Part shown: positions 1-57,194 of the stretch, piece by piece
How the letters are laid out: the number at the start of each line of letters is the position of its first letter
Position numbering within the stretch: the first letter of the stretch is position 1
IMG/VR virus record: IMGVR_UViG_2778261542_000002
Location: 1 to 57,194 of that record
DNA from: a virus
Taxonomy: Duplodnaviria; Heunggongvirae; Uroviricota; Caudoviricetes
DNA length: 57,194 bases
Reading direction: 5' to 3' (one strand)
Notes under the pieces: model-generated
Seen by the model: only the letters and a program-made list of their open reading frames with translations
The model's database searches: none
Told to the model about the DNA's origin: nothing
Position numbers and translations under genes: made by a program

Positions 1-1374
1 ATGTTAGTTAGTAAAAGCAACGGATTTAACGCTAGCGCAGTTTTGGGTAGTGGAAGTTATAATGAAAATAAATCTTCTAAACACATGGAGCTACTAGCTC
101 ATAGTATTTTAAAATTAATTTGTAAGGAAGCTGCATCAGAGACGTATCGCGGTGCTCTTGAAACTTTACAAAAAATGATGTCTGAATGTATATATCAAGA
201 AGGCAACGCCTTTGTCATTATGGGAGCTGGAGAACAATTAAAACGTATTAAATATGAAGTTGGTGAAAATAACTTAAAGGTATTCAACGTACACTTTAAT
301 AATAATCACGAGTTAGTTAGTTCTGGTGAGCCTGACGTAATATGTTTAAGCAAGCAGGTCTGGGAAAATCTTCTCATTAAACTAAAGCTGGAAAACAATG
401 AAAATGTGTTTTCTGAAACTAAAAAATTATCGAATAAAAATAATGCCGATCAGTTTTTTGAATGCGCTAAAAGAAATGAACAGAACCTTTTCGATAATAT
501 AAGAAAAAGTGATTTTCATGTTGGTTTACTTAAGCCAAGTAGTACGCGTAGTGTTATTTTAGAAACGCCGCCAAATGTCTGTATGGAATCACGTAATTCA
601 TATGAAAACAAAATAGATGAGATTTCATCTTTGTCAGAGTCAAAGGAACACCCCATAGATATTCAAGAAAAAAAAGATGCGTTTGTGAATGAGTTCAAGG
701 GGATATTATTTGATAAAAATGGAAGGTCTTCAGAGTTTCTACTTAATTTTTATGAATGTTGCTATGAGTTTTTACCAAGAGCGCAGCCTCAGGATAAAAT
801 CGAAAGCTATAATTCAGCACTGCAAGCTTTCTCCATCTTTTGTTCATCTACGTTGATACATAATAATATAGGCTTTGATTTCAAATTATTTCCAGAAGTC
901 AAACTGTGTGGGGAAAATCTTGAAACGGTATTCAAATATAAAAATGGCGATGATGTCCGGGAGATAGCCAAAATTAACATTACTCTCCAAAAAGAAGAGG
1001 ATGGTTTATATAATTTAGGTGGATTGGATTTTAAGGGATGCTTCTTTTCTGGACAGAACTTCAGTAACTATGATATTCAATATGTGAACTGGGGAACGTC
1101 ATTGTTTGATCTTGATACTCCGTGTATTTTTAATGCGCCTGCTTACAACAAGAGTAATGAAAAATCATTAAAACCTGTGAGCGAAAACGGTTTAAGTGGA
1201 GTCTTGACTGATCGTAATAATAAAATAAAACTCATCACGGGCGTGGCACCATTCGATGATATTTTATTTATGGATGATGACTTTGATGATAGTTCCTCTG
1301 AGGATGATCCCGTTGAGAATAGTCCTGTTGTGACTAGTCCCGTTGTATCAAGTTCTAAAAGCAGTTTTCAATGA
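1..1374 (+). CDS. hypothetical protein (457 aa), AT-rich, C-terminal pentapeptide-like repeats; possibly 5-prime truncated by the window edge
   Basis: Uninterrupted ORF from base 1; low GC; 5-residue periodicity near C-terminus (LDFKG CFFSG QNFSN YDIQY); no catalytic motif recognised. Confidence 0.45.
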   Translation: MLVSKSNGFNASAVLGSGSYNENKSSKHMELLAHSILKLICKEAASETYRGALETLQKMMSECIYQEGNAFVIMGAGEQLKRIKYEVGENNLKVFNVHFNNNHELVSSGEPDVICLSKQVWENLLIKLKLENNENVFSETKKLSNKNNADQFFECAKRNEQNLFDNIRKSDFHVGLLKPSSTRSVILETPPNVCMESRNSYENKIDEISSLSESKEHPIDIQEKKDAFVNEFKGILFDKNGRSSEFLLNFYECCYEFLPRAQPQDKIESYNSALQAFSIFCSSTLIHNNIGFDFKLFPEVKLCGENLETVFKYKNGDDVREIAKINITLQKEEDGLYNLGGLDFKGCFFSGQNFSNYDIQYVNWGTSLFDLDTPCIFNAPAYNKSNEKSLKPVSENGLSGVLTDRNNKIKLITGVAPFDDILFMDDDFDDSSSEDDPVENSPVVTSPVVSSSKSSFQ

Positions 1375-1496
1375 TTAATAAATGGCTATTTTTACAAAGA
1401 GATAATAACGTAGATTGAAACAATATGTATTATTGATTGATTAAACGGGATTATTTTTTACACTACAACCATTTTGCTGCCACTACCAAAGAAAAA

Positions 1497-1534
1497 GGGG
1501 CTACGCTTTCACGTAACCCCTTGATTTATTTGTT
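1497..1534 (+). terminator. putative rho-independent terminator after the 457-aa ORF
   Basis: GGGGCTACG / CGTAACCCC stem followed by TTGATTTATTTGTT. Confidence 0.3.
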
Positions 1535-1647
1535 GAGCTGGCGGTGTCTGAATTGGTGCTGTAATTGGTTGAAATATTTATTCTAATGTCTGGTTCAACT
1601 TTCCTTAGCTGCCTGAAAGTTTTTTTGATCTTACCCATCAATAATAG

Positions 1648-1782
1648 GGTTACGGTACACCACGCCTGACTGATGAACTGCGTGCTCAGGGTTACCTCTT
1701 CAACGTAAAACCGTGGCAGGAGGTCCGGACTGAAAAAACTGCTCAGGACATTATCGGCGGTGGACGCACGGGTAGTCTGTAA
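1648..1782 (+). pseudogene. IS3-family (IS629-like) transposase OrfB remnant
   Basis: Short frame reading GYGTPRLTDELRAQGYLFNVK, resembling the IS3-family OrfB N-terminal region as I recall it, then diverging into a stop; no intact transposase. Confidence 0.4.
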
Positions 1783-1870
1783 ACCGAACCGACTGGGGCG
1801 CAGTATGTGGCATCTTGTCGTGCTGTTGGAGGAGCTGTGCAAACGTGGTATTAACTTTCGTGCTCTGGCC
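1760..1870 (+). pseudogene. internal fragment of a Pin/Gin/Hin-type serine DNA invertase
   Basis: Frame reads DARVVCKPNRLGRSMWHLVVLLEELCKRGINFRAL, matching the conserved invertase core (LVVWKLDRLGRSM.HL..LV.EL.ERGINFRSL); no catalytic N-terminus or C-terminal HTH. Confidence 0.45.
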
Positions 1871-2286
1871 CAATCTATATTTGCCCAACAATGGGGGGAC
1901 GAATGCTGTAAAAGTAAAAGAATCTGCGATCTCAAAGTTATTGTGTGATTTTTATGTGAGCAGAAGATATTCATCAGAAACGATTATGTAAATCATTTTA
2001 TTTTGCCGACGACCTGATTGTCGAAAGAAAAGAATACCCCCGTATTCCCTGAATAGATTGACTTTTTTATCCAACCATACTTCAGCGCACTGCGTTTAAA
2101 AAATGCTTCTTTCTTATGTGGAATATCATCATTTCATCATGATGTCTTTGATGAGCGGTGAACACAATACACTTGCGCTGTCTCTTCAGGATGAATCCCC
2201 TGGTCTGGTGCCTGTGGGCTGATGTTGCAGCAGAGCTAAGGTCGCTTAAACGCTACTCAGTATTCACTTTTCAGAGGATGAAATTT

Positions 2287-5200
2287 ATGAACAGGACCAG
2301 TCCCCATTATTGTCGCCGCTCAGTACTTTCCTTATTGATATCTGCCTTGATATATGCCCCGCCCGGTATGGCGGCCTTCACTCCTGATGTTATTGGTGTG
2401 GTAAACGATGAGACTGTAGATGGCAACCAAAAAGTGGATGAACGAGGTACAACAAATAACACTCATATTATCAACCATGGCCAGCAGAATGTTCATGGCG
2501 GGGTATCTAATGGAAGTCTTATTGAATCTGGTGGATATCAAGATATAGGAAGTCATAACAATTTTGTGGGGCAGGCTAATAATACAACCATTAACGGTGG
2601 CAGACAGTCAATTCATGACGGGGGTATTTCCACAGGTACGACAATCGAGAGTGGCAATCAGGACGTTTATAAAGGGGGTATCAGCAATGGAACGACAATT
2701 AAGGGCGGTGCTTCACGCGTAGAGGGAGGGAGTGCGAATGGAATACTCATTGATGGTGGTAGCCAGATAGTAAAAGTTCAAGGGCATGCTGATGGTACAA
2801 CGATAAATAAGTCTGGCTCTCAGGACGTAGTACAAGGAAGTCTGGCAACGAACACAACCATAAATGGTGGTCGACAGTATGTTGAACAGAGCACAGTAGA
2901 AACAACAACCATTAAAAATGGCGGTGAGCAAAGAGTATATGAGAGCCGTGCGCTGGACACGACGATTGAAGGCGGAACTCAGTCTCTGAATAGTAAGTCA
3001 ACGGCAAAAATTACGCAGATCTATTCTGGTGGCACGCAAATTGTTGATAACACCAGCACCTCGGATGTTATTGAAGTTTATTCCGGTGGCGTGCTTGATG
3101 TTAGTGGTGGTACGGCAACAAATGTTACCCAGCACGATGGTGCAATTTTAAAAACAAACACTAACGGTACGACGGTGAGCGGTACGAATAGTGAAGGTGC
3201 ATTCTCCATCCACAATAAAGTGGAAGACAATGTGTTGCTGGAAAATGGAGGCCATTTAGAAGTATCTCATTCCGCAAACAAGACGATTATTAAAGATAAA
3301 GGAACAATGTCAGTTTTAACGAATGCTAAAGCTGATGCGACCCGAATAGATAATGGCGGGGTTATGGATGTTGCAGGAAACGCGACAAATACCATAATTA
3401 ATGGTGGCACACAGAATCTTAATAATTATGGCATAGCCACAGGCACCAATATCAACAGCGGAACGCAAAATATCAAAAGCGGTGGGAAAGCTGACACAAC
3501 AATTATATCCTCCGGGAGCCAGCAAGTTGTTGAGAAAGATGGTACGGCAATTGGCAGCAATATTAGCGCCGGAGGCTCGCTGATTGTCTATACCGGCGGT
3601 ATTGCACATGGGGTTAACCAGGAGACGGGCAGTGCTTTAGTTGCCAACACGGGCGCAGGGACTGATATTGAAGGATACAACAAGCTCTCTCACTTCACTA
3701 TTACCGGAGGGGAGGCTAATTATGTTGTGCTGGAAAATACCGGCGAACTGACGGTAGTGGCTAAAACCTCGGCGAAAAATACTACCGTTGATGCTGGCGG
3801 TAAGCTGATTGTCCAGAAGGAGGCTAAAACAGATACCACCAGACTTAATAATGGTGGCGTTCTGGAGGTTCAGGACGGTGGTGAGGCTAAGCATGTTGAG
3901 CAACAATCCGGCGGCGCATTAATTGCTTCCACAACTTCCGGAACCCTTATCGAAGGAACCAACAGTTATGGTGATGCTTTCTACATCAGGAATTCAGAAG
4001 CTAAAAATGTAGTGCTGGAAAACGCTGGCTCATTAACAGTCGTCACTGGTTCCCGGGCAGTTGATACGATTATTAATGCCAACGGCAAAATGGATGTTTA
4101 TGGAAAAGATGTTGGCACTGTACTTAATAGTGCTGGCACCCAAACAATATATGCCAGTGCCACTTCTGATAAAGCAAATATCAAAGGTGGCAAGCAAACG
4201 GTATATGGTTTAGCCACTGAGGCAAATATTGAAAGTGGTGAACAAATTGTTGATGGTGGGTCAACTGACAAAACGCACATCAATGGCGGCACACAAACCG
4301 TTCAGAATTATGGTAAGGCGATCAATACCGATATCGTCTCTGGCCTACAACAAATTATGGCAAACGGGATAGCGGAAGGTTCCATTATTAATGGGTGTTC
4401 ACAGGTAGTTAATGAGGGCGGTCTGGCTGAAAACTCGGTGCTTAATGACGGCGGCACACTCGATGTGCGGGAGAAAGGCAGCGCAACGGGGATACAGCAG
4501 AGTAGCCAGGGCGCTTTGGTTGCAACCACCAGGGCGACGCGGGTCACAGGAACACGCGCGGATGGCGTCGCGTTCAGCATCGAGCAGGGTGCGGCGAACA
4601 ATATCCTGCTGGCAAATGGCGGCGTGTTAACCGTGGAGTCAGACACCTCTTCTGACAAAACACAGGTCAATACGGGCGGACGGGAGATCGTCAAAACAAA
4701 AGCCACTGCGACAGGCACGACGCTCACCGGCGGCGAACAAATCGTCGAGGGGGTGGCGAATGAGACAACGATTAACGACGGCGGAATACAAACAGTTTCA
4801 GCTAACGGAGAGGCAATAAAAACAAAGATCAATGAAGGCGGTACGCTGACAGTTAACGATAATGGCAAAGCGACAGATATCGTCCAGAACAGCGGTGCCG
4901 CTCTCCAGACGAGCACGGCTAACGGTATTGAAATCAGCGGTACTCACCAGTACGGCACTTTTTCCATTTCCGGCAATTTAGCGACCAATATGTTGCTGGA
5001 AAATGGCGGTAATTTATTGGTATTAGCAGGTACCGAAGCTCGCGACTCCACGGTTGGCAGCGGTGGAGCCGCCAACGGCAGTTATCGCAGCTACGGGCTG
5101 GGCGGTCACATTGAAACCGGGATGCGATTTACCGATGGTAACTGGAACCTGACGCCGTATGCATCGTTAACGGGGGTTCACCGCTGATAACCCTGAATAT

Positions 5201-5542
5201 CATTTATCCAATGGCATGGAATCGAAATCAGTCGATACCCGCAGTTTATATCGTGAACTGGGTGCAACGCTGAGTTACAACATGCGTCTGGGGAACGGTA
5301 TGGAAGTTGAGCCGTGGCTGAAGGCGGCTGTGCGCAAAGAATTTGTCGATGATAACCGGGTGAAAGTGAATAGTGACGGTAATTTCGTCAATGATTTGTC
5401 GGGCAGACGTGGAATATACCAGGCAGGTATTAAAGCCTCATTCAGCAGTACGTTAAGCGGGCATCTTGGGGTGGGGTATAGCCATGGTGCCGGTGTGGAA
5501 TCCCCGTGGAACGGGGTAGCTGGTGTGAACTGGTCGTTCTGA
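2287..5542 (+). pseudogene. AIDA-I/Ag43-type autotransporter adhesin, disrupted by frameshift with truncated beta-domain
   Basis: Signal-peptide-like start MNRTSPHYCRRSVLSLLISALIYAPPGMAA; ~950 aa of degenerate G-rich passenger repeats (NGG.Q.V..GG); frame-1 stop at 5185-5187; a different frame continues from 5171 to 5542 and ends in the canonical aromatic C-terminus NWSF; beta-domain far shorter than a full ~280-aa barrel. Confidence 0.6.
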
Positions 5543-5694
5543 CCATCAACGAAAAAGCCCACATCTGTGGGCTTTCATGTCACCAGGAGCCGCGGCTCCT
5601 TTGCGTATCCTTTTATGTCTCTTCACCGTCTGGTCGGTGTCCTGCTGAGACTGCTAACTTCCTGTTTTTATTGGTGTTGTCCTTATACCGTCCA

Positions 5695-5720
5695 ATCATG
5701 ATTGGCTGGCGGAGTTTGAA
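5695..5720. repeat. degenerate left copy of the att core (imperfect direct repeat of 17464-17496)
   Basis: ATCATGATTGGCTGGCGGAGTTTGAA versus ATCATGATTTGGTGGAGCTGGCGGGAGTTGAA at the integrase-proximal end. Confidence 0.35.
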
Positions 5721-5773
5721 TAAATATTGTATTGCTTTGATTTTTAATGATTTTGTTTAATTCAGTTTTTGTG

Positions 5774-5796
5774 CGTATACCTAATCGTATACCAAT
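5774..5796. repeat. 23-bp motif CGTATACCTAATCGTATACCAAT, possible integrase arm-type site (copy 1)
   Basis: Near-identical copy (one mismatch) at 17339-17361 in the same orientation, each just inside an att-like repeat. Confidence 0.3.
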
Positions 5797-5857
5797 GGCT
5801 GTAAGTTAATGTGAAATGAAAGCGCATTTTTACTTGGATTGATGCTATATCGTACAG

Positions 5858-6156
5858 GAAAAAAATTTTTTTTCGGAAGAACTGTTCACACTGTTCACCT
5901 TTCTGTTTTTTCCTTTTATTTCAGTTGGATAGGTGGTGAATAATGGGTGAAGGGTGAACATTCGATTCTTCACCTCCGGCATTCTGCCGGTGTGACTCAT
6001 ACCGGCGATTAATCCTCCGCACTGAAAATCACACAGGAAGAAAAAAAGTTTTTTTTGATTTGATTGTTCACACTGTTCACCTTTCGTTTTTCTCTTTTGA
6101 TTTCAGTGTGATAACGGGTGAACATACGGTGAAGGGTGAACACTGGATTGTTCACC
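5858..6156. repeat. crr-like cis replication region: two ~115-bp direct repeats carrying TGTTCACC iterons
   Basis: Repeat units at about 5858-5974 and 6038-6156 are near-identical; each contains TGTTCACACTGTTCACC and GGGTGAAGGGTGAACA; sits just 3-prime of alpha, as crr does in P4. Confidence 0.55.
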
Positions 6157-6171
6157 TTCGGGGGATTCAGG

Positions 6172-6199
6172 GATGAAAAAAGACCGGCAGATGCCGGTC
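6172..6199 (-). terminator. putative rho-independent terminator of the alpha operon
   Basis: Perfect palindrome GACCGGCA/TGCCGGTC followed on the minus strand by a T-run, 17 nt after the alpha stop. Confidence 0.4.
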
Positions 6200-6215
6200 A
6201 GATGAGTCATGATGG

Positions 6216-8549
6216 TCAGGTTGTTGCAGGGTCGTCACATTTTGGCAGCCAGTCGCCGTAGCTTTCCTCTTTCAGCGTCAGGTTGGTCTGTATCCCCTGT
6301 TTGGTATGGCGCTTCTCGTAATTCAGTCCGTATTCCTTCAGCATCACCGGCAGCCCCAGCCCGAACATTTTCAGACTGAGTACATTCCGGTAGCCGTTTG
6401 CCTCCATGTAGGCCAGATAGGCGTGATAGAGGTATTTACGGTAATTACGCGGGATGATACTGGCGTTCCCCATATACATGCCGCTGGTCTGCGGCAGGGT
6501 TTCCAGATAGCCGATAAAATCAAACGTCGGGTCGGCATCCCGTTTGATGTTCAGTGCCTCGTCTGAGTTCTGCTGGGACTGAAGCAGTGACCGGGCGAGC
6601 ATCGGGTCGCTGAACTTCTGCATCAGGTGACGCACGATGACCGCCAGCTCGCGGGTGATTTTGTCCTTAAGCTGCGGGTCGCGCTCCTGCGGGGCTATCT
6701 GTTCCGGGAAGTGAATAATCACCCGCCGGCGTGACACGCCGCCGCTGCGGTCGGTGAAGCGCATCGGGTTATTGTTCACGGCCAGAATTACCGCCGGGAT
6801 GTGCGTGGAGTACGCATCCCGGTATTTCGGGTCAACGGACACCGCATCGCCGCCGGTGATGGCCTTGAGTCCGGCTCCGTCGCCGCTCCATTTTTCCTGG
6901 TCCGGCAGGCGTATCAGTGAGAAGCCAGTTAACGCGGCACGTTCACGCGGGGATTCCAGCGTCTCGATGGTGGCCGACGTGGCGTTATCCTCACCAGCCA
7001 GCAGGGTGGCTATTTCGGCCATGATACTTTTGCCGCTGCCGCCGGGACCGGTCACCTCCAGAAAGAGCTGCCAGTCGTAGCGGTTTGCCAGCACCATAAA
7101 CAGTGCGGCCAGAATCACGTCGCGTTTTTCCGCACGGCCACCGGCGGCACGGTCAAGCCAGCGCCAGAACGCGGGGGCGTGGGTCTCCAGTGTTTCACCG
7201 TCCACCGGCGGGGTGAAATCCACATCGCACAGGGTGCGCATCCAGTGTGACGGACTGTGCGGGTGGAACGTGCCGTTCTGCGTGTCGAGCACGCCGTTAC
7301 GAAAGCCAATCAGGCGGCGGGAGGGGGCTTCCTGCTGCGGAATAATCAGCTTCAGGGTGTCCACCACGGAGGCCACCTTCCCGGAGGAGAACGGCGCGCG
7401 CAGACGCTGAAACAGCCCGGCCACATCCCGGGCAAAGTCCTGTGGTGGCAGCACCTTCCAGACACCATTTTCATAGCGGGACAGAAGCTGGCCGTTGGCA
7501 TCAACCGCGAGCGCCTCGCCGTAATGCTCATAGATACGCATGGCCTTTTCGCTGGTACTCATGGCGGAAAACTCCGCTTCGCTCATGGTGTCGAACGGGC
7601 TTTCAGCCGGTGGCCGGATGGCATCGTAAATGGCCTTACGGGTGGCCTCCCCGCCGTACTGCGTGAAGGCATCATTCCAGTCACCGAAGACCGGCGGCAG
7701 GGCAACAACGCCCTCACACGCATCTGCGGCTGCGGCGGCTTTTGTCTGGCCGTCACCGCTGAGGTCACGGTCTGCGGCAAGGACAATCTGACAGGCCGGA
7801 TACTTCTGTCGGGCAAGGCTGGCCAGAGAAAGGAGGTTCACGGAAGAAAGCGCCACCATCACCGTTTCACCGGTCAGGTGATGCACGGTAAGTGCGGTCG
7901 CGTATCCCTCCGCTATCCACAGACGTTTTCCTGCCTGATTCTGTCCTTCAAGGGTGTGACAGGTGCCCCTGACCTGTCCGCCTTTCAGGGTGCGCTTACG
8001 GCCGTCAGCACTGATTAACTGAAGGTTAACCAGTTCGCCGCTGTCGTCATACAGTGGCACCACAAGGTCACCGGCGCGCCAGCTCACGCCACCGGCTCTG
8101 TGTGTGCCGGTCAGCATCCGGCATTCCCGGCCGGGAAAGCCCTTGCGGGTCAGGTAGGCGTTACCGGTTCCGGGACGGGTTTTTGCCATCAGGGTTTGTG
8201 CCAGTGCGGCGGCGTTCTTCCGGGCGGCTTCTGTTTCAGCACCGGCGGCGGCCGTCACTGCCGGGTCAGCCGGGGGCAGGCAGCCGGTCACGGCAGCCAC
8301 CTTTGCGGCCGCGTCGGACGGGGAAACACCAAACACCTTTTCAACCAGTTTCAGGCCGTCACCGGCACCACACTGATTGCAGTACCAGGTGCCACGCCCC
8401 TCCCTGTCATCAAAACGGAAGCGGTCACTCCCGCCACAGACCGGACAGGGCTGATGACGGTTCTTCAGCACCTGAATCCCCAGCGCCGGGAGAATACGCG
8501 GCCAGTGGCCGAGCGCATGGCTGACGGTGGCGGTTACGTTCATTTTCAT
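6216..8549 (-). CDS. alpha: P4 alpha-type primase-helicase (777 aa)
   Basis: N-terminal zinc-binding primase motif CPVCGGSDRFRFDD...WYCNQCG; Walker A GPGGSGKS; length identical to P4 alpha; flanked by iteron clusters. Confidence 0.9.
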   Translation of the reverse strand: MKMNVTATVSHALGHWPRILPALGIQVLKNRHQPCPVCGGSDRFRFDDREGRGTWYCNQCGAGDGLKLVEKVFGVSPSDAAAKVAAVTGCLPPADPAVTAAAGAETEAARKNAAALAQTLMAKTRPGTGNAYLTRKGFPGRECRMLTGTHRAGGVSWRAGDLVVPLYDDSGELVNLQLISADGRKRTLKGGQVRGTCHTLEGQNQAGKRLWIAEGYATALTVHHLTGETVMVALSSVNLLSLASLARQKYPACQIVLAADRDLSGDGQTKAAAAADACEGVVALPPVFGDWNDAFTQYGGEATRKAIYDAIRPPAESPFDTMSEAEFSAMSTSEKAMRIYEHYGEALAVDANGQLLSRYENGVWKVLPPQDFARDVAGLFQRLRAPFSSGKVASVVDTLKLIIPQQEAPSRRLIGFRNGVLDTQNGTFHPHSPSHWMRTLCDVDFTPPVDGETLETHAPAFWRWLDRAAGGRAEKRDVILAALFMVLANRYDWQLFLEVTGPGGSGKSIMAEIATLLAGEDNATSATIETLESPRERAALTGFSLIRLPDQEKWSGDGAGLKAITGGDAVSVDPKYRDAYSTHIPAVILAVNNNPMRFTDRSGGVSRRRVIIHFPEQIAPQERDPQLKDKITRELAVIVRHLMQKFSDPMLARSLLQSQQNSDEALNIKRDADPTFDFIGYLETLPQTSGMYMGNASIIPRNYRKYLYHAYLAYMEANGYRNVLSLKMFGLGLPVMLKEYGLNYEKRHTKQGIQTNLTLKEESYGDWLPKCDDPATT

Positions 8550-8563
8550 GGTGTTGTTCTCCT

Positions 8564-8884
8564 TCAGTGCAGTACCGGCGCTTTTATGTGACGGGCACAG
8601 AGTTCATCCATCACAACCAGCCCGAGAAAGGACAGCGACGGCGCGGCCTTCAGGGGGCCGGATTCCATTAAATCTTCCAGCAGGGCACAGGCTATCTGAC
8701 GCCCTTTTTCCTCACCGTGCTGGCGCAGATAAAAGCCTTCCAGCTCAGCGGCGATGGCCGCCTCCAGTGACTCAAGGGTGAGATGCGGGTAGCGGTGCTG
8801 ACGTTCGCACACGGTCAGCCAGGCACAGGCGACAGCGCGACGGTAAAGGGCAGCGCGTAAGACGGGCGGTAAGGGTGTTTTCAT
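8564..8884 (-). CDS. hypothetical protein (106 aa) in the alpha operon
   Basis: ORF in operon context between the 151-aa ORF and alpha; no motif recognised. Confidence 0.55.
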
Positions 8885-9019
8885 TTGTTTTCCTCCCTGT
8901 GACAGATGACTGCATTCCGTGCCGGTTGCATTAACTGATAAGGCATATCTGCGTCTCCTGAAGACGTGCGTATCCCTGCGCGAATACGCACATTTAATTT
9001 TTCGGGTATCGTTTTTTAA

Positions 9020-9475
9020 TTACAGATAATTGCGGTAACTGTTATCCGGGGTGATTTCCGGGTCAGGCTCCGTGCGGGGAATTTCCCGCCATTCCCGCGC
9101 CACCGGTGCCGCCCGGCTGGCCGGAACAGTGTCCTGCGGGTAAATATCCAGATATTTCTCCCGCCATTTCTGTAATTCCGGGTCTCCGGCCATTTCTTTC
9201 AGTACCGCATGCCGGTTTACGGGGCTGCGTTTAAACAGGTCAGGACGGTCACAGGTAAATTCCCGCAGAAAACGCCCCAGCGGGATGTCTGTGGTGCGCC
9301 CGTCATCGAGGATACGCACAAGGATACTGAATTTACGGCGGTACGGGTTCCAGACAATGTCCGGGCAGCGGTACGGCATTTCCCACGGAATACCGTCTTC
9401 CAGAATGCCGACCACGGCCACATCGGGAAAACCGGCAGAACGGTAAATCTCACCGGGCTGGGGAAAATCAAACAT
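9020..9475 (-). CDS. hypothetical protein (151 aa), size-matched to P4 orf151
   Basis: ORF in operon; start overlaps the stop of the upstream gene (ATGTTTGA). Confidence 0.6.
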   Translation of the reverse strand: MFDFPQPGEIYRSAGFPDVAVVGILEDGIPWEMPYRCPDIVWNPYRRKFSILVRILDDGRTTDIPLGRFLREFTCDRPDLFKRSPVNRHAVLKEMAGDPELQKWREKYLDIYPQDTVPASRAAPVAREWREIPRTEPDPEITPDNSYRNYL

Positions 9476-9755
9476 GCGTCCTGTCTCCCCGGTCTTTCTG
9501 CTGGGCGAGAAAATCGCGGCACAGGCCTTTGGCTTTCAGCTCATTCAGCACAAAATCAATATCTTCATTCAGGTAGCTGAAAATATGCGGAATGTAGAGC
9601 TGATGCAGGCCGGAGAGTTCACGGTGAATCAAATCACCCCCAACAAACTGGGATACGGCGCTGGCGCGGTTGAGCTTATGGTAAGCCTCAATGCTGAGGT
9701 GTTCACGGGCGTCATGACGTGCTGAGACGGTCTGAGGGGCTTTTTTATTACGCAC
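9468..9755 (-). CDS. epsilon-like small protein (95 aa), GTG start
   Basis: GGAGGTG Shine-Dalgarno 5 nt before GTG at 9755; positioned where P4 encodes the derepression protein epsilon; identity to epsilon not verified. Confidence 0.45.
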
Positions 9756-9945
9756 GGGACACCTCCACCACCGGCAGACGGGCAGCAAGGGAGAGCACAT
9801 AGTCACGGACAAGGGAACGGCGGGCGCTGCGTTCATCACCGGCGACGGTGCGAAGCATGCAGATACGGGGATGACGGTCTGCGCGACGGACAGCCGCAAA
9901 CACAAAGACAAATTCAGGGTGTGAGGGGGTAAGGGTTGTAGCCAT
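9748..9945 (-). CDS. small hypothetical protein (65 aa)
   Basis: ATG at 9945 preceded by GGAGG with 7-nt spacing; stop overlaps the epsilon-like GTG (GTGCGTAA); the longer 211-aa ORF upstream is not supported. Confidence 0.3.
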
Positions 9946-10334
9946 AAGGCAGCCTCCTTCGAGTAGCAAATAACTGCTATCGCCGGAGTTCTCACGCTCG
10001 ATGGCGATAGCCCAGACGGGGGTGAGAATACCGGCCTCGAAGAATACCGGCCAGCCCGGAGGCTGCCCCGCCTGAGCTACCATTGACTCAGTGGCATAAC
10101 ATGCGATTGCGAACAGGATCATACCTGCACGGCAAACCACACGCCACACCATAATCTGGCGCTCTGTGGCGTTGATTGCGACACAAAAAAAGACGCATGG
10201 CGCGTCATATGTCGCCTTCGAGTTACACGGGTTCTCACGCCCGGCTGCCGATTTTGCGGCAGCGGAAAAACTATATCCGCAAATGCCGGAAAAAGGCAAG
10301 CCAGAAAAAGGGACTTTTTGCAGAACAGGCATCA

Positions 10335-10601
10335 TCATGCGTCGTACCCCCGTTTGCGTCCGGCAATGCGGCCGGCCATCCATGCGGTGACTTCAGAGTG
10401 CAGCCAGGCCACATTTTTACCGCCAAGACTCACCTGCGGCGGAAATTCCCCCTTACGGATGAGTTCATAGATGGTCGAGCGTGACAGGCCGCACAGGTGC
10501 ATCACTTCCGGAAGACGTAAAAAACGCTCCTGTGTGATGTCCGGCAGCGGCATCAGTGGCGTCACAGGGGCGGGAGACGGGGAAGAAAAAACAGCTTGCA
10601 T
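10335..10601 (-). CDS. alpA: AlpA-family phage transcriptional regulator
   Basis: HTH segment [50 protein letters not shown] typical of AlpA; Shine-Dalgarno GAGGT before the ATG. Confidence 0.8.
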
Positions 10602-10750
10602 CGGGCTACCTCGTTAATGTCCATACAGCACCGGATAAGTCCGTCCGGCTTCGGGTAGCGCTTTATTTTGTGAATATTTTCAGCAGACGCAACAGGGGGG
10701 ATTTGTTCCGGCAGCCTTACAATGGTTGTGTGTTTTTTGTTCATTTCCAC

Positions 10751-10780
10751 TTAAAGTCATTTAAAGCCACTTAAAGCAAT
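10751..10780. repeat. three tandem 10-bp repeats TTAAAG(T/C)CA(T/C) upstream of the alpA-alpha operon
   Basis: TTAAAGTCAT TTAAAGCCAC TTAAAGCAAT in helical phase; candidate operator. Confidence 0.3.
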
Positions 10781-10880
10781 TTGTAATTTTTATAGTGAAA
10801 TACAAATCGTTTCTTCTTATTCATTCCCGGCGAATTAATAAAAACAAACAGTAGTAAACAGCACAAAAAGTCCATGAGCG

Positions 10881-10985
10881 GGTGAACAGTGGTGAACAGA
10901 CGGTGAACAGTCATTACTGCGATTGTTCATCCTTTAACTTACTGTATTACTTATCTTTTTTATTAAGGTGAACAGAGGTGAACAG
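10881..10985. repeat. ori-like iteron cluster (five GGTGAACAG = TGTTCACC reverse complement)
   Basis: Three tandem GGTGAACAG at 10881-10910, two more at 10967-10985, plus inverted GATTGTTCATCC; lies ~4.8 kb from the crr cluster with alpha between, as in P4. Confidence 0.55.
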
Positions 10986-11063
10986 TAAAATATAAAAAAA
11001 CAAACAGTAAGCCGGTTTTTCCTGCGACCTTTTCCTGGCTTGCCGGTGTGAGGATGAGTCTCC

Positions 11064-11081
11064 TGTGTCAGGGCTGGCACA
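11064..11081 (+). promoter_or_regulatory. TGT-N12-ACA dyad, candidate Ogr/Delta activator site of the sid late promoter
   Basis: TGTgtcagggctggcACA centred ~80 bp upstream of the sid ATG; P2/P4 late promoters use this dyad. Confidence 0.4.
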
Positions 11082-11153
11082 TCTGCAATGCGTCGTGTTG
11101 CTGTCCGGTGTACGTCACAATTTTCTTAACCTGAAGTGACGAGGAGCCGGAAA

Positions 11154-11888
11154 ATGTCTGACCACACTATCCCTGAATATCTGAAACCCGCACTGGCACA
11201 ACTGGAAAAGGCCAGAGCCGCCCATCTTGAGAACGCCCGCCTGATGGATGAGACCGTCACGGCCATTGAACGGGCAGAGCAGGAAAAAAATGCGCTGGCG
11301 CAGGCCGACGGAAACGACGCTGACGACTGGCGCACGGCCTTTCGTGCAGCCGGTGGTGTCCTGAGCGACGAGCTGAAACAGCGCCACATTGAGCGCGTGG
11401 CACGCCGGGAGCTGGTACAGGAATATGACAATCTGGCCGTGGTGCTGAATTTTGAACGCGAACGCCTGAAAGGGGCGTGTGACAGCACGGCCACCGCCTA
11501 CCGGAAGGCACATCATCACCTGCTGAGTCTGTATGCAGAGCATGAGCTGGAACACGCCCTGAATGAAACCTGTGAGGCGCTTGTCCGGGCAATGCATCTG
11601 AGCATCCTGGTACAGGAAAATCCGCTCGCCAACACCACCGGCCATCAGGGCTACGTCGCACCGGAAAAGGCTGTCATGCAGCAGGTGAAATCATCGCTGG
11701 AACAGAAAATAAAACAGATGCAAATCAGCCTCACCGGCGAGCCGGTTCTCCGGCTGACCGGACTGTCAGCGGCAACACTCCCGCACATGGATTATGAGGT
11801 GGCAGGCACACCGGCACAGCGCAAGGTGTGGCAGGACAAAATAGACCAGCAGGGAGCAAAGCTTAAGGCCAGAGGACTGCTGTCATGA
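11154..11888 (+). CDS. sid: Sid-like capsid size-determination protein (244 aa)
   Basis: GAGGAG Shine-Dalgarno; 244 aa as in P4 Sid; position sid-delta-psu; helical, Ala/Glu/Gln-rich. Confidence 0.75.
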   Translation: MSDHTIPEYLKPALAQLEKARAAHLENARLMDETVTAIERAEQEKNALAQADGNDADDWRTAFRAAGGVLSDELKQRHIERVARRELVQEYDNLAVVLNFERERLKGACDSTATAYRKAHHHLLSLYAEHELEHALNETCEALVRAMHLSILVQENPLANTTGHQGYVAPEKAVMQQVKSSLEQKIKQMQISLTGEPVLRLTGLSAATLPHMDYEVAGTPAQRKVWQDKIDQQGAKLKARGLLS

Positions 11889-12385
11889 TTTACTGCCCGT
11901 CGTGTGGACATGTTGCTCACACCCGTCGCGCACATTTCATGGACGATGGCACCAAGATAATGATTGCACAGTGCCGGAATATTTATTGCTCTGCGACATT
12001 TGAAGCGAGTGAAAGCTTTTTCTCTGACTGTAAAGATTCAGGAATGGAATACATTTCAGGCAAACAGAGATACCGCGATTCACTGACGTCAGCCTCCGGC
12101 AGCATGAAGCGCCCGAAAAGAATGCTTGTTACCGGATATTGTTGTCGGAGATGTAAAGGCCTTGCGCTGTCAAGAACATCGCGGCGTCTGTCTCAGGAAG
12201 TCACCGAGCGTTTTTATGTGTGCACGGATCCGGGCTGTGGTCTGGTGTTTAAAACGCTTCAGACCATCAACCGCTTCATTGTCCGCCCGGTCACGCCGGA
12301 CGAGCTTGCAGAAAGCCTGCATGAAAAACAGGAACTGCCGCCAGTACGGTTAAAAACACAATCATATTCGCTGCGTCTGGAATGA
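11885..12385 (+). CDS. delta: Delta-type late-gene transactivator (166 aa, two Ogr-like zinc-finger repeats)
   Basis: Two Cys clusters (CPSCGH...C..IYC and CCRRCKG...CTDPGCG), the P4 Delta duplicated-Ogr architecture; 166 aa. Confidence 0.8.
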   Translation: MIYCPSCGHVAHTRRAHFMDDGTKIMIAQCRNIYCSATFEASESFFSDCKDSGMEYISGKQRYRDSLTSASGSMKRPKRMLVTGYCCRRCKGLALSRTSRRLSQEVTERFYVCTDPGCGLVFKTLQTINRFIVRPVTPDELAESLHEKQELPPVRLKTQSYSLRLE

Positions 12386-12458
12386 GGGCTGCCGGTTAAC
12401 ACCGGCCGTCGCCGCACACCGTATTTTTATTCTTCAGCATGATGAGAAAGAGATAACG

Positions 12459-13031
12459 ATGGAAAGCACAGCCTTACAGCAGGCCTTTGACACCTGTCAG
12501 AATAACAAAGCAGCATGGCTGCAACGCAAAAATGAGCTGGCTGCGGCCGAACAGGAATATCTGCGGATTCAGTCAGGAGAAGGCAGAAACGTCAGTCGCC
12601 TGGACGAATTACGCAATATTATCGAAGTCAGAAAATGGCAGGTGAATCAGGCCGCCGGTCGTTATATTCGTTCGCATGAAGCCGTTCAGCACATCAGCAT
12701 CCGCGACCGGCTGAATGATTTTATGCAGCAGCACGGCACAGCACTGGCGGCGGCACTGGCACCGGAGCTGATGGGCTACAGTGAGCTGACGGCCATTGCC
12801 CGAAACTGTGCCATACAGCGTGCCACAGATGCCCTGCGTGAAGCCCTTCTGTCCTGGCTTGCGAAGGGGGAAAAAATTAATTATTCCGCACAGGATAGTG
12901 ACATTTTAACGACCATCGGATTCAGGCCTGACGCGGCTTCGGTGGATGACAGCCGTGAAAAATTCACCCCTGCGCAGAACATGATTTTTTCGCGTAAAAG
13001 TGCGCAACTGGCATCACGTCAGTCTGTGTAA
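12459..13031 (+). CDS. psu: Psu-like polarity suppression / capsid decoration protein (190 aa)
   Basis: 190 aa as in P4 Psu; last gene before cos; sequence begins MESTALQQAF, as I recall for P4 Psu. Confidence 0.75.
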   Translation: MESTALQQAFDTCQNNKAAWLQRKNELAAAEQEYLRIQSGEGRNVSRLDELRNIIEVRKWQVNQAAGRYIRSHEAVQHISIRDRLNDFMQQHGTALAAALAPELMGYSELTAIARNCAIQRATDALREALLSWLAKGEKINYSAQDSDILTTIGFRPDAASVDDSREKFTPAQNMIFSRKSAQLASRQSV

Positions 13032-13066
13032 AATTCCCCGAAAATCCTCCCGTTTTTACTGAAAAA

Positions 13067-13106
13067 AGCCATGCATCGATAAGGTGCATGGCTTTGCATG
13101 CGTTTT
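13067..13106 (+). terminator. putative terminator after psu
   Basis: 9-bp perfect stem AGCCATGCA/TGCATGGCT followed by a T-containing tract. Confidence 0.3.
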
Positions 13107-13195
13107 CCTGCCTCATTTTCTGCAGACCGCACCATTCCCGGCGCGGTCTGAGCGTGTCAGTGCAACTGCATTAAAACCGCCCCGCAAAGCGGGCG

Positions 13196-13214
13196 GGCGA
13201 GGCGGGGAAAGCAC
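13196..13214. other. cos site (P2/P4 19-nt cohesive end)
   Basis: Exact GGCGAGGCGGGGAAAGCAC, the P2/P4 cohesive-end sequence as I recall it, immediately after psu. Confidence 0.6.
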
Positions 13215-13334
13215 TGCGCGCTGTGGGTGCATAACCAAAAGTTTTGATGTCGTAAATATGCGCAAGATACTGGTTTCTGAAACTCGAGGTTGATATCTTA
13301 CTTGTCAAAAGGATATGAGATAAGGAGTGTATAA

Positions 13335-16076
13335 ATGGCCAGGCCGTTACCACTGAATAAAGATTTGATAGTTTGTGTACCTAGTAATTATTCCAATACC
13401 TCGAGAGGGAAGTTTTTCGAGAATTTTTGCGCTGATATACTCCGCCGGCAATCGTATAGAATTGATGGTATGGAAGTCAGAAAATCTGGCATGGAAATTG
13501 ATATTCAGGCTACTCATACACCATCAAATGAAAAGCTGTATGTAGAATGTAAATTCATGCAGCAAAAAGTTGATTCATCTGTGGTTGATTTGGCATTTTC
13601 TCAAGCATTTAGGTTGAGAGTTAAAAAAATTGCACTTTTTTCAATTTCTGATTTGGGTAAAGATGCTCAGTCAACGCTTGAGGATTATAGACTTGATGAG
13701 CGTATAGATTATTCTTTTTTTGATAAAAAAGAGATTCTTATATCTATACTTGCAACAGGTAAGGTTGAGGATATTCCAACAGATGACATTCCGGCAAAAT
13801 ATACTAGTGCAACACTTTTAGTTCATCCTGAAATAGAAATGACTTGGCTTTTGCAAGAAGTTGAAAATGGTAGCCCTATAAGAGTGGTGCCGTTCGCTAT
13901 AAATAAAAATAGTAAAATTCCAAGTGTCAGTCGCATAAGTGATATTATAAAGGAGCAAGGGCTTTTTGAAGGGTTGGAAGTAACTGATTTTTATATATTA
14001 TCTGAACCGGAACAAACTGTTTCGTCTTCAAAATTATCTGAAAATTACGAAAGGGAAATTGTCAGTGAAATAATTCTTGCTGACGATTTTATGGATTATA
14101 AGCCATGTCAGCCGAAAGACTTTGTTGGTCGCGAATATATACAGAAAGAAGTTTGGGATTATCTTGAGAATGTTAGAGGAAATAGCTCTCAAAGTAGAGT
14201 CCTATCACTTATAGGCGGTTCAGGAAATGGAAAGTCATCTTTAATAGCAAGGCTATCCTCAAGATTTAAAAATCAAAAATGGAAGAATAAATTCTTCCTT
14301 ACACCAGTCGATGTCCGTTCTGCTAGAGGCGGACGTTTTGTGGCAGAAGCTGTCGTTAAAGCTTTCAGCAGTGCGATCAAAGAAGGTTTTATCGAATATG
14401 AAAAACCATTCCTGATTGAGAGTGTTACGGATATCATAGGATCTGAGAGTGTTCAGGAATGTTTAAAATACCTTTCCGAACATGATAAGGTATTGACTAT
14501 TTTCTTTGATCAGTTCGAAGAAGTCTTTATGAAAGAGGAACTATTCGGGCTATTTAAAGAATTTGAACGATTCGCACTCGATGTCTCGGCACTACAAAGC
14601 AATTTAGTTGTAGGGTTCTCATGGAGAACTGGTATTACTTTAGGGGATGAAAATCCAGCGTACTCAATGTGGAATCGGCTAAAAGATTATAGGGTTGAAA
14701 AGAAACTTGAGCCTTTTGATCTAAAAGATTCATCTAAATTAATTAATAGTTTCGAGCTAAATACAGGGTTTAAATTAAATAAACCTTTACGCACGCGTCT
14801 TATTCAGCAAGCTCAAGGTTATCCATGGTTATTGAAAAAGCTTTGTATTCATGTATTCAAAAAACTAAAAGGAGGTATCTCACAGGATCAAATGTTGGTT
14901 AGTCAACTACAGATCTCAAATTTATTTCATGAGGATTTAGATAGGCCTGAAAAACAAAATTCATGTTTAAAATTTGTGGCAAAGAACTCTCCGATTAGTC
15001 AATATGAAGTTACTAAAGAGTTTGGGAGTGATACTGTTTTAGAGCTAATTTCAGATAGGATGGTAATTAAAACAGGTGAAAAATTATCAGTGTATTGGGA
15101 CGTTTTTCGAGATTACTTGAAAGGAAATGACCTTCCAGTTATACCATGGTCATATATGCCATCAACATCTCCGAAAATGGTTTTGTTAATTCTTGATGTT
15201 GTAAACTCGTTCAAAACCATTAGCTTGGATGAACTGCAAACTAAACTAAAATATAGTCGGGGAACATTAATAAATGTTTTAATGGATTTGCAGTATTTTG
15301 TTCTCATAGACAGAGATTTAAATGGGAATATAGTTTGTAAACAGACTATCACAAATGTCCCTGAGTTTCTTCGTGAGCATTTTAAGAGTCATAGTGTTTT
15401 GTTAGAATTGGCAGAGAATATTGTTGATGCCGATTTAAGAAGAGTTCCTATCGATAAGTATGAATCTATAATAGCCCATACTTATAAGAATAAAGACGGT
15501 GGTTATCCTAAGTCTTATAGTTCAAAATTATTGGCTTGGTTACAATTTACGGGGCTGATAGCGGTTATCGGGAAATCTGTGGTTATATATGATGGCGAGT
15601 TGTTTTCCCCAGCATTTGGGGCGATTGATCTAGATAAAAGAGGGGCACGCAATAGAAGAGGATCACTTTTCTTAGCTGCTACTTCGCCAGAAAAAACACT
15701 CGAAGTTGCCGAGTATCTGTGCGCCAATAAAAAAATGAGCCATTCATTCATTCAGGCGAATAAACATAGGAATGCAGTGCAGGATTTAATTTCTTTAGGT
15801 TTTTGTTCTCGACAAGATGATGGTGTGGTGATAAATAATAAAATAGAAGTTATATTAGAAAGCATCAGCCTTGAAAGGGCTTTAGCTAGGTTAGTCACTG
15901 AATCTCCAGCTATCAAAATATTAAATGCTTATGTAAATAAATTTGGCGATGATGATAAGAAAATGATGGGGGCAGCACTAGCAAAAGAACTTGAGAGAAC
16001 ATGGACACCTGCATCTACTACTAGATATATTTATGCACTAATGAGATATCGAAATTTCGCATTGGAAACTTTATAA
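13335..16076 (+). CDS. 913-aa fusion protein: N-terminal Mrr-type PD-(D/E)xK nuclease signature + STAND-type P-loop NTPase + ~350-aa C-terminal region; candidate antiviral gene
   Basis: AAGGAG Shine-Dalgarno; AT-rich in a GC-rich element; N-terminus FENFCADILRRQSYRIDGMEVRKSGMEIDIQA...LYVECKF (Mrr catalytic pattern); DFVGRE lead-in, Walker A LIGGSGNGKSS, Walker B LTIFFDQFEE, GYPWLL (GxP-like). Confidence 0.85.
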   Translation: MARPLPLNKDLIVCVPSNYSNTSRGKFFENFCADILRRQSYRIDGMEVRKSGMEIDIQATHTPSNEKLYVECKFMQQKVDSSVVDLAFSQAFRLRVKKIALFSISDLGKDAQSTLEDYRLDERIDYSFFDKKEILISILATGKVEDIPTDDIPAKYTSATLLVHPEIEMTWLLQEVENGSPIRVVPFAINKNSKIPSVSRISDIIKEQGLFEGLEVTDFYILSEPEQTVSSSKLSENYEREIVSEIILADDFMDYKPCQPKDFVGREYIQKEVWDYLENVRGNSSQSRVLSLIGGSGNGKSSLIARLSSRFKNQKWKNKFFLTPVDVRSARGGRFVAEAVVKAFSSAIKEGFIEYEKPFLIESVTDIIGSESVQECLKYLSEHDKVLTIFFDQFEEVFMKEELFGLFKEFERFALDVSALQSNLVVGFSWRTGITLGDENPAYSMWNRLKDYRVEKKLEPFDLKDSSKLINSFELNTGFKLNKPLRTRLIQQAQGYPWLLKKLCIHVFKKLKGGISQDQMLVSQLQISNLFHEDLDRPEKQNSCLKFVAKNSPISQYEVTKEFGSDTVLELISDRMVIKTGEKLSVYWDVFRDYLKGNDLPVIPWSYMPSTSPKMVLLILDVVNSFKTISLDELQTKLKYSRGTLINVLMDLQYFVLIDRDLNGNIVCKQTITNVPEFLREHFKSHSVLLELAENIVDADLRRVPIDKYESIIAHTYKNKDGGYPKSYSSKLLAWLQFTGLIAVIGKSVVIYDGELFSPAFGAIDLDKRGARNRRGSLFLAATSPEKTLEVAEYLCANKKMSHSFIQANKHRNAVQDLISLGFCSRQDDGVVINNKIEVILESISLERALARLVTESPAIKILNAYVNKFGDDDKKMMGAALAKELERTWTPASTTRYIYALMRYRNFALETL

Positions 16077-16083
16077 TTATTAA

Positions 16084-16107
16084 ATCATAGGGCGAAAGCC
16101 CTATGAT
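16084..16107. terminator. bidirectional hairpin between the convergent 913-aa gene and int
   Basis: Perfect 10-bp stem ATCATAGGGC/GCCCTATGAT with GAAA loop, T-rich flank. Confidence 0.4.
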
Positions 16108-17288
16108 TTTACTTTTATACCCCACCATGACATCAATTCTCTGCGTTGTTCTAAATAAATAGAACGATTATACGCCCGCCGTACTTCATTTTTATCTATA
16201 TGCGCTAAAGCTGATTCTATAATATCGGAATTAAAACCAGACTCGTTCAACGCTGTGCTAGCTATAGAACGAAGCCCATGAGCAACGAGTTTACCGCCAT
16301 AACCAATCCTTTTAAGAGCAGCATTAGCAGTTTGGCTATTCATAGGTTGTTTAGGATCATTCCTGCTGGGAAAAACATGTTCTCGGTGAGCGCTAATTGG
16401 CTTCATTACATCCAGAATCTCTAATGCCTGTGGTGATAAAGGAACAATGTGTTCCCGCTTAGCTTTCATCCGTTCGGCTGGAATAGTCCAGAGCTTCGTA
16501 TCGAGATCGATCTCTGCCCAACGGGCACCAGAGGCCTCAGAAGGGCGCACGAGCGTCAGGAGTTGCCATTCAATGAGACAGCGAGTCGGAACAGACAGAT
16601 TTGACATGACTAAAGAACGCATCAGCTTCGGCAATTCTTCTGGCCGCAGCGTCGGCATGTTTTGTTTTTTGGGCTTCTCAAAGGCCATTCCAATACCTGA
16701 TGCTGGATTGGCATCAATCAGACCAGTGTTTACGGCATAAATCATTATCTCGTTAATACGCTGCACTAGTCGACGTACAGTCTCAAGCGCTCCACGAGCT
16801 TTGATTGGTTCCAATGCTTCAACTAATATTCGGGCTTTAATTTGCTGAACGGGGATCTCACCGATGGCAGGGAATACATCTTTCTCCAATGAGCGCCAAA
16901 TGTCTTTTGCGTAATCAGGGGTAACGCTTTTACTTTTGAGCTGGAACCAGTTAGCGGCGACCATTGAGAAAATACTGTCCAGAGCGATTTGCTGCTGTTC
17001 CTCTGCAACTTCGGCCTGAATTTGTGGGTCAATTCCGTTGGCTAACAAGGCAAGGTAATCCGCTCTTAACCCTCGGGCGTCAGCAAGTGAAAGGGCGGGG
17101 AAAGCACCAAGCCCCATCATTGTCCGCTGTTTTGTCGCTGGACGTTGATAACGGAAACGCCAGAGCTTTTTCCCGCTGGTTTTCACTATCAGGAAAAGGC
17201 CATCGCCATCATGCAGAGTTAGATCCTTCTCTAACGCTTTAGCGCGAAGAACTTCGGTGTTGGTAAGGGGGCGTGTTGTCCGTGCCAC
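16101..17288 (-). CDS. int: P4-type tyrosine integrase (395 aa)
   Basis: Catalytic-domain boxes (LTLVRPSEASGARWAEIDL; HGLRSIASTAL...RAYNRSIY); adjacent to att core; GTG start. Confidence 0.9.
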   Translation of the reverse strand: MARTTRPLTNTEVLRAKALEKDLTLHDGDGLFLIVKTSGKKLWRFRYQRPATKQRTMMGLGAFPALSLADARGLRADYLALLANGIDPQIQAEVAEEQQQIALDSIFSMVAANWFQLKSKSVTPDYAKDIWRSLEKDVFPAIGEIPVQQIKARILVEALEPIKARGALETVRRLVQRINEIMIYAVNTGLIDANPASGIGMAFEKPKKQNMPTLRPEELPKLMRSLVMSNLSVPTRCLIEWQLLTLVRPSEASGARWAEIDLDTKLWTIPAERMKAKREHIVPLSPQALEILDVMKPISAHREHVFPSRNDPKQPMNSQTANAALKRIGYGGKLVAHGLRSIASTALNESGFNSDIIESALAHIDKNEVRRAYNRSIYLEQRRELMSWWGIKVKS

Positions 17289-17338
17289 TGTGGCCGCTCC
17301 TTCATGAATTGGTATACGCTTTTAGGTATACATCCTAC

Positions 17339-17361
17339 CGTATACCTAAACGTATACCAAT
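17339..17361. repeat. 23-bp motif CGTATACCTAAACGTATACCAAT, possible integrase arm-type site (copy 2) within a cluster of GTATAC repeats
   Basis: Direct repeat of 5774-5796; additional GTATAC copies at 17311-17336. Confidence 0.3.
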
Positions 17362-17402
17362 AATCACCGGATTTAGCCGGATGTTCTCGGACAACGACAG
17401 AC

Positions 17403-17437
17403 ACAAAAAAGCCCGCAGGGCTTGTGCCATGCGGGCT
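17403..17437 (-). terminator. rho-independent terminator between att core and int
   Basis: AGCCCGCA/TGCGGGCT stem followed on the minus strand by TTTTTT; positioned as a tmRNA-gene terminator would be. Confidence 0.45.
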
Positions 17438-17472
17438 TTCTGTACTTCACCGGACGTATCCGGATCATGATT

Positions 17473-17503
17473 TGGTGGAGCTGGCGGGAGTTGAACCCGC
17501 GTC
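17473..17503 (-). other. att core identical to the 3-prime 31 nt of ssrA (tmRNA); the tmRNA gene itself is absent
   Basis: Minus strand reads GACGCGGGTTCAACTCCCGCCAGCTCCACCA, the tmRNA acceptor/T-arm end as I recall it; upstream sequence does not continue as tmRNA. Confidence 0.7.
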
Positions 17504-17628
17504 AAAATTTATATAATCTTTTGTAAAATATACGTTTTTTCTATTGTTTTTGATCCGCGTATACTTCGCGTACACTTTGCCATTTGAACTTAAACATGCT
17601 GCCGTCGCTACATCATGACATGTTATTT

Positions 17629-18315
17629 TTACTTCTCATTTTCAAAGTCATCACGAATGTTAATTAGATCTGTAATCAAAGCGCCAACTTTAGTTGAAGG
17701 ATTTATCGAACCGTCTTTTTTGGCGGCATCTTCGACTCTTTTAGCATTGATTAATGCCGTATCGAGCCGATCTTGCAATTTATTAAATACACCTGATGCC
17801 TTTTTCTCATAATCTGGCATGTATTTTTTTAACTCAGCTAGCATTTGTGCGCCTTCACTTTTGCCTTTCTGAGGTGAAAATGATTTTCGGGTGTATCCAA
17901 AATGTAGTATCAGCCAGTACTCGAAACATGGTATGGAAGTTATAGCAACAAAAATCCCTTTTGGATTTAAGGAATTAATCCTGCTAAGAGCTTCATCATA
18001 GTTAGGGTGAGCGTCTCTATCAAAGACACAATAAACCTTATCATAAGGGTCGCTCCTTTTTTTTTCCGTATTATATTTTTCTTTTGCCCAAGATACCACA
18101 TTCATAGGGCTTGAGCCGCACTCTCCAGAAATCTCAACTATGCTTGCCGTGCTTATACGGCAATGTTTTATAAAATCTGTAAAATATGCGGGCTCAGTCT
18201 TCTCTCCCTCACAGACGATAAGAATTTTCTTCATTTGAGCTCGTGCTTTACTAACTCGTTTGAATTCATTATTACGCCGAGCCTTTCTTTTTTTGAACAG
18301 ATCTTCGCTTCCCAT
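17629..18315 (-). CDS. RloB-like protein (AbiLii-like partner of the ATPase)
   Basis: N-terminal ILIVCEGEKTEPAYF and CVFDRDAHPNYDE acidic motifs, read as RloB/Toprim-like; likely start is the ATG overlapping the upstream stop (TAATG), preceded by GGGAGAG. Confidence 0.65.
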   Translation of the reverse strand: MGSEDLFKKRKARRNNEFKRVSKARAQMKKILIVCEGEKTEPAYFTDFIKHCRISTASIVEISGECGSSPMNVVSWAKEKYNTEKKRSDPYDKVYCVFDRDAHPNYDEALSRINSLNPKGIFVAITSIPCFEYWLILHFGYTRKSFSPQKGKSEGAQMLAELKKYMPDYEKKASGVFNKLQDRLDTALINAKRVEDAAKKDGSINPSTKVGALITDLINIRDDFENEK

Positions 18316-19580
18316 TAATATCTCTCCCATTTCCCAATGAGTGGTAAAGCCCCATATCTACCGTCAAGATAAGAAGCTTCTAAATTCTCCCTTCCTTTTC
18401 TTGGACTAAAATCCGTAAGTGGGAAAAGATTTGTTTGCTTTGAATTGTCTTTTTCTACAAACCAAATCTGATCTCGTCTGAAAACATCTTGATTTAAAAT
18501 AGACGTCTCATGAGTTGTAAAGATTAACTGGGCACCATTCTTATTGATATTTTTATCGTGAAATAAACCTACAATAAACTCAACTAATTTGGGGTGTAAG
18601 TTATCATTTAATTCATCAATAAACAGGATGTTTCCTGTCTCGAGTGAATGTGATAAGGGACCCGCGAAACTAAAGATTTTTCTAGTTCCATGCGATTCAT
18701 CTTTTAAATCGAATGGAATTGGCTCTCCATCCTCATTATTATGAAGTGTTTTAATGACATATTCTTCCTTGCCTTGCATATTCTTAATCACTAGTTCCTT
18801 GATGGCTGCAGGCATATCATCAGGAAGAGCATTGGGATTGAATTTTTCTTTTGTTACATGAATGTCATCAATACCTACATCGGCAGCTTTTAAAAAATTG
18901 AGAATCTCATCTTTCTTATCATTTAAGCATTGCTTTGCACTGTAATCACTATCCCAACCTGTTAATTCAGTAAATTTAACTTTGTAATAAAACCAATCGT
19001 ATACAGGTTTTAGTTGTACACTGTTTAATTGTACCGCTGTAGAAAGAAAGAGCGCATTAGGCCTGGTTGATTTCAACCATGTTTGTTTTTCTCCTGTCAA
19101 CGATGGCCCCAACTCCCATTCATGGGTTTGTTTTTCTTCATCCCATAGACGTAAAAACCATTTTTGTGGTCTGCCTTTGGGGAATGCAAATAACCATTCG
19201 TCGTGAATAAAATCTTCTGTTGCAGAAAAACCATACTGGTATCTGATGCCTTCGGAAATAAAGTTAATTTCAAATTCAGATGGTTGATTAATCTTCTTTG
19301 AGTCTAGTCTAAAAGGCGTGATATCAAGTTTATCACCACTTTTATAACCTGTAGCAGACCGGACAATAAGTTCAGCCATAGTTGTAATAGCGTTAATAAT
19401 GTTTGATTTTCCGGCAGCATTAGGGCCATAAATCACAGCACTTTTAAGCAATTCAAGAGATTTAGGTTCATCAATACTGAACAGATTATTAGGCAAATCG
19501 TTAAGTTTTGATGCAACTAAACTCAGTGTTTGTTTCTCTGAAATAGATTTATAGTTTTGTACTGTAAACTCAATCAACAT
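18315..19580 (-). CDS. ABC/AAA-type ATPase (AbiLi-like)
   Basis: Walker A GPNAAGKSN, Walker B ILFIDELNDNLHP, H-loop-like QLIFTTHETS; AT-rich; translationally coupled to the RloB-like gene. Confidence 0.8.
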   Translation of the reverse strand: MLIEFTVQNYKSISEKQTLSLVASKLNDLPNNLFSIDEPKSLELLKSAVIYGPNAAGKSNIINAITTMAELIVRSATGYKSGDKLDITPFRLDSKKINQPSEFEINFISEGIRYQYGFSATEDFIHDEWLFAFPKGRPQKWFLRLWDEEKQTHEWELGPSLTGEKQTWLKSTRPNALFLSTAVQLNSVQLKPVYDWFYYKVKFTELTGWDSDYSAKQCLNDKKDEILNFLKAADVGIDDIHVTKEKFNPNALPDDMPAAIKELVIKNMQGKEEYVIKTLHNNEDGEPIPFDLKDESHGTRKIFSFAGPLSHSLETGNILFIDELNDNLHPKLVEFIVGLFHDKNINKNGAQLIFTTHETSILNQDVFRRDQIWFVEKDNSKQTNLFPLTDFSPRKGRENLEASYLDGRYGALPLIGKWERY

Positions 19581-19770
19581 AATTTATACCCTTTTAACTT
19601 CCCATAGCTTAAAAACCACTAAAAGTGATTTTATAGCACAAATTTGACAAAAAACGTCAAATCTTTGCATTTAATGCACACTAAAACCATTGTACACTAT
19701 CCTCATCATCCTGCTAACATTCTTGTAAGCTTTACTGTTTTGCGAAGGGGGGCTAGTGCTATCGGGCGTT

Positions 19771-20967
19771 TTACTTCTCAATTTTCATGTTCTCCGGATT
19801 TTTTGATACTTGGTCCTTACAAGCTGTCTTGCCATCATAGTCTACGAGATACGAACCATAATGCCTGAAAAGCATTTCCGGCCCTTTATGCCCCATTTGA
19901 GCTGCAAGCCAAAACAGATTTGCTCCTCGGCTGATATGGCTGGTGGCGAATGTATGCCTAGTTTGATATGGATTTCTGTATCGAATACCTGCTTTCCGTA
20001 ATGTTGGCACCCATGCTTTTTTCCTGATTGCATCAGCACTTGCCCAAGGCTTATTGGTCTTTGGGTCTTCAAAGACAGTAGCATCCTTCATGAATGTAAA
20101 TGGCTTCTGATTTATCAGCGCCAACATAGCCTCTTCTGTCAGTTCAACTTTACGAGTACCGGCTTTTGTCTTTGTTCCTTTGATAACACCGACAACACTT
20201 GCACTCTGGACATGGGCAGTTTTTCCAACAAAGTCGATATCACGCCATCTAAGGGCACATAATTCAGAACTACGCAGGCCTGTATGTATAGCGAACCGGA
20301 ACAGATTCTCCCATTGTTTGTTTCCGGCTGCTGCTAGTAATGCATCAACTTCTGTTGGTGATAGCGGATCAACCACGTAGCAGCTTTCTGCTTCTGACTT
20401 ATCACTTTGGTAGCGCGAAGCAGTTACCAACGATACGGGGTTAATTTGAAGTACCCCATCGGTTACGGCTTCATCAAGTGCTGACCGCAGGAAAGATAAC
20501 TGGTTGCGAATTGTTTTTAAGGTCGTTTTCTGGCTTTGAATCCACGCTTTCAGGATTGCTGGTGTTAATTCACTTGCAGGGCAAATGTGGAGTGAGGCTA
20601 ACGCACTGCGGCATTTTTTATAACCACCAATCGTTGAGGGTGAGAGTTTTCTCGTTTCGCAGATTTCAAGGTATTCGTCCAGGTACATTTTTACCGTTTT
20701 GCCTGCAGCAGCATTACCAAAAATTTTCAAACGAGCAGAACGGGGAAAATATTCCGCATAAATGAATGTTCCCCTTTCGATCTTATTATGAATTTCGCCG
20801 AGTGTGCGCTCGGCGTATTTAATGTTCTTTGGTGTTACTTCCAGATTGGAAAGAGGCTCACGACATTTAACTCCTTTGTAGGTGAAAGTTATATTGATCG
20901 TTTCGCCCTGGCGGTGTTTCCTGATTGTTACGCCGCGCGGTAGTTTGAGCAGTTTTGTCTGGCCCAT
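19771..20967 (-). CDS. int: phage tyrosine integrase (398 aa)
   Basis: Catalytic boxes TGLRSSELCALRWRDID and RHTFATS...LAAQMGHKGPEMLFRHYGSY. Confidence 0.9.
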   Translation of the reverse strand: MGQTKLLKLPRGVTIRKHRQGETINITFTYKGVKCREPLSNLEVTPKNIKYAERTLGEIHNKIERGTFIYAEYFPRSARLKIFGNAAAGKTVKMYLDEYLEICETRKLSPSTIGGYKKCRSALASLHICPASELTPAILKAWIQSQKTTLKTIRNQLSFLRSALDEAVTDGVLQINPVSLVTASRYQSDKSEAESCYVVDPLSPTEVDALLAAAGNKQWENLFRFAIHTGLRSSELCALRWRDIDFVGKTAHVQSASVVGVIKGTKTKAGTRKVELTEEAMLALINQKPFTFMKDATVFEDPKTNKPWASADAIRKKAWVPTLRKAGIRYRNPYQTRHTFATSHISRGANLFWLAAQMGHKGPEMLFRHYGSYLVDYDGKTACKDQVSKNPENMKIEK

Positions 20968-21146
20968 TTTGCAACCTCACTAAGATCAATCCACCTCTCC
21001 TTAACGCCTTCAACCTTTAAAACCTGAACACCTTCACGCCAAACACCGCGCTGTACACGTTTGTTTATTGCTTCAGGAGTTTCGCCAGTTTCTTTGCAAT
21101 AAGTTGAGATTGGAACACAATCGAGGTTCAGCATATGTTTCTCCAC
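20928..21146 (-). CDS. xis: excisionase-like protein
   Basis: Small basic protein just upstream of and overlapping int; CKETGETPEAINKRVQRGVWREGV winged-helix-like segment. Confidence 0.6.
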   Translation of the reverse strand: MEKHMLNLDCVPISTYCKETGETPEAINKRVQRGVWREGVQVLKVEGVKERWIDLSEVAKWARQNCSNYRAA

Positions 21147-21193
21147 TTAGCCCGCTGCACACGGGCAGTAATACCAAATTCCAGTCCTGATAA

Positions 21194-21409
21194 TTAATTT
21201 TGTTCCCTGGTTGCTACCTGTTTTATTGGCCTGATGCTGTCCAGTAGCAGACGGCGACGCATGTTAGGTGCACCCCAACGGTAACCAGTCTTTTTGTCGT
21301 AGGATTCACAACGTCCGGCAACCCAGGACGTTTCAGTGGAATGTAATTTCATCCGCTTTTCACCGTCTCGGGTGATAACAATTCCTGTATGAGTTTTTAT
21401 CACGCTCAT
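21194..21409 (-). CDS. hypothetical protein (71 aa)
   Basis: ORF in early-left operon, overlaps neighbour by 4 nt. Confidence 0.45.
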   Translation of the reverse strand: MSVIKTHTGIVITRDGEKRMKLHSTETSWVAGRCESYDKKTGYRWGAPNMRRRLLLDSIRPIKQVATREQN

Positions 21410-21768
21410 TTCTTAGTCTCTGGTGCTTTCGGCATTACTGCCCAGTGAGTGATATTGACGTTTTCAAGGTCCCCGATCTGAAATGTCCACTGCCATTCTC
21501 CGGTTTCTTTTTGTCCCCAGGTGTACCAGAGAGAACGCCAGCCAATCAGCCAGCCTTCTCCGTTAGCATCAAATAACAGAACACTTTCATTTGCTGGAGG
21601 CAGTTCAGCTGACACTGGTATTATTTTGCTTTCCAGTGCCGCACATTTAGCTTCAAGCGCGTCGAATTTACGTACCAGGTACTCAGCATTTGTTTCGTTC
21701 ACTTTCAGATCTCGCGGTACACATTTCCCGCGAAGAAACCCTTCCATTTCGAAAACATTCATGCGCAT
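21406..21768 (-). CDS. DUF551-type prophage protein
   Basis: C-terminal W-rich signature WQWTFQIGDLENVNITHWAVMPKAPE, read as DUF551 family. Confidence 0.6.
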   Translation of the reverse strand: MRMNVFEMEGFLRGKCVPRDLKVNETNAEYLVRKFDALEAKCAALESKIIPVSAELPPANESVLLFDANGEGWLIGWRSLWYTWGQKETGEWQWTFQIGDLENVNITHWAVMPKAPETKK

Positions 21769-22322
21769 TTGCGTAACTCCGATAATTCGTTAAAGCGTTC
21801 CATAAACATCCCGTAGGCATGGCCTGGAGCCAGTGGAATCACGTTGAACATCTCTGTTGCCGGGATACCTTCCAGCACAGGCCAGAAAGAGCCATCATCA
21901 AGCCCGAGATCGCGGCGTTCGGTTGCCAGCATGATGAGATCGGCATATTTCACGGGTGTACTCATAACCGGGGGTAACCCGTATTTCTCACGGATTGCGG
22001 CGTCTATTTTTTCTTCCATCCGTTTATAGTCAGGAAGAAGGCGTTTCAGTGGAGCCGGGATGTCCTGGCAATACGCTTCTGTTGCATCATGCATTAACGC
22101 TTCAAAAGCAAATTCCTGCGGTACCAGCTGGCTGCAAAGCACCGCATGTTGGGCGACGCTGTAGAAGTGTGAAAGATGTCCTGCAAAGCGACAGATATTT
22201 GAAAGGGAAACCGCGATATCGTTAATAACGATGTCGTCTTTATTTATCCTGTCATAATAAAAATGCTTCCCGGAAAAAGTTTTAATAAATGACATTTTGT
22301 TCTCCACGTATATGCGCTGCAC
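21759..22322 (-). CDS. HD-domain phosphohydrolase
   Basis: H..H and HD motifs (SVAQHAVLCS; MHDATEAY). Confidence 0.7.
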   Translation of the reverse strand: MQRIYVENKMSFIKTFSGKHFYYDRINKDDIVINDIAVSLSNICRFAGHLSHFYSVAQHAVLCSQLVPQEFAFEALMHDATEAYCQDIPAPLKRLLPDYKRMEEKIDAAIREKYGLPPVMSTPVKYADLIMLATERRDLGLDDGSFWPVLEGIPATEMFNVIPLAPGHAYGMFMERFNELSELRKCA

Positions 22323-22808
22323 CGCGCTGAATTCGGGTAAAAGGAAGCCCTCACCGTCCGGCGATTATTGAGTCAATTACATTTCCATAAATGCCCCCGT
22401 AGGGGCGGTTAGTTTCTCCACAAAACAGAGAAGAACACCTGCGGTGGCAGCCGCCCGGATGGATTGGGTTATGAGCCTGTCGTCCGATGATGCTCTTCTC
22501 TGTTTTGTAAAAAGGATGGTACCAGCCGGAAGCAAGGGTACAAACTGGTACCGCCAAGACTACACACAGCATAAAGTTGTGGTGCAGGGTGCCTCCCGGT
22601 GCCTGGCGAAGGTTGCACACCAGGCGGGTGGGTATCCACAGAAGGTCGACTGTCAGCCTCAACCTTAACCCGCGTGCGCTGAGCCGCATTCACCACAACG
22701 CTAAGGATTCTCTTTGGTTGAAAATACTTAGCTGTTATGTGCCTGTCTTTTCACCACTTCAGGCTCGGTGGTATCCTTTTAAGCCCGTATACATAAAAGG
22801 AAAATCAA

Positions 22809-23006
22809 ATGACTTTTGATGAAAAAGAACTTGATAATGCAATTAATAAAATCATCGTAACGTCGCTCTTTTCCTGTCTCAGCGACACTCAGCAGAAACA
22901 GTTCTACGAATCGGCTTTCAACATGATCGAGCGTTGTTGTTTCTGCGATGCCGACGAGTTACCTGAAAAAATCAGGAAACAGTTGGCTGATGCTCTTCGA
23001 GTGTGA
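22809..23006 (+). CDS. hypothetical protein (65 aa)
   Basis: ORF only; converges on the next gene. Confidence 0.35.
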   Translation: MTFDEKELDNAINKIIVTSLFSCLSDTQQKQFYESAFNMIERCCFCDADELPEKIRKQLADALRV

Positions 23007-23247
23007 CTTTCTGACCAATTTTCTGAAATGTGCTCTCCGAATTTGGACAAATAGAAAAAGGCCATTTCCATTCAGGGTCTGATGGAAATACTTCAGCCTG
23101 TTCCAAAGCACGGCGTAAAGAGAACACAACTCCAGCCATAATCTGATGTTTCCCATTGGTCCAGCTATCGCCGCTCTGATCTACAGGGGCGGCTATGTCG
23201 TATGACCAAACGACTTCACAGTTATTGTTTAAAATCTGGACTTTCAT
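22972..23247 (-). CDS. hypothetical protein (~91 aa), first gene of the leftward early operon
   Basis: ATG at 23247 preceded by AGGTG; no N-like motif recognised. Confidence 0.35.
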   Translation of the reverse strand: MKVQILNNNCEVVWSYDIAAPVDQSGDSWTNGKHQIMAGVVFSLRRALEQAEVFPSDPEWKWPFSICPNSESTFQKIGQKVTLEEHQPTVS

Positions 23248-23453
23248 TTCATACACCTGCTTTAACATGAGTGCCTGGTGGCACAACATGACTCAACGAA
23301 TCATCCTGGACTTCATATGCCCCAGGCGGCTACTTCGTGGGCGTCCTGCCTGTTCGTTATCTTTGATATAAAATCTAACTTAACTTAGTTATTATGGCAA
23401 GAGAAAACACCAAACTTTTCTTAGTTCGGTGCCTTAGTTAGAGAAGAGAGGTC

Positions 23454-24080
23454 TTAGAGTTCGTATTGAACTCCTTTGACTACACCAATGATAAGGCAAT
23501 TACCATTGATAGGGATGTTGGGATACCGAGGATTTAATGGCACTAAAAACTTTTGAGGGCCATCGATGACTAATTTTTTTACTGTAGCTTCGTTTGTTCC
23601 ATCAAGTCGAGCGATGACTATTTTTCCATGACGAGGTTCTGCATCTGGATCTACAATCACTGTTGCGCCTTCTGGTATTGTTGGGAGGCCATTAGGGTTA
23701 GTCATGGAGTCACCTTTAACCTCTAATGCAAATGAGTTATCACCAATCTTTAATGATGTATCTACCCACTTGTCCACTTCACTAAACACTTCTGCTGCCC
23801 TGCACTCAGTAAACTGCCCAGCCTGAACCCACGATATTACAGGAACTCTGCGCATGTTTGTGACGAGTTTGCCTTCAAACTCAGCACCATAAAGAATGTA
23901 ATCTATTGACGTATTGAAGAACTTCGCTAATTTCGAAAGTGCCTCCCCACCAGGGGTATTGATGTCTTTCTCCCAGTACCCCACAGCAACGTCGCTTACT
24001 CCACAAAATTTACCCAATTCTTTCTGGGACGTTCCGGTAACTCTTCTCAGAGCTTTTATACGCTGACCAACCGTTTCCAT
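23454..24080 (-). CDS. cI: CI-type repressor (HTH + S24 LexA-like peptidase domain)
   Basis: N-terminal HTH (GTSQKELGKFCGVSDVAVGYWE) and C-terminal autocleavage domain with GDSM; divergent from the cro-like gene. Confidence 0.85.
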   Translation of the reverse strand: METVGQRIKALRRVTGTSQKELGKFCGVSDVAVGYWEKDINTPGGEALSKLAKFFNTSIDYILYGAEFEGKLVTNMRRVPVISWVQAGQFTECRAAEVFSEVDKWVDTSLKIGDNSFALEVKGDSMTNPNGLPTIPEGATVIVDPDAEPRHGKIVIARLDGTNEATVKKLVIDGPQKFLVPLNPRYPNIPINGNCLIIGVVKGVQYEL

Positions 24081-24177
24081 AGGAGCACCATTTCTTGAAT
24101 TGCTAAGTAATCTTAGTTTTTATTGACCAAAGATAGATTTGTAATTAGCATCTAATAAAACTTAGTTTGGAGGGCGT

Positions 24178-24378
24178 ATGACAACTGACGATATCGAAAG
24201 CTACTTCGGCAGTATTGAGAAAGTTGCTGCTTTTTTCGGCATAACAACTGAAGCCGTTTATCAGTGGCGAAACCGTCCGGGCCAGTTAATTCCAAAAGGA
24301 CGTGCAGCAGAAGCTGCATATAGAACTTGCGGACGGTTGCCATTTAAACCTGAGCTTTATGAAAAATCTAATGGATAA
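24178..24378 (+). CDS. cro: Cro-like HTH regulator
   Basis: 66-aa protein divergent from cI with helix-turn-helix-like segment. Confidence 0.6.
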   Translation: MTTDDIESYFGSIEKVAAFFGITTEAVYQWRNRPGQLIPKGRAAEAAYRTCGRLPFKPELYEKSNG

Positions 24379-24967
24379 ATCGATTAACAGAAACCACAGA
24401 ACGATGAGGCTAACCGTGGGTAAGCATCACTGGAAAGTAGAAAAACAGCCTGAGTGGTACGTGAAAGCTGTCAGAAAAACTATCGCAGCGTTGCCGGGTG
24501 GTTACGCTGAAGCAGCTGACTGGCTGGATGTAACAGAAAACGCATTATTTAACCGCCTTCGTGCCGATGGCGATCAGATTTTCCCGCTGGGATGGGCAAT
24601 GATTTTGCAACGTGCTGGTGGAACTCACTTCATTGCTGACGCTGTGGCGCAGTCTGCAAATGGCGTCTTTGTGTCTCTTCCTGACGTCGAGGATGTGGAC
24701 AACGCCGATATTAACCAGCGCCTGCTGGAAGTCATTGAACAGATTGGCAGTTATTCCAGACAGATTCGTTCGGCAATCGAAGACGGTGTGGTGGAACCGC
24801 ATGAGAAGACAGCAATTAACGACGAGCTGTATCTCTCAATTTCGAAGCTGCAGGAGCATGCAGCACTGGTCTACAAAATCTTTTGCATTTCAGAAAGTAA
24901 TGACGCCCGCGAGTGTGCAGCTCCGGGCGCCGTGGCGTGTCGTGACTGTGGAGAAACTAACGCATGA
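24359..24967 (+). CDS. phage regulatory protein (CII/YdaT-like, putative)
   Basis: Position immediately after cro; start uncertain (ATG 24359 or 24371). Confidence 0.45.
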
Positions 24968-25322
24968 ACAGTTTAACAACACACTACCGTCGCTCGCAAC
25001 TGATTGCGCTTCCTGTACCGGGTGGAAAAGCGAAGGTGGAGTATTGCTATGCAGTTAATGTACCAGGTGACAGGGAAATTGTAACCCACAGCTTTGCTGA
25101 GTGGGCTGTGGGTGATTTCAACCGGCAGAAGGAGACAGTCCTTTGCGACAAGTTAACCGCTGGTTCAAAGATCACTACGGAGTGCCCGTCAGAGTCATTC
25201 GTTGGGAGCCGGAAACACAACGGGTTATCTACCTCCGTGAAGGCTATGAGCATGAGTGCTTCAGCCCGCTCGAACAGTTTCGTCGTAAATTCAGGGAAAT
25301 AGAGGTCGGTCATGAGCACTAA
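24964..25322 (+). pseudogene. small gene apparently frameshifted between cII-like and replication genes
   Basis: Frame-1 ORF starts by ATGA overlap with the upstream stop; a second frame (from about 25113) reads ..[51 protein letters not shown] and ends overlapping the next start. Confidence 0.3.
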
Positions 25323-26223
25323 ATTAACCGGCTATGTATGGGATGGTTGCGCAGCGTCAGGCATGAAATTATCCAGCGTGGCAATTATGGCCCGCCTGGC
25401 TGATTTCAGTAATGACGAAGGTGTGTGCTGGCCATCAATTGAAACCATTGCCCGTCAGATTGGCGCGGGGATGAGTACCGTCAGGACGGCTATCGCACGG
25501 CTGGAAGCAGAAGGCTGGTTAACGCGTAAGGCGCGTCGCCAGGGTAACCGCAATGCGTCGAATGTTTATCAGCTTAACGTTGCGAAGCTTCAGGCAGCGG
25601 CATTTTCTCAACTGTCAGATTCTGACCCGTCAAAATTTGATGCGTCGAAATCTGGCAAAAAAGCGGGTTTTCACCCGTCAGAATCTGGCGGGGATCCGTC
25701 AGTAAAATCAAAACATGATCCGTCAGATAAAAAACCTTCTCGTCCGGACGCTTCGCAACCGGACACGCAGACGGATGAACAGGATTTTTTAACTCGCCAT
25801 CCTGATGCGGTTGTATTCAGCCCTAAAAAGCGCCAGTGGGGGACGCAGGATGATTTGACCTGCGCACAGTGGCTTTGGAAAAAAATCATCGCCCTGTACG
25901 AGCAGGCCGCCGAATGTGACGGCGAGGTGGTTCGTCCCAAAGAACCTAACTGGACAGCCTGGGCAAACGAAATTCGCCTGATGTGTGTGCAGGATGGTCG
26001 TACTCACAAACAAATCTGCGAGATGTACAGCCGCGTCAGCCGCGATCCGTTCTGGTGCCGTAACGTGATCAGCCCGTCGAAGTTGCGGGAAAAATGGGAT
26101 GAGCTTTCCCTGCGCTTATCGCCGTCCGTCAGCACGCACACAGAAAAACGTGAAGACCCGTACTTCAAAGCCAGTTACGACAACGTGGACTACAGCCAGA
26201 TCCCGGCAGGATTTAGGGGGTGA
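25312..26223 (+). CDS. phage replication initiation protein (N-terminal winged-helix DNA-binding domain)
   Basis: N-terminus MSTKLTGYVWDGCAASGMKLSSVAIMARLADFSNDEGVCWPSIETIARQIGAGMSTVRTAIARLEAEGWL, typical of phage replication proteins; acidic/Ser-rich linker. Confidence 0.65.
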   Translation: MSTKLTGYVWDGCAASGMKLSSVAIMARLADFSNDEGVCWPSIETIARQIGAGMSTVRTAIARLEAEGWLTRKARRQGNRNASNVYQLNVAKLQAAAFSQLSDSDPSKFDASKSGKKAGFHPSESGGDPSVKSKHDPSDKKPSRPDASQPDTQTDEQDFLTRHPDAVVFSPKKRQWGTQDDLTCAQWLWKKIIALYEQAAECDGEVVRPKEPNWTAWANEIRLMCVQDGRTHKQICEMYSRVSRDPFWCRNVISPSKLREKWDELSLRLSPSVSTHTEKREDPYFKASYDNVDYSQIPAGFRG

Positions 26224-26714
26224 TCATGAGTCTGTTAAATGACGTTCAGAAATTCATTGAAGCCCATCCGGGGTGCACTTCCGGAGACATTGCGGATGCT
26301 TTTGCTGGTTACTCACGGCAGCGCGTTCTGCAGTCAGCAAGCAAGTTACGTCAGAGTGGGCGTGTGGCTCACCGTTGTGAAGGAGATACACGCAGACATT
26401 TCCCGCGCCTGACTGAGAGAGCGCAGGAACCGGAACCACAACCAGTTCGAGAAACCAGACCTGTGCGCAATTTCTATGTCTGCACTAACGATCCCCGGGT
26501 GATTTTGTGCCTGACCCGCCAGGCTGAAGAACTGGAGTCAAGGGGCTTATACCGTCGTGCTGCAACCGTGTGGATGGCGGCATTCCGTGAAAGCCACTCC
26601 CAGCCAGAACGAAACAATTTTCTGACGCGTCGTGAGCGGTGCTTACGGAAAAGCAGCAAGCGCGCTGCATCGGGTGAAGAGTGGTATCTGTCAGGGAATT
26701 ACGTGGGGGCTTAA
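26220..26714 (+). CDS. hypothetical regulatory protein (164 aa; N-terminal winged-helix-like, basic C-terminus)
   Basis: ORF coupled to flanking genes (overlapping stops/starts). Confidence 0.5.
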   Translation: MIMSLLNDVQKFIEAHPGCTSGDIADAFAGYSRQRVLQSASKLRQSGRVAHRCEGDTRRHFPRLTERAQEPEPQPVRETRPVRNFYVCTNDPRVILCLTRQAEELESRGLYRRAATVWMAAFRESHSQPERNNFLTRRERCLRKSSKRAASGEEWYLSGNYVGA

Positions 26715-27367
26715 TGAGTAATAAATATTGCCAGGCGCTGGTGGAACTGCGGAACAAACCAGCCCATGAACTGAAGGAAGTGGGCGATCAGTGGCGCACG
26801 CCGGACAACATTTTCTGGGGAATTAACACCCTGTTTGGCCCGTTTGTTCTGGATCTGTTTACTGACGGTGATAACGCCAAATGTGCCGCGTATTACACGG
26901 CGGAAGATAACGCGCTGGCGCATGACTGGTCAGAACGTCTTGCGGAGCTTAAAGGTGCTGCCTTTGGTAATCCCCCATACAGCCGCGCCAGTCAGCATGA
27001 GGGGCAATACATCACCGGCATGCGTTACATCATGAAACATGCCAGTTCCATGCGTGATAAGGGCGGGCGCTATGTTTTCCTGATCAAAGCTGCCACCAGC
27101 GAAGTGTGGTGGCCGGAAGATGCGGACCATATTGCTTTTATTCGCGGGCGTATTGGTTTTGAACTGCCTGCCTGGTTTATCCCGAAGGATGAGAAGCAGG
27201 TGCCGACAGGAGCGTTCTTCGCTGGCGCTATTGCTGTTTTCGATAAGACCTGGAAGGGAGCGGCAATCAGCTACATCGGGCGCGATGAACTTGAGGCATG
27301 TGGTGAGGCCTTTCTGGCGCAGGTTCGCCAGCAGGCAGAAAAACTGGTCAGGGAGATGGCGGCATGA
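26714..27367 (+). CDS. phage N6-adenine DNA methyltransferase (Dam-like)
   Basis: NPPY catalytic motif (FGNPPYS) with the preceding WRTPDNIFW block. Confidence 0.8.
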   Translation: MSNKYCQALVELRNKPAHELKEVGDQWRTPDNIFWGINTLFGPFVLDLFTDGDNAKCAAYYTAEDNALAHDWSERLAELKGAAFGNPPYSRASQHEGQYITGMRYIMKHASSMRDKGGRYVFLIKAATSEVWWPEDADHIAFIRGRIGFELPAWFIPKDEKQVPTGAFFAGAIAVFDKTWKGAAISYIGRDELEACGEAFLAQVRQQAEKLVREMAA

Positions 27368-27690
27368 CGACGTTAACTCAATGCCAGCAGCAGGTGCTGG
27401 ATATGCTGATTTCTTACCAGAAAGAGCGTGGCTTTCCGCCAACCAATCAGGAGGTGGCAACCATGCTGGGATACCGTTCAGTGAATGCAGCGGTGGAGCA
27501 TCTTCGCGCACTGGAGAAAAAAGGCGTCATCACGATAAAGCGTGGCGTGGCCCGGGGTATCACTCTTCATACCGCGGTGAAGGACGACGACAGCGAGGCG
27601 GCCGGGATTATCCGCTCACTGCTTGCCGGTGAGGAAAACGCCAGGCTGCGTGCAGCCCACTGGTTATATGAGAGGGGCCTGAAAGTATGA
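27364..27690 (+). CDS. LexA-N-terminal-like DNA-binding protein
   Basis: QQQVLDMLISYQKERGFPPTNQEVATMLGYRSVNAAVEHLRALEKKGVI resembles the LexA DNA-binding domain; no peptidase domain. Confidence 0.55.
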   Translation: MTTLTQCQQQVLDMLISYQKERGFPPTNQEVATMLGYRSVNAAVEHLRALEKKGVITIKRGVARGITLHTAVKDDDSEAAGIIRSLLAGEENARLRAAHWLYERGLKV

Positions 27691-28076
27691 AGCTGATTCT
27701 GCCGTTTCCGCCCAGCGTGAACACGTACTGGCGACACCCCAACAAAGGGGCGTTTGCAGGTAAGAGCCTGATAAGTGCGGCGGGGCGAAAATTCCAGAGC
27801 GCGGCGTGCGCAGCAATAGTTGAACAGTTACGTCGTCTGCCGAAACCAACGTCGGCACCTGCTTCAGTGGAGATCGTGTTGTTTCCTCCGGATAACAGGA
27901 TCCGCGATCTGGACAACTATAACAAGGCGCTGTTTGACGCCCTGACCCACGCGGGGGTGTGGGAAGACGACAGTCAGGTGAAAAGAATGCTGGTGGAGTG
28001 GGGACCGGTTATCCCGGAAGGGAAGGTCGAGATCACTATCAGTAAGTATGAGAAACCGGCGGGTGCAGCCGCCTGA
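27687..28076 (+). CDS. rusA: RusA Holliday-junction resolvase
   Basis: LPFPPSVNTYWR ... RDLDNYNKALFDALTHAGVWEDDSQV matches the RusA signature. Confidence 0.85.
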   Translation: MKLILPFPPSVNTYWRHPNKGAFAGKSLISAAGRKFQSAACAAIVEQLRRLPKPTSAPASVEIVLFPPDNRIRDLDNYNKALFDALTHAGVWEDDSQVKRMLVEWGPVIPEGKVEITISKYEKPAGAAA

Positions 28077-28095
28077 TTAAGAGGAGAAACGAAGT

Positions 28096-28893
28096 ATGAA
28101 TAATCTGATGGTTATTGATGGTATTGAAGTTCGTCGTGATGCTTATGGGCGTTACAGCCTGAACGATCTGCACAGGGCTGCTGGTTCTCTGGATAAGCAT
28201 AAGCCTGCATTCTGGCTCCGCAATGAGCAAACTGAGCGTTTAATAAGCGAGTTGCAGATTTGCAACTCGGTCAATATAGAGCCAGTTAACGTTATTCGTG
28301 GCGGAAATAACCAGGGGACGTATGTCTGCAAAGAACTGGTGTATGCCTATGCAATGTGGATCAGCCCGTCATTCCATCTGAAGGTGATCCGTACTTTCGA
28401 TATGGTAACCAGCGCACCGGAAAAATTATCCGGGCAGGCTGCTGACAAGATGCAGGCTGGAGTGATTCTGCTGGACTTTATGCGCAGGGAGTTAAACCTG
28501 TCTAACTCTTCAGTGCTTGGGGCCTGTCAGAAACTCCAGGAGGCTGTTGGCTTACCGAATCTGGCACCGCGCTATGTCATTGATGCTCCTGCTGATGCGC
28601 CTGATGGCTCAAGCCGCCCCACGCTGTCACTGAGTGCACTGCTGAAGCAGTATGGTATCCGCCTGACAGCTAATCAGGCATATCACCAAATGGTGAAGCT
28701 GGGGATCGTCGAGCAGCGCGAACGATACAGCCGTACCGCGATTAACAACATCAAAAAATTCTGGTCGCTGACAGCGAAAGGCTGCATGTTCGGCAAGAAC
28801 ATCACCAGTCCCGCAAATCCGCGCGAGACGCAGCCGCATTTCTTCGAATCCCGATTCCCTGAGCTGTTAAAGCTGCTCGATACCGTTCATTGA
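28096..28893 (+). CDS. KilA-N domain protein (antirepressor-like)
   Basis: N-terminal IDGIEVRRDAYGRYSLNDLHRAAG..KPAFWLRN KilA-N pattern. Confidence 0.7.
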   Translation: MNNLMVIDGIEVRRDAYGRYSLNDLHRAAGSLDKHKPAFWLRNEQTERLISELQICNSVNIEPVNVIRGGNNQGTYVCKELVYAYAMWISPSFHLKVIRTFDMVTSAPEKLSGQAADKMQAGVILLDFMRRELNLSNSSVLGACQKLQEAVGLPNLAPRYVIDAPADAPDGSSRPTLSLSALLKQYGIRLTANQAYHQMVKLGIVEQRERYSRTAINNIKKFWSLTAKGCMFGKNITSPANPRETQPHFFESRFPELLKLLDTVH

Positions 28894-28894
28894 G

Positions 28895-29890
28895 GTGACC
28901 GTGAGAGCACTACTGACCCCTGAAATTGCCCCGCGTATGGGGATCGTATTGTTCAGACCAGGTTCAGAGCTGATGCCCCTGTTTATGCAGGGGCGTGTCC
29001 TGCTGGAGCCTGAGCCGGAACGTTATTCATCTTTCGCCAGTGGTGCCGTTCCGGCGGCATCACAAACGCTGGCGGATGATCCTGCCGTTCGGGCCGTGTT
29101 CCGCAATGAGGCAGTGATCCGTCGTGCTGGTGGCGTGGAATGTCTTGAAAGCTGGTTACTTCGTGAAAAAGGCTGCCAGTGGCCTCATTCCGACTGGCAC
29201 AGCGAGAACATGACAACAATGCGACACGCGCCGGGCGCAATCCGTCTGTGCTGGCACTGCGATAACCAGCTGCGCGATCAGTTCACGGAACGGCTGGAAT
29301 CAATGGCAACGGATAACTGTGCCCGCTGGGTGTTGTCTGTTGTGCGTCGGGATCTCGGTTTTGATGATAGTCACGTTGTGACAATGCCGGAACTGTGCTG
29401 GTGGCTGATTCGTAATGACTTGGCGGATGCCTTACCGGAAAGTGCAGCCCGTAAGGCACTGAGATTACCGAAGCCTGTTGTGCCGTCTGTCACCCGGGAA
29501 AGTGACCTTGTGCCTTCGGTTCCTGCCACCAGCATCATCCAGGGTAAGGCGAAAAAGGTGCTGGTGCTGAAAGTGGATCCGGAGTCGCCGGAGTCTTTTA
29601 TGTTACGCCCAAAACGTCGCCGCTGGGTTAATGAAAAGTACACACGTTGGGTTAAGACACAGCCGTGTGCATGTTGTGGAAAGCCTGCTGATGATCCCCA
29701 CCACCTGATAGGCCACGGTCAGGGTGGAATGGGTACAAAAGCGCATGACCTCTTTGTGTTGCCTTTGTGCAGAAAGCATCACGACGAGCTGCATGCGGAT
29801 ACCGTGGCATTTGAAGAGAAATATGGCTCCCAGCTGGAGCTGATATTTCGTTTTATCGATCGTGCACTGGCAATAGGCGTGCTGGCCTGA
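28895..29890 (+). CDS. DUF968-like protein with C-terminal Cys/His (HNH-like) cluster
   Basis: C-terminus CACCGKPADDPHHLIGHGQGG..CRKHHDELH. Confidence 0.55.
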   Translation: MTVRALLTPEIAPRMGIVLFRPGSELMPLFMQGRVLLEPEPERYSSFASGAVPAASQTLADDPAVRAVFRNEAVIRRAGGVECLESWLLREKGCQWPHSDWHSENMTTMRHAPGAIRLCWHCDNQLRDQFTERLESMATDNCARWVLSVVRRDLGFDDSHVVTMPELCWWLIRNDLADALPESAARKALRLPKPVVPSVTRESDLVPSVPATSIIQGKAKKVLVLKVDPESPESFMLRPKRRRWVNEKYTRWVKTQPCACCGKPADDPHHLIGHGQGGMGTKAHDLFVLPLCRKHHDELHADTVAFEEKYGSQLELIFRFIDRALAIGVLA

Positions 29891-29907
29891 TTTTGTGGAG
29901 AAAGTTG

Positions 29908-30255
29908 ATGCGTGATATGTATGAAGTATTGGACCGCTGGGGAGCATGGGCTGCAGCAGATAACAGTGGCGTGGACTGGCAGCCGATAGCAGCAGGCTTC
30001 AAGGGGCTTTTACCTCATGGCAAAAAGTCCCGGATTCAGTGTGATGATGACGAAGGCATTATGATAGACAGTTGTGTGGCTCGGTTGAGAAAGTATAAAC
30101 CAGAGGAATATGAGCTAATCATAGCTCACTTTGTCATTGGTATCTCATTACGCACTATTGCCAAGAAGAGAAGATGTTCAGATGGCACAGTTAGGAAAAA
30201 ATTGCAGACTGCCTTGGGGTTTGTTGAAGGATGTATTTGTTTGATTGAGTTCTAA
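29908..30255 (+). CDS. Q: 933W/H-19B-type antiterminator Q
   Basis: Starts MRDMYEVLDRWGAWAA..AAGFKGL, closely matching the 933W-type Q N-terminus as I recall it; GGAGA Shine-Dalgarno; last gene before the lysis region. Confidence 0.8.
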   Translation: MRDMYEVLDRWGAWAAADNSGVDWQPIAAGFKGLLPHGKKSRIQCDDDEGIMIDSCVARLRKYKPEEYELIIAHFVIGISLRTIAKKRRCSDGTVRKKLQTALGFVEGCICLIEF

Positions 30256-30274
30256 AAAGAATGAGGCGTAAGCC

Positions 30275-30844
30275 TCATTCTTTATCTTTAATTATAAGTT
30301 TCGATTTTTCATCATGCATTTTGTCTATCATAAAATACATACCTAATGCCGTTGTGTATATAATGTTGCATATGGTACTTAAATAAATAAACAAAAGTAA
30401 TGATTTCACTAGTGGATATGATGAAAGGTGTAACTCCTTGATGCTTGCGCTGGTTAGTTGAAGTGCGCCTCCAACGAAATACAGCGCGATACTCATAAAC
30501 GCTAAATAACCAAATAGATAAGTGAGGAATTTACGCCTTGTAAGTTTTTTACCTTTTAATACCGGAGGTATGCCATGCATAACTTCATCCATACCATCCT
30601 TACTGAAGGTTGCAACTGCAGCCATAGATGCAATGTAAAAACCAGATAGTATTTGAAGTATCCCGTTTACTAAAGACACAAGACTATCCTTCCCGAGAAG
30701 TGAGATGGTTTTCGGTAAGTAATAGATGGATAAAGTAATAATTGCAGCAGTGAAAATGGGTAAAACCCAGTCAAAAAATCGCTTCTCAGGATGCTTTATG
30801 CGTAGGTAGTCTATAGGTGTAAAAACCTTAGATAAAACATACAT
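30275..30844 (-). CDS. small four-pass membrane protein (189 aa) - cargo gene 2 of the Q-lysis cassette
   Basis: AAGGAGG Shine-Dalgarno before ATG at 30844; four hydrophobic ~20-aa segments; AT-rich; opposite strand to the phage late operon. Confidence 0.6.
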   Translation of the reverse strand: MYVLSKVFTPIDYLRIKHPEKRFFDWVLPIFTAAIITLSIYYLPKTISLLGKDSLVSLVNGILQILSGFYIASMAAVATFSKDGMDEVMHGIPPVLKGKKLTRRKFLTYLFGYLAFMSIALYFVGGALQLTSASIKELHLSSYPLVKSLLLFIYLSTICNIIYTTALGMYFMIDKMHDEKSKLIIKDKE

Positions 30845-30876
30845 ATATGCCTCCTTTTGACAGGTTTTCCATGCCT

Positions 30877-31812
30877 TCACTTTAACATAAAGTTTTGCAT
30901 TTTTGCGAGAAGTTCTTCGTGAAATGCTGTTTGGCAAACGGCAATTGTTGATGCCAACACTGCTTTTTCACGTTGTGCCAATTGTGCTGTTGCGAGTTCC
31001 TGTAAGCTCATTTCTTTTCCGATGGAAACAAGATCTGATGAAACGCGTTTATTTTTGTCTTTATAAGAAATTCTTAACATTGTATACTTTCTACCACGAA
31101 GTTTGTCATATGCAGACTTAATCGCCTTAATTGCACCCTCTCCGCGACGTATTTTTGTTGATAGCTTTAGTGTTTCTTCTTCAACCATTACTGTGCCATC
31201 ATCATCTAAAGAGTTATCTTTAAAGCGACGAGTAGCAGTAAGTCCACATAAATAACCAGTGGATAGAGATTGCTCAAGTGTTGTTGCAGCCAAAAAATCA
31301 ATGTCGAAAATAGGTCTGCACTTAAGTTCTTTTTTCCCTCCTGAACGGATAAAGGAAAAATTATTTTCTCGCAGGAAATAAGTTAAAGCTTGGGCTAATA
31401 AACCTCTGGTAATGCCCGGAACTTCTTCTAAAATTGCCTCATAACAATCTTGGAATGATGAGTCGCTCGGTCTTTTTTTTATAAGCACATGAGCAGAGTA
31501 CCCCATACCTTCATCATTTTGCTTTTTCTCAATTCTGGTTTCACCAGTTTTTATGTTGGAAAAGGCGGGATCAGAAGCATCTTTATTTATATATTGAAAA
31601 AGCAATTTCAGGTAATTTTCATCGTCTTTTATGGATAGCAATCTTATGACAGAACGTCCTTTGTTTAATTCGTAAACAGCTTCTCCTTTGTTATAGCGAT
31701 TTTTTAAAACAGGAATACAGTTTACTAAAGGCATGTCAGGTGCGTCATTAGGATACTTCTTTAAAGTAACCTGGCATTTGATCATGAAACGTTCATTATC
31801 TCCCAAGAGCAT
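30877..31812 (-). CDS. hypothetical soluble protein (311 aa) - cargo gene 1 of the Q-lysis cassette
   Basis: AT-rich ORF immediately upstream of the membrane-protein gene on the same strand; no motif confidently recognised. Confidence 0.6.
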   Translation of the reverse strand: MLLGDNERFMIKCQVTLKKYPNDAPDMPLVNCIPVLKNRYNKGEAVYELNKGRSVIRLLSIKDDENYLKLLFQYINKDASDPAFSNIKTGETRIEKKQNDEGMGYSAHVLIKKRPSDSSFQDCYEAILEEVPGITRGLLAQALTYFLRENNFSFIRSGGKKELKCRPIFDIDFLAATTLEQSLSTGYLCGLTATRRFKDNSLDDDGTVMVEEETLKLSTKIRRGEGAIKAIKSAYDKLRGRKYTMLRISYKDKNKRVSSDLVSIGKEMSLQELATAQLAQREKAVLASTIAVCQTAFHEELLAKMQNFMLK

Positions 31813-31965
31813 ATCTGTTCCTTATACGAGCACTAATACTGATTGCTGTTTTTAGTTCAGCAGAACCAAAGGTTAACTGATGGTGCTTGATAGTATATAT
31901 TTTTCACTAACGCGTACGCAAAAAGTATTGTATCGTGTTAAGAGTGGTTACTTCGCCACACAGCT

Positions 31966-31997
31966 TAAACCCGCCGTCGAGCGGGTTTTGTCGTTTC
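31966..31997 (+). terminator. tR-prime-like terminator of the late promoter leader
   Basis: AACCCGC/GCGGGTT stem followed by TTTTGTCGTTT, ~150 bp upstream of the holin gene. Confidence 0.35.
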
Positions 31998-32140
31998 TGG
32001 GGCTGGGGATTCGTTGGTCCTAGTCTATTCCGCAGTTATCCATTGGTTCGGCTTCTTTGACGTTTCCGCTTCTAATTTGCTGTACATGATGTTCCCTCAA
32101 TTTGCACCTGCTGTATCAGCGAGGTGAGAGATAACTACAA

Positions 32141-32467
32141 ATGCCTCATAACCCAAATACCTGGCTGGACTTGCTCCAGAGCTGGTGGCGTGGAGACACA
32201 CCGCTGGGCGCAGTGATTATGTCGATCGTTATGGCTGGCTTGCGCATTGCCTATTTTGGCGGTGGTGGTGGCTGGAAACGAAAAACGCTCGAGATTTTGC
32301 TCTGTGGTGCTCTGACGCTGACTTTTGCATCCGCTCTTGAGTATGTCGGATGGCCTAAATCTCTTTCTGTTGCCATTGGTGGCGGCGTTGGGCTGATCGG
32401 GGTCGATGCTATTCGTGGGGCTGCAATGAGAGTAATCGGTAATAAGTTTGGTGGCTCTAAGGAGTAA
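32141..32467 (+). CDS. putative holin
   Basis: 108-aa protein with hydrophobic segments directly preceding the endolysin gene. Confidence 0.55.
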   Translation: MPHNPNTWLDLLQSWWRGDTPLGAVIMSIVMAGLRIAYFGGGGGWKRKTLEILLCGALTLTFASALEYVGWPKSLSVAIGGGVGLIGVDAIRGAAMRVIGNKFGGSKE

Positions 32468-32470
32468 TTT

Positions 32471-32947
32471 ATGCAGGTACTAAATTCCCAGCGTAAAGCT
32501 TTCCTCGATATGGTGGCATGGTCAGAAGGAACGGATAACGGGCGACAACCGACACGTAACCACGGTTATGATGTTATTGTCGGTGGAGAACTCTTCACTG
32601 ATTACTCCGATCACCCTCGCAAGCTTGTCACGCTAAACCCGAAACTCAAATCAACAGCTGCAGGCCGTTATCAACTTCTTTCGCGCTGGTGGGATGCTTA
32701 CCGCAAGCAGTTAGGGCTGACAGACTTCTCTCCTAAAAGCCAGGATGCTGTTGCATTACAGCAGATTAAAGAGCGTGGCGCTTTACCGATGATTGATCGC
32801 GGCGATATTCGTCAGGCTATCGATCGTTGCAGCAATATCTGGGCGTCGTTACCTGGTGCAGGTTACGGTCAGTATGAACATAAAATCGGTGACCTGATTT
32901 CCCGGTTTAAAGAGGCTGGTGGGGTGGTAAATGAAGTTGAGCTATAA
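32471..32947 (+). CDS. R: lambda R-type endolysin (lytic transglycosylase)
   Basis: Near-colinear with lambda R as I recall it: NSQRKAFLDMVAWSEGTDNGRQ.TRNHGYDVIVGGELFTDYSDHPRKLVTLNPKLKSTAAGRYQLLSRWWDAYRKQLGL. Confidence 0.9.
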   Translation: MQVLNSQRKAFLDMVAWSEGTDNGRQPTRNHGYDVIVGGELFTDYSDHPRKLVTLNPKLKSTAAGRYQLLSRWWDAYRKQLGLTDFSPKSQDAVALQQIKERGALPMIDRGDIRQAIDRCSNIWASLPGAGYGQYEHKIGDLISRFKEAGGVVNEVEL

Positions 32948-33311
32948 GCTGGCTATCTCTGCATTCATCTTTACTGTCATCGGTTCTTTCATCTGGTCTG
33001 CCAACCACTACTACAGCAAATATCAGCACGAAAAGAAACGTGCTGATGAGGCTGTACAAAATGCTGAATCTGCAACAGCCATTACCCGTAACGTCCTGCA
33101 ATCACTGCAAATCGTCAATACAGTTATAGAGGTTAACCAGCATGCAAAACAGCAGATCGCACTGGAGTCACAGAGAACCCAGAAAGATATCAAAGTGGCT
33201 GTTGCGGATGATGATTGTGCTGCACGCCTTGTGCCTGCTGCCGCTGCTGAGCGGTTGCGGAAGTACGCGGACAGTTTACGTGAGCACTCCGGCTACAACA
33301 TTACCGACTAG
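32931..33311 (+). CDS. Rz: Rz-like i-spanin
   Basis: N-terminal TM segment then coiled-coil; follows R with overlap. Confidence 0.6.
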   Translation: MKLSYKLAISAFIFTVIGSFIWSANHYYSKYQHEKKRADEAVQNAESATAITRNVLQSLQIVNTVIEVNQHAKQQIALESQRTQKDIKVAVADDDCAARLVPAAAAERLRKYADSLREHSGYNITD

Positions 33312-33465
33312 TCTGACTTCTGAAACACCTGTACCGTTCATACCAAATCCTCTGACGTATGGTGCCAGCCTGGAGCTGAATGTGAGTCTGTTGTCTGCAC
33401 TGGCTAACTGCAATCGGGATAAAGCTGATATTCGTAAAATAGATGCAGAGAGAACTAACCATTAA
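33208..33465 (+). CDS. Rz1: Rz1-like o-spanin lipoprotein (overlapping reading frame)
   Basis: Starts inside Rz in another frame and extends beyond it; lipobox LLSGC; Pro-rich mature region. Confidence 0.5.
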   Translation: MMIVLHALCLLPLLSGCGSTRTVYVSTPATTLPTSLTSETPVPFIPNPLTYGASLELNVSLLSALANCNRDKADIRKIDAERTNH

Positions 33466-33486
33466 GCAATAAAATTGTCAAATTGA

Positions 33487-34113
33487 TCAGTTGTCAAATG
33501 AATATACGTTAAAGGTATATGTCGACATAATTTCACCAAGTACCTCAATACATATACTTTTTTTATGAAAATTACTGGGAAATGAACTTAGCTCTTCAAG
33601 GTATTGCACATAAGTGCTGATATCACTTGCATCACGTTCAAGGAATTTCACTTGGCCAAAAGAAGGAGTATTAATCCTGGTTCTTTGCTGGATTATATGG
33701 ATAAAATGTGTAGTTGGTGAAACTATTACTCTTGAAATATCGGAAATGATGTCTTCTTGAACTTGCCGATAAAGTAAATCCTTTGGGTAATGGTGTTTTA
33801 TCTCGATGGTTGCAACATTGCCATTATGTTCAGACGTTAATATCGACTGGTTATAAAGTGATATGTCAACAGCGCCGATACCGAGTTTTGGATGCTCACT
33901 TAAAGCAGTTAGTGTGCTGATTTGATTGAGTATAACAACTAACTCATCACGTATTTGTGTTTCATGTTTGCGATTGTAGAAGTAGCCATTCAGTTCATTT
34001 AACTTTTTATGCATCCTATCGTGACTAATTGCTTCGATCAGTAAATCCTGAATCATACTTTTCTCTAGGTAATCCGAACGGTTGTAAGTGACAGTATTGT
34101 GCTGGCATGTCAT
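33487..34113 (-). CDS. hypothetical protein (208 aa) - cargo gene 2 of the lysis-terminase cassette
   Basis: AT-rich ORF on the strand opposite to the late operon; no motif recognised. Confidence 0.55.
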   Translation of the reverse strand: MTCQHNTVTYNRSDYLEKSMIQDLLIEAISHDRMHKKLNELNGYFYNRKHETQIRDELVVILNQISTLTALSEHPKLGIGAVDISLYNQSILTSEHNGNVATIEIKHHYPKDLLYRQVQEDIISDISRVIVSPTTHFIHIIQQRTRINTPSFGQVKFLERDASDISTYVQYLEELSSFPSNFHKKSICIEVLGEIMSTYTFNVYSFDN

Positions 34114-34156
34114 TAATATGTAAAGGTATTGTGAATACCAGAAAGATAACGAAGTA

Positions 34157-34510
34157 TCATCGATAGAAAAACTTTACAGCCCACTCGTAAACAGCTTTGT
34201 AAATCGGTTCATGGTAAATACTATCGATACTATTCAGATGTGCGATCATCGCCTCCACAGTTGTAGTGGTTGTTTCTAATATTTCGATTATTGCAGGGCG
34301 GTCATCATCTTCATCGAAGTATTCGAACAGCAGTACAGGTTTACCATGCCATTCAGCATCTGAGACTCTAAGGTTACAACTACCGCTCAACTCAAAGTGA
34401 ATTTTGTAATTACCTTCTACAGAATGGCCTACGGGGAAAAAGTATAGGGTGTCATCTTTGTTCAAAAGCCATTCCCATTCATAACTATTCATTTGTGAAC
34501 TCCTGTTCAT
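34157..34510 (-). CDS. hypothetical protein (117 aa) - cargo gene 1 of the lysis-terminase cassette
   Basis: AT-rich ORF, acidic, upstream of the 208-aa gene on the same strand. Confidence 0.55.
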   Translation of the reverse strand: MNRSSQMNSYEWEWLLNKDDTLYFFPVGHSVEGNYKIHFELSGSCNLRVSDAEWHGKPVLLFEYFDEDDDRPAIIEILETTTTTVEAMIAHLNSIDSIYHEPIYKAVYEWAVKFFYR

Positions 34511-34642
34511 TGAGTTTCAACAACTATCAACTACATCCAGCGAAGCATAAAAGATCGTTTATGGCAAAACCGGAATGGAGTGCGATTCGATTCTGAGAAG
34601 GATGCCACGTATCGTACGCGAACCATCCAAGAGGATTATGCA

Positions 34643-34993
34643 ATGCCCCTACGAACCCCAAAAGCCTGCCGTGTTCGCGGCTGCCGCCATACCACTACTG
34701 ACCCGTCAGGCTACTGCGAAAGCCACAAAAGCGAAGGCTGGAAGCAATACAAGCCAGGCCAGTCCCGACACCAGCGCGGTTATGGTTCGAAATGGGATGT
34801 TATCCGTGAACGTGTGCTCAAGCGTGACAAAGGCCTGTGCCAGTTGTGCCTGCGTGCTGGTGTGGTGCGCGAGGCGAAAACCGTTGACCACATCATCCCT
34901 AAAGCGCATGGCGGCACTGATGCCGACTGTAATCTGCAGAGTCTGTGCTGGCCGTGTCATAAGGCGAAGACGGCCCGTGAACGGTTGAAGTGA
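34643..34993 (+). CDS. HNH endonuclease (terminase-associated)
   Basis: C..C ... DHIIPKAHGG ... NLQSLCWPCH..K HNH/zinc motif; GAGGA Shine-Dalgarno; upstream of terminase small subunit. Confidence 0.7.
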   Translation: MPLRTPKACRVRGCRHTTTDPSGYCESHKSEGWKQYKPGQSRHQRGYGSKWDVIRERVLKRDKGLCQLCLRAGVVREAKTVDHIIPKAHGGTDADCNLQSLCWPCHKAKTARERLK

Positions 34994-35118
34994 TAATAAT
35001 TCTCAACTGCCTGAGGGGAGGGGCGGGTCAAATCCCTGCGGCCTGACGTCTTCCGGACTGCCCGCCCCATCGTTTTTTTATACCCGCGAAAAATGAAATT
35101 TAACCAGGAGTGCCGCAT

Positions 35119-35613
35119 ATGGCTGGAACGGCGGGGCGTTCCGGGCGTCGCCCCAAGCCAACGGCGCGCAAGGCGCTGGCCGGAAACCCCGGCAAGCGAG
35201 CCCTGAATAAAGATGAACCTGTTTTTACGCCCATCAAAGGTGTTGAGCCACCGGAGTGGTTCGCTGAAGAAGATCTCCCTCTCGCCACGATCATGTGGCA
35301 ACTGACAACCAAAGAACTCTGCGGTCAGGGCCTGCTGTGCGTGACTGACCTCGCGGTGCTTGAGCGGTGGTGCGTGGCCTACGAGTTCTGGCGACGTGCC
35401 GTGAAAAATATTGCCAGACAGGGCAACACCATCACCGGTGCAATGGGCGGTATGGTCAAAAATCCGGAGCTGACCGCCAAAAAAGAACAGGAGTCCGAGA
35501 TGAGCAGTACGGGGGCAATGCTCGGACTCGACCCCAGCAGCCGCCAGCGTCTGATTGGCCTGGCGGGGAAGAAGAAAGCCACTAACCCGTTTCTGAAAAT
35601 TATCGAATCATGA
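35119..35613 (+). CDS. terminase small subunit (P27-family-like)
   Basis: N-terminus [14 protein letters not shown]; AGGAG Shine-Dalgarno; overlaps large-subunit start. Confidence 0.7.
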
Positions 35614-37343
35614 GCCGGAAATCTTACCCCAACGTAAATGCTGCAAATCAGTATGCCCGGGATGTCGTGCGCGGAAAGATTGTTGCCTGCCAGTTTGTGA
35701 TTCAGGCCTGCCAGCGCCATCTTGATGACCTGATGGCGGAAAAAAGTAAGTCGTTTCGTTACCGCTTCGACAAGGACCTGGCTGAACGGGCCGCCAAATT
35801 TATTCAGCTGTTGCCGCACACCAAGGGTGAGTGGGCATTTAAACGGATGCCCATCACGCTGGAGCCGTGGCAGCTATTTGTGATCTGCTGTGCGTTTGGC
35901 TGGGTCAATAAAGGCACCCGGTTGCGCCGCTTCCGGGAGGTGTATACCGAAATTCCCCGTAAGAACGGCAAATCGGCAATCTCTGCCGGTGTTGCCCTGT
36001 ATTGTTTTGCCTGTGATAACGAGTTCGGCGCGGAAGTGTATTCCGGTGCCACGACGGAGAAACAGGCGTGGGAAGTCTTTCGTCCGGCACGACTGATGTG
36101 TAAACGCACACCCATGCTGACGGAAGCGTTCGGGATTGAGGTTAACGCCTCAAACATGAACCGTCCGGAGGATGGTGCGCGGTTTGAACCGCTGATCGGT
36201 AACCCCGGTGATGGTTCATCACCCCACTGTGCCGTGGTGGATGAATATCACGAGCACGCCACAGATGCGCTTTACACCACGATGCTTACCGGGATGGGGG
36301 CGCGACGCCAGCCACTGATGTGGGCCATTACCACCGCCGGGTACAACATTGAGGGGCCGTGCTACGACAAACGGCGGGAAGTCATCGAGATGCTCAACGG
36401 CTCGGTACCAAACGATGAACTGTTCGGGATCATCTATACCGTTGATGAAGGTGACGACTGGACCGACCCGCAGGTGCTGGAAAAAGCCAATCCAAATATT
36501 GGCGTGTCGGTTTATCGCGAATTTTTGTTAAGTCAGCAGCAGCGTGCGAAAAATAACGCCCGTCTGGCAAACGTTTTTAAAACAAAACACCTCAATATCT
36601 GGGTGTCGGCGCGTTCGGCGTATTTCAACCTGGTGAGCTGGCAGAGCTGCGAGGATAAATCACTGACCCTTGAGCAGTTCGAGGGGCAGCCGTGCATTCT
36701 GGCCTTTGACCTGGCGCGTAAGCTGGATATGAACAGCATGGCGCGACTTTATACCCGCGAGATTGACGGTAAAACGCATTACTACAGTGTGGCCCCGCGT
36801 TTCTGGGTACCGTATGACACGGTGTACAGCGTCGAGAAAAATGAAGATCGCCGGACAGCCGAACGCTTTCAGAAATGGGTGGAAATGGGCGTCCTGACCG
36901 TTACCGATGGTGCAGAGGTGGATTATCGCTACATCCTCGAGGAGGCCAAAGCGGCGAACAAAATCAGCCCGGTCAGCGAGTCACCCATCGACCCCTTCGG
37001 GGCGACCGGGTTGTCACATGACCTTGCTGATGAAGACCTGAACCCCGTCACCATCATTCAGAACTACACCAACATGTCCGACCCGATGAAAGAGCTGGAA
37101 GCGGCAATTGAATCGGGGCGCTTTCATCATGATGGCAATCCCATCATGACCTGGTGTATCGGCAACGTGGTCGGCAAAACCATTCCGGGTAACGATGATG
37201 TGGTGAAGCCCGTCAAAGAGCAGGCGGAAAACAAAATCGATGGTGCAGTTGCGCTGATTATGGCGGTTGGCAGAGCCATGCTGTACGAGAAAGAAGACAC
37301 GCTGTCTGACCACATTGAGTCCTATGGGATCCGCTCGCTTTAA
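35610..37343 (+). CDS. terminase large subunit
   Basis: 577 aa; P-loop-like PRKNGKS; position between small terminase and portal. Confidence 0.9.
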
Positions 37344-37354
37344 CTGAGGTAATT

Positions 37355-37537
37355 ATGATCATGCTGATTCTCGCGCCTCTGGTGGGCGTGCTGGGGGCGC
37401 TTTTGCTGGCGTATGGTGCCTGGCTGATTTATCCCCCGGCGGGGTTTGTTGTTGCCGGGGCGTTGTGTCTGTTCTGGTCGTGGCTGGTGGCGCGATATCT
37501 CGACCGTACACAGTCGTCTGTCGGCGGAGGTAAATAG
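37355..37537 (+). CDS. small hydrophobic protein (60 aa)
   Basis: Two hydrophobic segments; fills the terminase-portal gap. Confidence 0.35.
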
Positions 37538-38778
37538 TGTTCTTTTCGGGATTATTTCAACGAAAAAGTGACGCACCGGTGACCACGCCAGCAGAGCTGG
37601 CGGATGCTATCGGGTTGTCCTACGACACCTATACCGGAAAGCAGATCAGCAGCCAGCGGGCCATGCGACTGACGGCGGTTTTTTCCTGTGTCAGGGTGCT
37701 GGCGGAGTCGGTCGGGATGTTGCCCTGCAACCTGTATCACCTGAACGGCAGCCTGAAGCAGAGAGCCACTGGCGAACGTCTGCATAAGCTGATCTCCACG
37801 CATCCCAATGGCTATATGACGCCGCAGGAGTTCTGGGAGCTGGTGGTCACCTGTCTGTGCCTGCGGGGAAACTTTTACGCCTACAAAGTGAAAGCATTTG
37901 GCGAAGTGGCTGAACTGCTGCCCGTCGATCCCGGCTGTGTGGTACCGAAGCTTAACAGTAGCTGGGAGCCGGTCTATCAGGTCACATTCCCGGATGGCTC
38001 CACGGATGTACTGAGCCAGGAGGATATCTGGCATGTGCGCACGCTGACGCTGGACGGACTGGTGGGGCTGAATCCCATCGCCTATGCCCGCGAGGCAATA
38101 TCGCTGGCGGCAGCGACCGAAGAGCACGGGGCCAGACTGTTCAGCAATGGCGCGGTGACGTCGGGTGTGTTGCGTACAGAGCAGACGCTGTCAGATCAGG
38201 CTTATGAGCGCCTGAAGAAAGATTTTGAGGAGCGTCACACCGGGCTTGGCAATGCTCACCGCCCGATGATCCTTGAGATGGGGCTGGACTGGAAGTCGAT
38301 GGCGCTGAACGCCGAGGACAGCCAGTTCCTGGAAACCCGCAAGTTTCAGCTTGAAGAAATCTGTCGTCTGTTCCGGGTGCCGTTGCACATGGTGCAGAAC
38401 ACCGATCGCGCCACCTTCAACAATATCGAAGAGCTGGGGCTGGGATTTATCAACTATTCACTGGTGCCGTATCTGACCCGCATCGAACAGCGGATCAACA
38501 CCGGACTGGTACGAAAAAGTAAGCAGGGCGTTTATTACGCCAAATTTAACGCCGGGGCGTTACTGCGCGGGGATATGAAGTCCCGTTTTGAAGCCTACGC
38601 CACCGGGATCAACTGGGGAATTTACTCTCCCAATGACTGCCGCGACCTGGAAGATATGAATCCACGTCCCGGTGGTGATGTCTATCTCACACCGATGAAC
38701 ATGACCACGAAACCCTCCGATGGCAGTAAAGCCGGTAAGCAGAAGGATAACGCCAATGCAGACGAAACAACGTCTTGA
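37537..38778 (+). CDS. portal protein (HK97-family-like)
   Basis: 413 aa, position after terminase and before prohead protease. Confidence 0.85.
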   Translation: MFFSGLFQRKSDAPVTTPAELADAIGLSYDTYTGKQISSQRAMRLTAVFSCVRVLAESVGMLPCNLYHLNGSLKQRATGERLHKLISTHPNGYMTPQEFWELVVTCLCLRGNFYAYKVKAFGEVAELLPVDPGCVVPKLNSSWEPVYQVTFPDGSTDVLSQEDIWHVRTLTLDGLVGLNPIAYAREAISLAAATEEHGARLFSNGAVTSGVLRTEQTLSDQAYERLKKDFEERHTGLGNAHRPMILEMGLDWKSMALNAEDSQFLETRKFQLEEICRLFRVPLHMVQNTDRATFNNIEELGLGFINYSLVPYLTRIEQRINTGLVRKSKQGVYYAKFNAGALLRGDMKSRFEAYATGINWGIYSPNDCRDLEDMNPRPGGDVYLTPMNMTTKPSDGSKAGKQKDNANADETTS

Positions 38779-39406
38779 TGTACCGCTGAGTCTGAAATCT
38801 GTCAGTGACTCCGGTGAGTTTGAAGGGTATGGCTCCGTCTTTGGTGTAAAGGACAGCCACGATGATGTGGTGATGTCCGGGGCATTTGCTGCTTCCCTGC
38901 GGGTGTGGAGTGACAGAAAAGCGTTACCTGCGCTGCTCTGGCAGCACCGCATGGATGAGCCCATCGGTGTTTACACCGAAATGAAGGAAGACGATGTCGG
39001 GCTTTACGTCAGGGGGCGGTTGCTCATTGATGATGATCCCCTGGCAAAACGCGCACATGCACACATGAAGGCCGGTTCGTTAACCGGCCTTTCTATTGGG
39101 TACGTCCTGAAGGACTGGGAATACGACCGGACGAAAGAAGCCTTTCTGCTGAAAGAAATCGACCTCTGGGAAGTCAGTCTGGTGACATTCCCGTCTAACG
39201 ACGAGGCGCGGATCAGCGACGTCAAGAACGCACTGGCCCGCGGGGAAATCCCCGAACAGAAAAAAATCGAAAGAGTCCTGCGTGATGTCGGACTCTCCCG
39301 TACCCAGGCCAAAGCATTCATGGCCGGGGGCTATGGCGCACTGTCCCTGCGCGACGCTGAGGATGTGGGCTCTGCACTGAATGCACTGAAAAATCTGAAC
39401 TTCTAA
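38756..39406 (+). CDS. prohead protease (HK97-family-like)
   Basis: GEFEGYGSVFGVKDSHDDVVMSGAF motif typical of HK97-type prohead proteases. Confidence 0.75.
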   Translation: MQTKQRLDVPLSLKSVSDSGEFEGYGSVFGVKDSHDDVVMSGAFAASLRVWSDRKALPALLWQHRMDEPIGVYTEMKEDDVGLYVRGRLLIDDDPLAKRAHAHMKAGSLTGLSIGYVLKDWEYDRTKEAFLLKEIDLWEVSLVTFPSNDEARISDVKNALARGEIPEQKKIERVLRDVGLSRTQAKAFMAGGYGALSLRDAEDVGSALNALKNLNF

Positions 39407-39420
39407 TCAGGAGAAATACG

Positions 39421-40626
39421 ATGGCAGTTGATATTAAAGATGTCGAACAGGTCGCGCAGGAGCTGCAGCAGAAGTTTGACGACTTCAAAGCAAAGAACGA
39501 CAAGCGCGTTGAGGCGATTGAGCAGGAAAAAGGCAAACTTGCCGGGCAGGTGGAAACCCTGAACGGAAAACTCAGCGAGCTGGAAAACCTCAAAAGCGAC
39601 CTTGAAAAAGAGCTGCTTGAGCTGAAACGTCCGGCAGGTGGTGCGCAAAATAAACTGGCCACCGAGCATAAAGAAGCGTTTGTGGGCTTCCTGCGTAAAG
39701 GCCGTGAAGATGGTCTGCGCGATCTGGAGCGCAAGGCATTACAGGTGGGCACCGATGAAGACGGTGGCTATGCCGTGCCGGAAGCGCTGGATCGCAACAT
39801 TCTGACCTTGCTGAAAGATGAAGTGGTGATGCGTCAGGAAGCCACGGTGATCACCGTTGGTGGTTCCGACTACAAAAAACTGGTGAATCTGGGCGGCACG
39901 GCTTCCGGATGGGTTGGCGAGACTGACGCGCGCTCCCAGACTGCCACCTCAAAACTGGGCCTGATTGAACCTTTCATGGGGGAAATCTACGGTAACCCGC
40001 AGGCCACTCAGAAAATGCTGGATGATGCCTTCTTCAACGTGGAGGCCTGGATCAACAGCGAGCTGGCGACCGAATTTGCTGAACAGGAAGAAATTGCCTT
40101 TACCACCGGCGATGGTACCAAGAAGCCGAAAGGGTTCCTGGCGTATGAATCCACGGATGAAACCGATAAGGTCCGGGCGTTCGGCAAACTTCAGCATATT
40201 GTATCCGGCGACGCGACGGCGGTGACCGCAGACGCCATTATCAAACTGATTTACACGCTGCGTAAGGCACACCGCACCGGCGCGAAGTTCATGATGAACA
40301 ACAATAGCCTGTTTGCCATCCGTCTGCTGAAAGACAGCGAGGGTAACTATCTGTGGCGTCCGGGGCTGGAGCTGGGGCAGCCGTCCTCTCTGGCGGGTTA
40401 CGGTATCGCTGAAAACGAACAGATGCCGGATATCGCCGCTGATGCGAAAGCCATTGCATTTGGTAACTTCAAACGGGGTTACACCATCGTTGACCGTATC
40501 GGCACCCGCATTCTGCGTGACCCGTACACCAATAAACCGTTTGTCGGTTTTTATACCACCAAGCGCACCGGCGGGATGCTGGTCGATTCGCAGGCCATCA
40601 AACTGCTGAAGATTGCAGCGGCGTAA
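39421..40626 (+). CDS. major capsid protein (HK97 fold, with N-terminal coiled-coil delta domain)
   Basis: 401 aa; N-terminal ~100 aa coiled-coil scaffold-like domain. Confidence 0.85.
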   Translation: MAVDIKDVEQVAQELQQKFDDFKAKNDKRVEAIEQEKGKLAGQVETLNGKLSELENLKSDLEKELLELKRPAGGAQNKLATEHKEAFVGFLRKGREDGLRDLERKALQVGTDEDGGYAVPEALDRNILTLLKDEVVMRQEATVITVGGSDYKKLVNLGGTASGWVGETDARSQTATSKLGLIEPFMGEIYGNPQATQKMLDDAFFNVEAWINSELATEFAEQEEIAFTTGDGTKKPKGFLAYESTDETDKVRAFGKLQHIVSGDATAVTADAIIKLIYTLRKAHRTGAKFMMNNNSLFAIRLLKDSEGNYLWRPGLELGQPSSLAGYGIAENEQMPDIAADAKAIAFGNFKRGYTIVDRIGTRILRDPYTNKPFVGFYTTKRTGGMLVDSQAIKLLKIAAA

Positions 40627-40675
40627 TCACTCAGGGGCGCGGAACCGCGCCCCCTGTTCTGACGGGTGAAGAATC

Positions 40676-40876
40676 ATGATCCTGAAACAAGATCTGAAAT
40701 GGTCACCGGACGGTATGCGTGTTGAGGTCATTCGGGCCGGTGAGTATGACGACGGGGCGCTTCCTGCCCGGGTGCAGGAGATTGCACTTCAGGCCGGGTT
40801 AGCAGAGCGCGGAATCAGTGCAAAAAGCAGTAAAGCGGCAAAAGAGAAAAAAGCCACGACCAGTAAAGAGGGCTGA
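40676..40876 (+). CDS. hypothetical small head-module protein (66 aa)
   Basis: ORF in operon. Confidence 0.4.
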   Translation: MILKQDLKWSPDGMRVEVIRAGEYDDGALPARVQEIALQAGLAERGISAKSSKAAKEKKATTSKEG

Positions 40877-40878
40877 GT

Positions 40879-41202
40879 ATGCTTCTGACAATGGAAGAGA
40901 TTAAAGCCCAACTCCGGCTGGATGAGGATTTCGATGCTGATGACCGTCATCTGCAACTGCTGGCCTGTGCGGCGCAAAAGCGGACGGAAACGTATCTGAA
41001 CCGGAAGCTCTATGCACCGGATGAAACCATTCCGGACAGCGATCCAGACGGGCTGCACCTGCCGGATGATATTCGCCTGGGGATGCTGATGCTTATCAGC
41101 CATTTTTACGAAAACCGCTCGTCGGTTACGGAAGTGGAGAAACTCGACATGCCGCAGAGTTTTGGCTGGCTTGTCGGCCCGTACAGGTACTTTCCGCAAT
41201 GA
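40879..41202 (+). CDS. head-tail connector (gp6-like)
   Basis: N-terminal MLLTMEEIKAQLRLDEDFDADD pattern typical of gp6-like connectors. Confidence 0.65.
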   Translation: MLLTMEEIKAQLRLDEDFDADDRHLQLLACAAQKRTETYLNRKLYAPDETIPDSDPDGLHLPDDIRLGMLMLISHFYENRSSVTEVEKLDMPQSFGWLVGPYRYFPQ

Positions 41203-41609
41203 AAATTCGTCAGGCGCAGACCAGCGCAACCTACATTCTGCCGGACCCCGGTGAACTGAATAAACGCGTCCTGATCCGCCAGCGGGTGGATATGCCCGCG
41301 GATAACTTTGGTGTGGAGTCTCAATACCCGGTTACGTTCCGGACATGGGCGAAGGTTATCCAGACCAGTGCCACCACCTGGCAGGAAACCGCGCAGACCG
41401 GGGACGCCATCACCCATTACATCACCATTCGCTACCGCCGGGGGATCACTGCTGATTATGAGGTGGTCTGTGATGACAGTGTGTACCGGGTGAAACGTCA
41501 GCGCGATCTGAACGGGGCGCGGCGCTTTCTGCTGCTGGAGTGTACGGAGCTGGGCGAATATAGGCAGAGTCATGGAGGCAACAATGACGACTTCCTTTTT
41601 GCACGTTGA
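41199..41609 (+). CDS. head closure / head-tail adaptor protein
   Basis: Operon position and size. Confidence 0.6.
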   Translation: MKIRQAQTSATYILPDPGELNKRVLIRQRVDMPADNFGVESQYPVTFRTWAKVIQTSATTWQETAQTGDAITHYITIRYRRGITADYEVVCDDSVYRVKRQRDLNGARRFLLLECTELGEYRQSHGGNNDDFLFAR

Positions 41610-42090
41610 TTTTCAGCAGCCCGCGGAGATGCGCTTTAACCGCGCCCGTGTCCGGCGGGCGTTTGTCACGATTGGTCAGCGTCATATGCGTGATGCCCGT
41701 CGGCTGGTGATGCGCCGTGCGCGGTCGGCACCGGGTGAAAACCCCGGTTATCAGACCGGACGCCTGGCACGTTCGATTGGGTATATGGTACCCAGAGCCA
41801 GTAAACATCGCCCTGGTTTTATGGCACGTATAGCCCCTAACCAGCGTAATGGAGAGGGAAACCGCCGTATCACCGGTGATTTTTATCCGGCTTTTTTGTT
41901 CTATGGCGTGAGGCGAGGGGCAAAGCGTCGTCGCAGCCATCATCGTGGTGCATCCGGTGGCAGCGGCTGGCGACTGGCTCCACGTAATAACTTCATGGTG
42001 GAAACGCTTGAAAAGAACCGCAGCTGGACACGCTATTTTCTGGCGCGGGAATTACGTAAATCACTGAAGCCGGAGCGACGACGCAGATGA
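41584..42090 (+). CDS. HK97 gp10-like head-tail joining protein
   Basis: Arg-rich ~170-aa protein; GGAGG Shine-Dalgarno before ATG 41584. Confidence 0.55.
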   Translation: MTTSFLHVDFQQPAEMRFNRARVRRAFVTIGQRHMRDARRLVMRRARSAPGENPGYQTGRLARSIGYMVPRASKHRPGFMARIAPNQRNGEGNRRITGDFYPAFLFYGVRRGAKRRRSHHRGASGGSGWRLAPRNNFMVETLEKNRSWTRYFLARELRKSLKPERRRR

Positions 42091-42647
42091 AACTGACGCC
42101 TGTTATTGCTGCGCTGCGTGCCCGCTGCCCGTATTTTGAAAACCGGGTGGCAGGCGCGGCACAGTTCAAAAATCTGCCGGAGGTCGGAAAGCTGAGACTC
42201 CCGGCGGCGTATGTGGTACCGGGTGATGACTCTCCGGGAGAAAACAAAAGCCAGACCGACTACTGGCAGGAGCTGAAAGAGGGTTTCTCCGTGGTTGTCA
42301 TACTGAGTAACGGGCGTGATGAGCGCGGTCAGTTTGCCTCGTATGATGTGGTGGACGATGTCCGGCAGATGCTCTTTAAGGCCATTCTGGGCTGGAACCC
42401 GGAAGCGTGCGGTAACCCGATTACTTATGACGGCGGCACGCTGCTGGATCTGAATCGTCATGAGCTGATTTATCAGTTCGATTTTTCGGTCATCAGCGAG
42501 CTGACCGAAGACGATACCCGCCAGCAGGATGACCTGAACAGTCTGGATGAACTGCGAACGCTGGCGATTGATGTTGATTATCTCGATCCCGGTAACGGGC
42601 CTGACGGCGATATCGAACATCACACCGAAATAACCCTTCCTTCCTGA
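42087..42647 (+). CDS. tail-associated protein (Mu gp37-like, putative)
   Basis: Position immediately upstream of the sheath module. Confidence 0.5.
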   Translation: MKLTPVIAALRARCPYFENRVAGAAQFKNLPEVGKLRLPAAYVVPGDDSPGENKSQTDYWQELKEGFSVVVILSNGRDERGQFASYDVVDDVRQMLFKAILGWNPEACGNPITYDGGTLLDLNRHELIYQFDFSVISELTEDDTRQQDDLNSLDELRTLAIDVDYLDPGNGPDGDIEHHTEITLPS

Positions 42648-42655
42648 GAATCTTC

Positions 42656-42826
42656 ATGTTTGTGAAACCTGTTAAAGGGCGGTCAGTTCCTGACCCTGCC
42701 CGCGGCGACCTTTTGCCCGCCGAGGGGCGAAATGTTGATGAGAACAACTACTGGCTGCGCCGTGAAGCAGCGGGTGATATCCGGCGCGTGAATAAAAAGG
42801 TGAATACCGATGACGATAAGCTTTAA
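42656..42826 (+). CDS. small conserved tail protein (56 aa) preceding the sheath gene
   Basis: ATG at 42656; reads MFVKPVKGRSVPDPARGDLLPAEGRNVDENNYWLRR..; absent from the ORF track (under 60 aa); overlaps sheath start. Confidence 0.45.
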   Translation: MFVKPVKGRSVPDPARGDLLPAEGRNVDENNYWLRREAAGDIRRVNKKVNTDDDKL

Positions 42827-44306
42827 CACCATTCCGTCGAATACGCTGGTTCCGATTTTTTATGCGGAAATGGATAACTCGGCGGCGAATACTGCACAGG
42901 ACAGCGGAGCATCGCTGCTGATTGGTCATGCCAATAACGGTGCAGAGATTGTTGCCAACAGTCTGGTGCTGATGCCATCGGCAGACTATGCACGCCAGAT
43001 TTGTGGTGCGGGAAGTCAGCTGGCGCGTATGGTCGAGGCTTATCGCCAGACCGACCCGTTTGGTGAACTGTATGTGATTGCCGTTCCTGAATCCACGGGC
43101 GCGGCGGCAACAGTTACGCTGACGGTGACCGGCGCGGCAACCGAAACCGGCACGGTGAATGTTTATGTGGGACGTACCCGCGTGCAGGCACCGGTGACCA
43201 ACGGCGATAACGTCGCGACGATTGCCAGCAGTATCAAAGATGCCATCAATGCCGTTCCGACCCTGCCGTTTACTGCCTCATCTTCGGCAGGCGTGGTCAC
43301 ACTGACCGCGCGTCATAAGGGGCTTTGCGGGAATGAAATTCCTGTCAGCCTCAATTACTACGGCTTTGGTGGGGGCGAAGTGCTGCCAGCGGGCGTACAG
43401 ATTGCCGTGGCGACGGGTACCGCCGGAACGGGCGCTCCTGTTCTCACCGGCGCGGTGGCTGCAATGGCGGATGAGCCGTTTGATTATATCGGCCTGCCGT
43501 TCAACGACACAGCCTCCGTTAACACGCTGGTGACTGAGATGAACGATACCAGCGGTCGCTGGAGCTATGCGCGTCAGCTGTATGGTCATGTGTATACGGC
43601 AAAGATCGGCACGCTGTCAGAACTGGTGACCGCAGGTGACCAGTTTAACCAGCAGCACATTACCCTGGCGGGATACGAAAAAGAGACCCAGACGCCTGCC
43701 GACGAGCTGGCGGCAAGCCGTACCGCCCGCGCAGCGGTGTTTATCCGCAACGATCCGGCACGTCCCACGCAGACCGGTGAGCTGGTGGGTATGCTGCCTG
43801 CGCCGAAGGGGAAACGGTTCACGATGACCGAACAACAGACCCTGCTGTCTCATGGCGTGGCAACGGCGTATGTCGAAAGCGGGGTACTGCGCATTCAGCG
43901 TGATGTCACCACGTACAGGAAAAACGCTTACGGGGTTGCGGATAACAGCTACCTCGACAGTGAGACACTGCATACCAGCGCGTATGTACTGCGCAAACTG
44001 AAATCCGTCATTACCAGTAAGTACGGGCGTCACAAGCTTGCCAGTGACGGTACCCGCTTTGGTCCCGGTCAGGCGATTGTCACCCCGGCGGTGATCAAAG
44101 GGGAACTGCTGGCAACCTACCGTCAGCTTGAGCGTGCGGGGATCGTGGAAAACTACGAACTGTTTAAGCAGTACCTGGTTGTGGAGCGTGATGCCAGCGA
44201 TCCGAACCGCCTGAACACGCTGTTCCCGCCTGACTATGTTAACCAGTTGCGTGTCTTTGCCGTGGTTAACCAGTTCCGTCTTCAGTATTCAGAGGAGTCT
44301 GCATAA
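42810..44306 (+). CDS. contractile tail sheath protein
   Basis: 498 aa, followed directly by tube, frameshift chaperone and tape measure. Confidence 0.85.
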   Translation: MTISFNTIPSNTLVPIFYAEMDNSAANTAQDSGASLLIGHANNGAEIVANSLVLMPSADYARQICGAGSQLARMVEAYRQTDPFGELYVIAVPESTGAAATVTLTVTGAATETGTVNVYVGRTRVQAPVTNGDNVATIASSIKDAINAVPTLPFTASSSAGVVTLTARHKGLCGNEIPVSLNYYGFGGGEVLPAGVQIAVATGTAGTGAPVLTGAVAAMADEPFDYIGLPFNDTASVNTLVTEMNDTSGRWSYARQLYGHVYTAKIGTLSELVTAGDQFNQQHITLAGYEKETQTPADELAASRTARAAVFIRNDPARPTQTGELVGMLPAPKGKRFTMTEQQTLLSHGVATAYVESGVLRIQRDVTTYRKNAYGVADNSYLDSETLHTSAYVLRKLKSVITSKYGRHKLASDGTRFGPGQAIVTPAVIKGELLATYRQLERAGIVENYELFKQYLVVERDASDPNRLNTLFPPDYVNQLRVFAVVNQFRLQYSEESA

Positions 44307-44662
44307 TGGCCCGTATCGGGGGAACCTGTTATTTCAAAATTGACGGTCAGCAGCTATCGCTGACCGGCGGCATTGAGGTGCCCATGAACAGGACGGTCAA
44401 TGATGACATCATCGGCCTGGACGGTTCAGTGGACCGCAAGGAAACTCACCGTGCGCCTTATGTCAAAGGGACCTTCAAGGTGCCGAAGAATTTTCCGGTG
44501 AGCAAAATCACCTCGTCTGATGAGATGACCATCACTGCCGAGCTGGCAAACGGTCAGGTCTATGTACTGTCGTCTGCCTGGCTGCACGGCGAAGCGAACC
44601 ATAATGCCGAAGAAGGCACGGTCGATCTTGAGTTCCACGGTGAAGAAGGGGATTACCAGTAA
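44306..44662 (+). CDS. tail tube protein
   Basis: 118 aa between sheath and chaperone. Confidence 0.75.
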   Translation: MARIGGTCYFKIDGQQLSLTGGIEVPMNRTVNDDIIGLDGSVDRKETHRAPYVKGTFKVPKNFPVSKITSSDEMTITAELANGQVYVLSSAWLHGEANHNAEEGTVDLEFHGEEGDYQ

Positions 44663-44931
44663 TGAAAGAGCTTGAGTTAAAGAAACCGATTACCGCTCAT
44701 GGCGAGACACTCTCCGTACTGGAGTTTGATGAGCCCACCGGGAAAGATGTCCGCGAGCTGGGATATCCCTACCAGATGAATCAGGATGAGTCCGTCAGAC
44801 TTCTGGCGCATGTGGTATCGAAATACATCGTGCGGCTGGCGAAAGTGCCGCAAAGCTCTGTCGACCAGATGTCTCCGGCAGACCTGAATGCAGCGGCGTG
44901 GCTTGTGGCCGGTTTTTTCCTCCAGGCCTGA
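44662..44931 (+). CDS. tail assembly chaperone (short form)
   Basis: 89 aa between tube and tape measure. Confidence 0.6.
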   Translation: MKELELKKPITAHGETLSVLEFDEPTGKDVRELGYPYQMNQDESVRLLAHVVSKYIVRLAKVPQSSVDQMSPADLNAAAWLVAGFFLQA

Positions 44932-45080
44932 CGGCTGAATACCTCACTGATCGCTTCTTTGACTGCGCCAGTTACTGGCGCATTAATCCCTTCGAATTGC
45001 TGAATATGCCGATCAGTGAAATTCCCTTGCTGGTCAGTCAGGCAAACAGGATAGAGCAGGAGAAACGCACACATGGCTGA
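44662..45080 (+). CDS. tail assembly chaperone, -1 frameshift-extended form
   Basis: Slippery heptamer T_TTT_TTC at 44913-44919 in the zero frame; the -1 frame continues to 45080 (FFPPGLTAEYLTDRFF...), ending at the tape-measure start. Confidence 0.5.
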
Positions 45081-46908
45081 ATTTGAGCTTAAGGCGTTGA
45101 TCACCGGTGTCGACAGGCTTTCTCCCGCGCTGTCGAAAATGCAAAAGAAAATCCGGGGATTTAAACGCCAGGCGGAAGAAGCGTCACAGGGTGGGCTGGC
45201 GCTTGGTGGCGGACTGGCAGCGGGTCTGACGCTTTCCCTGAAATCTTATGCCGATCAGGAAAACGCCGCCACCGGGCTGAAAGTCGCCATGATGGATGCG
45301 AACGGCGAGGTTGGAAAGAGCTTTCAGGACATCAATAAACTGGCTATTGGCCTGGGTAACCAGCTACCCGGTACAACGGCTGATTTCCAGAACATGATGC
45401 AGATGCTGGTGCGTCAGGGGATCCCGGCAGAAAACATTCTTGGTGGTGTGGGTAAAGCGACAGCTTATCTTGCGGTACAACTGAAAAAAACACCGGAAGC
45501 GGCTGCTGAGTTTGCTGCAAAGATGCAGGATGCTACCGGAACGGCGTCAGAAGACATGATGGGGCTGTTCGACACTATCCAGAAGGCGTTTTATCTGGGC
45601 GTTGACGATACCAACATGTTGTCCTTCTTCACTAAAACCAGTTCTGTTCTGAAGATGGTGAATAAGGACGGACTTCAGGCTGCACAGAGCCTTGCCCCTA
45701 TCAGCGTCATGATGGATCAGATGGGGATGAACGGGGAGTCGGCAGGTAATGCCCTGCGAAAAGTTATCCAGTCCGGATTAAGCGTTAAGAAAATCAGGGA
45801 CGTCAATAAAGTCATGGCCCGCCAGAAACTCGGAGTGCAGCTCGATTTTACTGATGGCAAAGGGAGTTTTGGCGGTCTTGATAACATGTTTAAGCAACTG
45901 GCAAAGCTGCGAAAACTGACCGACGTTAAGCGAACAGGTGTACTTAAGGCAATATTTGGTGATGATGCCGAAACCCTTCAGGTGGTCAATGCTCTGATCG
46001 ATAAAGGAAAGGATGGTTACGATCAGATCCAGCAGAAGATGAATAAACAGGCCAGCCTGAATAAACGTGTTCAGGCACAGCTTGGTACGCTGTCCAACCT
46101 GTGGGAGGCAATGACGGGGACCGCAACTAACGGTCTTGCAGCTATTGGCGGCGCATTTTCTGGTGACGCCCAAAATATCACGCAATGGCTGGGGGAGTTA
46201 GGGGAAAAATTCACGAAGTTTGCGGATGAAAATCCCCGGGTTATTCGCGGCGTCGTCGGGCTTGCTGCCGGTCTTGCGATTCTGAAACTGGGATTGATGG
46301 GCGTTGGCGGTGCCATCAGTATTGTCAGCAGGATCATGTCGATGACGCCGATTGGCATGATTGCGACGGCGATAGCCCTGGCTGCGGGATTAATTATCAC
46401 TAACTGGGATGTTGTCGGACCTTATTTCAAGAAGCTCTGGGAAACCATTGGTCCTTATTTTGAGGCTGGCTGGGAACTTCTGAAGAAGGTTTTTGCCTGG
46501 TCGCCGCTGGGGATGGTAATCAATAACTGGGGACCGGTTGTTAAGTGGTTTCAGGATATGTGGGACAAGCTGAAGCCAATTATTGAGTGGTTTACCGACA
46601 GTTCCGGTGACACGGTCGATGCCATTAACTCTGCGCAGTGGGGCGCGGGTGCTTATGATGCTTATGGGACGGGAATACCGGCACGGGGATACACACCTTA
46701 TCAGGCGGTGGATCCGGCTCAGTCAAACAACGCCTCCGATGCCACAGGCCCGAATCCCTTCATGATTAACAAAGCTTCTGCGCCAAAAGTTGATGGTGAG
46801 ATCAAGGTCTCTTTTGTGAATTCGCCTCCGGGTATGCGGGTTATGGAAACGCGATCCAGCGGTTTTGATGTCAGCCATGATGTTGGCTATACGCGCTTTG
46901 GCAGGTAA
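45073..46908 (+). CDS. tail tape measure protein
   Basis: 611 aa, helical with Gly/Ala-rich hydrophobic block. Confidence 0.85.
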   Translation: MAEFELKALITGVDRLSPALSKMQKKIRGFKRQAEEASQGGLALGGGLAAGLTLSLKSYADQENAATGLKVAMMDANGEVGKSFQDINKLAIGLGNQLPGTTADFQNMMQMLVRQGIPAENILGGVGKATAYLAVQLKKTPEAAAEFAAKMQDATGTASEDMMGLFDTIQKAFYLGVDDTNMLSFFTKTSSVLKMVNKDGLQAAQSLAPISVMMDQMGMNGESAGNALRKVIQSGLSVKKIRDVNKVMARQKLGVQLDFTDGKGSFGGLDNMFKQLAKLRKLTDVKRTGVLKAIFGDDAETLQVVNALIDKGKDGYDQIQQKMNKQASLNKRVQAQLGTLSNLWEAMTGTATNGLAAIGGAFSGDAQNITQWLGELGEKFTKFADENPRVIRGVVGLAAGLAILKLGLMGVGGAISIVSRIMSMTPIGMIATAIALAAGLIITNWDVVGPYFKKLWETIGPYFEAGWELLKKVFAWSPLGMVINNWGPVVKWFQDMWDKLKPIIEWFTDSSGDTVDAINSAQWGAGAYDAYGTGIPARGYTPYQAVDPAQSNNASDATGPNPFMINKASAPKVDGEIKVSFVNSPPGMRVMETRSSGFDVSHDVGYTRFGR

Positions 46909-46968
46909 TGAAAAATTAATCTGTTAATGAGTCCCACTCCGGTGGGATTTTTTATGTACGGAGTTTAT

Positions 46969-48297
46969 ATGACGTGGAAAGACAGACTTCAGGACGCGTC
47001 ATTTCGCGGTGTGCCATTTAAGGTTGAAGAAGAAAGTGCGGGAACCGGTCGTCGTGTGGAAACGCACGAATACCCGAACCGCGACAAACCCTATACCGAA
47101 GACCTGGGGAAAATCACTTTCCGCCCGTCCATCACAGCTTATGTGGTGGGAGATGACTGCTTTGACCAGCGCGATCGCCTGATTGACGCGCTGAATAAAC
47201 CCGGTCCCGGCACGCTTGTCCATCCGACTTACGGTGAGCTGAAAGTCTGTGTTGACGGGGAAGTTCGGGTCAGCACATCGAAGAGTGAAGGGCGTATTGT
47301 CCGCTTTGACCTGAAGTTTGTCGAAGCGGGAGAACTCTCTTACCCCACTTCAGGTGCGGCGACGGCGCAGACGCTGATGTCATCCTGTTCTGCACTGGAT
47401 GACTGCATCAGTGACAGCTTCAGTGGTTTCAGTATCGATGGCGTGGCAGATTTTGTGCAGAACGACGTCGTCGGTAATGCCAGCACAATGCTTGGGTATG
47501 TTTCTGATGCGATGAAAGTGGTGGATTCTGCCGTATCGGATGCCGCCAGGCTGTTGCAGGGGGATATCTCGGTACTTCTGCCGCCGCCATCGTCAGGCAA
47601 AAATTTCGTTGAGCAGGTGCAGAAAATGTGGCGTACCGGGAAACGCCTTTATGGTAACGCCAGCGACCTGGTCACCATGATCAAAACGCTTTCCGGTGTC
47701 AGCCTCGGCAGCGATCTGCAACCGCGCGGCGTCTGGAAAACGGACAGTAAAACCACCGCCACGGCGACGCAGCAGCGTAACGTGGTTGCCAGCACCCTTC
47801 GTACGACCGCAATCAGCGAAGCGGCGTATGCCGTCACACGATTGCCTGCGCCCACAACTTCCGCGGTGATGCAGAATGCCACAGTGGGGCAGTCAACAAC
47901 ACCCGCGCAGAGCACCGGCTGGCCTTCTGTCACGCATCCGGCACTGAACAATGCACCGGCGGTGAAAAACACGGTTGACCTGCCAACGTGGGAAGAACTG
48001 ACCGACATTCGCGACACACTGAATACGGCAATTGATAAGGAGTTGTCCCGTACAACCAGTGATGCGCTGTTTCTGGCGCTGCGCCGGGTGAAAGCAGATC
48101 TGAATGCGGATATCAACATGCGCCTTGAACAGTCTGCACGGATCATTCAGCGCACGCCGGATGAGGTTTTACCCGCGCTGGTGCTGGCGGCGACCTGGTT
48201 TGATAACGCGGCGCGTGACGCGGACATTATCCGGCGTAATGCCATTACGCATCCCGGCTTTGTGCCGGTGATCCCTCTGAAGGTGCCAGTGCAATGA
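46969..48297 (+). CDS. DNA circularisation-type tail protein (Mu gpN-like)
   Basis: MTWKDRLQDASFRGVPFKVEE..RRVETHEYPNRDKPYTEDLG N-terminal pattern; GGAG Shine-Dalgarno. Confidence 0.7.
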   Translation: MTWKDRLQDASFRGVPFKVEEESAGTGRRVETHEYPNRDKPYTEDLGKITFRPSITAYVVGDDCFDQRDRLIDALNKPGPGTLVHPTYGELKVCVDGEVRVSTSKSEGRIVRFDLKFVEAGELSYPTSGAATAQTLMSSCSALDDCISDSFSGFSIDGVADFVQNDVVGNASTMLGYVSDAMKVVDSAVSDAARLLQGDISVLLPPPSSGKNFVEQVQKMWRTGKRLYGNASDLVTMIKTLSGVSLGSDLQPRGVWKTDSKTTATATQQRNVVASTLRTTAISEAAYAVTRLPAPTTSAVMQNATVGQSTTPAQSTGWPSVTHPALNNAPAVKNTVDLPTWEELTDIRDTLNTAIDKELSRTTSDALFLALRRVKADLNADINMRLEQSARIIQRTPDEVLPALVLAATWFDNAARDADIIRRNAITHPGFVPVIPLKVPVQ

Positions 48298-49373
48298 ACG
48301 ACAATGTCACGCTACGGGTAAATGGCCGGGAGTGGAATGGCTGGACATCGGTGCGCATCGGTGCCGGTATTGAACGGCTGGCGCGGGATTTCAGTGTGGA
48401 GATCACTCGCCAGTGGCCGGGAGATGAGGGTATCACCACGCTTCAGCCGCGCATTAAAAACGGTTCAAAAGTGGAAGTGCTGATTGGTGATGAGCTGGTG
48501 ATCACCGGCTGGGTGGAGGCGACTCCCGTTCGTTACGATGCCCGTTCGGTCAGCACCGGTATTGCCGGACGTAGTCTGACGGCTGACCTGATTGACTGTG
48601 CAGCCGAACCGACACAGTTTAACGGACGCTCGCTGGTGCAGATTGCGCAGGCGCTTGCTGCGCCTTTCGGCATTGAGGTGGTGAACAGCGGTGCGCCGTC
48701 GGGTGTTATTCCTGATGTTCAGCCTGATCACGGTGAAACGGTGATTGAGGTAATCAACAAAATACTCGGTCAGCAGCAGGCACTGGCTTACGACGACCCG
48801 CACGGCAGGCTGGTGATTGGCGGTATTGGCTCAACGCGGGCACATACTGCGCTGGTACTCGGGGAAAACATCCTTTCCTGCGATACGGAGAAGAGTATCC
48901 GGGAGCGATTTTCTGTTTACCAGGTGGCGGGGCAGCGTGCCGGAAACGACGATGATTTCGGTGAGGCCACCACCACCGCGCTGCGGGCCCGCACAGAGGA
49001 CGCATTTATTGCCCGTTACCGTCCGATGTATATCAGGCAGACAGGGCAGGCTACGGGGGCAGGCTGTATTGCCCGTGCGGACTTTGAAGCCCGACAACGG
49101 GCGGCGCGGACGGATGAAACCACCTATGTGGTGCAGGGCTGGCGACAGGGTAACGGTACGCTGTGGCAGCCCAACCAGCGGGTGATTGTCTTTGATCCGG
49201 TCTGTGGTTTCGACAATACCGAACTGCTTGTTTCGGAAGTCACGTTTACTCAGGACCAGAACGGCACCCTGACGGAAATCCGTGTCGGCCCACCTGATGC
49301 TTATCTGCCTGAACCCGAAGATCCCGGTGCGCGGAAAAAGAAAAAAGCCAGAGTACAGGAGGACCCGTTCTGA
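48294..49373 (+). CDS. baseplate hub protein (Mu gpP-like)
   Basis: Operon position and size. Confidence 0.6.
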   Translation: MNDNVTLRVNGREWNGWTSVRIGAGIERLARDFSVEITRQWPGDEGITTLQPRIKNGSKVEVLIGDELVITGWVEATPVRYDARSVSTGIAGRSLTADLIDCAAEPTQFNGRSLVQIAQALAAPFGIEVVNSGAPSGVIPDVQPDHGETVIEVINKILGQQQALAYDDPHGRLVIGGIGSTRAHTALVLGENILSCDTEKSIRERFSVYQVAGQRAGNDDDFGEATTTALRARTEDAFIARYRPMYIRQTGQATGAGCIARADFEARQRAARTDETTYVVQGWRQGNGTLWQPNQRVIVFDPVCGFDNTELLVSEVTFTQDQNGTLTEIRVGPPDAYLPEPEDPGARKKKKARVQEDPF

Positions 49374-49921
49374 TGAGGACGATTGAAGCCATGCAGCGAC
49401 AACTTCTCGGCCTGATTGGGCGGGCAGTGGTGAAAAGCATCAGTGCCGCCACGAAATGTCAGACCGTGGATGTGTCCCTGATTGCCGGTGAACCCAAAGC
49501 CGGGGTTGAACATCTTGAACCCTACGGTTTTACCGCAAGGGCAAACAGCGGTGCGGAAGCGGTGGTGTTGTTTCCGGATGGCGACCGTTCTCATGCGGTG
49601 GTTGTTACGGTGTCGGACCGGCGCTACCGCCTGAAAGGGCTGCAGACGGGTGAGGTGGCTGTCTATGACGATCAGGGGCAGTCTGTGACGCTGACCCGGG
49701 AGGGGATCGTGGTGGACGGTGCAGGTAAAACGATCACGTTTCGCAATGCGCCCAGAGCACGTTTTGAAATGGACCTGGAAGTGACCGGACAGGTGAAAGA
49801 CCTGTGCGACTCCGGCGGTACCACCATGTCAGCGATGCGGCTTGCCTATAACGGGCATCGTCACAGAGAGAACGGTCAGGGCAGTAACACCGACAAACCT
49901 GATAAAGCGATGGAGGCATGA
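49373..49921 (+). CDS. baseplate spike / assembly protein V-like
   Basis: Operon position and size. Confidence 0.65.
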   Translation: MRTIEAMQRQLLGLIGRAVVKSISAATKCQTVDVSLIAGEPKAGVEHLEPYGFTARANSGAEAVVLFPDGDRSHAVVVTVSDRRYRLKGLQTGEVAVYDDQGQSVTLTREGIVVDGAGKTITFRNAPRARFEMDLEVTGQVKDLCDSGGTTMSAMRLAYNGHRHRENGQGSNTDKPDKAMEA

Positions 49922-50346
49922 TGGAACTGTGGCTGACGGTGAACGGTAAACGCACCTGCGCCAGCGCAGAACTGGATCCGCTGACCCGCGCCGTGGTGAT
50001 TTCCCTGTTTACCTGGCGGCGGGCGGAGCCTGATGACAACGCCGACGTCCCGATGGGATGGTGGGGGGATACCTGGCCTGCGGTACAGAATGACCGTTAC
50101 GGCTCCCGACTGTGGCTGCTTCAGCGCAGCAAACTGACCAATCAGCTGGTGCAGACGGTAAGGGGGTATATCCGCGAATGCCTGCAATGGATGATTGATG
50201 ACGGCGTGGTGTCCCGTATTGATCTGGATATCCGCCGCACCGGGATTAATGAACTGGGTAACAGTATCACTCTCTGGCGTCGTGACGGACCGGTAATGAT
50301 TTCTTTTGATGATCTGTGGAGTGCGATAACGCATGGCGGACAGTGA
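49918..50346 (+). CDS. baseplate protein (GP46-like)
   Basis: Operon position, overlapping starts. Confidence 0.55.
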   Translation: MMELWLTVNGKRTCASAELDPLTRAVVISLFTWRRAEPDDNADVPMGWWGDTWPAVQNDRYGSRLWLLQRSKLTNQLVQTVRGYIRECLQWMIDDGVVSRIDLDIRRTGINELGNSITLWRRDGPVMISFDDLWSAITHGGQ

Positions 50347-51391
50347 ATTTCAGCGCCCGACGCTGGCAGAAAATATCAGTATGCTCCGTAACGATTTATT
50401 CGCCAGGCTGGACGTCAGCGACACGCTCCGGCGCATGGATGAAGACGTGCGGGCAAAGGTGTATGCGGCGGCGCTGCATACGGTTTACGGTTACATCGAT
50501 TATCTGGCAATGAACATGCTGCCTGACCTGTGCGATGAGTCCTGGCTGGCGCGACATGCTGCGATGAAACGGTGTCCGCGCAAGGGGGCCACGGCTGCCA
50601 GCGGGTATATGCGCTGGGAAGGTGTCAGCGATGGCCTGAAGGTGACCGCCGGGAGTGTTATTCAGCGCGATGACCTGGTTCAGTACACGGCAACTGCCGA
50701 TGCAACCAGCTCCGGTGGTGTCCTGCGCGTGCCGATCGCCTGCTCAAGTGCAGGTGCGGTCGGTAACGCTGACGACGGTACGGCATTAATCCTGGTCACG
50801 CCGGTGAATGGTCTGCCGTCTTCCGGTGTGGCTGACACCCTTACAGGCGGATTTGATACTGAAGAGCTGGAAACGTGGCGCGCCCGCGTCATTGAGCGGT
50901 ATTACTGGACGCCTCAGGGCGGGGCTGACGGGGACTATGTCGTCTGGGCTAAAGAAGTGCCCGGCATTACCCGCGCATGGACATACCGTCACTGGATGGG
51001 AACGGGAACTGTCGGTGTGATGATTGCCAGCAGTGACCTGATTAATCCCATTCCGGAAGAATCAACGGAAACGGCAGCAAGACAACATATCGTGCCACTG
51101 GCCCCGGTGGCAGGCTCTGATTTGTATGTATTCAGGCCGGTGGCGCACAAAGTGGATTTTCATATCCGCGTGACGCCGGACACACCAGAAATACGAGCCG
51201 CCATCACCGCGGAGTTGCGTTCGTTTCTTCTGCGTGATGGTTATCCGCAGGGAGAACTGAAGGTATCGCGTATCAGTGAGGCGATTTCCGGTGCGAACGG
51301 GGAATACAGCCATCAGTTGCTTGCACCGGCAGACAATATCTCCATTGCAAAAAATGAACTGGCGGTACTGGGGACGATTTCATGGACGTGA
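50333..51391 (+). CDS. baseplate J-like protein
   Basis: 352 aa in baseplate block. Confidence 0.75.
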
Positions 51392-51966
51392 CAAACGATG
51401 ATTACATCCGTCTGTTGTCGGCACTGTTGCCCCCCGGTCCGGCGTGGTCAGCCAGCGATCCGGCGATTGCCGGTGCGGCACCGTCATTAACCCGTGCTCA
51501 TCAGCGTGCGGATGCCCTGATGCGGGAGCTGGATCCGCGCACCACCACCGAACTGATAAACCGCTGGGAGCGTCTGTGCGGCCTGCCGGATGAATGTATT
51601 CCGGCAGGGACGCAGACCCTTCGCCAGCGTCAGCAACGGCTGGATGCGAAGGTTAACCTGGCGGGTGGCATCAATGAGGATTTTTACCTTGCGCAGCTTG
51701 CTGCCCTGGGCAGACCAGATGCCACCATCACGCGATACGACAAAAGCACGTTCACCTGCTCATCGGCCTGTACTGACGCGGTGAATGCGCCGGAATGGCG
51801 GTATTACTGGCAGGTCAATATGCCAGCTGCCACCAACACCACCTGGATGACATGTGGCGATCCCTGCGATTCCGCACTGCGTATCTGGGGGGACACCGTT
51901 ATCGAGTGCGTGCTTAACAAACTCTGCCCGTCGCATACCTACGTAATTTTTAAATATCCGGAGTAA
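51382..51966 (+). CDS. tail protein (Mu gp48-like, putative)
   Basis: 194 aa after baseplate J. Confidence 0.55.
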
Positions 51967-51969
51967 TCC

Positions 51970-52896
51970 ATGCATCGTATAGACACGAAAACCGCGCAGA
52001 AGGATAAGTTCGGCGCGGGTAAGAACGGTTTTACCCGTGGTAACCCCCAGACCGGCACGCCTGCCACCGATCTGGATGATGACTACTTTGACATGTTGCA
52101 GGAGGAGCTCTGCAGCGTGGTGGAGGCATCCGGTGCCAGCCTGGAGAAGGGGCGGCATGACCAGCTGCTTACCGCGCTTCGTGCGCTGCTGTTAAGTCGC
52201 AAAAATCCGTTGGGCGATATCAAATCGGACGGCACGGTGAAAACGGCTCTTCAAAACCTTGGTTTGGGAGATACAAGCGGATACGTGGGACGCCGGCTGA
52301 GTACCCGGGCTTTCGCGTCATCAGGTACGTATACCCCATCACCAGAAACAAAACGGATCAGGGTCACAATAACGGGCGGCGGTGGCGGAGGGGGTGGCTG
52401 CCAGGCTATATCCAGTAACGAAACGTTTTTCGGTGCTGGCGGTGGGGCCGGAGGGACAGTAATCACCATACTGACCCCGACACAGAATAGTTATCCTGTC
52501 ACTATCGGCGCAGGTGGGGCCGGCGGCGTTGGTGCGACGAACGGCCTCAAGGGCGGTGATAGCTCGTTCGGATCGGTAATAGCCCCTGGTGGTGAAGGCG
52601 GCGGAAAAGTAGGAGTCACAAACACAAACGGCGGTAACGGAGGCGTACCGAATATTGGCGATATCCGCATCACTGGTGGAGATGGAGGCGACGGTCAGTC
52701 CGGGAATATCAGCGTCAGCGGTGAAGGCGGTGCATCGTACTGGGGAGGCGGTGGACGTGCAGGCGCTGGCGGTGGCGTTAGAGGCAGGGCATTTGGTTCA
52801 GGCGGAGGTGGTGCATACGATGCAGGTTATAGCGGAACCAGTATGACGGGCGGGAAAGGTGCTGATGGGGTTTGTATTATCGAGGAGTTTGCATAA
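51970..52896 (+). CDS. tail fibre protein, glycine-rich
   Basis: Poly-Gly tracts (GGGGGGGG, GGGAGG...); followed by a tail-fibre-assembly-like gene. Confidence 0.6.
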
Positions 52897-53306
52897 TGAA
52901 TGCGTCATATGCAGTTATTGAAAATGGGATGGTTGTGAATGTCATTGTCTGGGATGGCGAGGATGAATTCACTGTGCCGGATAATCTGCAGCTCATTAAT
53001 ATTTCTGATATCAGTGAGCAGCCCGGAATCGGCTGGGCGTATTCAGACGGGGTATTTACTGCGCCGCTCCCTCCGGAACGTTCTCATGATGAACTGGTAG
53101 CTGACGCTGAACAGAAAAAACAGTCGTTGATAGACGCAGCAATGGTCAATATCAGCGTGATTCAGTTAAAGCTGCAGGCCGGGCGCAAACTGACGCAAGA
53201 AGAAACTACCCGACTTAACGTTGTGCTGGATTATATCGACGCTGTGACGGCAACAGATACCAGCACCGCACCGGATGTCATCTGGCCTGAACTGCCGGAG
53301 GAGTAG
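52896..53306 (+). CDS. tail fibre assembly protein
   Basis: GAGGAG Shine-Dalgarno, TAATG overlap with the fibre gene; C-terminal ..DVIWPELPEE pattern. Confidence 0.6.
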   Translation: MNASYAVIENGMVVNVIVWDGEDEFTVPDNLQLINISDISEQPGIGWAYSDGVFTAPLPPERSHDELVADAEQKKQSLIDAAMVNISVIQLKLQAGRKLTQEETTRLNVVLDYIDAVTATDTSTAPDVIWPELPEE

Positions 53307-53465
53307 GCCATTCAATATCTGGCGCACTGGAGGTATCAACCAGCTCCAGTGCATCCAGATAATCCAGCCACAGATTAAACTGCACTTTTTATCATCAGAC
53401 AATCGTCCAGGCGCGAGCCTGGATGCTGGCATCTCTGCCCAATTTAAATTTGAGAGGTAATTATG

Positions 53466-54020
53466 TTAACAGTTAATCCACCAGTATGTGCCGGGTGCCT
53501 GCGGGTAAGTGGCGGCGGCAACCTCGTGAACCATCCCCCAATCCAGAGCTGTGGAGGCATTGGCTATGGTGGCGGCGGAGATAACCTCCTTCCACTCATT
53601 GCGGCTCTTACTGAGCTCAATCTGACTCTCCAAAATATCGACAAAACGCTCCAGGTCATTATTGAGACACGCGCTCCACTCACTGACGCGTGAGTGATCC
53701 ACGCTTGGGCCCATCAAGCCCCAGTGAAAAGGATGCAGTAAGAACCGACTCCCAGGATTCGCCTTACGTTCAGACCCTGCAAGAAAAATGATATTAGCGA
53801 CTGATTCAACATTGCTAAGGTTATGGGTCTTTACTGGGATTGGTAGGGCCTTTAGAAAGTGATAAGCAGTAAAACCTGCAACGAGGTCACCGCCCGGACT
53901 GGAAATGTAAATGTTTAACTCAGTCGCCCCCTGATTGATAGCTCCAAGGCAATTGCTAATTAAAGCGTTAACGGTGGACTGATTTACGGGCACCGTGAAA
54001 TTCATAGTATGCAGCATCAC
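53466..54020 (-). CDS. Clp-protease-fold (ClpP-like) serine peptidase, 184 aa
   Basis: IYISSPGGDLVAGFTAYHFLKALPIPVKTHNLSNVESVANIIFLAGSERKANPGSRFLLHP aligns by eye with the ClpP core (IYINSPGG...AAS..GKR...RVMIHQP), including catalytic Ser and His positions. Confidence 0.6.
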   Translation of the reverse strand: MMLHTMNFTVPVNQSTVNALISNCLGAINQGATELNIYISSPGGDLVAGFTAYHFLKALPIPVKTHNLSNVESVANIIFLAGSERKANPGSRFLLHPFHWGLMGPSVDHSRVSEWSACLNNDLERFVDILESQIELSKSRNEWKEVISAATIANASTALDWGMVHEVAAATYPQAPGTYWWINC

Positions 54021-54129
54021 TATCTCCTTGTTTAGTTAGTGGACACATTACCTTGGGAGCAATAAAAAACATAACGCATACTGCATGCTTAGTTGGTGAC
54101 CGGCGATCTAAGTTTAGCAAGGATGCATA

Positions 54130-54528
54130 TCTGAAGGCGATACGCTGGTGGTCTGAAAGCGTGACCGCCTCGGTCGCAGCATGCGACATCTTGTTGGGTT
54201 AGTGGAGGAACTGCGGGAGAAAGGTGTTAACTTCCGGAGCCTGACGGATAGCATCGATACGAGTACGCCTATGGGGCGCTTCTTCTTTCATGTGATGGGT
54301 GCCCTGGCTGAAATGGAACGAGAACTGATTGTTGAACGAACAAAAGCTGGCCTGGAAGCTGCTCGCGCACAGGGACGAATTGGTGGACGACGTCCCAAAC
54401 TTACACCAGAACAATGGGCACAGGCCGGACGATTAATTGCATCAGGTGTTCCTCGCCAGAAGGTGGCGATCATCTATGATGTTGGTATATCGACACTGTA
54501 TAAGAAGTTTCCGGTCGGAGATAAATGA
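54130..54528 (+). pseudogene. pin: Pin/Gin-type DNA invertase, 5-prime truncated with in-frame TGA
   Basis: Upstream frame reads EGDTLVV*KRDRLGRSM (TGA where invertases have Trp), then RHLVGLVEELREKGVNFRSLTDSIDTSTPMGRFFFHVMGALAEMERE...HTH; N-terminal catalytic Ser region absent. Confidence 0.7.
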
Positions 54529-54585
54529 AACCGTAGCACGTCGTATGCAAGATCGTGCTGCGGTTTATGCTTATCACTTAAAGAC

Positions 54586-55455
<870 letters not shown>

Positions 55456-55760
55456 CTAATCATTTGAATTTACATAGTAAAAAAGATACTTTTCCTCATA
55501 GTGTGAGCTAATTTTATGTTTCGTTTGATGATCGGACCGGTCTCAAAAACCGCAGGCACGTTGTATGCGTTAATTTATGAACAAACTACTTGTCTGCTGT
55601 TTTTCTGTCATTAGTCGTATATAGAATGATTCTCTATGCCTAACAAAGCATCACCAGTGCTAGATTACGTTGTAGTCACTGTTTAAATATCCAGATAAAA
55701 CATTTCCTTCTGGGTTGAATGAGTGATAAAGTTTCACCCATTAGACCCCTTGGAGGAATT

Positions 55761-57194
55761 ATGTCTGAATTTGAAGTGTTGGCACAGCATCTGCTGAAGG
55801 AAGCCGAGGCGGAAGAAAAGCTGCGACAGGAAAATGATAAAAAGCTTATCGAGAAAGTGCTGGAAATCTATGATCAGAAGTATGTGGCTGAATTACTGAG
55901 AAAAGTCGGAAAAAATGAGTGGAGCCGTGAAACCATTAACCGCTGGATTAATGGCAAGTGTTTACCAAAATCGTTGACTTCAGTAGAAGAGTCTCTTCTG
56001 CGTAAGATGCTACCAGAACCACCTGCAAACCATCCGGAATATGCTTTCCGCTTCATTGACTTATTTGCTGGAATTGGAGGGATACGGAAAGGTTTTGAGG
56101 CCATTGGAGGTCAGTGTGTTTTTACCAGTGAATGGAATAAAGATGCTGTGCGTACATACAAGGCCAACTGGTTTAACGATGAACAGGTGCATAAATTCAA
56201 TCTCGATATTCGGGAAGTCACGCTGAGTGATAAAACCGATGTATTGGAAACGGATGCTTATGCATATATTGATGAGCATGTGCCGGATCATGATGTGCTT
56301 CTTGCGGGGTTCCCGTGCCAGCCATTTAGCCTTGCTGGTGTTAGTAAGAAAAACTCACTTGGTCGTGCGCATGGTTTTGAATGTGAAGCACAAGGAACAC
56401 TTTTTTTTGACGTGGCACGTATTATACGAGCAAAAAAACCGGCAATTTTTGTGCTGGAAAATGTCAAAAATCTGAAGAGCCATGATAAGGGTAAAACTTT
56501 CAAAGTCATTATGGAGACCCTTGACGAGCTGGGCTACGAAGTTGCCGATGCTGCAGAAATGGGAAAAAACGATCCAAAGATTATCGATGGGAAGCATTTT
56601 TTGCCTCAGCATCGTGAACGCATTGTTCTGGTCGGATTTAGACGAGATCTGAATATTCACAAGGGGTTTACCTTGCGTGATATCAGTCGTTTTTATCCGG
56701 AACACCGCCCATCATTTGGTGAATTGCTGGAGCCTGTAGTCGACAGTAAATATATACTTACGCCAAAACTATGGGAGTACCTTTATAACTACGCCAAAAA
56801 GCATGCAGCCAAGGGGAATGGTTTTGGCTTTGGGTTGGTCAATCCTGAGAATAAGGAAAGCATTGCACGCACACTTTCTGCCAGATATCACAAAGACGGA
56901 TCAGAAATTCTTATTGATCGTGGTTGGGATATGGCAACGGGAGAGGCTGACTTTATGAATGAGAGTAACCAGGCTCGTCGACCACGCAGGCTGACTCCCC
57001 GAGAGTGCGCACGCCTTATGGGGTTTGAAAAACCTGGAGGGAAACCATTCCGTATTCCGGTTTCAGATACTCAGTCATATCGGCAGTTCGGTAACTCCGT
57101 TGTGGTGCCAGTATTTGAAGCCGTTGCCAGACTTCTGGAACCCTATATCCTCAAAGCTGTTTCTGCTGATGCTGGTAAGACTGGGCAGCCTTGA
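55761..57194 (+). CDS. dcm: DNA cytosine-5 methyltransferase, Dcm family
   Basis: Motifs [36 protein letters not shown]; near-colinear with E. coli Dcm as I recall it but clearly diverged; GGAGG before ATG 55761; stop is the last base of the window. Confidence 0.8.

Follow-up and report, generated by a model that had tools for sequence, protein, structure and literature searches.

The locus at positions 5695 to 17503 of a 57,194-nt viral record (IMG/VR IMGVR_UViG_2778261542_000002; the whole record is referred to as the window) raises the question of whether a P4-like satellite phage is present there in full, and whether such an element could still leave its site. Our analysis identified a complete P4-type satellite prophage of ~11.77 kb in Escherichia coli EC1722-1. 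An IntA-like tyrosine integrase put the element at the 3′ end (CCACCA) of ssrA, the tmRNA gene, and an SfII-like prophage, a later user of the same site, now stands between the element and ssrA. We assign this reading a probability of roughly 0.9.

The P4-type backbone and its immunity region

The original prediction described a P4-like satellite with ori, crr, cos, and sid-delta-psu, delimited by imperfect direct repeats, and proposed an alignment to the P4 reference genome. That alignment supported the satellite reading and showed the element to be complete: positions 5860 to 13221 of the window are collinear with P4 positions 4291 to 11624 plus 1 to 26, at 97.6% nucleotide identity (7.35 kb) and without interruption across cos, and the P4 genes are full length, being neither fragmented nor rearranged. 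Homology to P4 ends at 13221, ~7 nt past cos. Each of the seven core genes of the satellite (int, vis/alpA, epsilon, alpha, sid, delta, and psu) is full length, with ori, crr, cos, and the CI RNA likewise complete. The integrase apart, the encoded proteins with P4 counterparts are 97.6 to 100% identical to those of P4, with no truncation. P4-like satellites of Type A have been defined by seven core components (Moura de Sousa et al. 2023, PMC10085698). Pfam, PHROG, and P4 comparisons recovered every SatelliteFinder component of this type, namely, integrase, psu, delta, sid, alpA/vis, epsilon, and alpha, in the Type A order, with psu-delta-sid preceding alpA, epsilon, and alpha and with the integrase at one end. 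The element itself carries neither capsid nor tail nor terminase genes (no P2 structural homologue was found), and its cos is of the helper type.

The genes lie in the same order as in P4. On the minus strand, alpha (6216 to 8549; 777 aa), a primase-helicase and origin-binding protein, is 98.8% identical to P4 alpha over 776 aa and matches the PHROG DNA primase family (E 1e-242); it is followed by orf106 (8564 to 8884; DUF5375; 100% to P4 ORF106), orf151 (9020 to 9475; 98.0% to P4 ORF151), epsilon (9468 to 9755; 95 aa), the helper derepression protein (98.9%), and vis (10335 to 10601; 88 aa), an AlpA-family regulator and excisionase (98.9% to P4 ORF88; Pfam Phage_AlpA). On the plus strand are sid (11154 to 11888; 244 aa; 99.2%), the capsid size determination scaffold; delta (11885 to 12385; 166 aa; 97.6%), an Ogr-like late gene activator with two matches to P2 Ogr; and psu (12459 to 13031; 190 aa; 98.4%), a polarity suppression and capsid decoration protein. 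The gene sizes and order predicted to reproduce P4 for alpha, epsilon, sid, delta, and psu were thus confirmed, at 97.6 to 99.2% identity.

The noncoding parts of the backbone were also as predicted. The 19-nt cohesive end GGCGAGGCGGGGAAAGCAC occurs at 13196 to 13214 (plus strand), is identical to that of P2 and P4, and is the sole copy in the window. The crr region (5858 to 6161; P4 crr 4291 to 4590) consists of two 122-nt direct repeats (5858 to 5979 and 6040 to 6161; 79% mutual identity) with TGTTCACC type-1 iterons, and the ori cluster (10881 to 10984; P4 type-1 repeats 9310 to 9413) comprises five minus-strand TGTTCACC copies. This iteron occurs 14 times in the window versus 1.8 expected, with a maximum of 5 across 100 shuffles; six copies lie at 5892 to 6156 in crr and five in ori, and the two clusters, ~4.7 kb apart, flank alpha as proposed.

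Divergence from P4 peaks in the left-operon leader and immunity region (9748 to 10338, minus strand), which contains an Ash/Icd-like reading frame (Pfam Phage_ASH, E 6.6e-22) and is 83% identical to the cI-ORF137 stretch of P4. A CI immunity RNA of the Rfam C4 antisense family (RF01695, 74.3 bits) lies at 10000 to 10087 (minus strand), and its target seqA (Rfam c4-a1b1/isrK; RF03163, RF01394) lies at 10186 to 10276 (minus strand). The second target, seqC, is located near 9960 to 9972. Here, seqB reads TCTTCGAG, compared to CCTGTGAA in P4, and both seqA and seqC have changed from TTCACAGG to CTCGAAGG, compensating for the seqB change. The pairing that gives P4 its immunity specificity, seqB CCUGUGAA with seqA and seqC, is therefore not the one encoded. 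Since the CI RNA and both of its targets have covaried, the element is predicted from its sequence to be heteroimmune to P4.

Integration at ssrA

The 395-aa integrase (16101 to 17288, minus strand) comprises Arm-DNA-bind_3, Phage_int_M, and catalytic domains and is 62% identical to K-12 IntA and 37% identical to P4 Int. Its arm-binding N-terminal and catalytic domains, together with the use and duplication of the ssrA 3′ end, are those of an IntA/P4-type integrase that targets ssrA. The imperfect direct repeats initially noticed at 5695 to 5720 and 17464 to 17496 are real, and both are copies of the ssrA 3′ end. The proximal att site, attL (17464 to 17503, minus strand), consists of ATCATGATT, the crossover hexamer TGGTGG, and ssrA 3′ sequence, with 17473 to 17503 corresponding to 31 perfect nucleotides of the tmRNA 3′ end. 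This is all of ssrA that the window contains: ARAGORN and Rfam found no tmRNA gene within it, and the full gene lies ~950 nt past the window end. The distal site, attR (5695 to 5720), is composed of native ATCATGAT, what remains of the crossover hexamer (TGG, with 4 nt lost), and an element-borne, degenerate ssrA-like block, CTGGCGG-AGTTTGAA. We considered whether this block is the displaced native ssrA end and rejected the idea because the block is constant beside four different left flanks.

The native chromosomal sequence that lies downstream of ssrA, with the gene's own terminator at ~5556 to 5580, occupies positions 5552 to 5694 (minus strand), outside the element. This flank is continuous with ssrA in Escherichia ruysiae and Escherichia sp. 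E1V33, where the unoccupied attB is seen, and the homologous K-12 position lies just before psaA, the attR of CP4-57. In other complete genomes, the same element directly adjoins the full ssrA gene; there, an element-borne terminator (17409 to 17423, minus strand) replaces the native one.

The 23-nt motif reported to recur just inside each end was confirmed (5774 to 5796 versus 17339 to 17361; 96% identical). At the left end it forms the P arm, a tandem pair of CGTATACC arm-type motifs on the plus strand, 53 nt from the core; this spacing equals that of the P4 arm repeats (4151 to 4174) relative to the P4 core (4078 to 4097). The P′ arm (17311 to 17361) contains two inverted CGTATACC copies on the minus strand (17311 to 17318 and 17325 to 17332) and a tandem pair on the plus strand (17339 to 17361), and its distance to the crossover hexamer is 111 nt, compared to 112 nt in P4. 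Moreover, the 57-kb window has six exact CGTATACC copies, five of which fall within 100 nt of the element ends. It is by this geometry (~111 and 53 nt from the core versus 112 and 53 nt in P4) that the motifs qualify as candidate integrase arm sites. Across 13 IMG/VR loci, the P-arm block is constant beside varying left flanks, which, together with the unoccupied sites, localizes the crossover to TGGTGG, complementary to the CCACCA end of the tmRNA. A match in Salmonella houtenae consists of a 174-nt P′-arm remnant next to ssrA and then an IS element, and did not help to define attP.

The cargo gene between cos and int

The gop, beta, and cII genes of P4 have no match in the element; their place is taken by a single gene of low GC content (33 to 37%) at 13335 to 16076 (plus strand), separated from the converging int gene by a hairpin terminator (16082 to 16109). 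The 913-aa product (WP_000113630.1) combines an Mrr_cat nuclease, an nSTAND1 NTPase, and a C-terminal domain. Rousset et al. 2022 (PMC9122126) have already listed WP_000113630, under the label Mrr_cat, as psu-int hotspot cargo of P4-like elements in E. coli. Residues D56, E71, and K73 and the Walker A and B motifs (GKS and DQFEE) are invariant in 56 homologues. The protein thus has the Avs/AVAST architecture, in which an effector at the N terminus is joined to a STAND NTPase and the catalytic motifs are conserved, and the best fold match of its predicted model was Avs4 (PDB 8DGF; Foldseek E 2.7e-11), where an N-terminal Mrr-type nuclease likewise precedes a STAND NTPase. However, the two share 12% identity, Avs4 is 1,534 aa long, and the cargo protein lacks a TPR sensor: its C-terminal 363 aa match no Pfam family and are modeled as mixed helix and short-strand units. 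PADLOC defense models gave a weak DndF match and no AVAST match at E 0.001, so the sequence does not belong to the described Avs types; neither a PHROG family nor a relative by PDB sequence search was found.

Its architecture and location point to a candidate anti-phage role. The protein would most likely act as an Avs-like sensor that binds a phage product, oligomerizes via its NTPase, and releases the nuclease, leading to abortive infection. The satellite carries a candidate Mrr-STAND defense gene amenable to cloning.

Mobility of the satellite and its relation to known systems

The life cycle proposed here is carried over from what has been published on P4. The CI RNA of the lysogen would pair with seqA and seqC, terminating left-operon transcription. 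Infection by a P2-like helper would bring about mutual activation, in which the satellite responds to helper Cox and Ogr and the helper to Delta and Epsilon. Int and Vis would then excise the element, and Alpha would replicate it from ori with crr. Sid would force helper gpN into small capsids, which Psu would decorate, and the helper terminase would cut cos and package the genome.

Competence for replication and packaging, as originally suggested, is a reasonable assumption; whether the element can excise is doubtful, given the 4 nt missing from the inferred crossover hexamer of the distal att site. This 4-nt deletion lies in the inferred overlap region. Of 15 copies of the junction that were sampled, about half show this or a comparable small deletion, the losses being of 3 nt, 4 nt, or more. 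The junction occurs in 217 complete genomes, and strain 23AR0151, for example, has the canonical attR. Excision of the EC1722-1 copy may therefore be impaired. In addition, Vis is the P4 protein, whereas Int and the att arms belong to another lineage. The att model predicts a circular attP junction of ...CCGGATCATGATT-TGGTGG-GCTGGCGGAGTTTGAATAAAT, which was not found in low-power searches of IMG/VR viral and JGI metagenome contigs. With the crossover hexamer mapped and the attR deletion known, excision is simple to test.

One alternative deserves weight, namely, that the EC1722-1 copy, its genes intact, no longer excises and persists as a fixed island whose sole current role is host defense via the STAND nuclease, perhaps with interference against incoming P2-like phages. 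The attR deletions and the failure to find a free attP junction are in line with this view, as are the 40-kb prophage that stands between the element and ssrA and the lack of a resident helper: as first noted, no P2-like helper is present in the window, where P2 proteins had no homologue except for Ogr matching Delta, and a P2 O/N probe detected no P2-like O or N genes on the source chromosome either. On the other hand, satellites commonly lack a resident helper, attL is intact, and the mobility genes, at 97 to 100% identity to P4 and with no frameshifts, are apparently under purifying selection. Furthermore, the attR of K-12 CP4-57 is similarly imperfect, yet that element reportedly excises. 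We regard permanent immobilization as possible and as the less probable outcome. That the attR deletions are a recurrent, selected means by which the host locks a defense-carrying satellite into its chromosome, as opposed to random decay, seems to us unlikely.

The adjacent SfII-like prophage might be thought to be the helper, which would explain the tandem, since the two are physical neighbors and have an att site in common: the attL block of the satellite doubles as the distal att copy of the prophage. This is highly improbable. The prophage has an HK97-type head and a P27-type small terminase and encodes nothing similar to P2 gpN, gpO, gpP, gpM, or Ogr, whereas the Sid, Delta, Epsilon, and cos of the satellite are almost identical to their P4 counterparts, which are specific for P2-type partners. 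Moreover, among the 53 complete genomes with the element, the tandem occurs in a single one, and the same prophage is found beside other ssrA islands elsewhere. Similarly, a decayed P4 remnant like the cryptic CP4-57, with fragments of satellite functions only, would fit the shared chromosomal site and the related integrase but is refuted by the full-length, collinear P4 genes from crr to cos, and CP4-57 itself lacks alpha, sid, delta, psu, and cos.

The complete P4-type satellite supported by these data shares with K-12 CP4-57 (IntA, AlpA, attR "psaA") the integration site, the degenerate ssrA-like block at the distal junction, and an AlpA-family regulator, with integrases 62% identical; it differs in its arm motifs and in having the P4 replication, capsid-size, and cos functions. 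Compared to P4 itself (NC_001609/X51522; 11.62 kb), the element shows the same order of crr, alpha, orf106, orf151, epsilon, the CI RNA region, vis, ori, sid, delta, psu, and cos and the same att architecture, with a core flanked by equally spaced arm repeats. However, the arm motif sequence differs, P4 uses leuX rather than ssrA, and neither P4 Int nor a leuX-matching attP core nor gop-beta-cII is present. The element displays modular exchange cleanly: on a backbone otherwise identical to that of P4, the immunity RNA, the int/att module, and the cargo of the hotspot have been swapped. This is of little importance beyond annotation. With the E. coli P4-like satellites that carry psu-int defense hotspots (PMC9122126 and PMC10085698), it shares the seven core components and the variable cargo extending from just after cos to int. 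From these it shows no essential difference, the EC1722-1 copy being set apart only by its tandem with a prophage and its small attR deletion; the element is of an ordinary, already catalogued kind.

P4 backbone and cargo gene

By megablast and blastn, P4 4291-11624 was collinear with window positions 5860-13195 at 97.6% identity, and the match ran on past the cohesive end into P4 1-26. Comparison of P4 proteins with the window by tblastn gave full-length matches for alpha (98.8%), ORF106 (100%), ORF151 (98.0%), epsilon (98.9%), Vis (98.9%), Sid (99.2%), Delta (97.6%), and Psu (98.4%); P4 gop, beta, and cII had no match in the window. Alignment to the P4 reference therefore upheld the original prediction that alpha, epsilon, sid, delta, and psu are present, full length, and in P4 order. 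The two predicted iteron clusters were also recovered: TGTTCACC occurs 14 times in the window versus 1.8 expected from shuffling, with six copies at 5892-6156 and five at 10881-10984. The former cluster consists of two 122-nt direct repeats (5858-5979 and 6040-6161; 79% identical to each other) that match the annotated P4 crr, in keeping with the crr-like repeats first proposed. The P2/P4 19-nt cos sequence, likewise anticipated, is present as a single copy at 13196-13214. The features first listed for this region are therefore all real and well above chance. A RefSeq 69-aa hypothetical protein (WP_071590453.1; 13084-13293), for which no Pfam family was found, spans cos, and this reading frame is probably not a gene.

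P4 homology ends a few bases past cos, and a single 913-aa gene comes next (13335-16076), with a GC content of 33-37% versus 53-64% for the P4 backbone. Its product combines an N-terminal Mrr_cat nuclease with an nSTAND1 NTPase; 56 homologues from many phyla share, without variation, D56, E71, and K73 as well as the Walker A (GKS) and Walker B (DQFEE) motifs. The best match to its AlphaFold model (pLDDT 82.8) was Avs4 with bound phage portal (8DGF, E 2.7e-11). None of the PADLOC AVAST models matched, the sole PADLOC hit being a weak DndF; there was no match in PHROGs or among PDB sequences, and no Pfam family in the C-terminal third. The exact accession, WP_000113630, recurs among the psu-int cargo tabulated in the supplement of Rousset et al. 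2022 (PMC9122126), where Mrr_cat is also described as an effector of STAND proteins found at this hotspot. An Avs-like abortive-infection sensor is the most likely role for the cargo.

Attachment sites and integrase

Imperfect direct repeats had been reported at the element ends, and both proved to be related to ssrA. In the right repeat, 17473-17503 reads TGGTGGAGCTGGCGGGAGTTGAACCCGCGTC, the reverse complement of the final 31 nt of tmRNA, while the left repeat (5695-5720) lies 153 nt past the ypjA stop, where K-12 has psaA, annotated as attR of CP4-57. The adhesin gene itself (autotransporter ypjA/ehaD) is an annotated pseudogene, its coding sequence split between two reading frames at 2158-5187 and 5216-5542. 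Where the site is empty, as in E. ruysiae and Escherichia sp. E1V33, the sequence is ...CCGTCCAATCATGAT-TGGTGG-AGCTGGCGGGAGTTGAACCCGCG..., which identifies 5552-5703 as native flank downstream of ssrA; the same flank also abuts ssrA in many E. coli genomes. The P arm of the element was found in 13 IMG/VR loci, across which the block -GCTGGCGG-AGTTTGAA-taaatattg is constant and the sequence to its left varies: some loci have native flank there, and others have the P' arm of a different ssrA island. Thus, the degenerate ssrA-like block travels with the element, and exchange falls within the hexamer TGGTGG, which is complementary to the tmRNA CCACCA 3' end. We infer that attP is ...CCGGATCATGATT-TGGTGG-GCTGGCGGAGTTTGAATAAAT..., giving a predicted circular form of ~11.77 kb compared with 11.62 kb for P4.

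The canonical distal junction, ATCATGATTGGTGGGCTGGCGG, is present in three comparison loci (L003, L030, and L034). The window instead has ATCATGATTGGCTGGCGG, 4 nt shorter within the crossover hexamer (5703-5706), as do L031 and L032; losses of 3 nt or larger affect the same spot in other loci, and hexamer deletions were recorded in L024, L025, L028, L031, L032, and L035. In about half of the sampled junction copies, the distal TGGTGG has a small deletion of 3 nt, 4 nt, or more. Since tyrosine recombinases require matching overlap regions, the 4-nt loss at attR may impair excision of the window copy.

Five of the six exact window copies of CGTATACC adjoin the element ends, together with a sixth, near-copy (TGTATACC) at 17325. 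These sites form tandem pairs at 5774-5796 and 17339-17361, the motif originally placed just inside each end, and two inverted copies at 17311 and 17325. The pairs lie 53 and 111 nt from the core, compared with 53 and 112 nt for the annotated P4 arm repeats, which by analogy supports the proposal that they could be integrase arm sites. The integrase (16101-17288, 395 aa) has Arm-DNA-bind_3, Phage_int_M, and catalytic domains, and shares 62% identity with the ssrA-specific K-12 protein IntA but only 37% with P4 Int (tblastn).

In two IMG/VR contigs (L023 and L029), the same P arm runs straight into a CP4-57-like island at the P' arm of the latter. Tandem arrays in which a satellite with this att module precedes another ssrA island therefore also exist. 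In Salmonella houtenae AGRM01000002.1 (L022), a 174-nt P' arm remnant (16001-16174; 96.6% identical) adjoins Salmonella ssrA, with an IS element at the expected integrase position; an element of the same att type has been lost here, leaving this trace.

Genomic neighborhood and helper

The window is identical to part of the E. coli EC1722-1 chromosome (NZ_CP081192.1; window coordinate = record coordinate - 1,134,853). The order is ypjCB, ypjA, the element, the 31-nt ssrA fragment, a ~40-kb prophage, and then ssrA and smpB, slightly past the window end. Among complete E. coli genomes, 53 of 5,426 carry the element; in 50 genomes other than EC1722-1, such as strain 23AR0151, it directly abuts full ssrA (98.9% identity).

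The intervening 40-kb prophage (17504-57194 and beyond), an SfII/SfI-like myovirus in ssrA, parts the satellite from that gene. It has an HK97-type head, a P27-type small terminase, a Mu-type tail, and an integrase at 19771-20967, and also carries AbiL and restriction-modification systems. The AbiL-type defence pair comprises AbiLii/RloB (233 aa) and AbiLi/AAA_21 ATPase (421 aa); it occupies 17629-19580 on the minus strand, with the att site on one side and the integrase on the other. At the ssrA-proximal end (~55234-57194; 38088-40764 in comparison locus L005) are a DNA cytosine methyltransferase and a type II restriction endonuclease, the latter gene cut off by the window end. Only EC1722-1, among the 5,426 genomes, has the satellite/SfII-like tandem. 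In strain EC01440, the same prophage adjoins a different ssrA island, with the same 31-nt repeat; the tandem therefore reflects coincidental use of one att site.

A search of the window with 23 P2 proteins found no homologue except Ogr, which matched Delta, in agreement with the original reading that no P2-like helper lies within it. Beyond the window, a chimeric blastn probe (2.6 kb unique to EC1722-1 plus 1.4 kb of P2 O/N) hit one place on the EC1722-1 chromosome, versus two in related strains; thus, at blastn sensitivity, no P2-like capsid gene is detectable there.

Immunity and relation to known satellites

Rfam placed a CI immunity RNA of the C4 family at 10000-10087 (minus strand) and its upstream target (c4-a1b1 and isrK) at 10186-10276. 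Divergence from P4 is greatest at 10000-10200, with 33 differences in 200 nt. Whereas P4 has seqB CCTGTGAA and seqA and seqC TTCACAGG, the element has TCTTCGAG and CTCGAAGG, respectively, and the changed seqB still pairs with the changed targets, with one G-U. These compensatory changes, all within 9955-10280 (minus strand), predict an immunity type different from that of P4, that is, heteroimmunity. A difference of this kind has been reported between P4 and retronphage phiR73.

Given the near-identity to P4, published P4 work suggests how the element would live. In the lysogen, transcription would be terminated through the CI RNA; with a P2-like helper, mutual trans-activation would be expected. 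Int and Vis would excise the element, Alpha would replicate it from ori with crr, Sid would direct small-capsid assembly with decoration by Psu, and helper terminase would cleave cos. For excision, the P4-type Vis would have to serve an IntA-like integrase with different arms. The element is a Type A P4-like satellite, as defined in PMC10085698, of an already catalogued subtype with known biology.

What the first reader, a model, noticed from the sequence alone, without database searches (positions are those of the whole stretch)
13335..16076. Single 913-aa nuclease-STAND NTPase gene occupying the P4 cargo hotspot: candidate uncharacterised antiviral protein
Seen directly: an AT-rich 2.9-kb insert sits exactly where P4 encodes gop-beta-cII (between cos/psu and int) in an otherwise GC-rich P4-like backbone. 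Its only ORF has an N-terminal Mrr-type PD-(D/E)xK signature (GMEIDIQA ... LYVECKF), a central P-loop NTPase with DFVGRE lead-in, Walker A LIGGSGNGKSS, Walker B LTIFFDQFEE and a GYPWLL (GxP-like) motif, then ~350 aa with no recognisable motif. The psu-int interval of P4-like satellites is a known hotspot for defence cargo. Nuclease-STAND-sensor is the AVAST/Avs logic, but this protein is much shorter than Avs1-4 and I cannot assign it to a named family. It has its own promoter region and Shine-Dalgarno (13215-13334) and a convergent hairpin with int.
Basis: partly seen in the sequence, partly recalled or inferred. Interest (0 to 1): 0.85.

Follow-up and report, generated by a model that had tools for sequence, protein, structure and literature searches.

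The report
Nuclease-STAND immune protein in P4 satellite
A single 913-residue gene carried in the cargo slot of a P4-like phage satellite encodes an NLR-like protein (DNA-cutting domain, ATP switch, winged-helix sensor) that very probably defends the cell against phages; this protein was already listed, untested, in a 2022 survey, so it is a good candidate but not a discovery.

Summary
ORF 13335-16076 (+) encodes 913 aa. It is AT-rich (GC 0.35 against 0.56 in the backbone) and fills the gap between the P4 cos site (13196-13214) and the integrase. Pfam matches Mrr_cat and nSTAND1 above their thresholds. The PD-ExK triad, Walker A and Walker B are invariant in 58 homologues that are 28-81% identical.

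The "motif-less" C-terminus is a confidently predicted stack of three winged-helix domains plus a helical bundle (pLDDT 92). This module is found only in this ~900-aa family and resembles no solved sensor as a whole.

Homologues recur as single genes in a Pectobacterium P4-like satellite, the P2 hotspot of a Providencia prophage, an Acinetobacter prophage and two defence islands.

The closest solved structure is EcAvs4. No PADLOC model matches (AVAST I-V and PD-lambda-4 gave no hit).

The most likely mechanism is Avs-like. The winged-helix sensor binds a phage cue, ATP-dependent oligomerisation follows, and the Mrr nuclease is switched on. This is inferred, not shown.

Novelty is limited. Rousset et al. 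[quoted passage not shown] They did not test it. It is a new, unnamed member of a known kind. Interest is moderate.

The parts
13196..13214 (+). P4/P2 cos cohesive-end sequence GGCGAGGCGGGGAAAGCAC. It marks the left edge of the variable cargo slot.
   Evidence: Sequence read. Homology to the P4 reference stops at window 13195, which is the end of the linear P4 record. That this 19-mer is the P2/P4 cos end rests on my own knowledge.
13215..13334 (+). Upstream leader of the cargo gene, with Shine-Dalgarno AAGGAG at 13322-13327. The promoter is unverified.
   Evidence: sequence. One search found no sigma-70 consensus match in this interval.
13335..16076 (+). CDS of the 913-aa Mrr-nSTAND1-winged-helix protein (RefSeq WP_000113630.1).
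13335..13769 (+). Residues 1-145: Mrr-type PD-(D/E)xK nuclease. E29, D56, E71, K73 and K109 are invariant.
13770..14096 (+). Residues 146-254: small acidic three-strand-plus-helix domain (146-226), then a low-confidence linker (227-254; pLDDT below 50 at residues 227-237).
   Evidence: AF2 model. Net charge -8 and -5.
14097..15134 (+). Residues 255-600: STAND module. It comprises the NBD (Walker A G297-x-G299-K300-S-S, Walker B D392...E395-E396), a helical domain (G495-x-P497) and a winged-helix domain.
15135..16073 (+). Residues 601-913: putative sensor. Three tandem winged-helix domains (about 613-670, 675-755 and 785-835) plus a C-terminal helical bundle (846-912).
16082..16109 (.). 12-bp stem, GAAA-loop hairpin between the convergent stop codons of the cargo gene and int. 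It looks like a bidirectional terminator.
16101..17288 (-). Satellite tyrosine integrase (395 aa), the right edge of the cargo slot.

Best explanation
The gene encodes a one-protein, Avs-like (NLR-like) antiviral receptor carried as cargo by a P4-like satellite.

Proposed steps:
1. At rest the protein is a self-inhibited monomer.
2. During infection, the C-terminal module of three winged-helix domains and a helical bundle binds a phage-derived cue. A phage protein is the most likely cue.
3. Binding releases the NBD-HD-WHD switch, which binds ATP and drives oligomerisation.
4. Oligomerisation brings the N-terminal Mrr-type nuclease domains together. They then cut DNA without sequence preference, which stops phage replication at the cost of the infected cell.

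What is shown here: the domain architecture, conservation of the catalytic and nucleotide-binding residues, the fold, and the recurrent single-gene location in mobile-element and defence hotspots.

What is inferred by analogy with Avs proteins: the trigger, oligomerisation, nuclease activation and the abortive outcome.
For: Domains: Mrr_cat and nSTAND1 score above Pfam thresholds and are found in all 38 homologues scanned.

Conserved residues: D56, E71, K73, Walker A K300 and Walker B D392/E395/E396 are invariant over 58 sequences that are 28-81% identical.

Sensor behaviour: the C-terminal module evolves faster than the core. Identity to the query is 25-34% against 56% in the NBD. Non-synonymous divergence is pN 0.149 against 0.085. 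This is what one expects of a sensor.

Selection: synonymous sites are saturated between the E. coli and Serratia copies (pS ~0.8) while pN is 0.107, so the gene is under purifying selection.

Genomic context, always as a single gene:
- E. coli P4 slot
- Pectobacterium P4-like slot
- Providencia P2-type prophage, between the primase and the portal
- Acinetobacter prophage
- edge of an Aeromonas integrative element
- defence islands in Photobacterium and a Desulfobacterales genome

Occupancy: the slot varies. 2256 E. coli genomes match the query, most only over part of it, but only 53 carry the gene.

Literature: Rousset et al. 2022 showed the psu-int slot to be a defence hotspot and validated a TIR-STAND protein from it. 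Mrr-STAND Avs8A is an ATP- and Mg-dependent nuclease activated by its phage trigger.
Against: - No phenotype exists for this protein. It is absent from Rousset et al.'s table of tested systems.
- No PADLOC family matches it beyond ~60-residue P-loop or nuclease stretches.
- Its sensor is not the TPR-like repeat typical of Avs proteins. Winged helices more often bind nucleic acid.
- Three homologue contexts have no defence or mobile-element neighbours on record.
- Similarity to EcAvs4 is fold-level only (12% identity, TM about 0.2).
Confidence: 0.6

Rival explanations
1. It is an NTP-dependent, modification-dependent (type IV-like) restriction enzyme. The winged-helix array reads phage DNA directly, for example modified bases or an unusual DNA structure. 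The STAND NTPase licenses the Mrr nuclease to cut that DNA, with no protein trigger and no host killing.
For: - RefSeq names it 'restriction endonuclease'.
- The best matches to the C-terminal domains are DNA-binding winged helices: MarR, ArsR, Z-alpha and Csa3.
- Winged-helix sensor domains have been described in modification-dependent endonucleases (introduction of PMC12191111).
Against: - The winged-helix domains are close to neutral in charge, -1 to +1 in the query.
- The conserved positions of the recognition helices are T644, N647, D651 and Y728, W735, not basic residues.
- The NTPase has a STAND/Orc-type switch fold rather than a translocase fold.
- This family shows fast sensor divergence with a fixed architecture.
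Confidence: 0.15
2. It mainly serves the satellite rather than the host. It could be an addiction or competition module that kills cells losing the element, or that attacks rival satellites, helper phages or plasmids.
For: - It is carried on mobile elements in at least five genera.
- Rousset et al. discuss inter-viral competition and found that a TIR-STAND cargo also reduced P2 and P4 titres.
Against: - It is a single gene with no antitoxin partner in any context examined.
- It also occurs in chromosomal islets and defence islands without a satellite.
- Rousset et al. report that most P4 cargo is permissive to P2-like helpers.
Confidence: 0.1
3. It is not an immune protein. It could be a STAND-type regulator that uses its winged helices to bind DNA (MalT- or AfsR-like), with a degenerate nuclease domain, or a housekeeping ATPase.
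For: - Five homologues match Pfam NA-iREase1, an 'inactive' restriction-endonuclease domain.
Against: - The full PD-ExK catalytic set is invariant in 58 homologues.
- The gene is AT-rich relative to its flanks in every host, so it looks horizontally acquired.
- It is patchy, present in 53 of 5426 E. coli genomes.
- No NCBIfam housekeeping family matches it.
Confidence: 0.03

Closest known systems
EcAvs4 (AVAST type 4; PDB 8dgf)
   Same: Both are single polypeptides with an N-terminal Mrr-like PD-(D/E)xK nuclease, a central STAND NTPase and a C-terminal sensor. EcAvs4 is the top Foldseek match to the full model (E 1.3e-11).
   Different: Identity is 12%, and no sequence-profile match was found. 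EcAvs4 is 1534 aa, and from my own knowledge it has a large helical-repeat sensor that binds phage portal. This protein is 913 aa with a ~310-aa sensor of three winged helices. Its trigger is unknown.
Avs8A / PD-lambda-4 (Mrr nuclease + STAND; senses major capsid protein)
   Same: Same effector class and same logic. Avs8A is reported to be an ATP- and Mg-dependent dsDNA nuclease activated by its phage trigger (PMC12236752).
   Different: No PD-lambda-4 model was among the PADLOC matches for this protein or the 38 homologues scanned; that PADLOC v2 carries PD-lambda-4 models rests on my own knowledge. Avs8 is a two-gene operon (Avs8A plus Avs8B). This protein is always a single gene.
TIR-NLR (Rst_TIR-NLR), validated cargo of the P4 hotspot
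   Same: It occupies the same psu-int slot of P4-like satellites and has the same effector-STAND-sensor layout. Rousset et al. explicitly group Mrr_cat-STAND proteins with it.
   Different: It has a TIR effector and a TPR sensor (HHpred rows). Here the effector is an Mrr nuclease and the sensor is made of winged helices. The TIR-NLR has a demonstrated phenotype; this protein has none.
Archaeal Walker-type ATPases PAB2304 / SSO1545 (Pfam ATPase_2 + DUF234) and Cdc6/Orc1
   Different: They lack a nuclease effector and the extra winged-helix array. They are not known defence proteins.
nSTAND1 clade (Kaur, Burroughs, Iyer, Aravind 2021)
   Same: The Pfam nSTAND1 match is above threshold. The clade was defined in predicted counter-invader conflict systems.
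   Different: The match covers only profile positions 8-132 of 379. The nSTAND1 proteins described so far carry other effectors (EADs, TIR, peptidases) and lectin/FGE-type sensors.

Membership tests
STAND NTPase superfamily (nSTAND1 clade) | P-loop NTPase with Walker A GxxxxGK[ST] and Walker B hhhhD followed by acidic residues | tested here: met
   G294/S296/G297/G299/K300/S301/S302 and F391/D392/E395/E396 are invariant or nearly so in 58 homologues.
STAND NTPase superfamily (nSTAND1 clade) | Tripartite NBD, helical domain and winged-helix domain module | tested here: met
STAND NTPase superfamily (nSTAND1 clade) | Pfam PF20703 match above the gathering score | tested here: met
   32.0 bits against a threshold of 27.1, but only profile positions 8-132 of 379 are covered. 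All 38 homologues match.
Avs / AVAST (types 1-5, Avs8) | Effector, STAND and sensor in one polypeptide | tested here: met
Avs / AVAST (types 1-5, Avs8) | Sequence-profile match to a named Avs family model | tested here: not met
   PADLOC v2 gives no AVAST, PD-lambda-4 or bNACHT hit for this protein or 38 homologues. The only hits are ~60-residue stretches, P-loop or nuclease.
Avs / AVAST (types 1-5, Avs8) | Large helical-repeat (TPR-like) C-terminal sensor | tested here: not met
   The C-terminus is three winged helices plus a helical bundle, about 310 aa. Lee et al. report that most Avs sensors are TPR-like, and they analysed only C-terminal regions of at least 400 aa.
Avs / AVAST (types 1-5, Avs8) | Anti-phage activity and activation by a phage-encoded trigger | not testable with these tools
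   This needs plaque assays and co-expression screens. No published test was found.
Avs7-24 and the 198 defence-associated STAND clades of Lee et al. 2026 | Placement in a numbered clade or sensor cluster | not testable with these tools
   The supplementary tables are not held.
bNACHT / bacterial NLR-related proteins | NACHT-clade NTPase (Pfam PF05729) | tested here: not met
   This protein has no NACHT hit at E <= 1. Only weak hits appear in 14 of 38 homologues, best E 3.4e-5.
Mrr-type type IV restriction endonuclease | Mrr_cat catalytic domain with an intact PD-ExK motif | tested here: met
   Mrr_cat scores 32.1 bits against a threshold of 21. D56, E71 and K73 are invariant.
Mrr-type type IV restriction endonuclease | DNA-reading domain that binds modified DNA | tested here: inconclusive
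   Winged helices are present, but they are near neutral and lack conserved basic recognition-helix residues. Binding was not tested.
P4 psu-int hotspot defence cargo (Rousset et al. 2022) | Located between cos/psu and int of a P4-like satellite, with variable occupancy among strains | tested here: met
   Searches give the position. One search shows 2256 genomes matching the query (mostly only partly) against 53 with the gene. It is listed as system 13 with 97 loci in Table S1B.

The most novel reading that the evidence does not exclude
The tandem winged-helix module is a nucleic-acid sensor. On this reading the family would be a compact bacterial STAND receptor that detects phage DNA or RNA directly (a structure, a modification or a replication intermediate) rather than a phage protein. 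It would then oligomerise to fire its nuclease. That would be a sensing mode not reported for the characterised Avs/NLR-like families I found (Avs8 and Avs10-21 all sense phage proteins).
Probability: 0.12. Interest if true: 0.75.

Novelty: new member of a known kind. Interest (0 to 1): 0.38.

Why it matters
If it is active, this would be one of the smallest nuclease-type NLR-like receptors, and its sensor is built from winged helices rather than helical repeats. Finding its trigger would add one entry to the growing list of phage components that bacterial STAND receptors recognise. It would also test whether a ~310-residue winged-helix array can act as a pattern-recognition module.

It is a practical target. 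It is a single gene, present in 53 complete E. coli genomes, and sits in a slot where untested cargo has a high success rate: 6 of 8 unknown P4 cargoes protected in the 2026 preprint.

It does not change the general picture. Nuclease-STAND defence proteins and the P4 hotspot are both established, and this protein was already flagged as such.

Tried and rejected
- PHROGs and NCBIfam gave only P-loop noise.
- tblastn against 50,697 phage records found nothing.
- Sequence and profile searches of the PDB gave no significant hit, only weak winged-helix and AF1548 hints.
- The consensus promoter scan found nothing in the claimed promoter interval.
- The AFDB50 fold library was not available, so I could not ask whether the whole C-terminal module exists in other predicted proteins. 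The exhaustive phmmer search of 1.84 billion representatives served as a substitute. It found 91 clusters, all with the same architecture or fragments of it.
- The ~410-520-aa hits that looked like a second architecture are N-terminally truncated gene calls that start inside the helical domain or the NTPase core. The same applies to the 652-aa Acinetobacter 'ATPase', which starts at the internal Met253.
- dN/dS by domain could not be computed because synonymous sites are saturated. Only pN could be compared.
- Mapping onto the Avs7-24 nomenclature failed because the supplements of Lee et al. 2026 are not held.
- A search for the accession in full texts found nothing. The protein appears only in supplementary tables.
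- Gao et al. 2022 (Science) is not held, so statements about the Avs3/Avs4 mechanism rest on my own knowledge and on secondary descriptions.
Full report

Yes. The window has one long ORF at 13335..16076 on the + strand (913 aa, ATG start), and nothing comparable on either strand of that interval.

GC content falls to 0.33-0.38 between 13250 and 16250, against 0.50-0.58 in the neighbouring DNA. The gene is 0.354 and the P4 backbone 0.556.

The P4 reference genome aligns at 97.7% identity to window 6000-13195 and stops at the end of its linear record, which is the cos end. The 19-mer GGCGAGGCGGGGAAAGCAC follows at 13196-13214. That this is the P2/P4 cohesive end is from my own knowledge.

RefSeq annotation of an identical locus (NZ_CP081192) gives the gene order alpha, DUF5375, epsilon-like, icd-like, vis-like, sid, delta, psu, this gene, integrase. 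The gene therefore fills the slot between cos/psu and int.

An AAGGAG lies 7 nt before the ATG. A 12-bp hairpin at 16082-16109 separates the convergent stop codons. The claimed promoter is the one part I could not support: the consensus scan finds none in 13215-13334.

**2. What is the protein?**

*Profiles and conservation.* Pfam gives Mrr_cat (residues 24-117, 32.1 bits, threshold 21) and nSTAND1 (255-402, 32.0 bits, threshold 27.1). AAA_16 falls just below its threshold.

A database search found 536 relatives. The full-length ones are all about 890-946 aa and cover the whole query. They come from Serratia, Pantoea, Pectobacterium, Vibrio, Aeromonas, Acinetobacter, Photobacterium, Providencia, Desulfobacterales and many metagenomes.

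In an alignment of 58 of them (28-81% identical) the following are invariant:
- nuclease residues E29, D56, E71, C72, K73 and K109;
- Walker A G297, G299, K300, S301 and S302;
- Walker B D392, E395 and E396;
- the G495-x-P497 motif.

All 38 members scanned carry both Pfam domains.

*Selection.* Between the E. coli and Serratia copies, synonymous sites are saturated (pS about 0.8) while pN is 0.107. The gene is therefore under purifying selection.

*Overall model.* An AlphaFold2 model built on the family alignment is confident (pLDDT 84.9, pTM 0.66). It shows:

| Residues | Domain |
|---|---|
| 1-145 | nuclease |
| 146-226 | small acidic three-strand-plus-helix domain |
| 227-254 | linker, poorly predicted at 227-237 |
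| 255-460 | NBD |
| 461-536 | helical domain |
| 537-600 | winged-helix domain |
| 601-913 | C-terminal region |

*The C-terminal region.* Modelled alone, residues 598-913 give pLDDT 92.3 and pTM 0.86. The region is three winged-helix units plus a helical bundle.

*Best matches to the full model.*
- Foldseek ranks EcAvs4 (8dgf) first, at E 1.3e-11, with an alignment spanning both nuclease and NTPase.

**3. Is the C-terminal module a sensor?**

Three lines of evidence bear on this.

- *It is the fastest-evolving part.* Mean identity to the query is 25-34% in the C-terminal domains, against 56% in the NBD and helical domain. pN is 0.149 against 0.085.
- *It is exclusive to this family.* An exhaustive phmmer search of 1.84 billion representative proteins with residues 598-913 found only 91 clusters. 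Every full-length hit carries the module at about residues 590-900 of a ~900-aa protein. The shorter hits I read are truncated gene calls that start inside the helical domain or the NTPase core.
- *It does not look like a classical DNA binder.* The winged helices are near neutral in charge. Their conserved recognition-helix residues are T644, N647, D651 and Y728, W735, not basic residues. This argues weakly against DNA binding but does not exclude it.

**4. Genomic context**

The gene is always alone.

| Host | Identity | Context |
|---|---|---|
| E. coli | - | psu-int slot of a P4-like satellite |
| Pectobacterium | 76% | same slot of a P4-like satellite (alpha primase, AlpA, Ogr/Delta, cargo, int), next to smpB |
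| Providencia | 29% | P2-type prophage, between the replication primase and the portal gene |
| Acinetobacter | 48% | prophage moron between DarA/DdrB and tail genes |
| Aeromonas | 48% | edge of an integrative element |
| Photobacterium | 48% | island with RnlA, HEPN-Toprim, T5orf172 and IS66 |
| Desulfobacterales | 34% | island with Abi_alpha, a kinase, GT4-conflict and a methylase-SMC-SLFN-helicase cluster |
| Serratia, Pantoea | 81%, 76% | islets beside LysR and beta-lactamase genes, no mobile-element genes left; the Pantoea copy is ~4 kb from smpB |
| Vibrio vulnificus, one metagenome | 48%, 40% | no informative neighbours |

From my own knowledge, the Providencia position corresponds to the P2 old/tin defence hotspot.

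In every host the gene is more AT-rich than its flanks, for example 0.358 against 0.580 in Serratia. In E. coli, 2256 of 5426 complete genomes match the query, most only over part of it, but only 53 carry the gene. That is the signature of a variable cargo slot.

**5. Mechanism**

The best-supported reading is an Avs-like, single-protein receptor:
1. The winged-helix module binds a phage cue.
2. The STAND switch binds ATP and oligomerises.
3. The clustered Mrr domains cut DNA.

The architecture, the conserved catalytic and ATP-binding residues and the context are shown. The trigger, the assembly and the abortive outcome are inferred from Avs4 (my own knowledge of Gao et al. 2022, which is not held), from Avs8A, which is an ATP- and Mg-dependent nuclease activated by capsid protein, and from Avs7.

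The main rival is an NTP-dependent, modification-dependent restriction enzyme whose winged helices read DNA. I give it 0.15. A satellite-selfish role and a non-immune role are less likely.

**6. Comparison with what is known**

- *PADLOC v2.* It gives no hit from the AVAST, PD-lambda-4 or bNACHT families for this protein or for 38 relatives. The only hits are ~60-residue stretches, P-loop or nuclease. That those models are in the library is my own knowledge.
- *Avs membership.* By sequence the protein is not a member of Avs1-5 or Avs8, although it works like them.
- *Lee et al. 2026.* They describe 589 STAND clades, 198 of them defence-associated, and name Avs7-24. They clustered only C-terminal regions of at least 400 aa and tested 27 further sensor clusters. 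A ~310-aa sensor after the winged-helix domain probably fell outside that analysis. I could not check, because the supplements are not held.

**7. Novelty**

The candidate is not new. Rousset et al. 2022 list WP_000113630 in Table S1A. [quoted passage not shown] The main text states that hotspot STAND proteins can carry Mrr_cat in place of TIR.

Its sequence is absent from their table of tested systems and from the supplements of the 2026 P4/P2 preprint. No text in the library cites the accession.

What this analysis adds:
- the identity of the C-terminal module;
- its restriction to one compact family;
- the recurrence of the family in P4, P2 and other hotspots across genera;
- the absence of any match to the PADLOC defence models.

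I file it as a new, unnamed member of a known kind, with moderate interest (0.38). The most novel reading still open is direct nucleic-acid sensing by the winged-helix array (probability about 0.12).

Noticed in passing
window 17629-19580 (- strand): A two-gene AbiL-type system lies just past the P4-like integrase and before a second integrase (19771-20967) that starts a lambdoid prophage. It consists of a 421-aa AAA ATPase (PADLOC AbiLi, E 2e-99; also AriA-like, 2e-37) and a 233-aa RloB-family protein (AbiLii, 3e-29). The pair is AT-rich (GC 0.33-0.38). Defence cargo therefore flanks the integrase on both sides.
   Followed up: partly
window 17405-17806 (- strand): There is a sub-threshold tmRNA match (31 bits, threshold 47) and an IsrM-like fragment, although ARAGORN finds no tmRNA or tRNA in the window. 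This is probably a remnant of an ssrA-type attachment site. The Pectobacterium satellite carrying the homologue sits next to smpB, and the Pantoea islet lies ~4 kb from smpB.
   Followed up: partly
window 13084-13293 (+): RefSeq annotates a 69-aa 'hypothetical protein' (WP_071590453) here. The ORF runs across the cos site and the end of P4 homology, so it is probably not a real gene.
   Followed up: no
window 16101-17288 (-): The satellite backbone is 97.7% identical to P4 up to cos, but the integrase has no megablast match to the P4 reference. The cargo and integrase end of the element appears to be exchanged as a unit, or at least independently of the backbone.
   Followed up: no
L002 10001-12742 and L012 8001-10742 (Serratia, Pantoea): The 76-81% identical homologues sit beside LysR-type and beta-lactamase genes with no satellite genes around them; the Pantoea copy is ~4 kb from smpB. 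The cargo gene may have outlived a decayed satellite.
   Followed up: no
L007 6696-14199 (Providencia rettgeri): A 29%-identical family member lies between the replication primase and the portal gene of a P2-type prophage. The same protein family is therefore used as cargo by both the helper-type phage and the satellite in different genera.
   Followed up: partly

Follow-up and report, generated by a model that had tools for sequence, protein, structure and literature searches.

Results

A copy of the ssrA 3' end that lacks the tmRNA body

The locus described here lies in a window of 57,194 nucleotides (the whole stretch of DNA that was analysed) and is built around a 31-nt sequence, TGGTGGAGCTGGCGGGAGTTGAACCCGCGTC, that occurs a single time in the window, at positions 17473-17503 on the plus strand. 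Its reverse complement matches the last 31 nt of the ssrA gene of EC1722-1, the closest complete genome, at 31 of 31 positions, and 100 shuffles provided no match even when up to three mismatches were allowed. In the minus-strand direction, three features lie downstream of the 31-mer: first a small hairpin, then a strong terminator hairpin that, together with its U-run, extends from 17439 to 17405, and finally the integrase gene int1. The features next to the 31-mer on this side are:

17473-17503, minus strand: identical to the final 31 nt of ssrA; putative composite att core (prophage attR and satellite attL)
17405-17439, minus strand: intrinsic-terminator hairpin with U-run (fold z = -4.4, terminator scan), putative P' arm of the satellite
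16101-17288, minus strand: int1, P4-type tyrosine integrase (Pfam Arm-DNA-bind_3, Phage_int_M, Phage_integrase), transcribed away from the att core

A 109-nt stretch with the terminator hairpin has a folding energy of -45.8 kcal/mol (z = -4.4), and a pattern scan independently places a terminator-like site at 17439 to 17405. The hairpin is 94% identical over 36 nt to the one located between ssrA and intA in K-12, and it would terminate ssrA whenever the element that carries int1 adjoins ssrA directly. An Rfam match to IsrM at 17405-17482 (minus strand) was rejected as a gene; it is weak (39 bits versus a gathering score of 376) and covers only the terminator hairpin.

The DNA on the other side of the 31-mer does not continue into a tmRNA. 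ARAGORN detected no tmRNA from 17504 onward, and Rfam at its gathering score reported none in the window. In E-value mode, the Rfam tmRNA model reached 31 bits versus a cut-off of 47, with an alignment that is confident at the 3' end only; we regard its sub-threshold extension over 17504-17870 as a forced global alignment and not as a tmRNA body. When the full ssrA gene was used as a BLAST query, positions 17472-17503 were the sole match in the window, and the approximately 30 nt upstream of the 31-mer retain no more than a faint, AT-shifted likeness to ssrA. Further copies of the ssrA core, for instance at the tail-fibre end of the prophage described below, were found in the window neither with up to three mismatches nor by short BLAST searches. 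The preliminary description of this DNA had reported a perfect tmRNA 3' end beside a P4-type integrase, a terminator hairpin behind it, and sequences unrelated to the tmRNA body from 17504 onward; in all these respects it was accurate.

A P4-derived satellite to the left of the 31-mer

The DNA between the 31-mer and position 5721 is occupied by a relative of phage P4:

5721-17472, minus strand: P4-derived satellite, ~11.7 kb, with crr/ori, alpha primase, immunity RNA, sid, delta, psu, cos, Mrr+nSTAND1 cargo and int1
5774-5795, minus strand: 22-nt motif TTGGTATACGATTAGGTATACG in the satellite P arm, candidate arm-type Int site
17339-17360, minus strand: second copy of the 22-nt motif, TTGGTATACGTTTAGGTATACG, in the satellite P' arm, candidate arm-type Int site

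Positions 5860-13195 are 97.7% identical to coordinates 4291-11624 of P4 (X51522), a match that spans alpha, crr/ori, the immunity region, sid, delta, psu and cos; the gene names used for the satellite are those of the PGAP annotation of EC1722-1, which is 99.94% identical there. The element hence possesses the replication, immunity and helper-exploitation genes of P4 together with cos, and its P4-type integrase gene adjoins the att site and is transcribed away from the target gene, as is characteristic of P4-like satellites. Within the P4-identical part, Rfam matches to C4 antisense RNA, isrK and c4-a1b1 above the gathering score were recorded at 10000-10276 (minus strand), which presumably is where the immunity (CI RNA) region of P4 lies. 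According to Pfam, the remaining third of the satellite encodes a 913-aa Mrr + nSTAND1 protein in addition to Int1. The gene for the former (13335-16076, Mrr_cat and nSTAND1 NTPase domains) constitutes cargo that is also found in MCJCHV-1. Int1 is 62% identical to IntA of K-12 and is annotated as WP_000124712.1 in both EC1722-1 and MCJCHV-1.

The 22-nt motif TTGGTATACGnTTAGGTATACG is present in just two copies in the window, one immediately inside each end of the satellite and both in the same orientation, and was absent from 100 shuffles. We presume that this pair represents arm-type integrase sites to which Int would bind.

In the genome of MCJCHV-1, the same satellite (98.9% identity over 11,968 nt) stands by itself between ssrA and glaH; the order there is smpB, ssrA, int1 ... 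alpha, attR, glaH. Moreover, a chimeric query in which intact ssrA was fused to window positions 17472 to 16700 was recovered in one piece from 375 of the 5426 complete E. coli genomes that served as the reference collection for all configuration counts, with 100% identity over 1136 nt in many of them. Together with the satellite-only site of MCJCHV-1, these genomes argue that the terminator hairpin and everything else to the left of the 31-mer is, as judged from such alignments, the ordinary ssrA-proximal arm of the satellite.

The distal end of the satellite and the chromosomal DNA next to it

At the opposite end of the satellite, a second and strongly eroded copy of the ssrA 3' end borders on chromosomal DNA:

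5703-5720, minus strand: decayed ssrA 3' core TTCAAACTCCGCCAGCCA; putative satellite attR and distal end of the whole array, assigned by comparison with the attR of MCJCHV-1
5300-5702, minus strand: native ssrA flank (B') with a terminator-like hairpin at 5552-5575; runs into the ypjA autotransporter remnant

The core TTCAAACTCCGCCAGCCA is read from 5720 to 5703 on the minus strand and is followed by ATCATGATTGG. The attR of the satellite in MCJCHV-1 reads TTCAAACTCCGCCAGCTCCACCA; relative to it, 5 nt have been lost from the core in the window, and likewise from the copy in EC1722-1. A degenerate repeat at the far end of the element had been noted before with a gap of 9 nt; the degeneracy is real, and the gap, the size of which depends on how this core is aligned to ssrA, comes to 5 nt when the attR of MCJCHV-1 is taken as the reference. 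The core at 5703-5720 is homologous to 'psaA', a 14-nt pseudo-ssrA that is annotated in K-12 at the attR of the cryptic prophage CP4-57, and which bears a 1-nt deletion in the same CAGCTCCACCA stretch that is affected by the 5-nt loss in the window.

A comparison of the empty site with the attL and attR of the satellite-only genome revealed a 16-nt block, CCGCCAGCTCCACCAA, that is common to all three. Provided that no mutation has occurred since integration, the crossover catalysed by Int1 must lie within this putative exchange block. The 5-nt deletion in attR falls inside it; because the loss sits within the Int1 crossover block, the satellite may no longer excise precisely and may be unable to excise alone.

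When ssrA was fused directly to window positions 5702 to 5300, 1386 of the 5426 genomes contained this chimera in one piece, many with 100% identity over 766 nt. The same flank is 96.4% identical over 249 nt to the DNA that flanks the attR of CP4-57 in K-12. The annotation of EC1722-1 places ypjA, ypjC, ileY, ygaQ and glaH to the left of the array, and in K-12 these are the genes that lie past the far end of the ssrA-linked CP4-57. Judged by these matches, the segment from 5702 to 5300 is the native DNA that follows ssrA, and the locus is a genuine ssrA locus.

An LLS-like prophage to the right of the 31-mer

The DNA that takes the place of the tmRNA body belongs to a second element:

17504-57194, strand not specified: LLS-like contractile-tailed temperate prophage, ~41 kb; runs off the right edge of the window and ends ~1.5 kb further on at an intact ssrA in EC1722-1
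17504-17628, minus strand: putative P arm of the prophage attachment site; beside the core, ~30 nt resemble tmRNA in a decayed form; 11-nt tandem repeats at 17556-17577
17629-19580, minus strand: AbiLii (RloB, 17629-18330) and AbiLi (AAA_21 ATPase, 18315-19580), identified by Pfam and PADLOC
19771-20967, minus strand: int2, prophage integrase (Pfam Arm-DNA-bind_2, Phage_integrase), transcribed toward the att core

In the annotation of EC1722-1, the prophage begins with int2, then has a small ORF where an excisionase gene would be expected, yfdR/S-like genes, and the genes for a repressor and Cro; it continues with replication genes, Q, and the genes for lysis, terminase, portal, capsid, sheath, tube and baseplate, and it ends with fibre genes, an invertase remnant and the genes for a GIY-YIG protein, a methyltransferase and a restriction endonuclease, beyond which ssrA and smpB are located. 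With this gene content, the DNA from 17504 to the end of the window looks like an entire contractile-tailed temperate phage. Int2, the gene of which lies just past the AbiL pair and had been overlooked in the preliminary description, shares 86% identity over 382 aa with the putative integrase encoded by LLS, a free phage. Int1 and Int2 possess different arm-binding domains, and each of the two elements is thus equipped with an integrase of its own.

The segment at 17504-17628 is contiguous with the AbiL genes and int2 in genomes that carry a different island on the other side, and the block composed of hairpin, 31-mer, AbiL and int2 adjoins a different P4-type-integrase island in other genomes. 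That the int2/AbiL block is found beside other islands argues that the P arm belongs to the prophage and not to int1. The 11-nt tandem repeats CGCGTATACTT and CGCGTACACTT (17556-17577) located within it are candidate arm-type sites for Int2. It had been proposed earlier that an attP half abuts non-ssrA DNA at this junction, and this view is correct, the DNA at 17504-17628 representing the P arm of the adjacent prophage.

One could also envisage that the P4-like part and the prophage form a single mobile unit with an internal tmRNA pseudogene, given that the two parts are adjacent, have the core in common, and that the junction int1-31-mer-AbiL-int2 recurs in five genomes. We consider such a composite element extremely improbable, since the satellite is found alone at ssrA in MCJCHV-1, prophages of the int2 type adjoin other islands elsewhere, and the two parts have separate integrases and separate arm repeats. 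In addition, LLS is a free phage of 42.9 kb, the 10 kb around its attP are devoid of P4 genes, and the phage matches listed for the satellite do not include LLS.

Several observations concern the cargo of the prophage. Defence genes are situated on both sides of its att site, AbiLi/AbiLii next to int2 and a second set in the other arm (54586-57194). PADLOC recognised AbiLii (3e-29) and AbiLi (4e-101) in genes that are adjacent and overlapping, so that the pair at 17629-19580, already described as AbiL-like, fits the definition of an AbiL defence system and is predicted to be one. In strain AR_0369, DarT/NADAR genes are present in place of AbiL. The region 54586-57194 encodes PD-T4-3 (GIY-YIG, 3e-140) and a type II methyltransferase, the restriction endonuclease of which lies just past the window. 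A low-GC (37%) insert of two genes at 30275-31812 (minus strand), just after the Q antiterminator gene, is classified by PADLOC as the candidate system PDC-M53A/B; it has no Pfam match, and the divergent stretch at 29.8-35 kb in which it is embedded attains a coverage of at least 80% in no genome of the complete E. coli collection. Other genomes carry Kiwa-like or caspase/TIR genes at this spot. Toward the cargo end of the prophage, a gene for a ClpP-like protease (53466-54020, minus strand) is placed between remnants of tail-fibre assembly genes and an invertase pseudogene.

An intact ssrA beyond the right edge of the window in the closest relative

EC1722-1 is colinear with the window, with 99.94% identity over positions 1-25654 and 99.36% over 40674-57194; between these two blocks, the middle of the prophage is mosaic. 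The region around the 31-mer (16000-21000) is 99.9% identical. In this genome, an intact ssrA on the minus strand starts 1478 nt past the position that corresponds to base 57194 of the window and is followed by smpB. Rightward from the last gene of the window, which encodes a cytosine methyltransferase, the order is type II restriction endonuclease, intact ssrA, smpB. The ssrA gene annotated there equals that of K-12 at 363 of 363 positions and has the same orientation as the 31-mer (minus strand), and the block of methyltransferase, restriction endonuclease and ssrA is found in one piece in 376 genomes. The window itself is without ssrA, and the position of the gene to the right of base 57194 is deduced from relatives whose identity to the window is 99.4-99.9% on either side. 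We infer that the tmRNA gene is missing from the window only as an edge effect, with ssrA ~1.5 kb past base 57194 in the closest relative. A regenerated target gene closes one end of the array in EC1722-1 and would do so in the source genome as well. The gene had initially been described as missing, which is correct for the window and does not hold for EC1722-1.

These data bear on two explanations for the apparent separation of the att core from its gene. Under the first, the target of the P4-type element was not ssrA but a similar sequence elsewhere, a view suggested in the preliminary description by the lack of a detectable tmRNA gene within the window and by the degenerate repeat at the far end. 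Such a secondary-site integration entails unrelated flanking DNA and an imperfect core. What we found instead is the native ssrA flank on the left, joined to ssrA in 1386 genomes, an intact ssrA of the same orientation that closes the array in the nearest relative, a core that matches perfectly over 31 of 31 positions, and, in place of the tmRNA body, the P arm of a type of prophage whose free relative carries this att site. The chance that the element sits at a pseudo-att site is hence minimal in our judgement.

Under the second explanation, an inversion, a deletion or an IS event that was not site-specific parted the att core from the body of ssrA. Beyond the absence of ssrA from the window, nothing speaks for it. 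The break coincides exactly with the boundary between core and P arm, as in the attP of phage LLS; there is neither an IS element nor a fragment of the ssrA body; the parts are all colinear and share one orientation, and ssrA is intact in EC1722-1. We therefore hold a rearrangement of this kind to be very improbable. The earlier suggestion of a tandem array rearranged by a neighbouring insertion was nonetheless right in its main point: a prophage with int2 does appear to lie between ssrA and the satellite, but the two are joined exactly at the att core, and nothing was rearranged.

A duplicated flank of ssrA

The ~150 nt that follow ssrA are present twice in the array, once after the intact ssrA (in EC1722-1) and once at window positions 5702 to 5552. 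The two copies are ~85% identical over 175 nt and 96.7% identical over the first 120 nt. Only one copy exists in the satellite-only genome MCJCHV-1, and LLS, a free phage, has a further copy in its attP arm. The presence of the flank twice in the array versus once in MCJCHV-1 points to an arrival of the second copy with the attP of the prophage, as in LLS. In EC1722-1, the DNA behind ssrA resembles the LLS arm about as closely as it resembles native flanks (85-86% identity); the phage origin of this copy is read from copy number and context and not from its sequence. The idea that a hairpin variant, GCCCGCTTATGCGGGC, identifies a flank as phage-derived was discarded, as the native flank of MCJCHV-1 has a near-identical variant and the identities are alike (85-86%). 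The hairpin in this flank exhibits compensatory stem changes between alleles (GCCCGC/GCGGGC versus GCCCAC/GTGGGC).

Discussion

A tandem array in the tmRNA gene

We are highly confident that the 31-mer at 17473-17503 represents the internal junction of a two-element tandem array in the tmRNA gene of E. coli. Along the minus strand, the layout very probably reads smpB-ssrA, the ~41-kb prophage with int2 and AbiL, the 31-mer, the 11.7-kb satellite with int1, the decayed core, the native flank, and ypjA. Displaced ssrA 3' fragments in the same orientation mark both far ends of the elements, a perfect one at 17473-17503 and a decayed one at 5703-5720. The comparison with genomes that lack one of the elements, which the preliminary description had proposed as a check, proved informative: reference sites exist for the empty locus (1386 genomes), for the ssrA-int1 arm (375 genomes) and, in one of the latter, for the satellite alone (MCJCHV-1).

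These findings lend themselves to a simple model. Both integrases would recombine within the last ~32 nt of ssrA, and the attP of each element would carry a 3' segment of ssrA, so that integration regenerates the gene and leaves a copy of the core at the far end of the incoming element. The 31-mer would thereby serve two roles at once, as attR of the prophage and as attL of the satellite; the segment at 17504-17628 would represent the P arm of the prophage, and the hairpin on the opposite side the P' arm of the satellite. The sequence identities, the layout and the reference configurations in other genomes are observed directly, whereas site-specific integration by Int1 and Int2, as well as the order of the two events, is inferred.

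Both orders of insertion yield an identical end structure. It is likely that the satellite integrated first and that the prophage subsequently entered the regenerated ssrA; we favor this order because the ssrA-int1 arm exists in 375 genomes, whereas the prophage arm on the native flank exists in none. In the reverse case, the prophage would have integrated into ssrA first, and the satellite would later have entered the prophage attR (31-mer and native flank). Such a course of events is conceivable, as a second element may enter either of the restored cores (PMC7192596), yet it strikes us as rather unlikely: the prophage-only intermediate that it requires, in which the P arm on the AbiL side would adjoin the native flank directly, was detected in none of the 5426 genomes, and int2-type prophages elsewhere also sit between ssrA and different P4-type-integrase islands.

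The array could also be viewed as more than two independent neighbours. The satellite might leave only together with the prophage via the outer sites, or it might depend on an LLS-like phage instead of a P2-type helper; we assign these ideas a very low probability. The same applies to a further part of this reading, namely that the prophage would uncouple the integrity of ssrA from the excision of the satellite.

The main use of our analysis is a correct annotation, since the edge of the window gave an ordinary tandem array the appearance of an orphan att site. In addition, both mobile elements are now delimited exactly: one is a P4 derivative whose integrase module has been swapped for an ssrA-specific one, the other an LLS-like prophage. 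Defence cargo is located on both sides of the prophage attachment site.

Comparison with known systems

A two-element array at the tmRNA gene is already known in kind and is an ordinary, well-documented arrangement. The mechanism and the signature of tandem integration have been described (PMC4383910, PMC7192596), and the Islander survey reported 125 tandems in 2168 genomes, with the tmRNA gene as the most enriched target (PMC4383910). The array studied here shares with those at tDNAs the regenerated target at one end, the 3' fragments of the same orientation at each element boundary, a tyrosine integrase for each element, and the tmRNA gene as the most enriched target. It does not differ from them in kind and constitutes one more instance with a particular pair of elements.

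The closest counterpart at the same locus is CP4-57 at ssrA of K-12, with intA and 'psaA' at its attR. Locus, native flank and a P4-type integrase (62% identity) are common to both, as are a similar terminator hairpin after the core and a decayed attR core with a deletion in the CAGCTCCACCA stretch. CP4-57 has a size of 22 kb, whereas the element described here is an 11.7-kb P4 derivative that is parted from ssrA by a prophage, and the attR of CP4-57 has lost 1 nt, that of the satellite 5 nt.

Phage P4 itself agrees with the satellite at 97.7% DNA identity across alpha, crr/ori, immunity, sid, delta, psu and cos. The left 4.3 kb of P4 remain unmatched, and an ssrA-specific integrase and att site together with the Mrr+nSTAND1 cargo are found instead. 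The left end of P4 holds gop/beta/cII and a leuX-specific int and att site.

Phage LLS (PQ299149) displays the same order as the prophage, with yfdP/Q/R-like genes, xis, int, cargo, the tmRNA fragment/attP, the ~150-nt flank, cargo, the invertase gene and tail-fibre genes, and it has an annotated 'tmRNA pseudogene/attP' at the position that matches the P arm at 17504-17628 in the window. In the 10 kb of LLS that were compared, the two phages differ in the cargo on both sides of attP, which in the prophage described here consists of AbiL on one side and of PD-T4-3 and a type II restriction-modification system on the other.

Follow-up and report, generated by a model that had tools for sequence, protein, structure and literature searches.

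An AbiL-type ATPase and RloB-family gene pair, probably an anti-phage module, carried between int and attP of a lambdoid prophage

Two overlapping genes within a 57,194-nt stretch of viral DNA (the window, meaning the whole stretch analysed) are a well-supported, ordinary member of the known AbiL family. We consider it likely that they form a prophage-encoded, two-gene anti-phage module of the AbiL type (RloA/RloB type) in which a sensing ATPase releases a Toprim nuclease. Lactococcal AbiL is reported to act through abortive infection (Deng 1999, cited in PMC13064643), and the system has been classed with the ABC ATPase plus TOPRIM systems beside PARIS (PMC11464382). The AbiL mechanism is described as unresolved in a 2026 review (PMC13064643), although structures are now available for its relatives PARIS, Gabija and Septu. 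In our literature search, no paper turned up in which an AbiL of enterobacteria had been put to an experiment.

Operon structure and position of the gene pair

Both genes lie on the minus strand and are joined by a TAATG overlap at 18315, in agreement with the first-pass annotation, which had described two translationally coupled, AT-rich reading frames (Table 1). The pair has a GC content of 0.361; the window as a whole stands at 0.494 and the remaining prophage at 0.513. The open reading frame for the small protein spans 17629..18330, and a 228-aa reading begins at the ATG of the TAATG. The shorter reading is the correct one, and it was chosen on the basis of a Shine-Dalgarno sequence (GGGAGAG) located 8 nt 5′ of this ATG, the N-termini of homologues (MG(S/T)xx(L/I/V) in 38 of 38 aligned proteins, mostly MGSxDLF) and the RefSeq annotation, which likewise gives 228 aa. 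The order ATPase then RloB is kept in all loci fetched, with an intergenic distance of -8 to +12 nt, and is the same in nine independent homologous contexts.

Table 1. Features in and around the gene pair (positions within the window).
Feature	Position	Strand	Description or basis
P4-type integrase	16101..17288	not stated	real flanking integrase
att core, duplicated ssrA (tmRNA) 3′ end	17473..17509	-	right end of lambdoid prophage, left end of P4-like satellite
Direct repeats GTGTACGCG / GTATACGCG	17556..17575	-	candidate arm-type Int-binding sites of attP
abiLii-like gene	17629..18315	-	228-aa RloB-family, Toprim-like putative nuclease effector; RefSeq WP_032211342.1
Toprim DxD motif DRDAH (D99, D101, H103)	18007..18021	-	translation, homologue alignments
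Toprim glutamate motif CEGEKTE (E36)	18193..18213	-	translation, homologue alignments
abiLi-like gene	18315..19580	-	421-aa ABC/Rad50-SMC-type ATPase; RefSeq WP_044527605.1 ‘AAA family ATPase’
H-loop IFTTHE	18507-18524	-	translation
Walker B ILFIDE (D322, E323)	18612..18629	-	translation; 40-homologue alignment
ABC signature ESHGT	18684-18698	-	translation
Walker A GPNAAGKS (K58)	19404..19427	-	translation
Leader hairpin and U-run (AAAAUCAC-UUUUA-GUGGUUUUU)	19611..19632	-	terminator-like
Palindrome TTGACAAAAAACGTCAA, TTGAC-N7-GTCAA	19644..19660	.	65-80 nt 5′ of ATPase start
Promoter-like site TTAGCA-17-TACAAT	19689..19717	-	consensus scan; about 30 nt upstream of palindrome
Lambda-type integrase of module-carrying prophage	19771..20967	-	Pfam Arm-DNA-bind_2 and Phage_integrase

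The pair lies between two integrase genes, as had been noted, of which the lambda-type one belongs to the prophage that carries the module. The att core described earlier as P4-like is real, and it proves to be the 3′ end of ssrA that is common to the P4-like satellite and the lambdoid prophage; the distance from it to the stop codon of int is about 2.27 kb rather than the 2.1 kb first given. A 26-mer of the core matches at 26 of 26 positions at 17473-17498, is unique in the window and has an expectation of 0 by chance. E. coli genomes numbering in the thousands match window positions 17300-17509 at their ssrA loci; the closest genome has a full-length ssrA at the far end of the prophage. The window itself holds only the last ~37 nt of ssrA, and neither ARAGORN nor Rfam at gathering score detected a tRNA or tmRNA gene in it. 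At the other end of the prophage there is a C5 methyltransferase gene, accompanied in the closest genome by a type II restriction enzyme.

Beside the core, the direct repeats GTGTACGCG and GTATACGCG are, judging from their sequence and placement, probably the arm-type Int-binding sites of attP; three related prophages that carry other cargo have an equivalent pair, (A/C)CGC-AAAG-N3-CCGC, equally far from their core. The slot between int and attP also holds other cargo in related E. coli prophages whose int is 94-98% identical. This refines the earlier view of the gap as a junction hotspot: the gene pair is not junction filler but swappable cargo within an ssrA-integrating lambdoid prophage of E. 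coli, flanked by int on one side and by the arm and core of attP on the other, and therefore it travels when the phage excises and moves. An arrangement in which defence cargo separates an integrase gene from its att site has been termed atypical (PMC13586616), and the present context is a further example.

The module is carried by 15 of 5426 complete E. coli genomes, and in these 15 unrelated strains both reading frames are intact and identical or 99% identical. This occurrence, together with the GC content of 0.36, fits a recent horizontal acquisition. Across genera the ATPase is 84-86% and the RloB protein 74-77% identical, with all motifs retained. Enterobacter and Cronobacter also show the order int-ATPase-RloB, with the pair in this same int-att slot behind an int of the same kind, and in one Enterobacter locus a type I restriction-modification (R-M) island lies just past the pair. 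Further afield, a Klebsiella P2-like phage has a homologous pair in its gpA-portal hotspot (the P2 defence hotspot defined in PMC9122126 and PMC13586616), and in Cellvibrio such a pair is flanked by Wadjet and a type III R-M system, while related pairs form the only cargo of ColE1-type plasmids of 3.7-5.2 kb. The pair is thus found on mobile elements and in defence-island settings.

Family identity and catalytic motifs of the two proteins

The larger protein matches Pfam AAA_21 (1.3e-38, 134 bits against a cut-off of 27) and AAA_15 (9e-9), and among PADLOC models it matches PDLC02335 AbiLi at 4.2e-101 with 336 bits, the runner-up model scoring 128 bits. Translation confirmed the Walker A and Walker B motifs that had been read by eye; G52, N54, A55, G57 and K58 of Walker A are invariant in 40 ATPase homologues. 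An AlphaFold2 (AF2) model of the protein has a pLDDT of 86.4; its best matches among solved folds come from PtuA in retron/Septu complexes and from the heads of Rad50/SMC, at E about 1e-10 to 1e-11. A housekeeping ABC transporter, one of the readings that would have counted against the original assignment, was considered and rejected: FtsE or RecF matches are marginal and fall far under the cut-off.

The small protein matches Pfam RloB (1.1e-39, 137 bits, cut-off 31.5) and PADLOC PDLC02337 AbiLii (3.2e-29), which bears out the proposed RloB assignment and not one to an unrelated family. Both of the acidic motifs on which that proposal was based are present, and in 50 diverse members D99 is invariant while conservation is 90% or more at both E36 and D101. 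For RloB, the Toprim signature has been given as a glutamate after strand 1 and a DxD after strand 3 (PMC12065111). The AF2 model agrees with this description, strand 1 (residues 29-35) being followed by E36 and strand 3 (93-99) by D99-R-D101. Every ABC ATPase motif and the Toprim glutamate and DxD are thus intact, and invariant or nearly so. Upstream of strand 1 there is a conserved, basic and disordered N-terminal tail of about 28 aa that opens with MGSxDLF. A sequence search of the PDB with both proteins and with a 39-sequence RloB profile returned no meaningful match, and a profile-profile comparison of the RloB alignment with P2 Old left the Toprim region unaligned; both outcomes count against the proposed explanation.

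Comparison with Lactococcus supports the same assignment. Taking as reference the ORF55/56 pair of the lactococcal prophage proPhi7, the ATPase is 30% identical to ORF55 over its full length (E 1e-46) and the small protein 28% identical to the partner over 101 aa (E 2e-6). The proPhi7 pair is annotated ‘abortive phage resistance protein’ and matches the same PADLOC AbiLi and AbiLii models. With both profiles far above the alternatives and the genes adjacent, co-oriented and overlapping, the family proposed by the first-pass annotation stands. One ATPase homologue, 58% identical, is called RloA by one source.

Leader region and predicted mode of action

The spacer between int and the ATPase gene contains three elements of possible regulatory interest. 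The palindrome had been placed over the likely promoter as a potential operator. It is present, and TTGAC-N7-GTCA has one site in the window with both strands scored, against 0.41 expected by chance; shuffled sequences gave at least two matches in 10 of 100 cases, such that the in-window count alone is not significant. Every homologous enterobacterial locus that was retrieved has these arms 62-95 nt 5′ of the start of the ATPase gene, and in Enterobacter, Cronobacter and the Klebsiella P2-like phage they are kept at the same relative position with a variable spacer. In E. coli, an alternative promoter-like sequence, TTGACG-19-TATAAA with a TGn extended -10, is present at the palindrome, but Enterobacter, Cronobacter and Klebsiella have not kept its -10; for this reason the upstream TTAGCA-17-TACAAT site is tentatively preferred. 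At that site, the int-linked loci of E. coli, Enterobacter and Cronobacter share the block GTTAGCAG...GGTGTACAATGGT while its flanks diverge, and the promoter matches to consensus are modest (9/12). The palindrome itself was correctly located, although its probable place is downstream of the promoter-like site that is best conserved and not within that site.

Consensus RNA folding of the leader showed that the palindrome pairs never vary across loci; owing to this lack of covariation, a DNA role and an RNA role are inseparable, and the palindrome is a candidate operator, -35 element or leader RNA hairpin. At the position of the terminator-like leader hairpin Enterobacter has GGCC/GGCC, and single-sequence folding of the leader gave weak z-scores (-0.4 to -2.4).

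According to the model that we propose, translation of the two genes would be coupled, with their promoter located in the 190 nt that separate int from abiLi. AbiLi, a Rad50/SMC/PtuA-type ABC ATPase, would oligomerise and keep AbiLii, a putative Toprim-fold metal-dependent nuclease, inactive in uninfected lysogens. Infection by a competing phage would then yield a product, or have a consequence, that the ATPase senses, whereupon AbiLii would be freed or activated to cut nucleic acid, which may be tRNA or other RNA by analogy to PARIS, or else DNA. Phage development would be halted at the price of growth arrest or death of the cell. We infer sequestration and release of AbiLii, as well as the trigger, the substrate and the abortive outcome, by analogy, and PARIS offers the best available model of how the module may act, namely to sequester, sense and release a tRNA-cleaving nuclease. 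Deletion of ariA in PARIS is reported to be non-toxic (PMC9122126), and a simple toxin-antitoxin picture may therefore not carry over.

Alternative readings and comparison with known systems

Membership in PARIS, class 1 OLD, Gabija or Septu instead of AbiL is extremely improbable, even though several properties of the ATPase point in their direction. It matches a generic AriA model (2e-37, the match covering the residues and the length of profile that Pfam AAA_21 also covers) and, weakly, PADLOC models including PtuA, Old and HEC-01A; its fold is nearest to PtuA, AriA structures being absent among its 50 best fold matches, and in hhalign its signature-to-H-loop block aligns with the equivalent block of P2 Old (E 6e-5). 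The separation between the AbiLi score and the next model argues against such a placement, as does the partner, which matches RloB and AbiLii only. PARIS and OLD had been left undecided when the sequence was read by eye, and both are now ruled out as family assignments. DUF4435 was not found at E<=10 in the small protein or in 39 homologues, nor was a PADLOC AriB match, and PARIS was rejected. Class 1 OLD (P2 Old) was rejected with the ATPase and RloB on two ORFs and not fused (no Toprim_OLD fusion). Among the best 150 RloB-family representatives, out of 6333 hits, lengths are 115-318 aa and mostly 200-245 aa, too short for any of these 150 proteins to contain a fused ATPase. Septu was rejected with RloB as the partner and no HNH match, and Gabija with no helicase ORF, UvrD-type or other, between 16101 and 20967. 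The pair has no DUF4435, HNH or helicase partner and so falls outside PARIS, Septu, Gabija and single-chain OLD.

The remaining alternatives accept the proteins as they are and dispute their role. It is unlikely, although less so than the foregoing, that the pair is a toxin-antitoxin-like addiction module that stabilises the prophage or the tandem ssrA island array, through the death of cells from which it is lost, with no real anti-phage role. The toxin-antitoxin pairs that passed a toxicity-neutralisation assay include an RloB-type Toprim protein of Clostridium algidicarnis with its AAA ATPase partner (PMC10440598, Fig. 6B), an entry that also speaks for the main reading; stabilisation would make sense on the small ColE1-type plasmids that carry nothing else, and the module sits at the extreme end of the prophage. 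The founding AbiL, however, has a phage-resistance phenotype (PMC13064643), homologues lie in the P2 gpA-portal hotspot and beside Wadjet and R-M systems, and a 421-aa ABC ATPase with all its catalytic motifs exceeds the needs of a simple antitoxin; addiction and defence are, moreover, not mutually exclusive. We regard as very improbable an accessory function in R-M (the RloA/RloB context) exerted together with the prophage type II R-M system or the phage methyltransferase. The RloB name comes from type I R-M loci (PMC10440598, PMC12065111), a homologue called RloA adjoins a type III R-M system, the Enterobacter pair precedes its type I island, and the prophage carries the methyltransferase and, in the closest genome, the restriction enzyme described above. 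Here, no R-M gene adjoins the pair, the R-M system of the prophage being about 36 kb away; R-M-linked RloAB was rejected, the neighbours being two integrases and the ssrA core instead of an hsd operon. Pairs in the Klebsiella P2-like phage, Cronobacter and the small plasmids also have no R-M neighbour, and lactococcal AbiL acts as two genes alone (PMC13064643). Equally hard to credit is a decaying silent remnant, or a module expressed only upon prophage induction through read-through from int. The modest promoter matches and the terminator-like hairpin would suit this reading, whereas the intact frames in 15 unrelated strains, the evident purifying selection across genera and a conserved promoter-like block with a good Shine-Dalgarno sequence oppose it.

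An AbiL-type defence module in E. coli would be a convenient model for working out AbiL in a tractable host for which standard coliphage panels exist. The present one is compact and its prophage is inducible; its catalytic residues are clear, and a Klebsiella phage of known sequence carries close relatives. A broader reading, which we put forward tentatively as less likely than not, is that the int-to-attP slot of ssrA-integrating lambdoid prophages may be an unrecognised, fast-exchanging site for defence cargo with an exchange boundary within the last 15-28 codons of int, and a mobile AbiL cassette might shuttle as a self-contained unit among this slot, the P2 gpA-portal hotspot and small plasmids. 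Such a cassette might bring along its conserved leader, with the TGAC-N9-GTCA palindrome and the hairpin, as a switch that would keep a PARIS-like, RNA-targeting Toprim nuclease tolerable until infection.

Compared with known systems, the module most resembles AbiL of Lactococcus lactis pND861, the system represented by models in PADLOC and DefenseFinder, which likewise consists of an AAA_21-type ABC ATPase followed by an RloB/Toprim protein, co-oriented and coupled on a mobile element. It differs in its Gram-negative host and in being carried by a lambdoid prophage, not a plasmid. The similarity of the small protein to its lactococcal counterpart is marginal, at 28% over 101 aa, and the basic, disordered MGSxDLF tail is an addition. 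PARIS (AriA and AriB) shares an AAA_15/21 ABC ATPase with a separate Toprim-like protein, is often borne by phages or satellites and falls in the same ATPase tree (PMC11464382), but its partner is a DUF4435 protein, whereas the partner here is RloB. Septu and the retron I-A PtuA-PtuB pair also combine an ATPase with a nuclease, which is of the HNH type in place of the Toprim-like protein here, and the reverse transcriptase and msDNA locus are missing from the present module. In contrast to the OLD family (P2 Old, class 2 OLD, GajA), the ATPase and Toprim activities reside on separate polypeptides, and profile comparison gave no match to the Toprim region of Old. Finally, RloA/RloB of Campylobacter type I R-M loci include a small protein of the same Pfam family, and they differ from the pair described here in that no hsd genes are adjacent to it.

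Family identity and conserved residues of the gene pair

The first-pass annotation had read the two genes as an AbiL-type pair, a reading that stands on profile matches and on homology to a lactococcal pair recognized by the same models. The ATPase matched Pfam AAA_21 over the model's full length (1.3e-38) as well as AAA_15, and the small protein matched Pfam RloB over positions 1-195 of 195 (1.1e-39). Among PADLOC models AbiLi ranked top for the ATPase (336 bits, 4e-101); the second best, at 128 bits, was a generic AriA model, which coincides with Pfam AAA_21 in profile length and in the residues matched. For the small protein PADLOC gave AbiLii (3e-29), the other matches being weak PDC-M12B candidates. 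The pair of lactococcal prophage proPhi7, annotated 'abortive phage resistance protein', matched the same two PADLOC models and aligned with the ATPase at 30% identity over its full length (E 1e-46) and with the small protein at 28% identity over 101 residues (E 2e-6). An NCBIfam search returned no specific model for either protein; both already hold RefSeq accessions with family-level names.

Membership of PARIS, class 1 OLD, Gabija or Septu was rejected on the identity of the partner domain; a Pfam scan of 39 RloB homologues at E<=10 detected none of the DUF4435, Toprim_OLD and HNH families. When 1.84 billion cluster representatives were searched exhaustively with the RloB protein, 6333 matched at E<=1e-3 (1707 by word-indexed search), and because the best 150 of these 6333 measured 115-318 aa, mostly 200-245 aa, they have no room for a fused ATPase. 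ATPase homologues across Gammaproteobacteria were unusually conserved, at 55-60% identity, and one carries the source-given name RloA.

The two genes are translationally coupled through a TAATG junction (GAT ATT AAT GGG), in which one base is common to the ATPase stop and the ATG of the second ORF, with a Shine-Dalgarno sequence (GGGAGAG) 8 nt 5' of that ATG. The 228-aa version is the right one: all 38 aligned RloB N-termini fit MG(S/T)xx(L/I/V), for the most part as MGSxDLF, M1 and G2 do not vary, and the RefSeq start in the closest genome agrees. Translation of the exact coordinates recovered every motif quoted earlier (Walker A and B in the ATPase, ILIVCEGEKTE and DRD in the small protein) and added the ABC signature ESHGT and the H-loop IFTTHE. 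The GC content of the module is 0.361, compared with 0.513 for the remaining prophage and 0.494 for the window.

The catalytic residues of both proteins are intact and strongly conserved. AF2 modelled the small protein with confidence (pLDDT 85.7, pTM 0.80) except for its N-terminal tail, and its core alternates strands and helices, with E36 right after strand 1 (29-35) and D99-R-D101 right after strand 3 (93-99). A Glu after strand 1 and DxD after strand 3 are the signature of Toprim domains generally and of RloB in particular (PMC12065111). In an alignment of 50 members, deliberately diverse and including lactococcal and plasmid versions, D99, E132, H138 and Y169 were invariant and E36, D101, H103 and K171 at least 90% conserved. 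Foldseek found no significant PDB match for this model, and in a profile comparison with P2 Old the Toprim part was unaligned. Assignment of the small protein as a predicted Toprim-like nuclease is well supported by motif geometry and literature, the fold searches providing no proof. Its tail (residues 1-28 of the protein at 17632-18315, minus strand) is basic and predicted disordered (AF2, pLDDT below 50) but strongly conserved in sequence (M1, G2, L6, F7, K9, R20); docking to the ATPase, or binding of substrate or nucleic acid, is a plausible role. For the ATPase model (pLDDT 86.4) the nearest folds were PtuA (retron I-A, Ec78 and Septu complexes) and Rad50/SMC heads (E ~1e-10 to 1e-11, TM 0.4-0.6), and the block of signature, Walker B and H-loop aligned with P2 Old. 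Sequence searches against the PDB yielded no solved relative for either protein.

Coordinates of the module, its leader and related cargo loci
Feature	Position	Strand	Remarks
abiLi-like ORF	19580..18315	minus	421 aa
abiLii-like ORF	18330/18315..17629	minus	228 aa from ATG at 18315
Direct repeats GTGTACGCG and GTATACGCG	17556-17575	minus	~50-75 nt from ssrA core
Palindrome	19644-19660		coding strand TTGACGTTTTTTGTCAA
Promoter-like block GTTAGCAG-N-GGTGTACAATGGT	19717-19689		TTAGCA-17-TACAAT; ~30 nt upstream of palindrome
Small hairpin and U-run, abiLi leader	19632-19611	minus	CAC/GTG stem
Slot cargo, variant 1			577-aa AAA ATPase and Dam-like methylase
Slot cargo, variant 2			two hypothetical proteins; CFT073
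Slot cargo, variant 3			one hypothetical protein, 259 aa; strain R3
Variant-cargo slots inspected	L007 2135-4986; L008 3313-4947; L009 4101-4962		int-ssrA loci of related E. coli prophages
Plasmid pair	L023 (NZ_AP027671.1) 493-2458		plasmid locus

Placement of the module within the carrier prophage

The first-pass annotation had placed the pair in a junction hotspot next to a P4-like att core. The core itself (17473-17498) was confirmed; its identity was refined to the ssrA 3' end, since window 17300-17509 matches the ssrA locus in thousands of genomes. The window contains no complete tmRNA gene. In E. coli EC1722-1, which is 100% identical over window 17300-19800, the full ssrA lies ~40 kb off, at the opposite prophage end, immediately beyond paired genes for a cytosine methyltransferase and a type II restriction enzyme. 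Both full ssrA and the restriction enzyme fall past the window's right end and are known from EC1722-1, the closest genome, rather than from the window. At 34643-57194 identity to EC1722-1 drops to 99%, and the two sequences are not collinear throughout, the coordinate offset changing by 527 bp somewhere within 19800-34643; the strain behind the window is therefore closely related to EC1722-1 but distinct from it. The inferred order is ssrA, a lambdoid/e14-like myovirus prophage ending in int, abiLi and abiLii, a duplicated ssrA core, and a P4-like satellite (int, Mrr-STAND gene, psu, delta, sid ... alpha), so that the single core copy would form both the right end of the prophage and the left end of the satellite.

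Four observations of context show that the module is prophage cargo rather than a filler of the junction. It was found in 15 of 5426 complete E. coli genomes, each time adjoining the same integrase; window homology in these 15 always took in int and the module, and its endpoint beyond the core varied (O103:H2 CEC12044 has another P4-type island there). Pairs whose ATPases are 84-85% identical occupy the same position in Enterobacter and Cronobacter, directly behind the Arm-DNA-bind_2 integrase of a lambdoid prophage, with a P4-type integrase again beyond the pair in Cronobacter. The int gene was present at 94-99% identity in 402 genomes, and in most of the matches listed homology was lost 45-85 nt ahead of its stop; three inspected prophages with 94-98% identical int each have different cargo between int and the ssrA core, and the length of int ranges from 388 to 398 aa. 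Finally, all four cargo variants (the window and the three related prophages) have an equivalent pair of short direct repeats, at a constant spacing from the core. These repeats are probably arm-type Int-binding sites, and read in this way they place the cargo between int and the attP arm. Cargo between integrase and att site is atypical, yet seen in P2 and PICI (PMC13586616).

The opposite end of the prophage, beside full-length ssrA, has defence-type cargo as well (54586-57194 and, past the window's right end, L010 14913-19361 of NZ_CP081192.1). A GIY-YIG protein is encoded there together with a C5 cytosine methyltransferase, the ORF of which stops exactly where the window does; in EC1722-1 a type II restriction endonuclease comes next. 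Within the satellite, the 913-aa product of window 13335-16076 (+) combines an nSTAND1/AAA_16 NTPase domain with an Mrr-type restriction endonuclease domain at its N-terminus; the gene is located between int and psu, the classic P4 defence hotspot. Against PADLOC it gave only a weak DndF match and no system match, which makes it a candidate Avs-like STAND defence gene, as yet uncharacterised. Window 10000-10276 (-), with Rfam gathering-score matches to C4 antisense RNA, isrK and c4-a1b1 targets, is the satellite's P4-type immunity region.

The conserved leader

The palindrome reported upstream of the ATPase gene is real, and its arm can be extended to 7 bp. It is a single site in the window, a count that by itself is not significant. 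Its arms (TGAC...GTCA), separated by different spacers, are found again at the same position, 62-95 nt before the start codon, in Enterobacter, Cronobacter and the Klebsiella P2-like locus; they are absent upstream of the Cellvibrio pair. The palindrome therefore moves with the cassette rather than with the phage backbone. The promoter-like block is kept in the three int-linked loci while the sequence around it diverges, and the Klebsiella phage has another promoter-like site at similar distance. An alternative promoter, TTGACG-19-(TGc)TATAAA, has a -10 element that is not conserved. The hairpin and U-run, which in Enterobacter have a counterpart in the same place with a GGCC/GGCC stem, could be an attenuator or the int terminator. 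Because the palindrome pairs are invariant, consensus folding does not distinguish between an RNA hairpin and an operator in DNA. No DNA-binding domain is recognisable in either protein, and thus, were the palindrome an operator, its binder would be a host or phage factor. Promoter, operator and hairpin are candidate roles only.

Homologous pairs and comparison with PARIS

The order ATPase then RloB was kept in every homologous locus examined, with intergenic distances of -8 to +12 nt, and carriage on mobile elements recurs. Klebsiella P2-like phage ST13-OXA48phi12.1 and its prophage copies carry a 61%-identical ATPase and RloB partner between gpA/DinI and the portal gene, the position of old/tin in P2; the gpA-portal interval has been described as a defence hotspot (PMC9122126, PMC13586616). 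In Cellvibrio japonicus a Wadjet (JetABCD) operon borders the pair on one side and a type III R-M system on the other. Small, mobilisable Rop/ColE1-type plasmids of 3.7-5.2 kb from E. coli, Klebsiella and Salmonella have an ATP-binding protein and RloB pair as their sole cargo, the RloB being 31-34% identical to that of the window. The module and its homologues are carried in slots or islands that contain defence genes.

A literature search found no experimental work on enterobacterial AbiL. The present analysis adds the ssrA identity of the core, the module's position inside the prophage (between int and the attP arm), the variable cargo of this slot and a conserved leader travelling with the cassette. 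The module, an uncharacterised member of a known family, is no surprise, but it offers a good experimental way into a family that is unsolved.

AbiL causes abortive infection in Lactococcus and acts after transcription for Ceduovirus (PMC13064643); an RloB-type Toprim protein with an AAA ATPase partner is listed among pairs validated by toxicity neutralisation (PMC10440598). We infer that AbiLi would keep AbiLii inactive, that a phage cue sensed via the ATPase would free or activate AbiLii, and that nucleic-acid cleavage by AbiLii would then abort the infection. A 2026 review regards it as still to be determined whether AbiL and RloAB act like PARIS (PMC13064643). PARIS is the nearest system with a known mechanism: an ATPase hexamer holds the Toprim nuclease, and sensing of a phage protein releases the nuclease, which cuts tRNA-Lys (PMC11464382).

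What the first reader, a model, noticed from the sequence alone, without database searches (positions are those of the whole stretch)
22323..22808. Long untranslated, highly structured segment inside the early-left operon: candidate regulatory RNA
About 480 bp between the HD-domain gene and the next ORFs has no convincing ORF but several strong inverted repeats: CAAAACAGAGAAGAACA paired with TGCTCTTCTCTGTTTTG enclosing a ~55-nt loop, GGTACCAG/CTGGTACC, CCTGG/CCAGG and CCCCGTAGGGG. On the minus strand this is a long leader within the pL-type operon. No N-like antiterminator gene was recognised in this prophage, so an RNA-based antitermination element (HK022 put-like), an sRNA or a terminator cluster are all possible.
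Basis: seen in the sequence. Interest (0 to 1): 0.45.

Follow-up and report, generated by a model that had tools for sequence, protein, structure and literature searches.

The report
Two conserved phage RNAs, not a gene
The 'empty' 480 bp in this prophage's early-left operon holds two conserved structured RNAs on the minus strand: a divergent member of a known prophage small-RNA family (STnc100/PasD) with its own terminator, and a previously uncatalogued three-armed RNA whose tip copies the anticodon arm of the cell's initiator tRNA.

Summary
The inverted repeats are real, the region folds better than shuffles (z -5.3, minus strand), and its ORFs show no coding signal.

- **Motif 1 (22576-22699, minus strand).** This is a sub-threshold STnc100 match in Rfam: 29.9 bits against a cut-off of 47. 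A covariance model built without it or its close relatives scores it 73.5 bits (E ~1e-15). The fold has four nested helices with strong covariation, plus a pseudoknot missing from the Rfam STnc100 consensus line. A conserved linker and an intrinsic terminator (22509-22552) follow.
- **Motif 2 (22415-22513, minus strand).** It is an independent three-way-junction RNA that gave no Rfam 15 match. It was found in more than 120 viral contigs, always directly after a terminator and ahead of early-left genes. Its invariant apical hairpin, GGG-NYCAUWN-CCC, matches the E. coli tRNA-fMet anticodon arm 14/14 in the family consensus.

Neither motif resembles HK022 put. The most likely workings are inferred, not shown. 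Motif 1 would be a terminated or processed trans-acting small RNA. Motif 2 would be a read-through-only leader and likely RNase III site. A tRNA-fMet decoy role for motif 2 is the novel reading.

The parts
22738..22772 (.). 35-nt hairpin-containing segment shared with lambda, P22 and many lambdoid phages. It marks the right boundary of the RNA region, just upstream of the rightward 65-aa ORF (22809-23006).
   Evidence: It matches lambda 34394-34428, between sieB and orf28/ral, and P22-like phages at 91-94% identity. On the plus strand it scores as a weak terminator-like site. Its function was not studied.
22575..22704 (-). Motif 1: structured core of an STnc100/PasD-family RNA, subtype B. P1 is 22691-22699 paired with 22576-22584. 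P2 is 22672-22687. The pseudoknot pairs 22660-22666 with the P5 loop at 22609-22615. P5 is 22601-22625. P6 is 22585-22599.
   Evidence: Rfam STnc100 scores 29.9 bits over 22506-22721. Covariance model R1 scores 73.5 bits, E ~1e-15. Covariation is, the pseudoknot, coordinates.
22553..22575 (-). Single-stranded linker (UUUAUGCUGUGUGUAGUCUUGGC); candidate seed region of the small RNA.
   Evidence: It stays largely conserved between the E. coli and Salmonella versions, while the adjacent terminator stem has been replaced outright. A seed role is inferred by analogy with PasD/STnc100.
22509..22552 (-). Intrinsic terminator: GGUACCAG...CUGGUACC followed by AUCCUUUUU.
   Evidence: The stem appears; the fold is -15.5 kcal/mol. 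In Salmonella homologues the stem is replaced by GUCGGCGUC/GACGCCGAC, but the CCUUUUUAC tract is kept. Other phages carry other GC-rich stems at the same place.
22415..22513 (-). Motif 2: three-way-junction RNA. The tRNA-fMet-like anticodon hairpin lies inside 22460-22481. The variable hairpin is 22441-22454.
   Evidence: Covariance model R2 scores 101.8 bits on the minus strand against 35.4 on the plus strand. RNAalifold gives 34 pairs, 8 of them with compensatory changes. In 50 distinct sequences 95.1% of cells are paired. There was no Rfam hit.
22393..22419 (-). Conserved tail GGAGAAACUAACC plus a small GC hairpin (GCCCCUACGGGGGC). The hairpin's sequence varies between phages.
   Evidence: The tail and a hairpin are present after motif 2 in nearly all lambdoid copies; the hairpin is CGACCUUGCAGGGUCG, UGGCGGUGGCAGCCGCCA and others. 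GUGGAGA can pair with the terminator's UUUUUAC, lengthening the stem to about 27 bp.
22351..22689 (-). 112-aa ORF (SfII_35 in phage SfII); an overlapping stretch (22377-22696) is called a 'frameshifted hypothetical' pseudogene in the source genome. This is an annotation artefact lying over the RNAs.

Best explanation
The gap carries two separate, conserved, strand-specific RNA elements. Both are transcribed leftward as part of the early-left operon of an SfV/SfII/e14-type prophage.

**Element 1.** This is a subtype-B member of the STnc100/PasD family of prophage small RNAs. It has a 125-nt core closed by helix P1. The core contains hairpins P2, P5 and P6 and a pseudoknot between the strand just after P2 and the P5 loop. 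A 23-nt single-stranded linker and an intrinsic terminator follow. I infer that transcripts from the pL-type promoter at about 23400-23372, which sits next to the repressor gene, stop at this terminator. They would then be trimmed at the 5' end, leaving a stable RNA of roughly 190-215 nt. That RNA would act in trans, probably with Hfq, through the linker. DicF, which is cut out of the dicB operon, is the precedent for this route.

**Element 2.** This starts at the terminator's U tract and can therefore form only in read-through transcripts. It is a three-way junction with a 20-27-bp closing stem. I infer that RNase III cuts this stem, separating the upstream RNA from the downstream yfdR-yfdS-xis-int message, as the lambda tI/sib arrangement does. 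One arm ends in an invariant hairpin that mimics the initiator-tRNA anticodon arm, which implies a specific host partner.

**Status of each step.** Shown: family membership, the folds, the strand, the conserved order of parts, and the absence of coding signal. Inferred: the transcript ends, Hfq dependence, the seed, RNase III cleavage, and the partner of the tRNA-like arm.
For: **Motif 1**
- Rfam STnc100 aligns over its full model length at 22506-22721 on the minus strand, E 3.4e-4. The SfV and SfII alleles reach 39.5 bits, ST64B 35.1 and P1 33.4.
- Model R1, built from 37 sequences that exclude the window, SfV and ST64B, hits the window at 73.5 bits, E ~1e-15.
- On 102 distinct sequences 93.8% of cells are paired and 16 of 23 pairs show double changes. 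The covariation score is 0.369 against at most 0.127 with partners slid, and 0 of 500 shuffles reach it.
- Pseudoknot: the mean best helix is 6.70 nt, against 4.70 +/- 0.14 (maximum 5.13) when loops are permuted among sequences. More than 25 different complementary sequence pairs sit at the same offset.
- The terminator is kept through complete replacement of its stem.
- Subtype B lies downstream of CI-type repressors in three unrelated phage backbones.
- PasD is a Northern-verified RNA whose stability depends on Hfq (PMC8550237). Zhu et al. relate it to STnc100 (bioRxiv 10.64898/2026.05.13.724894).

**Motif 2**
- It occurs in more than 120 viral contigs, and 83 of 123 copies have no motif 1 upstream.
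- The consensus three-way junction shows compensatory changes in all three helices, and a conserved U.G pair fixes the strand.
- 95.1% of cells are paired in 50 distinct sequences.
- Forward-strand scores are about 100 bits against about 37 on the reverse strand.
- The order is invariant: terminator, U tract, motif 2, GGAGAAAC tail, small hairpin, ribosome-binding site, first downstream gene.
Against: - No transcript data were available, so the RNA ends are predictions.
- No convincing sigma-70 promoter lies directly upstream of motif 1 in the window (and reading of the sequence). In a repressed lysogen the small RNA may therefore not be made at all.
- The Rfam gathering score is not reached.
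- This copy carries substitutions at positions that are otherwise invariant. The change at 22586 breaks a P6 pair. The change at 22478 turns the GGG stem into AGG. The change at 22517 weakens the base of the terminator. It may be partly disabled.
- Other subtype-B members have no terminator and sit directly in front of an ORF, which fits a cis-acting leader better than a trans-acting small RNA.
- A plain RNase III site would not need the invariant arm of motif 2.
Confidence: 0.6

Rival explanations
1. Motif 2 is a molecular mimic of the initiator-tRNA anticodon arm. It would act as a decoy, inhibitor or sensor for a host factor that reads that arm. The candidates are the enteric VapC (MvpT) toxin, which cleaves the tRNA-fMet anticodon stem-loop, the 30S P site with IF3, and methionyl-tRNA synthetase. 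The long stem would only present the arm.
For: - The family consensus CGGGCUCAUAACCC is identical over 14 nt to nt 29-42 of metZ tRNA-fMet, including the three G:C pairs that mark initiator tRNA.
- With the loop left free in the search pattern, every bona fide copy keeps CAU at loop positions 3-5.
- 48 of 50 distinct rows keep GGG/CCC, while every other helix covaries.
- Divergent P1-type and L028 copies, found by the model rather than by the pattern, also keep GGG-NUCAUAW-CCC.
- VapC of Shigella flexneri 2a and Salmonella cleaves the tRNA-fMet anticodon stem-loop (PMC5408214). The phages carrying motif 2 infect Shigella, Salmonella and E. coli.
Against: - The resemblance was noticed after the fact.
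- Loop positions corresponding to tRNA nt 33 and 37 are not always the U and purine expected of a tRNA; CCCAUAA and CUCAUUC occur.
- Nothing outside the hairpin resembles a tRNA, and ARAGORN calls none.
- There is no functional or binding evidence and no tested link to vapBC.
- A cleavable decoy would be consumed.
Confidence: 0.15
2. One or both motifs act in cis on RNA polymerase as a processive antiterminator, working like HK022 put. That would let the N-less phage read through its early-left terminators to reach xis and int.
For: - Subtype-B motif 1 sits at the head of early-left operons just after the repressor gene in several backbones.
- Subtype A sits at the head of the late operon, after Q.
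- Motif 2 always lies at the first early-left terminator.
- No N-like protein was recognised; the first early-left ORF has no family.
Against: - There is no sequence or model similarity to putL or to the HK022 immunity region, and the architecture differs (PMC9378689).
- The window has only one copy and none in the rightward operon.
- Many subtype-A members appear, by my reading of the flanks, to be promoter-core-terminator units. A strict scan found a canonical terminator after about 60% of all members and a canonical promoter before far fewer.
- PasD is seen as a discrete RNA on Northern blots (PMC8550237). Polymerase therefore terminates right after the element instead of reading through.
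- Motif 2 lies downstream of its terminator, not upstream.
Confidence: 0.1
3. Motif 1 is a ligand- or protein-sensing leader (riboswitch-like) that controls the terminator or the downstream ribosome-binding site.
For: - The fold is a complex pseudoknot with near-invariant junction nucleotides.
- Both arrangements known from riboswitches occur: core plus terminator, and core plus ribosome-binding site.
- In P1 and L028 the 5' strand of P1 can pair either with motif 2 or with the 3' strand of P1, which is a two-state design.
Against: - No conserved alternative pairing links the core to its terminator. The one case seen (the L010 type) does not generalise (reading).
- A 20-35-nt linker separates P1 from the terminator.
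- Downstream genes are unrelated to one another.
Confidence: 0.06
4. The region encodes a small protein (SfII_35 or the frameshifted pseudogene of the genome annotation), and the repeats are incidental.
For: A 112-aa ORF exists and has been annotated in SfII and in E. coli genomes.
Against: - It has no protein family.
- There is no third-position bias, and indels shift the frame.
- The region is unannotated in ST64B.
- G.U-containing, strand-specific covariation explains the conservation.
Confidence: 0.02

Closest known systems
STnc100 (Rfam RF02076) and PasD1/PasD2 prophage small RNAs
   Same: The core is the same: closing helix, AAU junction, P2 hairpin with a UNNGC loop, P5, and the CACCGGGAGGCACCCGGCACC segment. 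A linker and a Rho-independent terminator follow. All are carried on enterobacterial prophages.
   Different: The window scores below the Rfam cut-off (29.9 bits; 39.5 for the SfV allele; cut-off 47). P2 has the compensated GCGGC/GC(A)CGC version instead of CCCCC/GG(N)GGG. It sits in the early-left operon after the repressor gene, not between Q and the lysis genes, and I could not recognise a promoter of its own. The Rfam consensus structure line shows no pseudoknot.
DicF in the dicB operon of prophage Qin
   Same: It is a small RNA embedded in a repressor-controlled early operon of a lambdoid prophage. It is made by termination at its own terminator plus RNase III and RNase E processing (from my own knowledge: Faubladier et al. 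1990). P1 carries a 'dicF-like region' in the same ban-operon leader that holds motifs 1 and 2.
   Different: There is no sequence or model similarity; Rfam gave no DicF hit. DicF is 53 nt and has no complex fold.
Lambda tI/sib retroregulator
   Same: A terminator whose hairpin is extended into a long RNase III-type duplex only in read-through transcripts. Here the U tract UUUUUAC pairs with the downstream GUGGAGA.
   Different: sib lies beyond int and controls int from the 3' side. Motif 2 lies upstream of the genes it precedes and carries two extra conserved arms. RNase III cleavage was not tested.
HK022 putL/putR
   Different: There is no similarity. The fold differs, there is a single copy, and the element is followed by a terminator that related family members use to end the small RNA.
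Anticodon arm of E. coli initiator tRNA-fMet, and mRNA operators that mimic tRNA arms such as thrS
   Same: GGG-CUCAUAA-CCC is identical to nt 29-42 of tRNA-fMet in the motif-2 consensus. The idea of an mRNA leader copying a tRNA anticodon arm has the thrS operator as a precedent (from my own knowledge).
   Different: It is not a tRNA, no synthetase gene lies downstream, and the partner is unknown.

Membership tests
STnc100 (RF02076) | Score at or above Rfam's gathering threshold (47 bits) | tested here: not met
   29.9 bits in the window; 39.5 bits for the SfV and SfII alleles.
STnc100/PasD wider family (as defined here by model R1) | Core helices P1, P2, P5, P6 with the conserved GGUGAAU and CACCGGGAGGCACCCGGCACC segments | tested here: met
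   R1 was built without the window, SfV or ST64B and scores the window 73.5 bits, E ~1e-15, over the full model. One P6 pair is broken by the substitution at 22586.
STnc100/PasD wider family | Pseudoknot between the strand after P2 and the P5 loop | tested here: met
   The window has AAGGUUG (22660-22666) and CAACCUU (22609-22615). Family-wide the mean best helix is 6.70 nt against 4.70 +/- 0.14 when loops are permuted.
STnc100/PasD wider family | Rho-independent terminator 15-115 nt after the core | tested here: met
   22509-22552, -15.5 kcal/mol plus U5. The family median distance from core to terminator is 36 nt.
STnc100/PasD wider family | Location between the Q antiterminator and the lysis cassette | tested here: not met
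   The window copy lies between the CI-type repressor and yfdR. Q is at about 29935-30303. Subtype A shows the Q/lysis context.
STnc100/PasD wider family | Expressed as a discrete, Hfq-dependent RNA | not testable with these tools
   Shown only for PasD (PMC8550237). No expression data exist for this locus.
HK022 put RNA | Sequence or profile similarity to putL/putR | tested here: not met
   blastn-short finds only 7-mers, E 2.9. R1 and R2 give no hit in HK022 22000-30000, which contains putL.
HK022 put RNA | Two adjacent stem-loops of about 70 nt with no closing helix | tested here: not met
   Motif 1 is a 125-nt pseudoknotted domain closed by P1. Motif 2 is a three-way junction closed by a 20-bp stem. 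The put architecture is taken from PMC9378689.
HK022 put RNA | Copies just downstream of both early promoters | tested here: not met
   There is a single copy in the 57-kb window, about 680 nt from the putative leftward promoter, and none in the rightward operon.
HK022 put RNA | Suppresses termination by binding the RNA polymerase beta' zinc-binding domain | not testable with these tools
   Needs read-through reporters and rpoC mutants.
Lambda-type nut site (boxA + boxB + N) | Single-stranded boxA (YGCUCUU(U)A) next to a boxB hairpin, with an N gene | tested here: not met
   Many motif-2 copies have UGCUCUU in the 3' arm, but it is base-paired, covaries with its partner (GCCCUU, GUUCUU) and reads GUUCUU in the window. 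No N-like protein family was found.
tRNA gene | Cloverleaf recognised by a tRNA finder | tested here: not met
   ARAGORN finds 0 genes in the window and none in motif-2 loci.
Initiator-tRNA anticodon-arm mimic (proposed) | Three G:C pairs closing a 7-nt loop with CAU at positions 3-5 | tested here: met
   The family keeps GGG/CCC in 48 of 50 distinct rows, and every loop is NYCAUWN. The identity to metZ is 14/14. The window copy is AGG/CCC: 13 of those 14 consensus positions, with a longest exact match to metZ of 12 nt (GGCUCAUAACCC).
RNase III processing site (sib-like) | Near-perfect duplex of at least 20 bp; cleavage dependent on rnc | tested here: inconclusive
   The duplex length is met: 20 bp, or up to 27 bp with the U-tract extension. 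Cleavage cannot be tested here.

The most novel reading that the evidence does not exclude
[quoted passage not shown] It is placed so that it forms only when the first early-left terminator is read through. It would serve as a decoy, inhibitor or sensor for a host factor specific to that arm. The leading candidate is the VapC/MvpT toxin of Shigella and Salmonella, which would make it an RNA-based counter-defence. The alternatives are the 30S P site with IF3, and MetRS. In P1 and some other phages it is fused to the STnc100-type core so that the two folds exclude each other, which would suggest a switch.
Probability: 0.18. Interest if true: 0.85.

Novelty: new variant of a known kind. Interest (0 to 1): 0.6.

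Why it matters
Some part of the 486-bp stretch matches 2780 of 5426 complete E. coli genomes, and 678 cover at least 80% of it. It is currently annotated as a hypothetical protein or a frameshifted pseudogene.

Three things follow from recognising it as two RNAs.
- A recurrent annotation error is corrected.
- The STnc100/PasD family is extended to SfV-, SfII- and ST64B-type phages and to P1. It also gains a second genomic context (early-left operons) and a pseudoknot, which changes how its structure and targets should be modelled.
- A widespread RNA motif that gave no Rfam 15 match comes to light at the first early-left terminator of lambdoid phages that lack N. Its invariant initiator-tRNA-like hairpin gives a concrete, testable handle on a host factor.

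If the tRNA-mimic reading holds, it would add an RNA decoy to the known interplay between phages and tRNA-targeting host defences.

Tried and rejected
- **Protein-coding reading.** Rejected: no family, no codon-position bias, and indels that break the frame.
- **put homology.** Rejected.
- **boxA/nut reading of UGCUCUU in motif 2.** Rejected because the sequence covaries as a stem and differs in the window.
- **Riboswitch-like pairing.** In the L010-type STnc100 the 3' strand of P2 could pair with the terminator's 5' arm, but other members lack this (reading).
- **Canonical tRNA.** Rejected.
- **attP remnant.** Unlikely, because the element lies about 1.4 kb from the right-hand end of int (20967), while the attachment site is expected beyond int's left end, near 19700.
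- **Own promoter for motif 1.** None scores at least 9/12. The GAGAAT and TAAGTA candidates are weak.
- **E. coli K-12 prophage CPS-53.** It has the yfdP-yfdS genes but lacks both motifs.
- **Genome-contig scan.** The loop-free pattern was swamped by chance hits and added only a Citrobacter copy.
- **PasD sequences.** They were not in the held supplements, so PasD could not be aligned directly.
- **Papers not held.** King et al. 2011 on put-like RNAs and the P1 genome paper were unavailable.
- **Automated parse of P2/P5 and the first A/B typing.** These were error-prone and were replaced by alignments made with the covariance models.
- **Substitution rate.** The window's six substitutions against the common allele are not a significantly higher rate than in the flanks: 6 in 486 bp against 3 in 400 bp.

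Full report
**Setting.** The window is 100% identical to the E. coli EC1722-1 chromosome. A P4-like satellite at about 8000-17300 is followed by an SfV/SfII/e14-type prophage, which starts at its integrase (19771-20967, minus strand). On the minus strand the gene order is:
- the CI-type repressor (23454-24080);
- a pL-like promoter (23400-23372);
- a 91-105-aa ORF with no protein family;
- a rightward 65-aa ORF (22809-23006);
- the gap under study;
- yfdR (HD-domain 5'-deoxynucleotidase), yfdS, two small ORFs and int.

**Observation.** The region folds far better than shuffled sequence, with z = -5.3 on the minus strand. The annotated ORF over it is not coding. It has no family. Its substitutions against ST64B fall 22/32/26 by codon position, and 1-, 1- and 20-nt indels break the frame.

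**Motif 1: family membership.** Rfam in E-value mode gives one meaningful hit. STnc100 aligns over its full model at 22506-22721 on the minus strand, at 29.9 bits against a cut-off of 47. The SfV and SfII alleles reach 39.5 bits, ST64B 35.1, and phage P1 33.4 between upl and tciA in the ban operon. The 15-mer CACCGGGAGGCACCC recovered at least 120 IMG/VR contigs, several with tandem copies 219-254 nt apart. I built model R1 from 37 representatives that excluded the window, SfV and ST64B. It scores the window at 22575-22704 with 73.5 bits, E ~1e-15. It finds nothing in lambda, HK022, K-12 CPS-53 or F1055.

**Motif 1: structure.**
- On 102 distinct sequences the four nested helices are 93.8% paired. 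Sixteen of 23 pairs show changes on both sides. The covariation score is 0.369 against at most 0.127 when partners are slid, and 0 of 500 shuffles reach it.
- P6 is invariant. That is partly because P6 was my search anchor; P1 shows a G-to-A change in the P6 loop.
- P2 exists in two fully compensated versions: A is CCCCC/GG(N)GGG and B is GCGGC/GC(A)CGC. The window is B.
- The 6-11 nt that begin 3-5 nt after P2 are complementary to the P5 loop in nearly every member, with more than 25 different sequence pairs. The mean best helix is 6.70 nt against 4.70 +/- 0.14 when loops are permuted. This pseudoknot is not shown in the Rfam STnc100 consensus structure line.

**Motif 1: context.**
- Subtype A lies between Q antiterminators, a DNA methylase or TerB on one side and the NanS-p esterase, holin or lysozyme on the other.
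- By my reading of the flanks, many A members have a TTGACC-18-TAAATT-type promoter that ends about 7 nt before P1. A strict scan found a canonical terminator after about 60% of all members, at a median of 36 nt, and a canonical promoter before far fewer.
- Subtype B lies after CI-type repressors in the window, in L016 and in L036. In L023 it sits at the 5' end of a reverse-oriented accessory operon.
- Some B members have an extended 18-bp P1, no terminator, and an ORF 25-45 nt downstream.

**Motif 1: the window copy.** A 23-nt linker follows the core and is largely conserved in Salmonella. The terminator stem next to it has been replaced entirely, while CCUUUUUAC is kept. I found no good promoter directly upstream.

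**Motif 1: what is published.** Published work says only three things:
- PasD is an Hfq-dependent small RNA with many RIL-seq partners (PMC8550237).
- STnc100 and PasD share ancestry (bioRxiv 10.64898/2026.05.13.724894).
- A copy of STnc100 lies 75 nt downstream of stx2 (PMC12370729).

Function is unknown in all three.

**Motif 2: an independent element.** A pattern from its interior recovered at least 120 further viral contigs, and 83 of 123 copies have no motif 1 upstream.

**Motif 2: structure.**
- RNAalifold on 17 representatives gives a three-way junction.
- The first helix is a 20-bp closing stem with compensatory changes at four pairs and a conserved U.G pair. That pair would be C.A on the other strand.
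- The second is an arm, CCGGR...YCCGG, that encloses the invariant CGACGGGCUCAUAACCCAAUCCA.
- The third is a variable hairpin that also covaries.
- Model R2 scores the window 101.8 bits on the minus strand against 35.4 on the plus strand.
- In 50 distinct forward rows 95.1% of cells are paired.
- Rfam 15 has no match for it.

**Motif 2: conserved surroundings.** The order is constant:
- a GC-rich terminator hairpin of variable sequence;
- U5-7, then AC;
- motif 2;
- G(U)GGAGAAAC;
- a small GC hairpin of variable sequence;
- a ribosome-binding site;
- the first downstream gene, which is YfdP-like in 75 loci, RdgC-like in others, and yfdR in the window.

UUUUUAC can pair with GUGGAGA, which lengthens the stem to about 27 bp only in read-through RNA. 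This is the logic of lambda tI/sib, a comparison that rests on my own knowledge of lambda.

**The tRNA-like arm.**
- The apex of the invariant arm, CGGGCUCAUAACCC, is identical over 14 nt to nt 29-42 of E. coli initiator tRNA-fMet. That stretch is the anticodon stem-loop with its three G:C pairs.
- I repeated the search with the 7-nt loop left free. Every bona fide copy has NYCAUWN: CUCAUAA 50, CUCAUUC 9, UUCAUAU 8, GUCAUAU 7, CUCAUUA 6, CCCAUAA 4, UUCAUAA 2 and CCCAUCC 1.
- GGG/CCC is kept in 48 of 50 distinct rows, whereas all other helices covary.
- ARAGORN sees no tRNA.
- I noticed the resemblance after the fact, so it is a lead and not a result.
- Known readers of that arm include the enteric VapC toxin (PMC5408214). 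The ribosomal P site with IF3, and MetRS, are further candidates from my own knowledge.

**Links between the two motifs.**
- In P1 (L007 1423-1514 and 1497-1626) and in L028, motif 2 is fused to motif 1. Its 3' arm, GUUGCGGUG, is the 5' strand of motif 1's P1, so the two folds exclude each other.
- The usual tail of motif 2 (GUGGAGAAAC plus a hairpin) resembles the first 25 nt of motif 1 (GUGGUGAAU plus P2).
- The P1 ban-operon leader holds four such long-stem cassettes, interleaved with tRNA genes.

**The window's own copy.** It differs from the common E. coli allele at six positions. These include 22586 (a P6 pair broken), 22478 (GGG to AGG) and 22517 (base of the terminator). The rate is no higher than in the flanks. 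The hits on otherwise invariant positions suggest this copy may be impaired.

**Verdict.**
- Motif 1 is a divergent member of a known family in a new context, with a newly recognised pseudoknot.
- Motif 2 is an uncatalogued, widespread phage RNA whose function is open. RNase III-type processing of read-through transcripts is the conservative reading. Mimicry of the initiator tRNA is the novel one.

Noticed in passing
window 10000-10276 (minus strand): C4 antisense RNA (74 bits), isrK (71 bits) and c4-a1b1 (50 bits) all pass their Rfam thresholds. They lie inside a P4-like satellite that carries sid, an ogr/delta-like gene, psu, a primase and an integrase.
   Followed up: no
window 17405-17806 (minus strand): A partial tmRNA match (31 bits, E 9e-9) and a partial IsrM match (39 bits) lie next to the satellite's integrase. 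This is probably a duplicated ssrA 3' end marking an attachment site.
   Followed up: no
window 22738-22772: A 35-nt segment with a hairpin is 91-94% identical to lambda 34394-34428 (between sieB and orf28/ral), to P22-like phages and to many other lambdoid phages. Here, as in lambda, it lies just upstream of a rightward-reading accessory gene. It may be a promoter region or a recombination joint.
   Followed up: partly
L007 (phage P1 AF234173) 482-1626: The ban-operon leader holds four long-stem cassettes that share arm sequences (CACAACAGGUAAGRG...). One encloses a T-arm-like GGGUUCGAAUCCC and two enclose the CAU hairpin. They are interleaved with tRNA-Asn and tRNA-Thr and are followed by an STnc100-type core. 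The annotated ORFs plp and upl lie antisense to them and may be spurious.
   Followed up: partly
L030 367-990; L047 1720-2343; L084 4374-5461; L019 2324-3356: Tandem arrays of three to five STnc100-type genes occur downstream of a Q-type antiterminator gene. Most units end in their own terminator. In L030 the array follows a lambda-like late promoter and terminator and is followed by what looks like a tRNA gene.
   Followed up: partly
L129 (phage 118970_sal3) and L130 (phage F1055), upstream of motif 1: Both carry an inserted tRNA T-arm-like fragment (CUGGUUCGAUUCCAG). In F1055 the interior of motif 1 is replaced by unrelated sequence, while both strands of the closing helix, the linker, the terminator and motif 2 are kept. 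A 190-aa ORF is annotated antisense across the whole region.
   Followed up: no
window 22377-22696; SfII 27535-27873; E. coli genomes generally: The RNA region is annotated as a hypothetical protein (SfII_35) or as a 'frameshifted' pseudogene by NCBI's annotation pipeline. Some part of the 486-bp stretch matches 2780 of 5426 complete E. coli genomes.
   Followed up: yes
window 22478, 22487, 22517, 22544, 22586, 22714: These six substitutions separate this strain from the common allele (98.8% identity). At least three fall on positions that are otherwise invariant or structurally important in the two RNAs.
   Followed up: yes
L005 (phage mEp460) 2851-2991: Model R1 gives a weak hit (22.9 bits, E 0.001) just upstream of motif 2, overlapping an annotated rightward gene. 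It could be a degenerate remnant of motif 1 or chance.
   Followed up: no
window 54506-54562 (plus strand): A weak, partial match to the Shigella small RNA CssrB (32 bits, cut-off 76) lies near the right end of the prophage.
   Followed up: no
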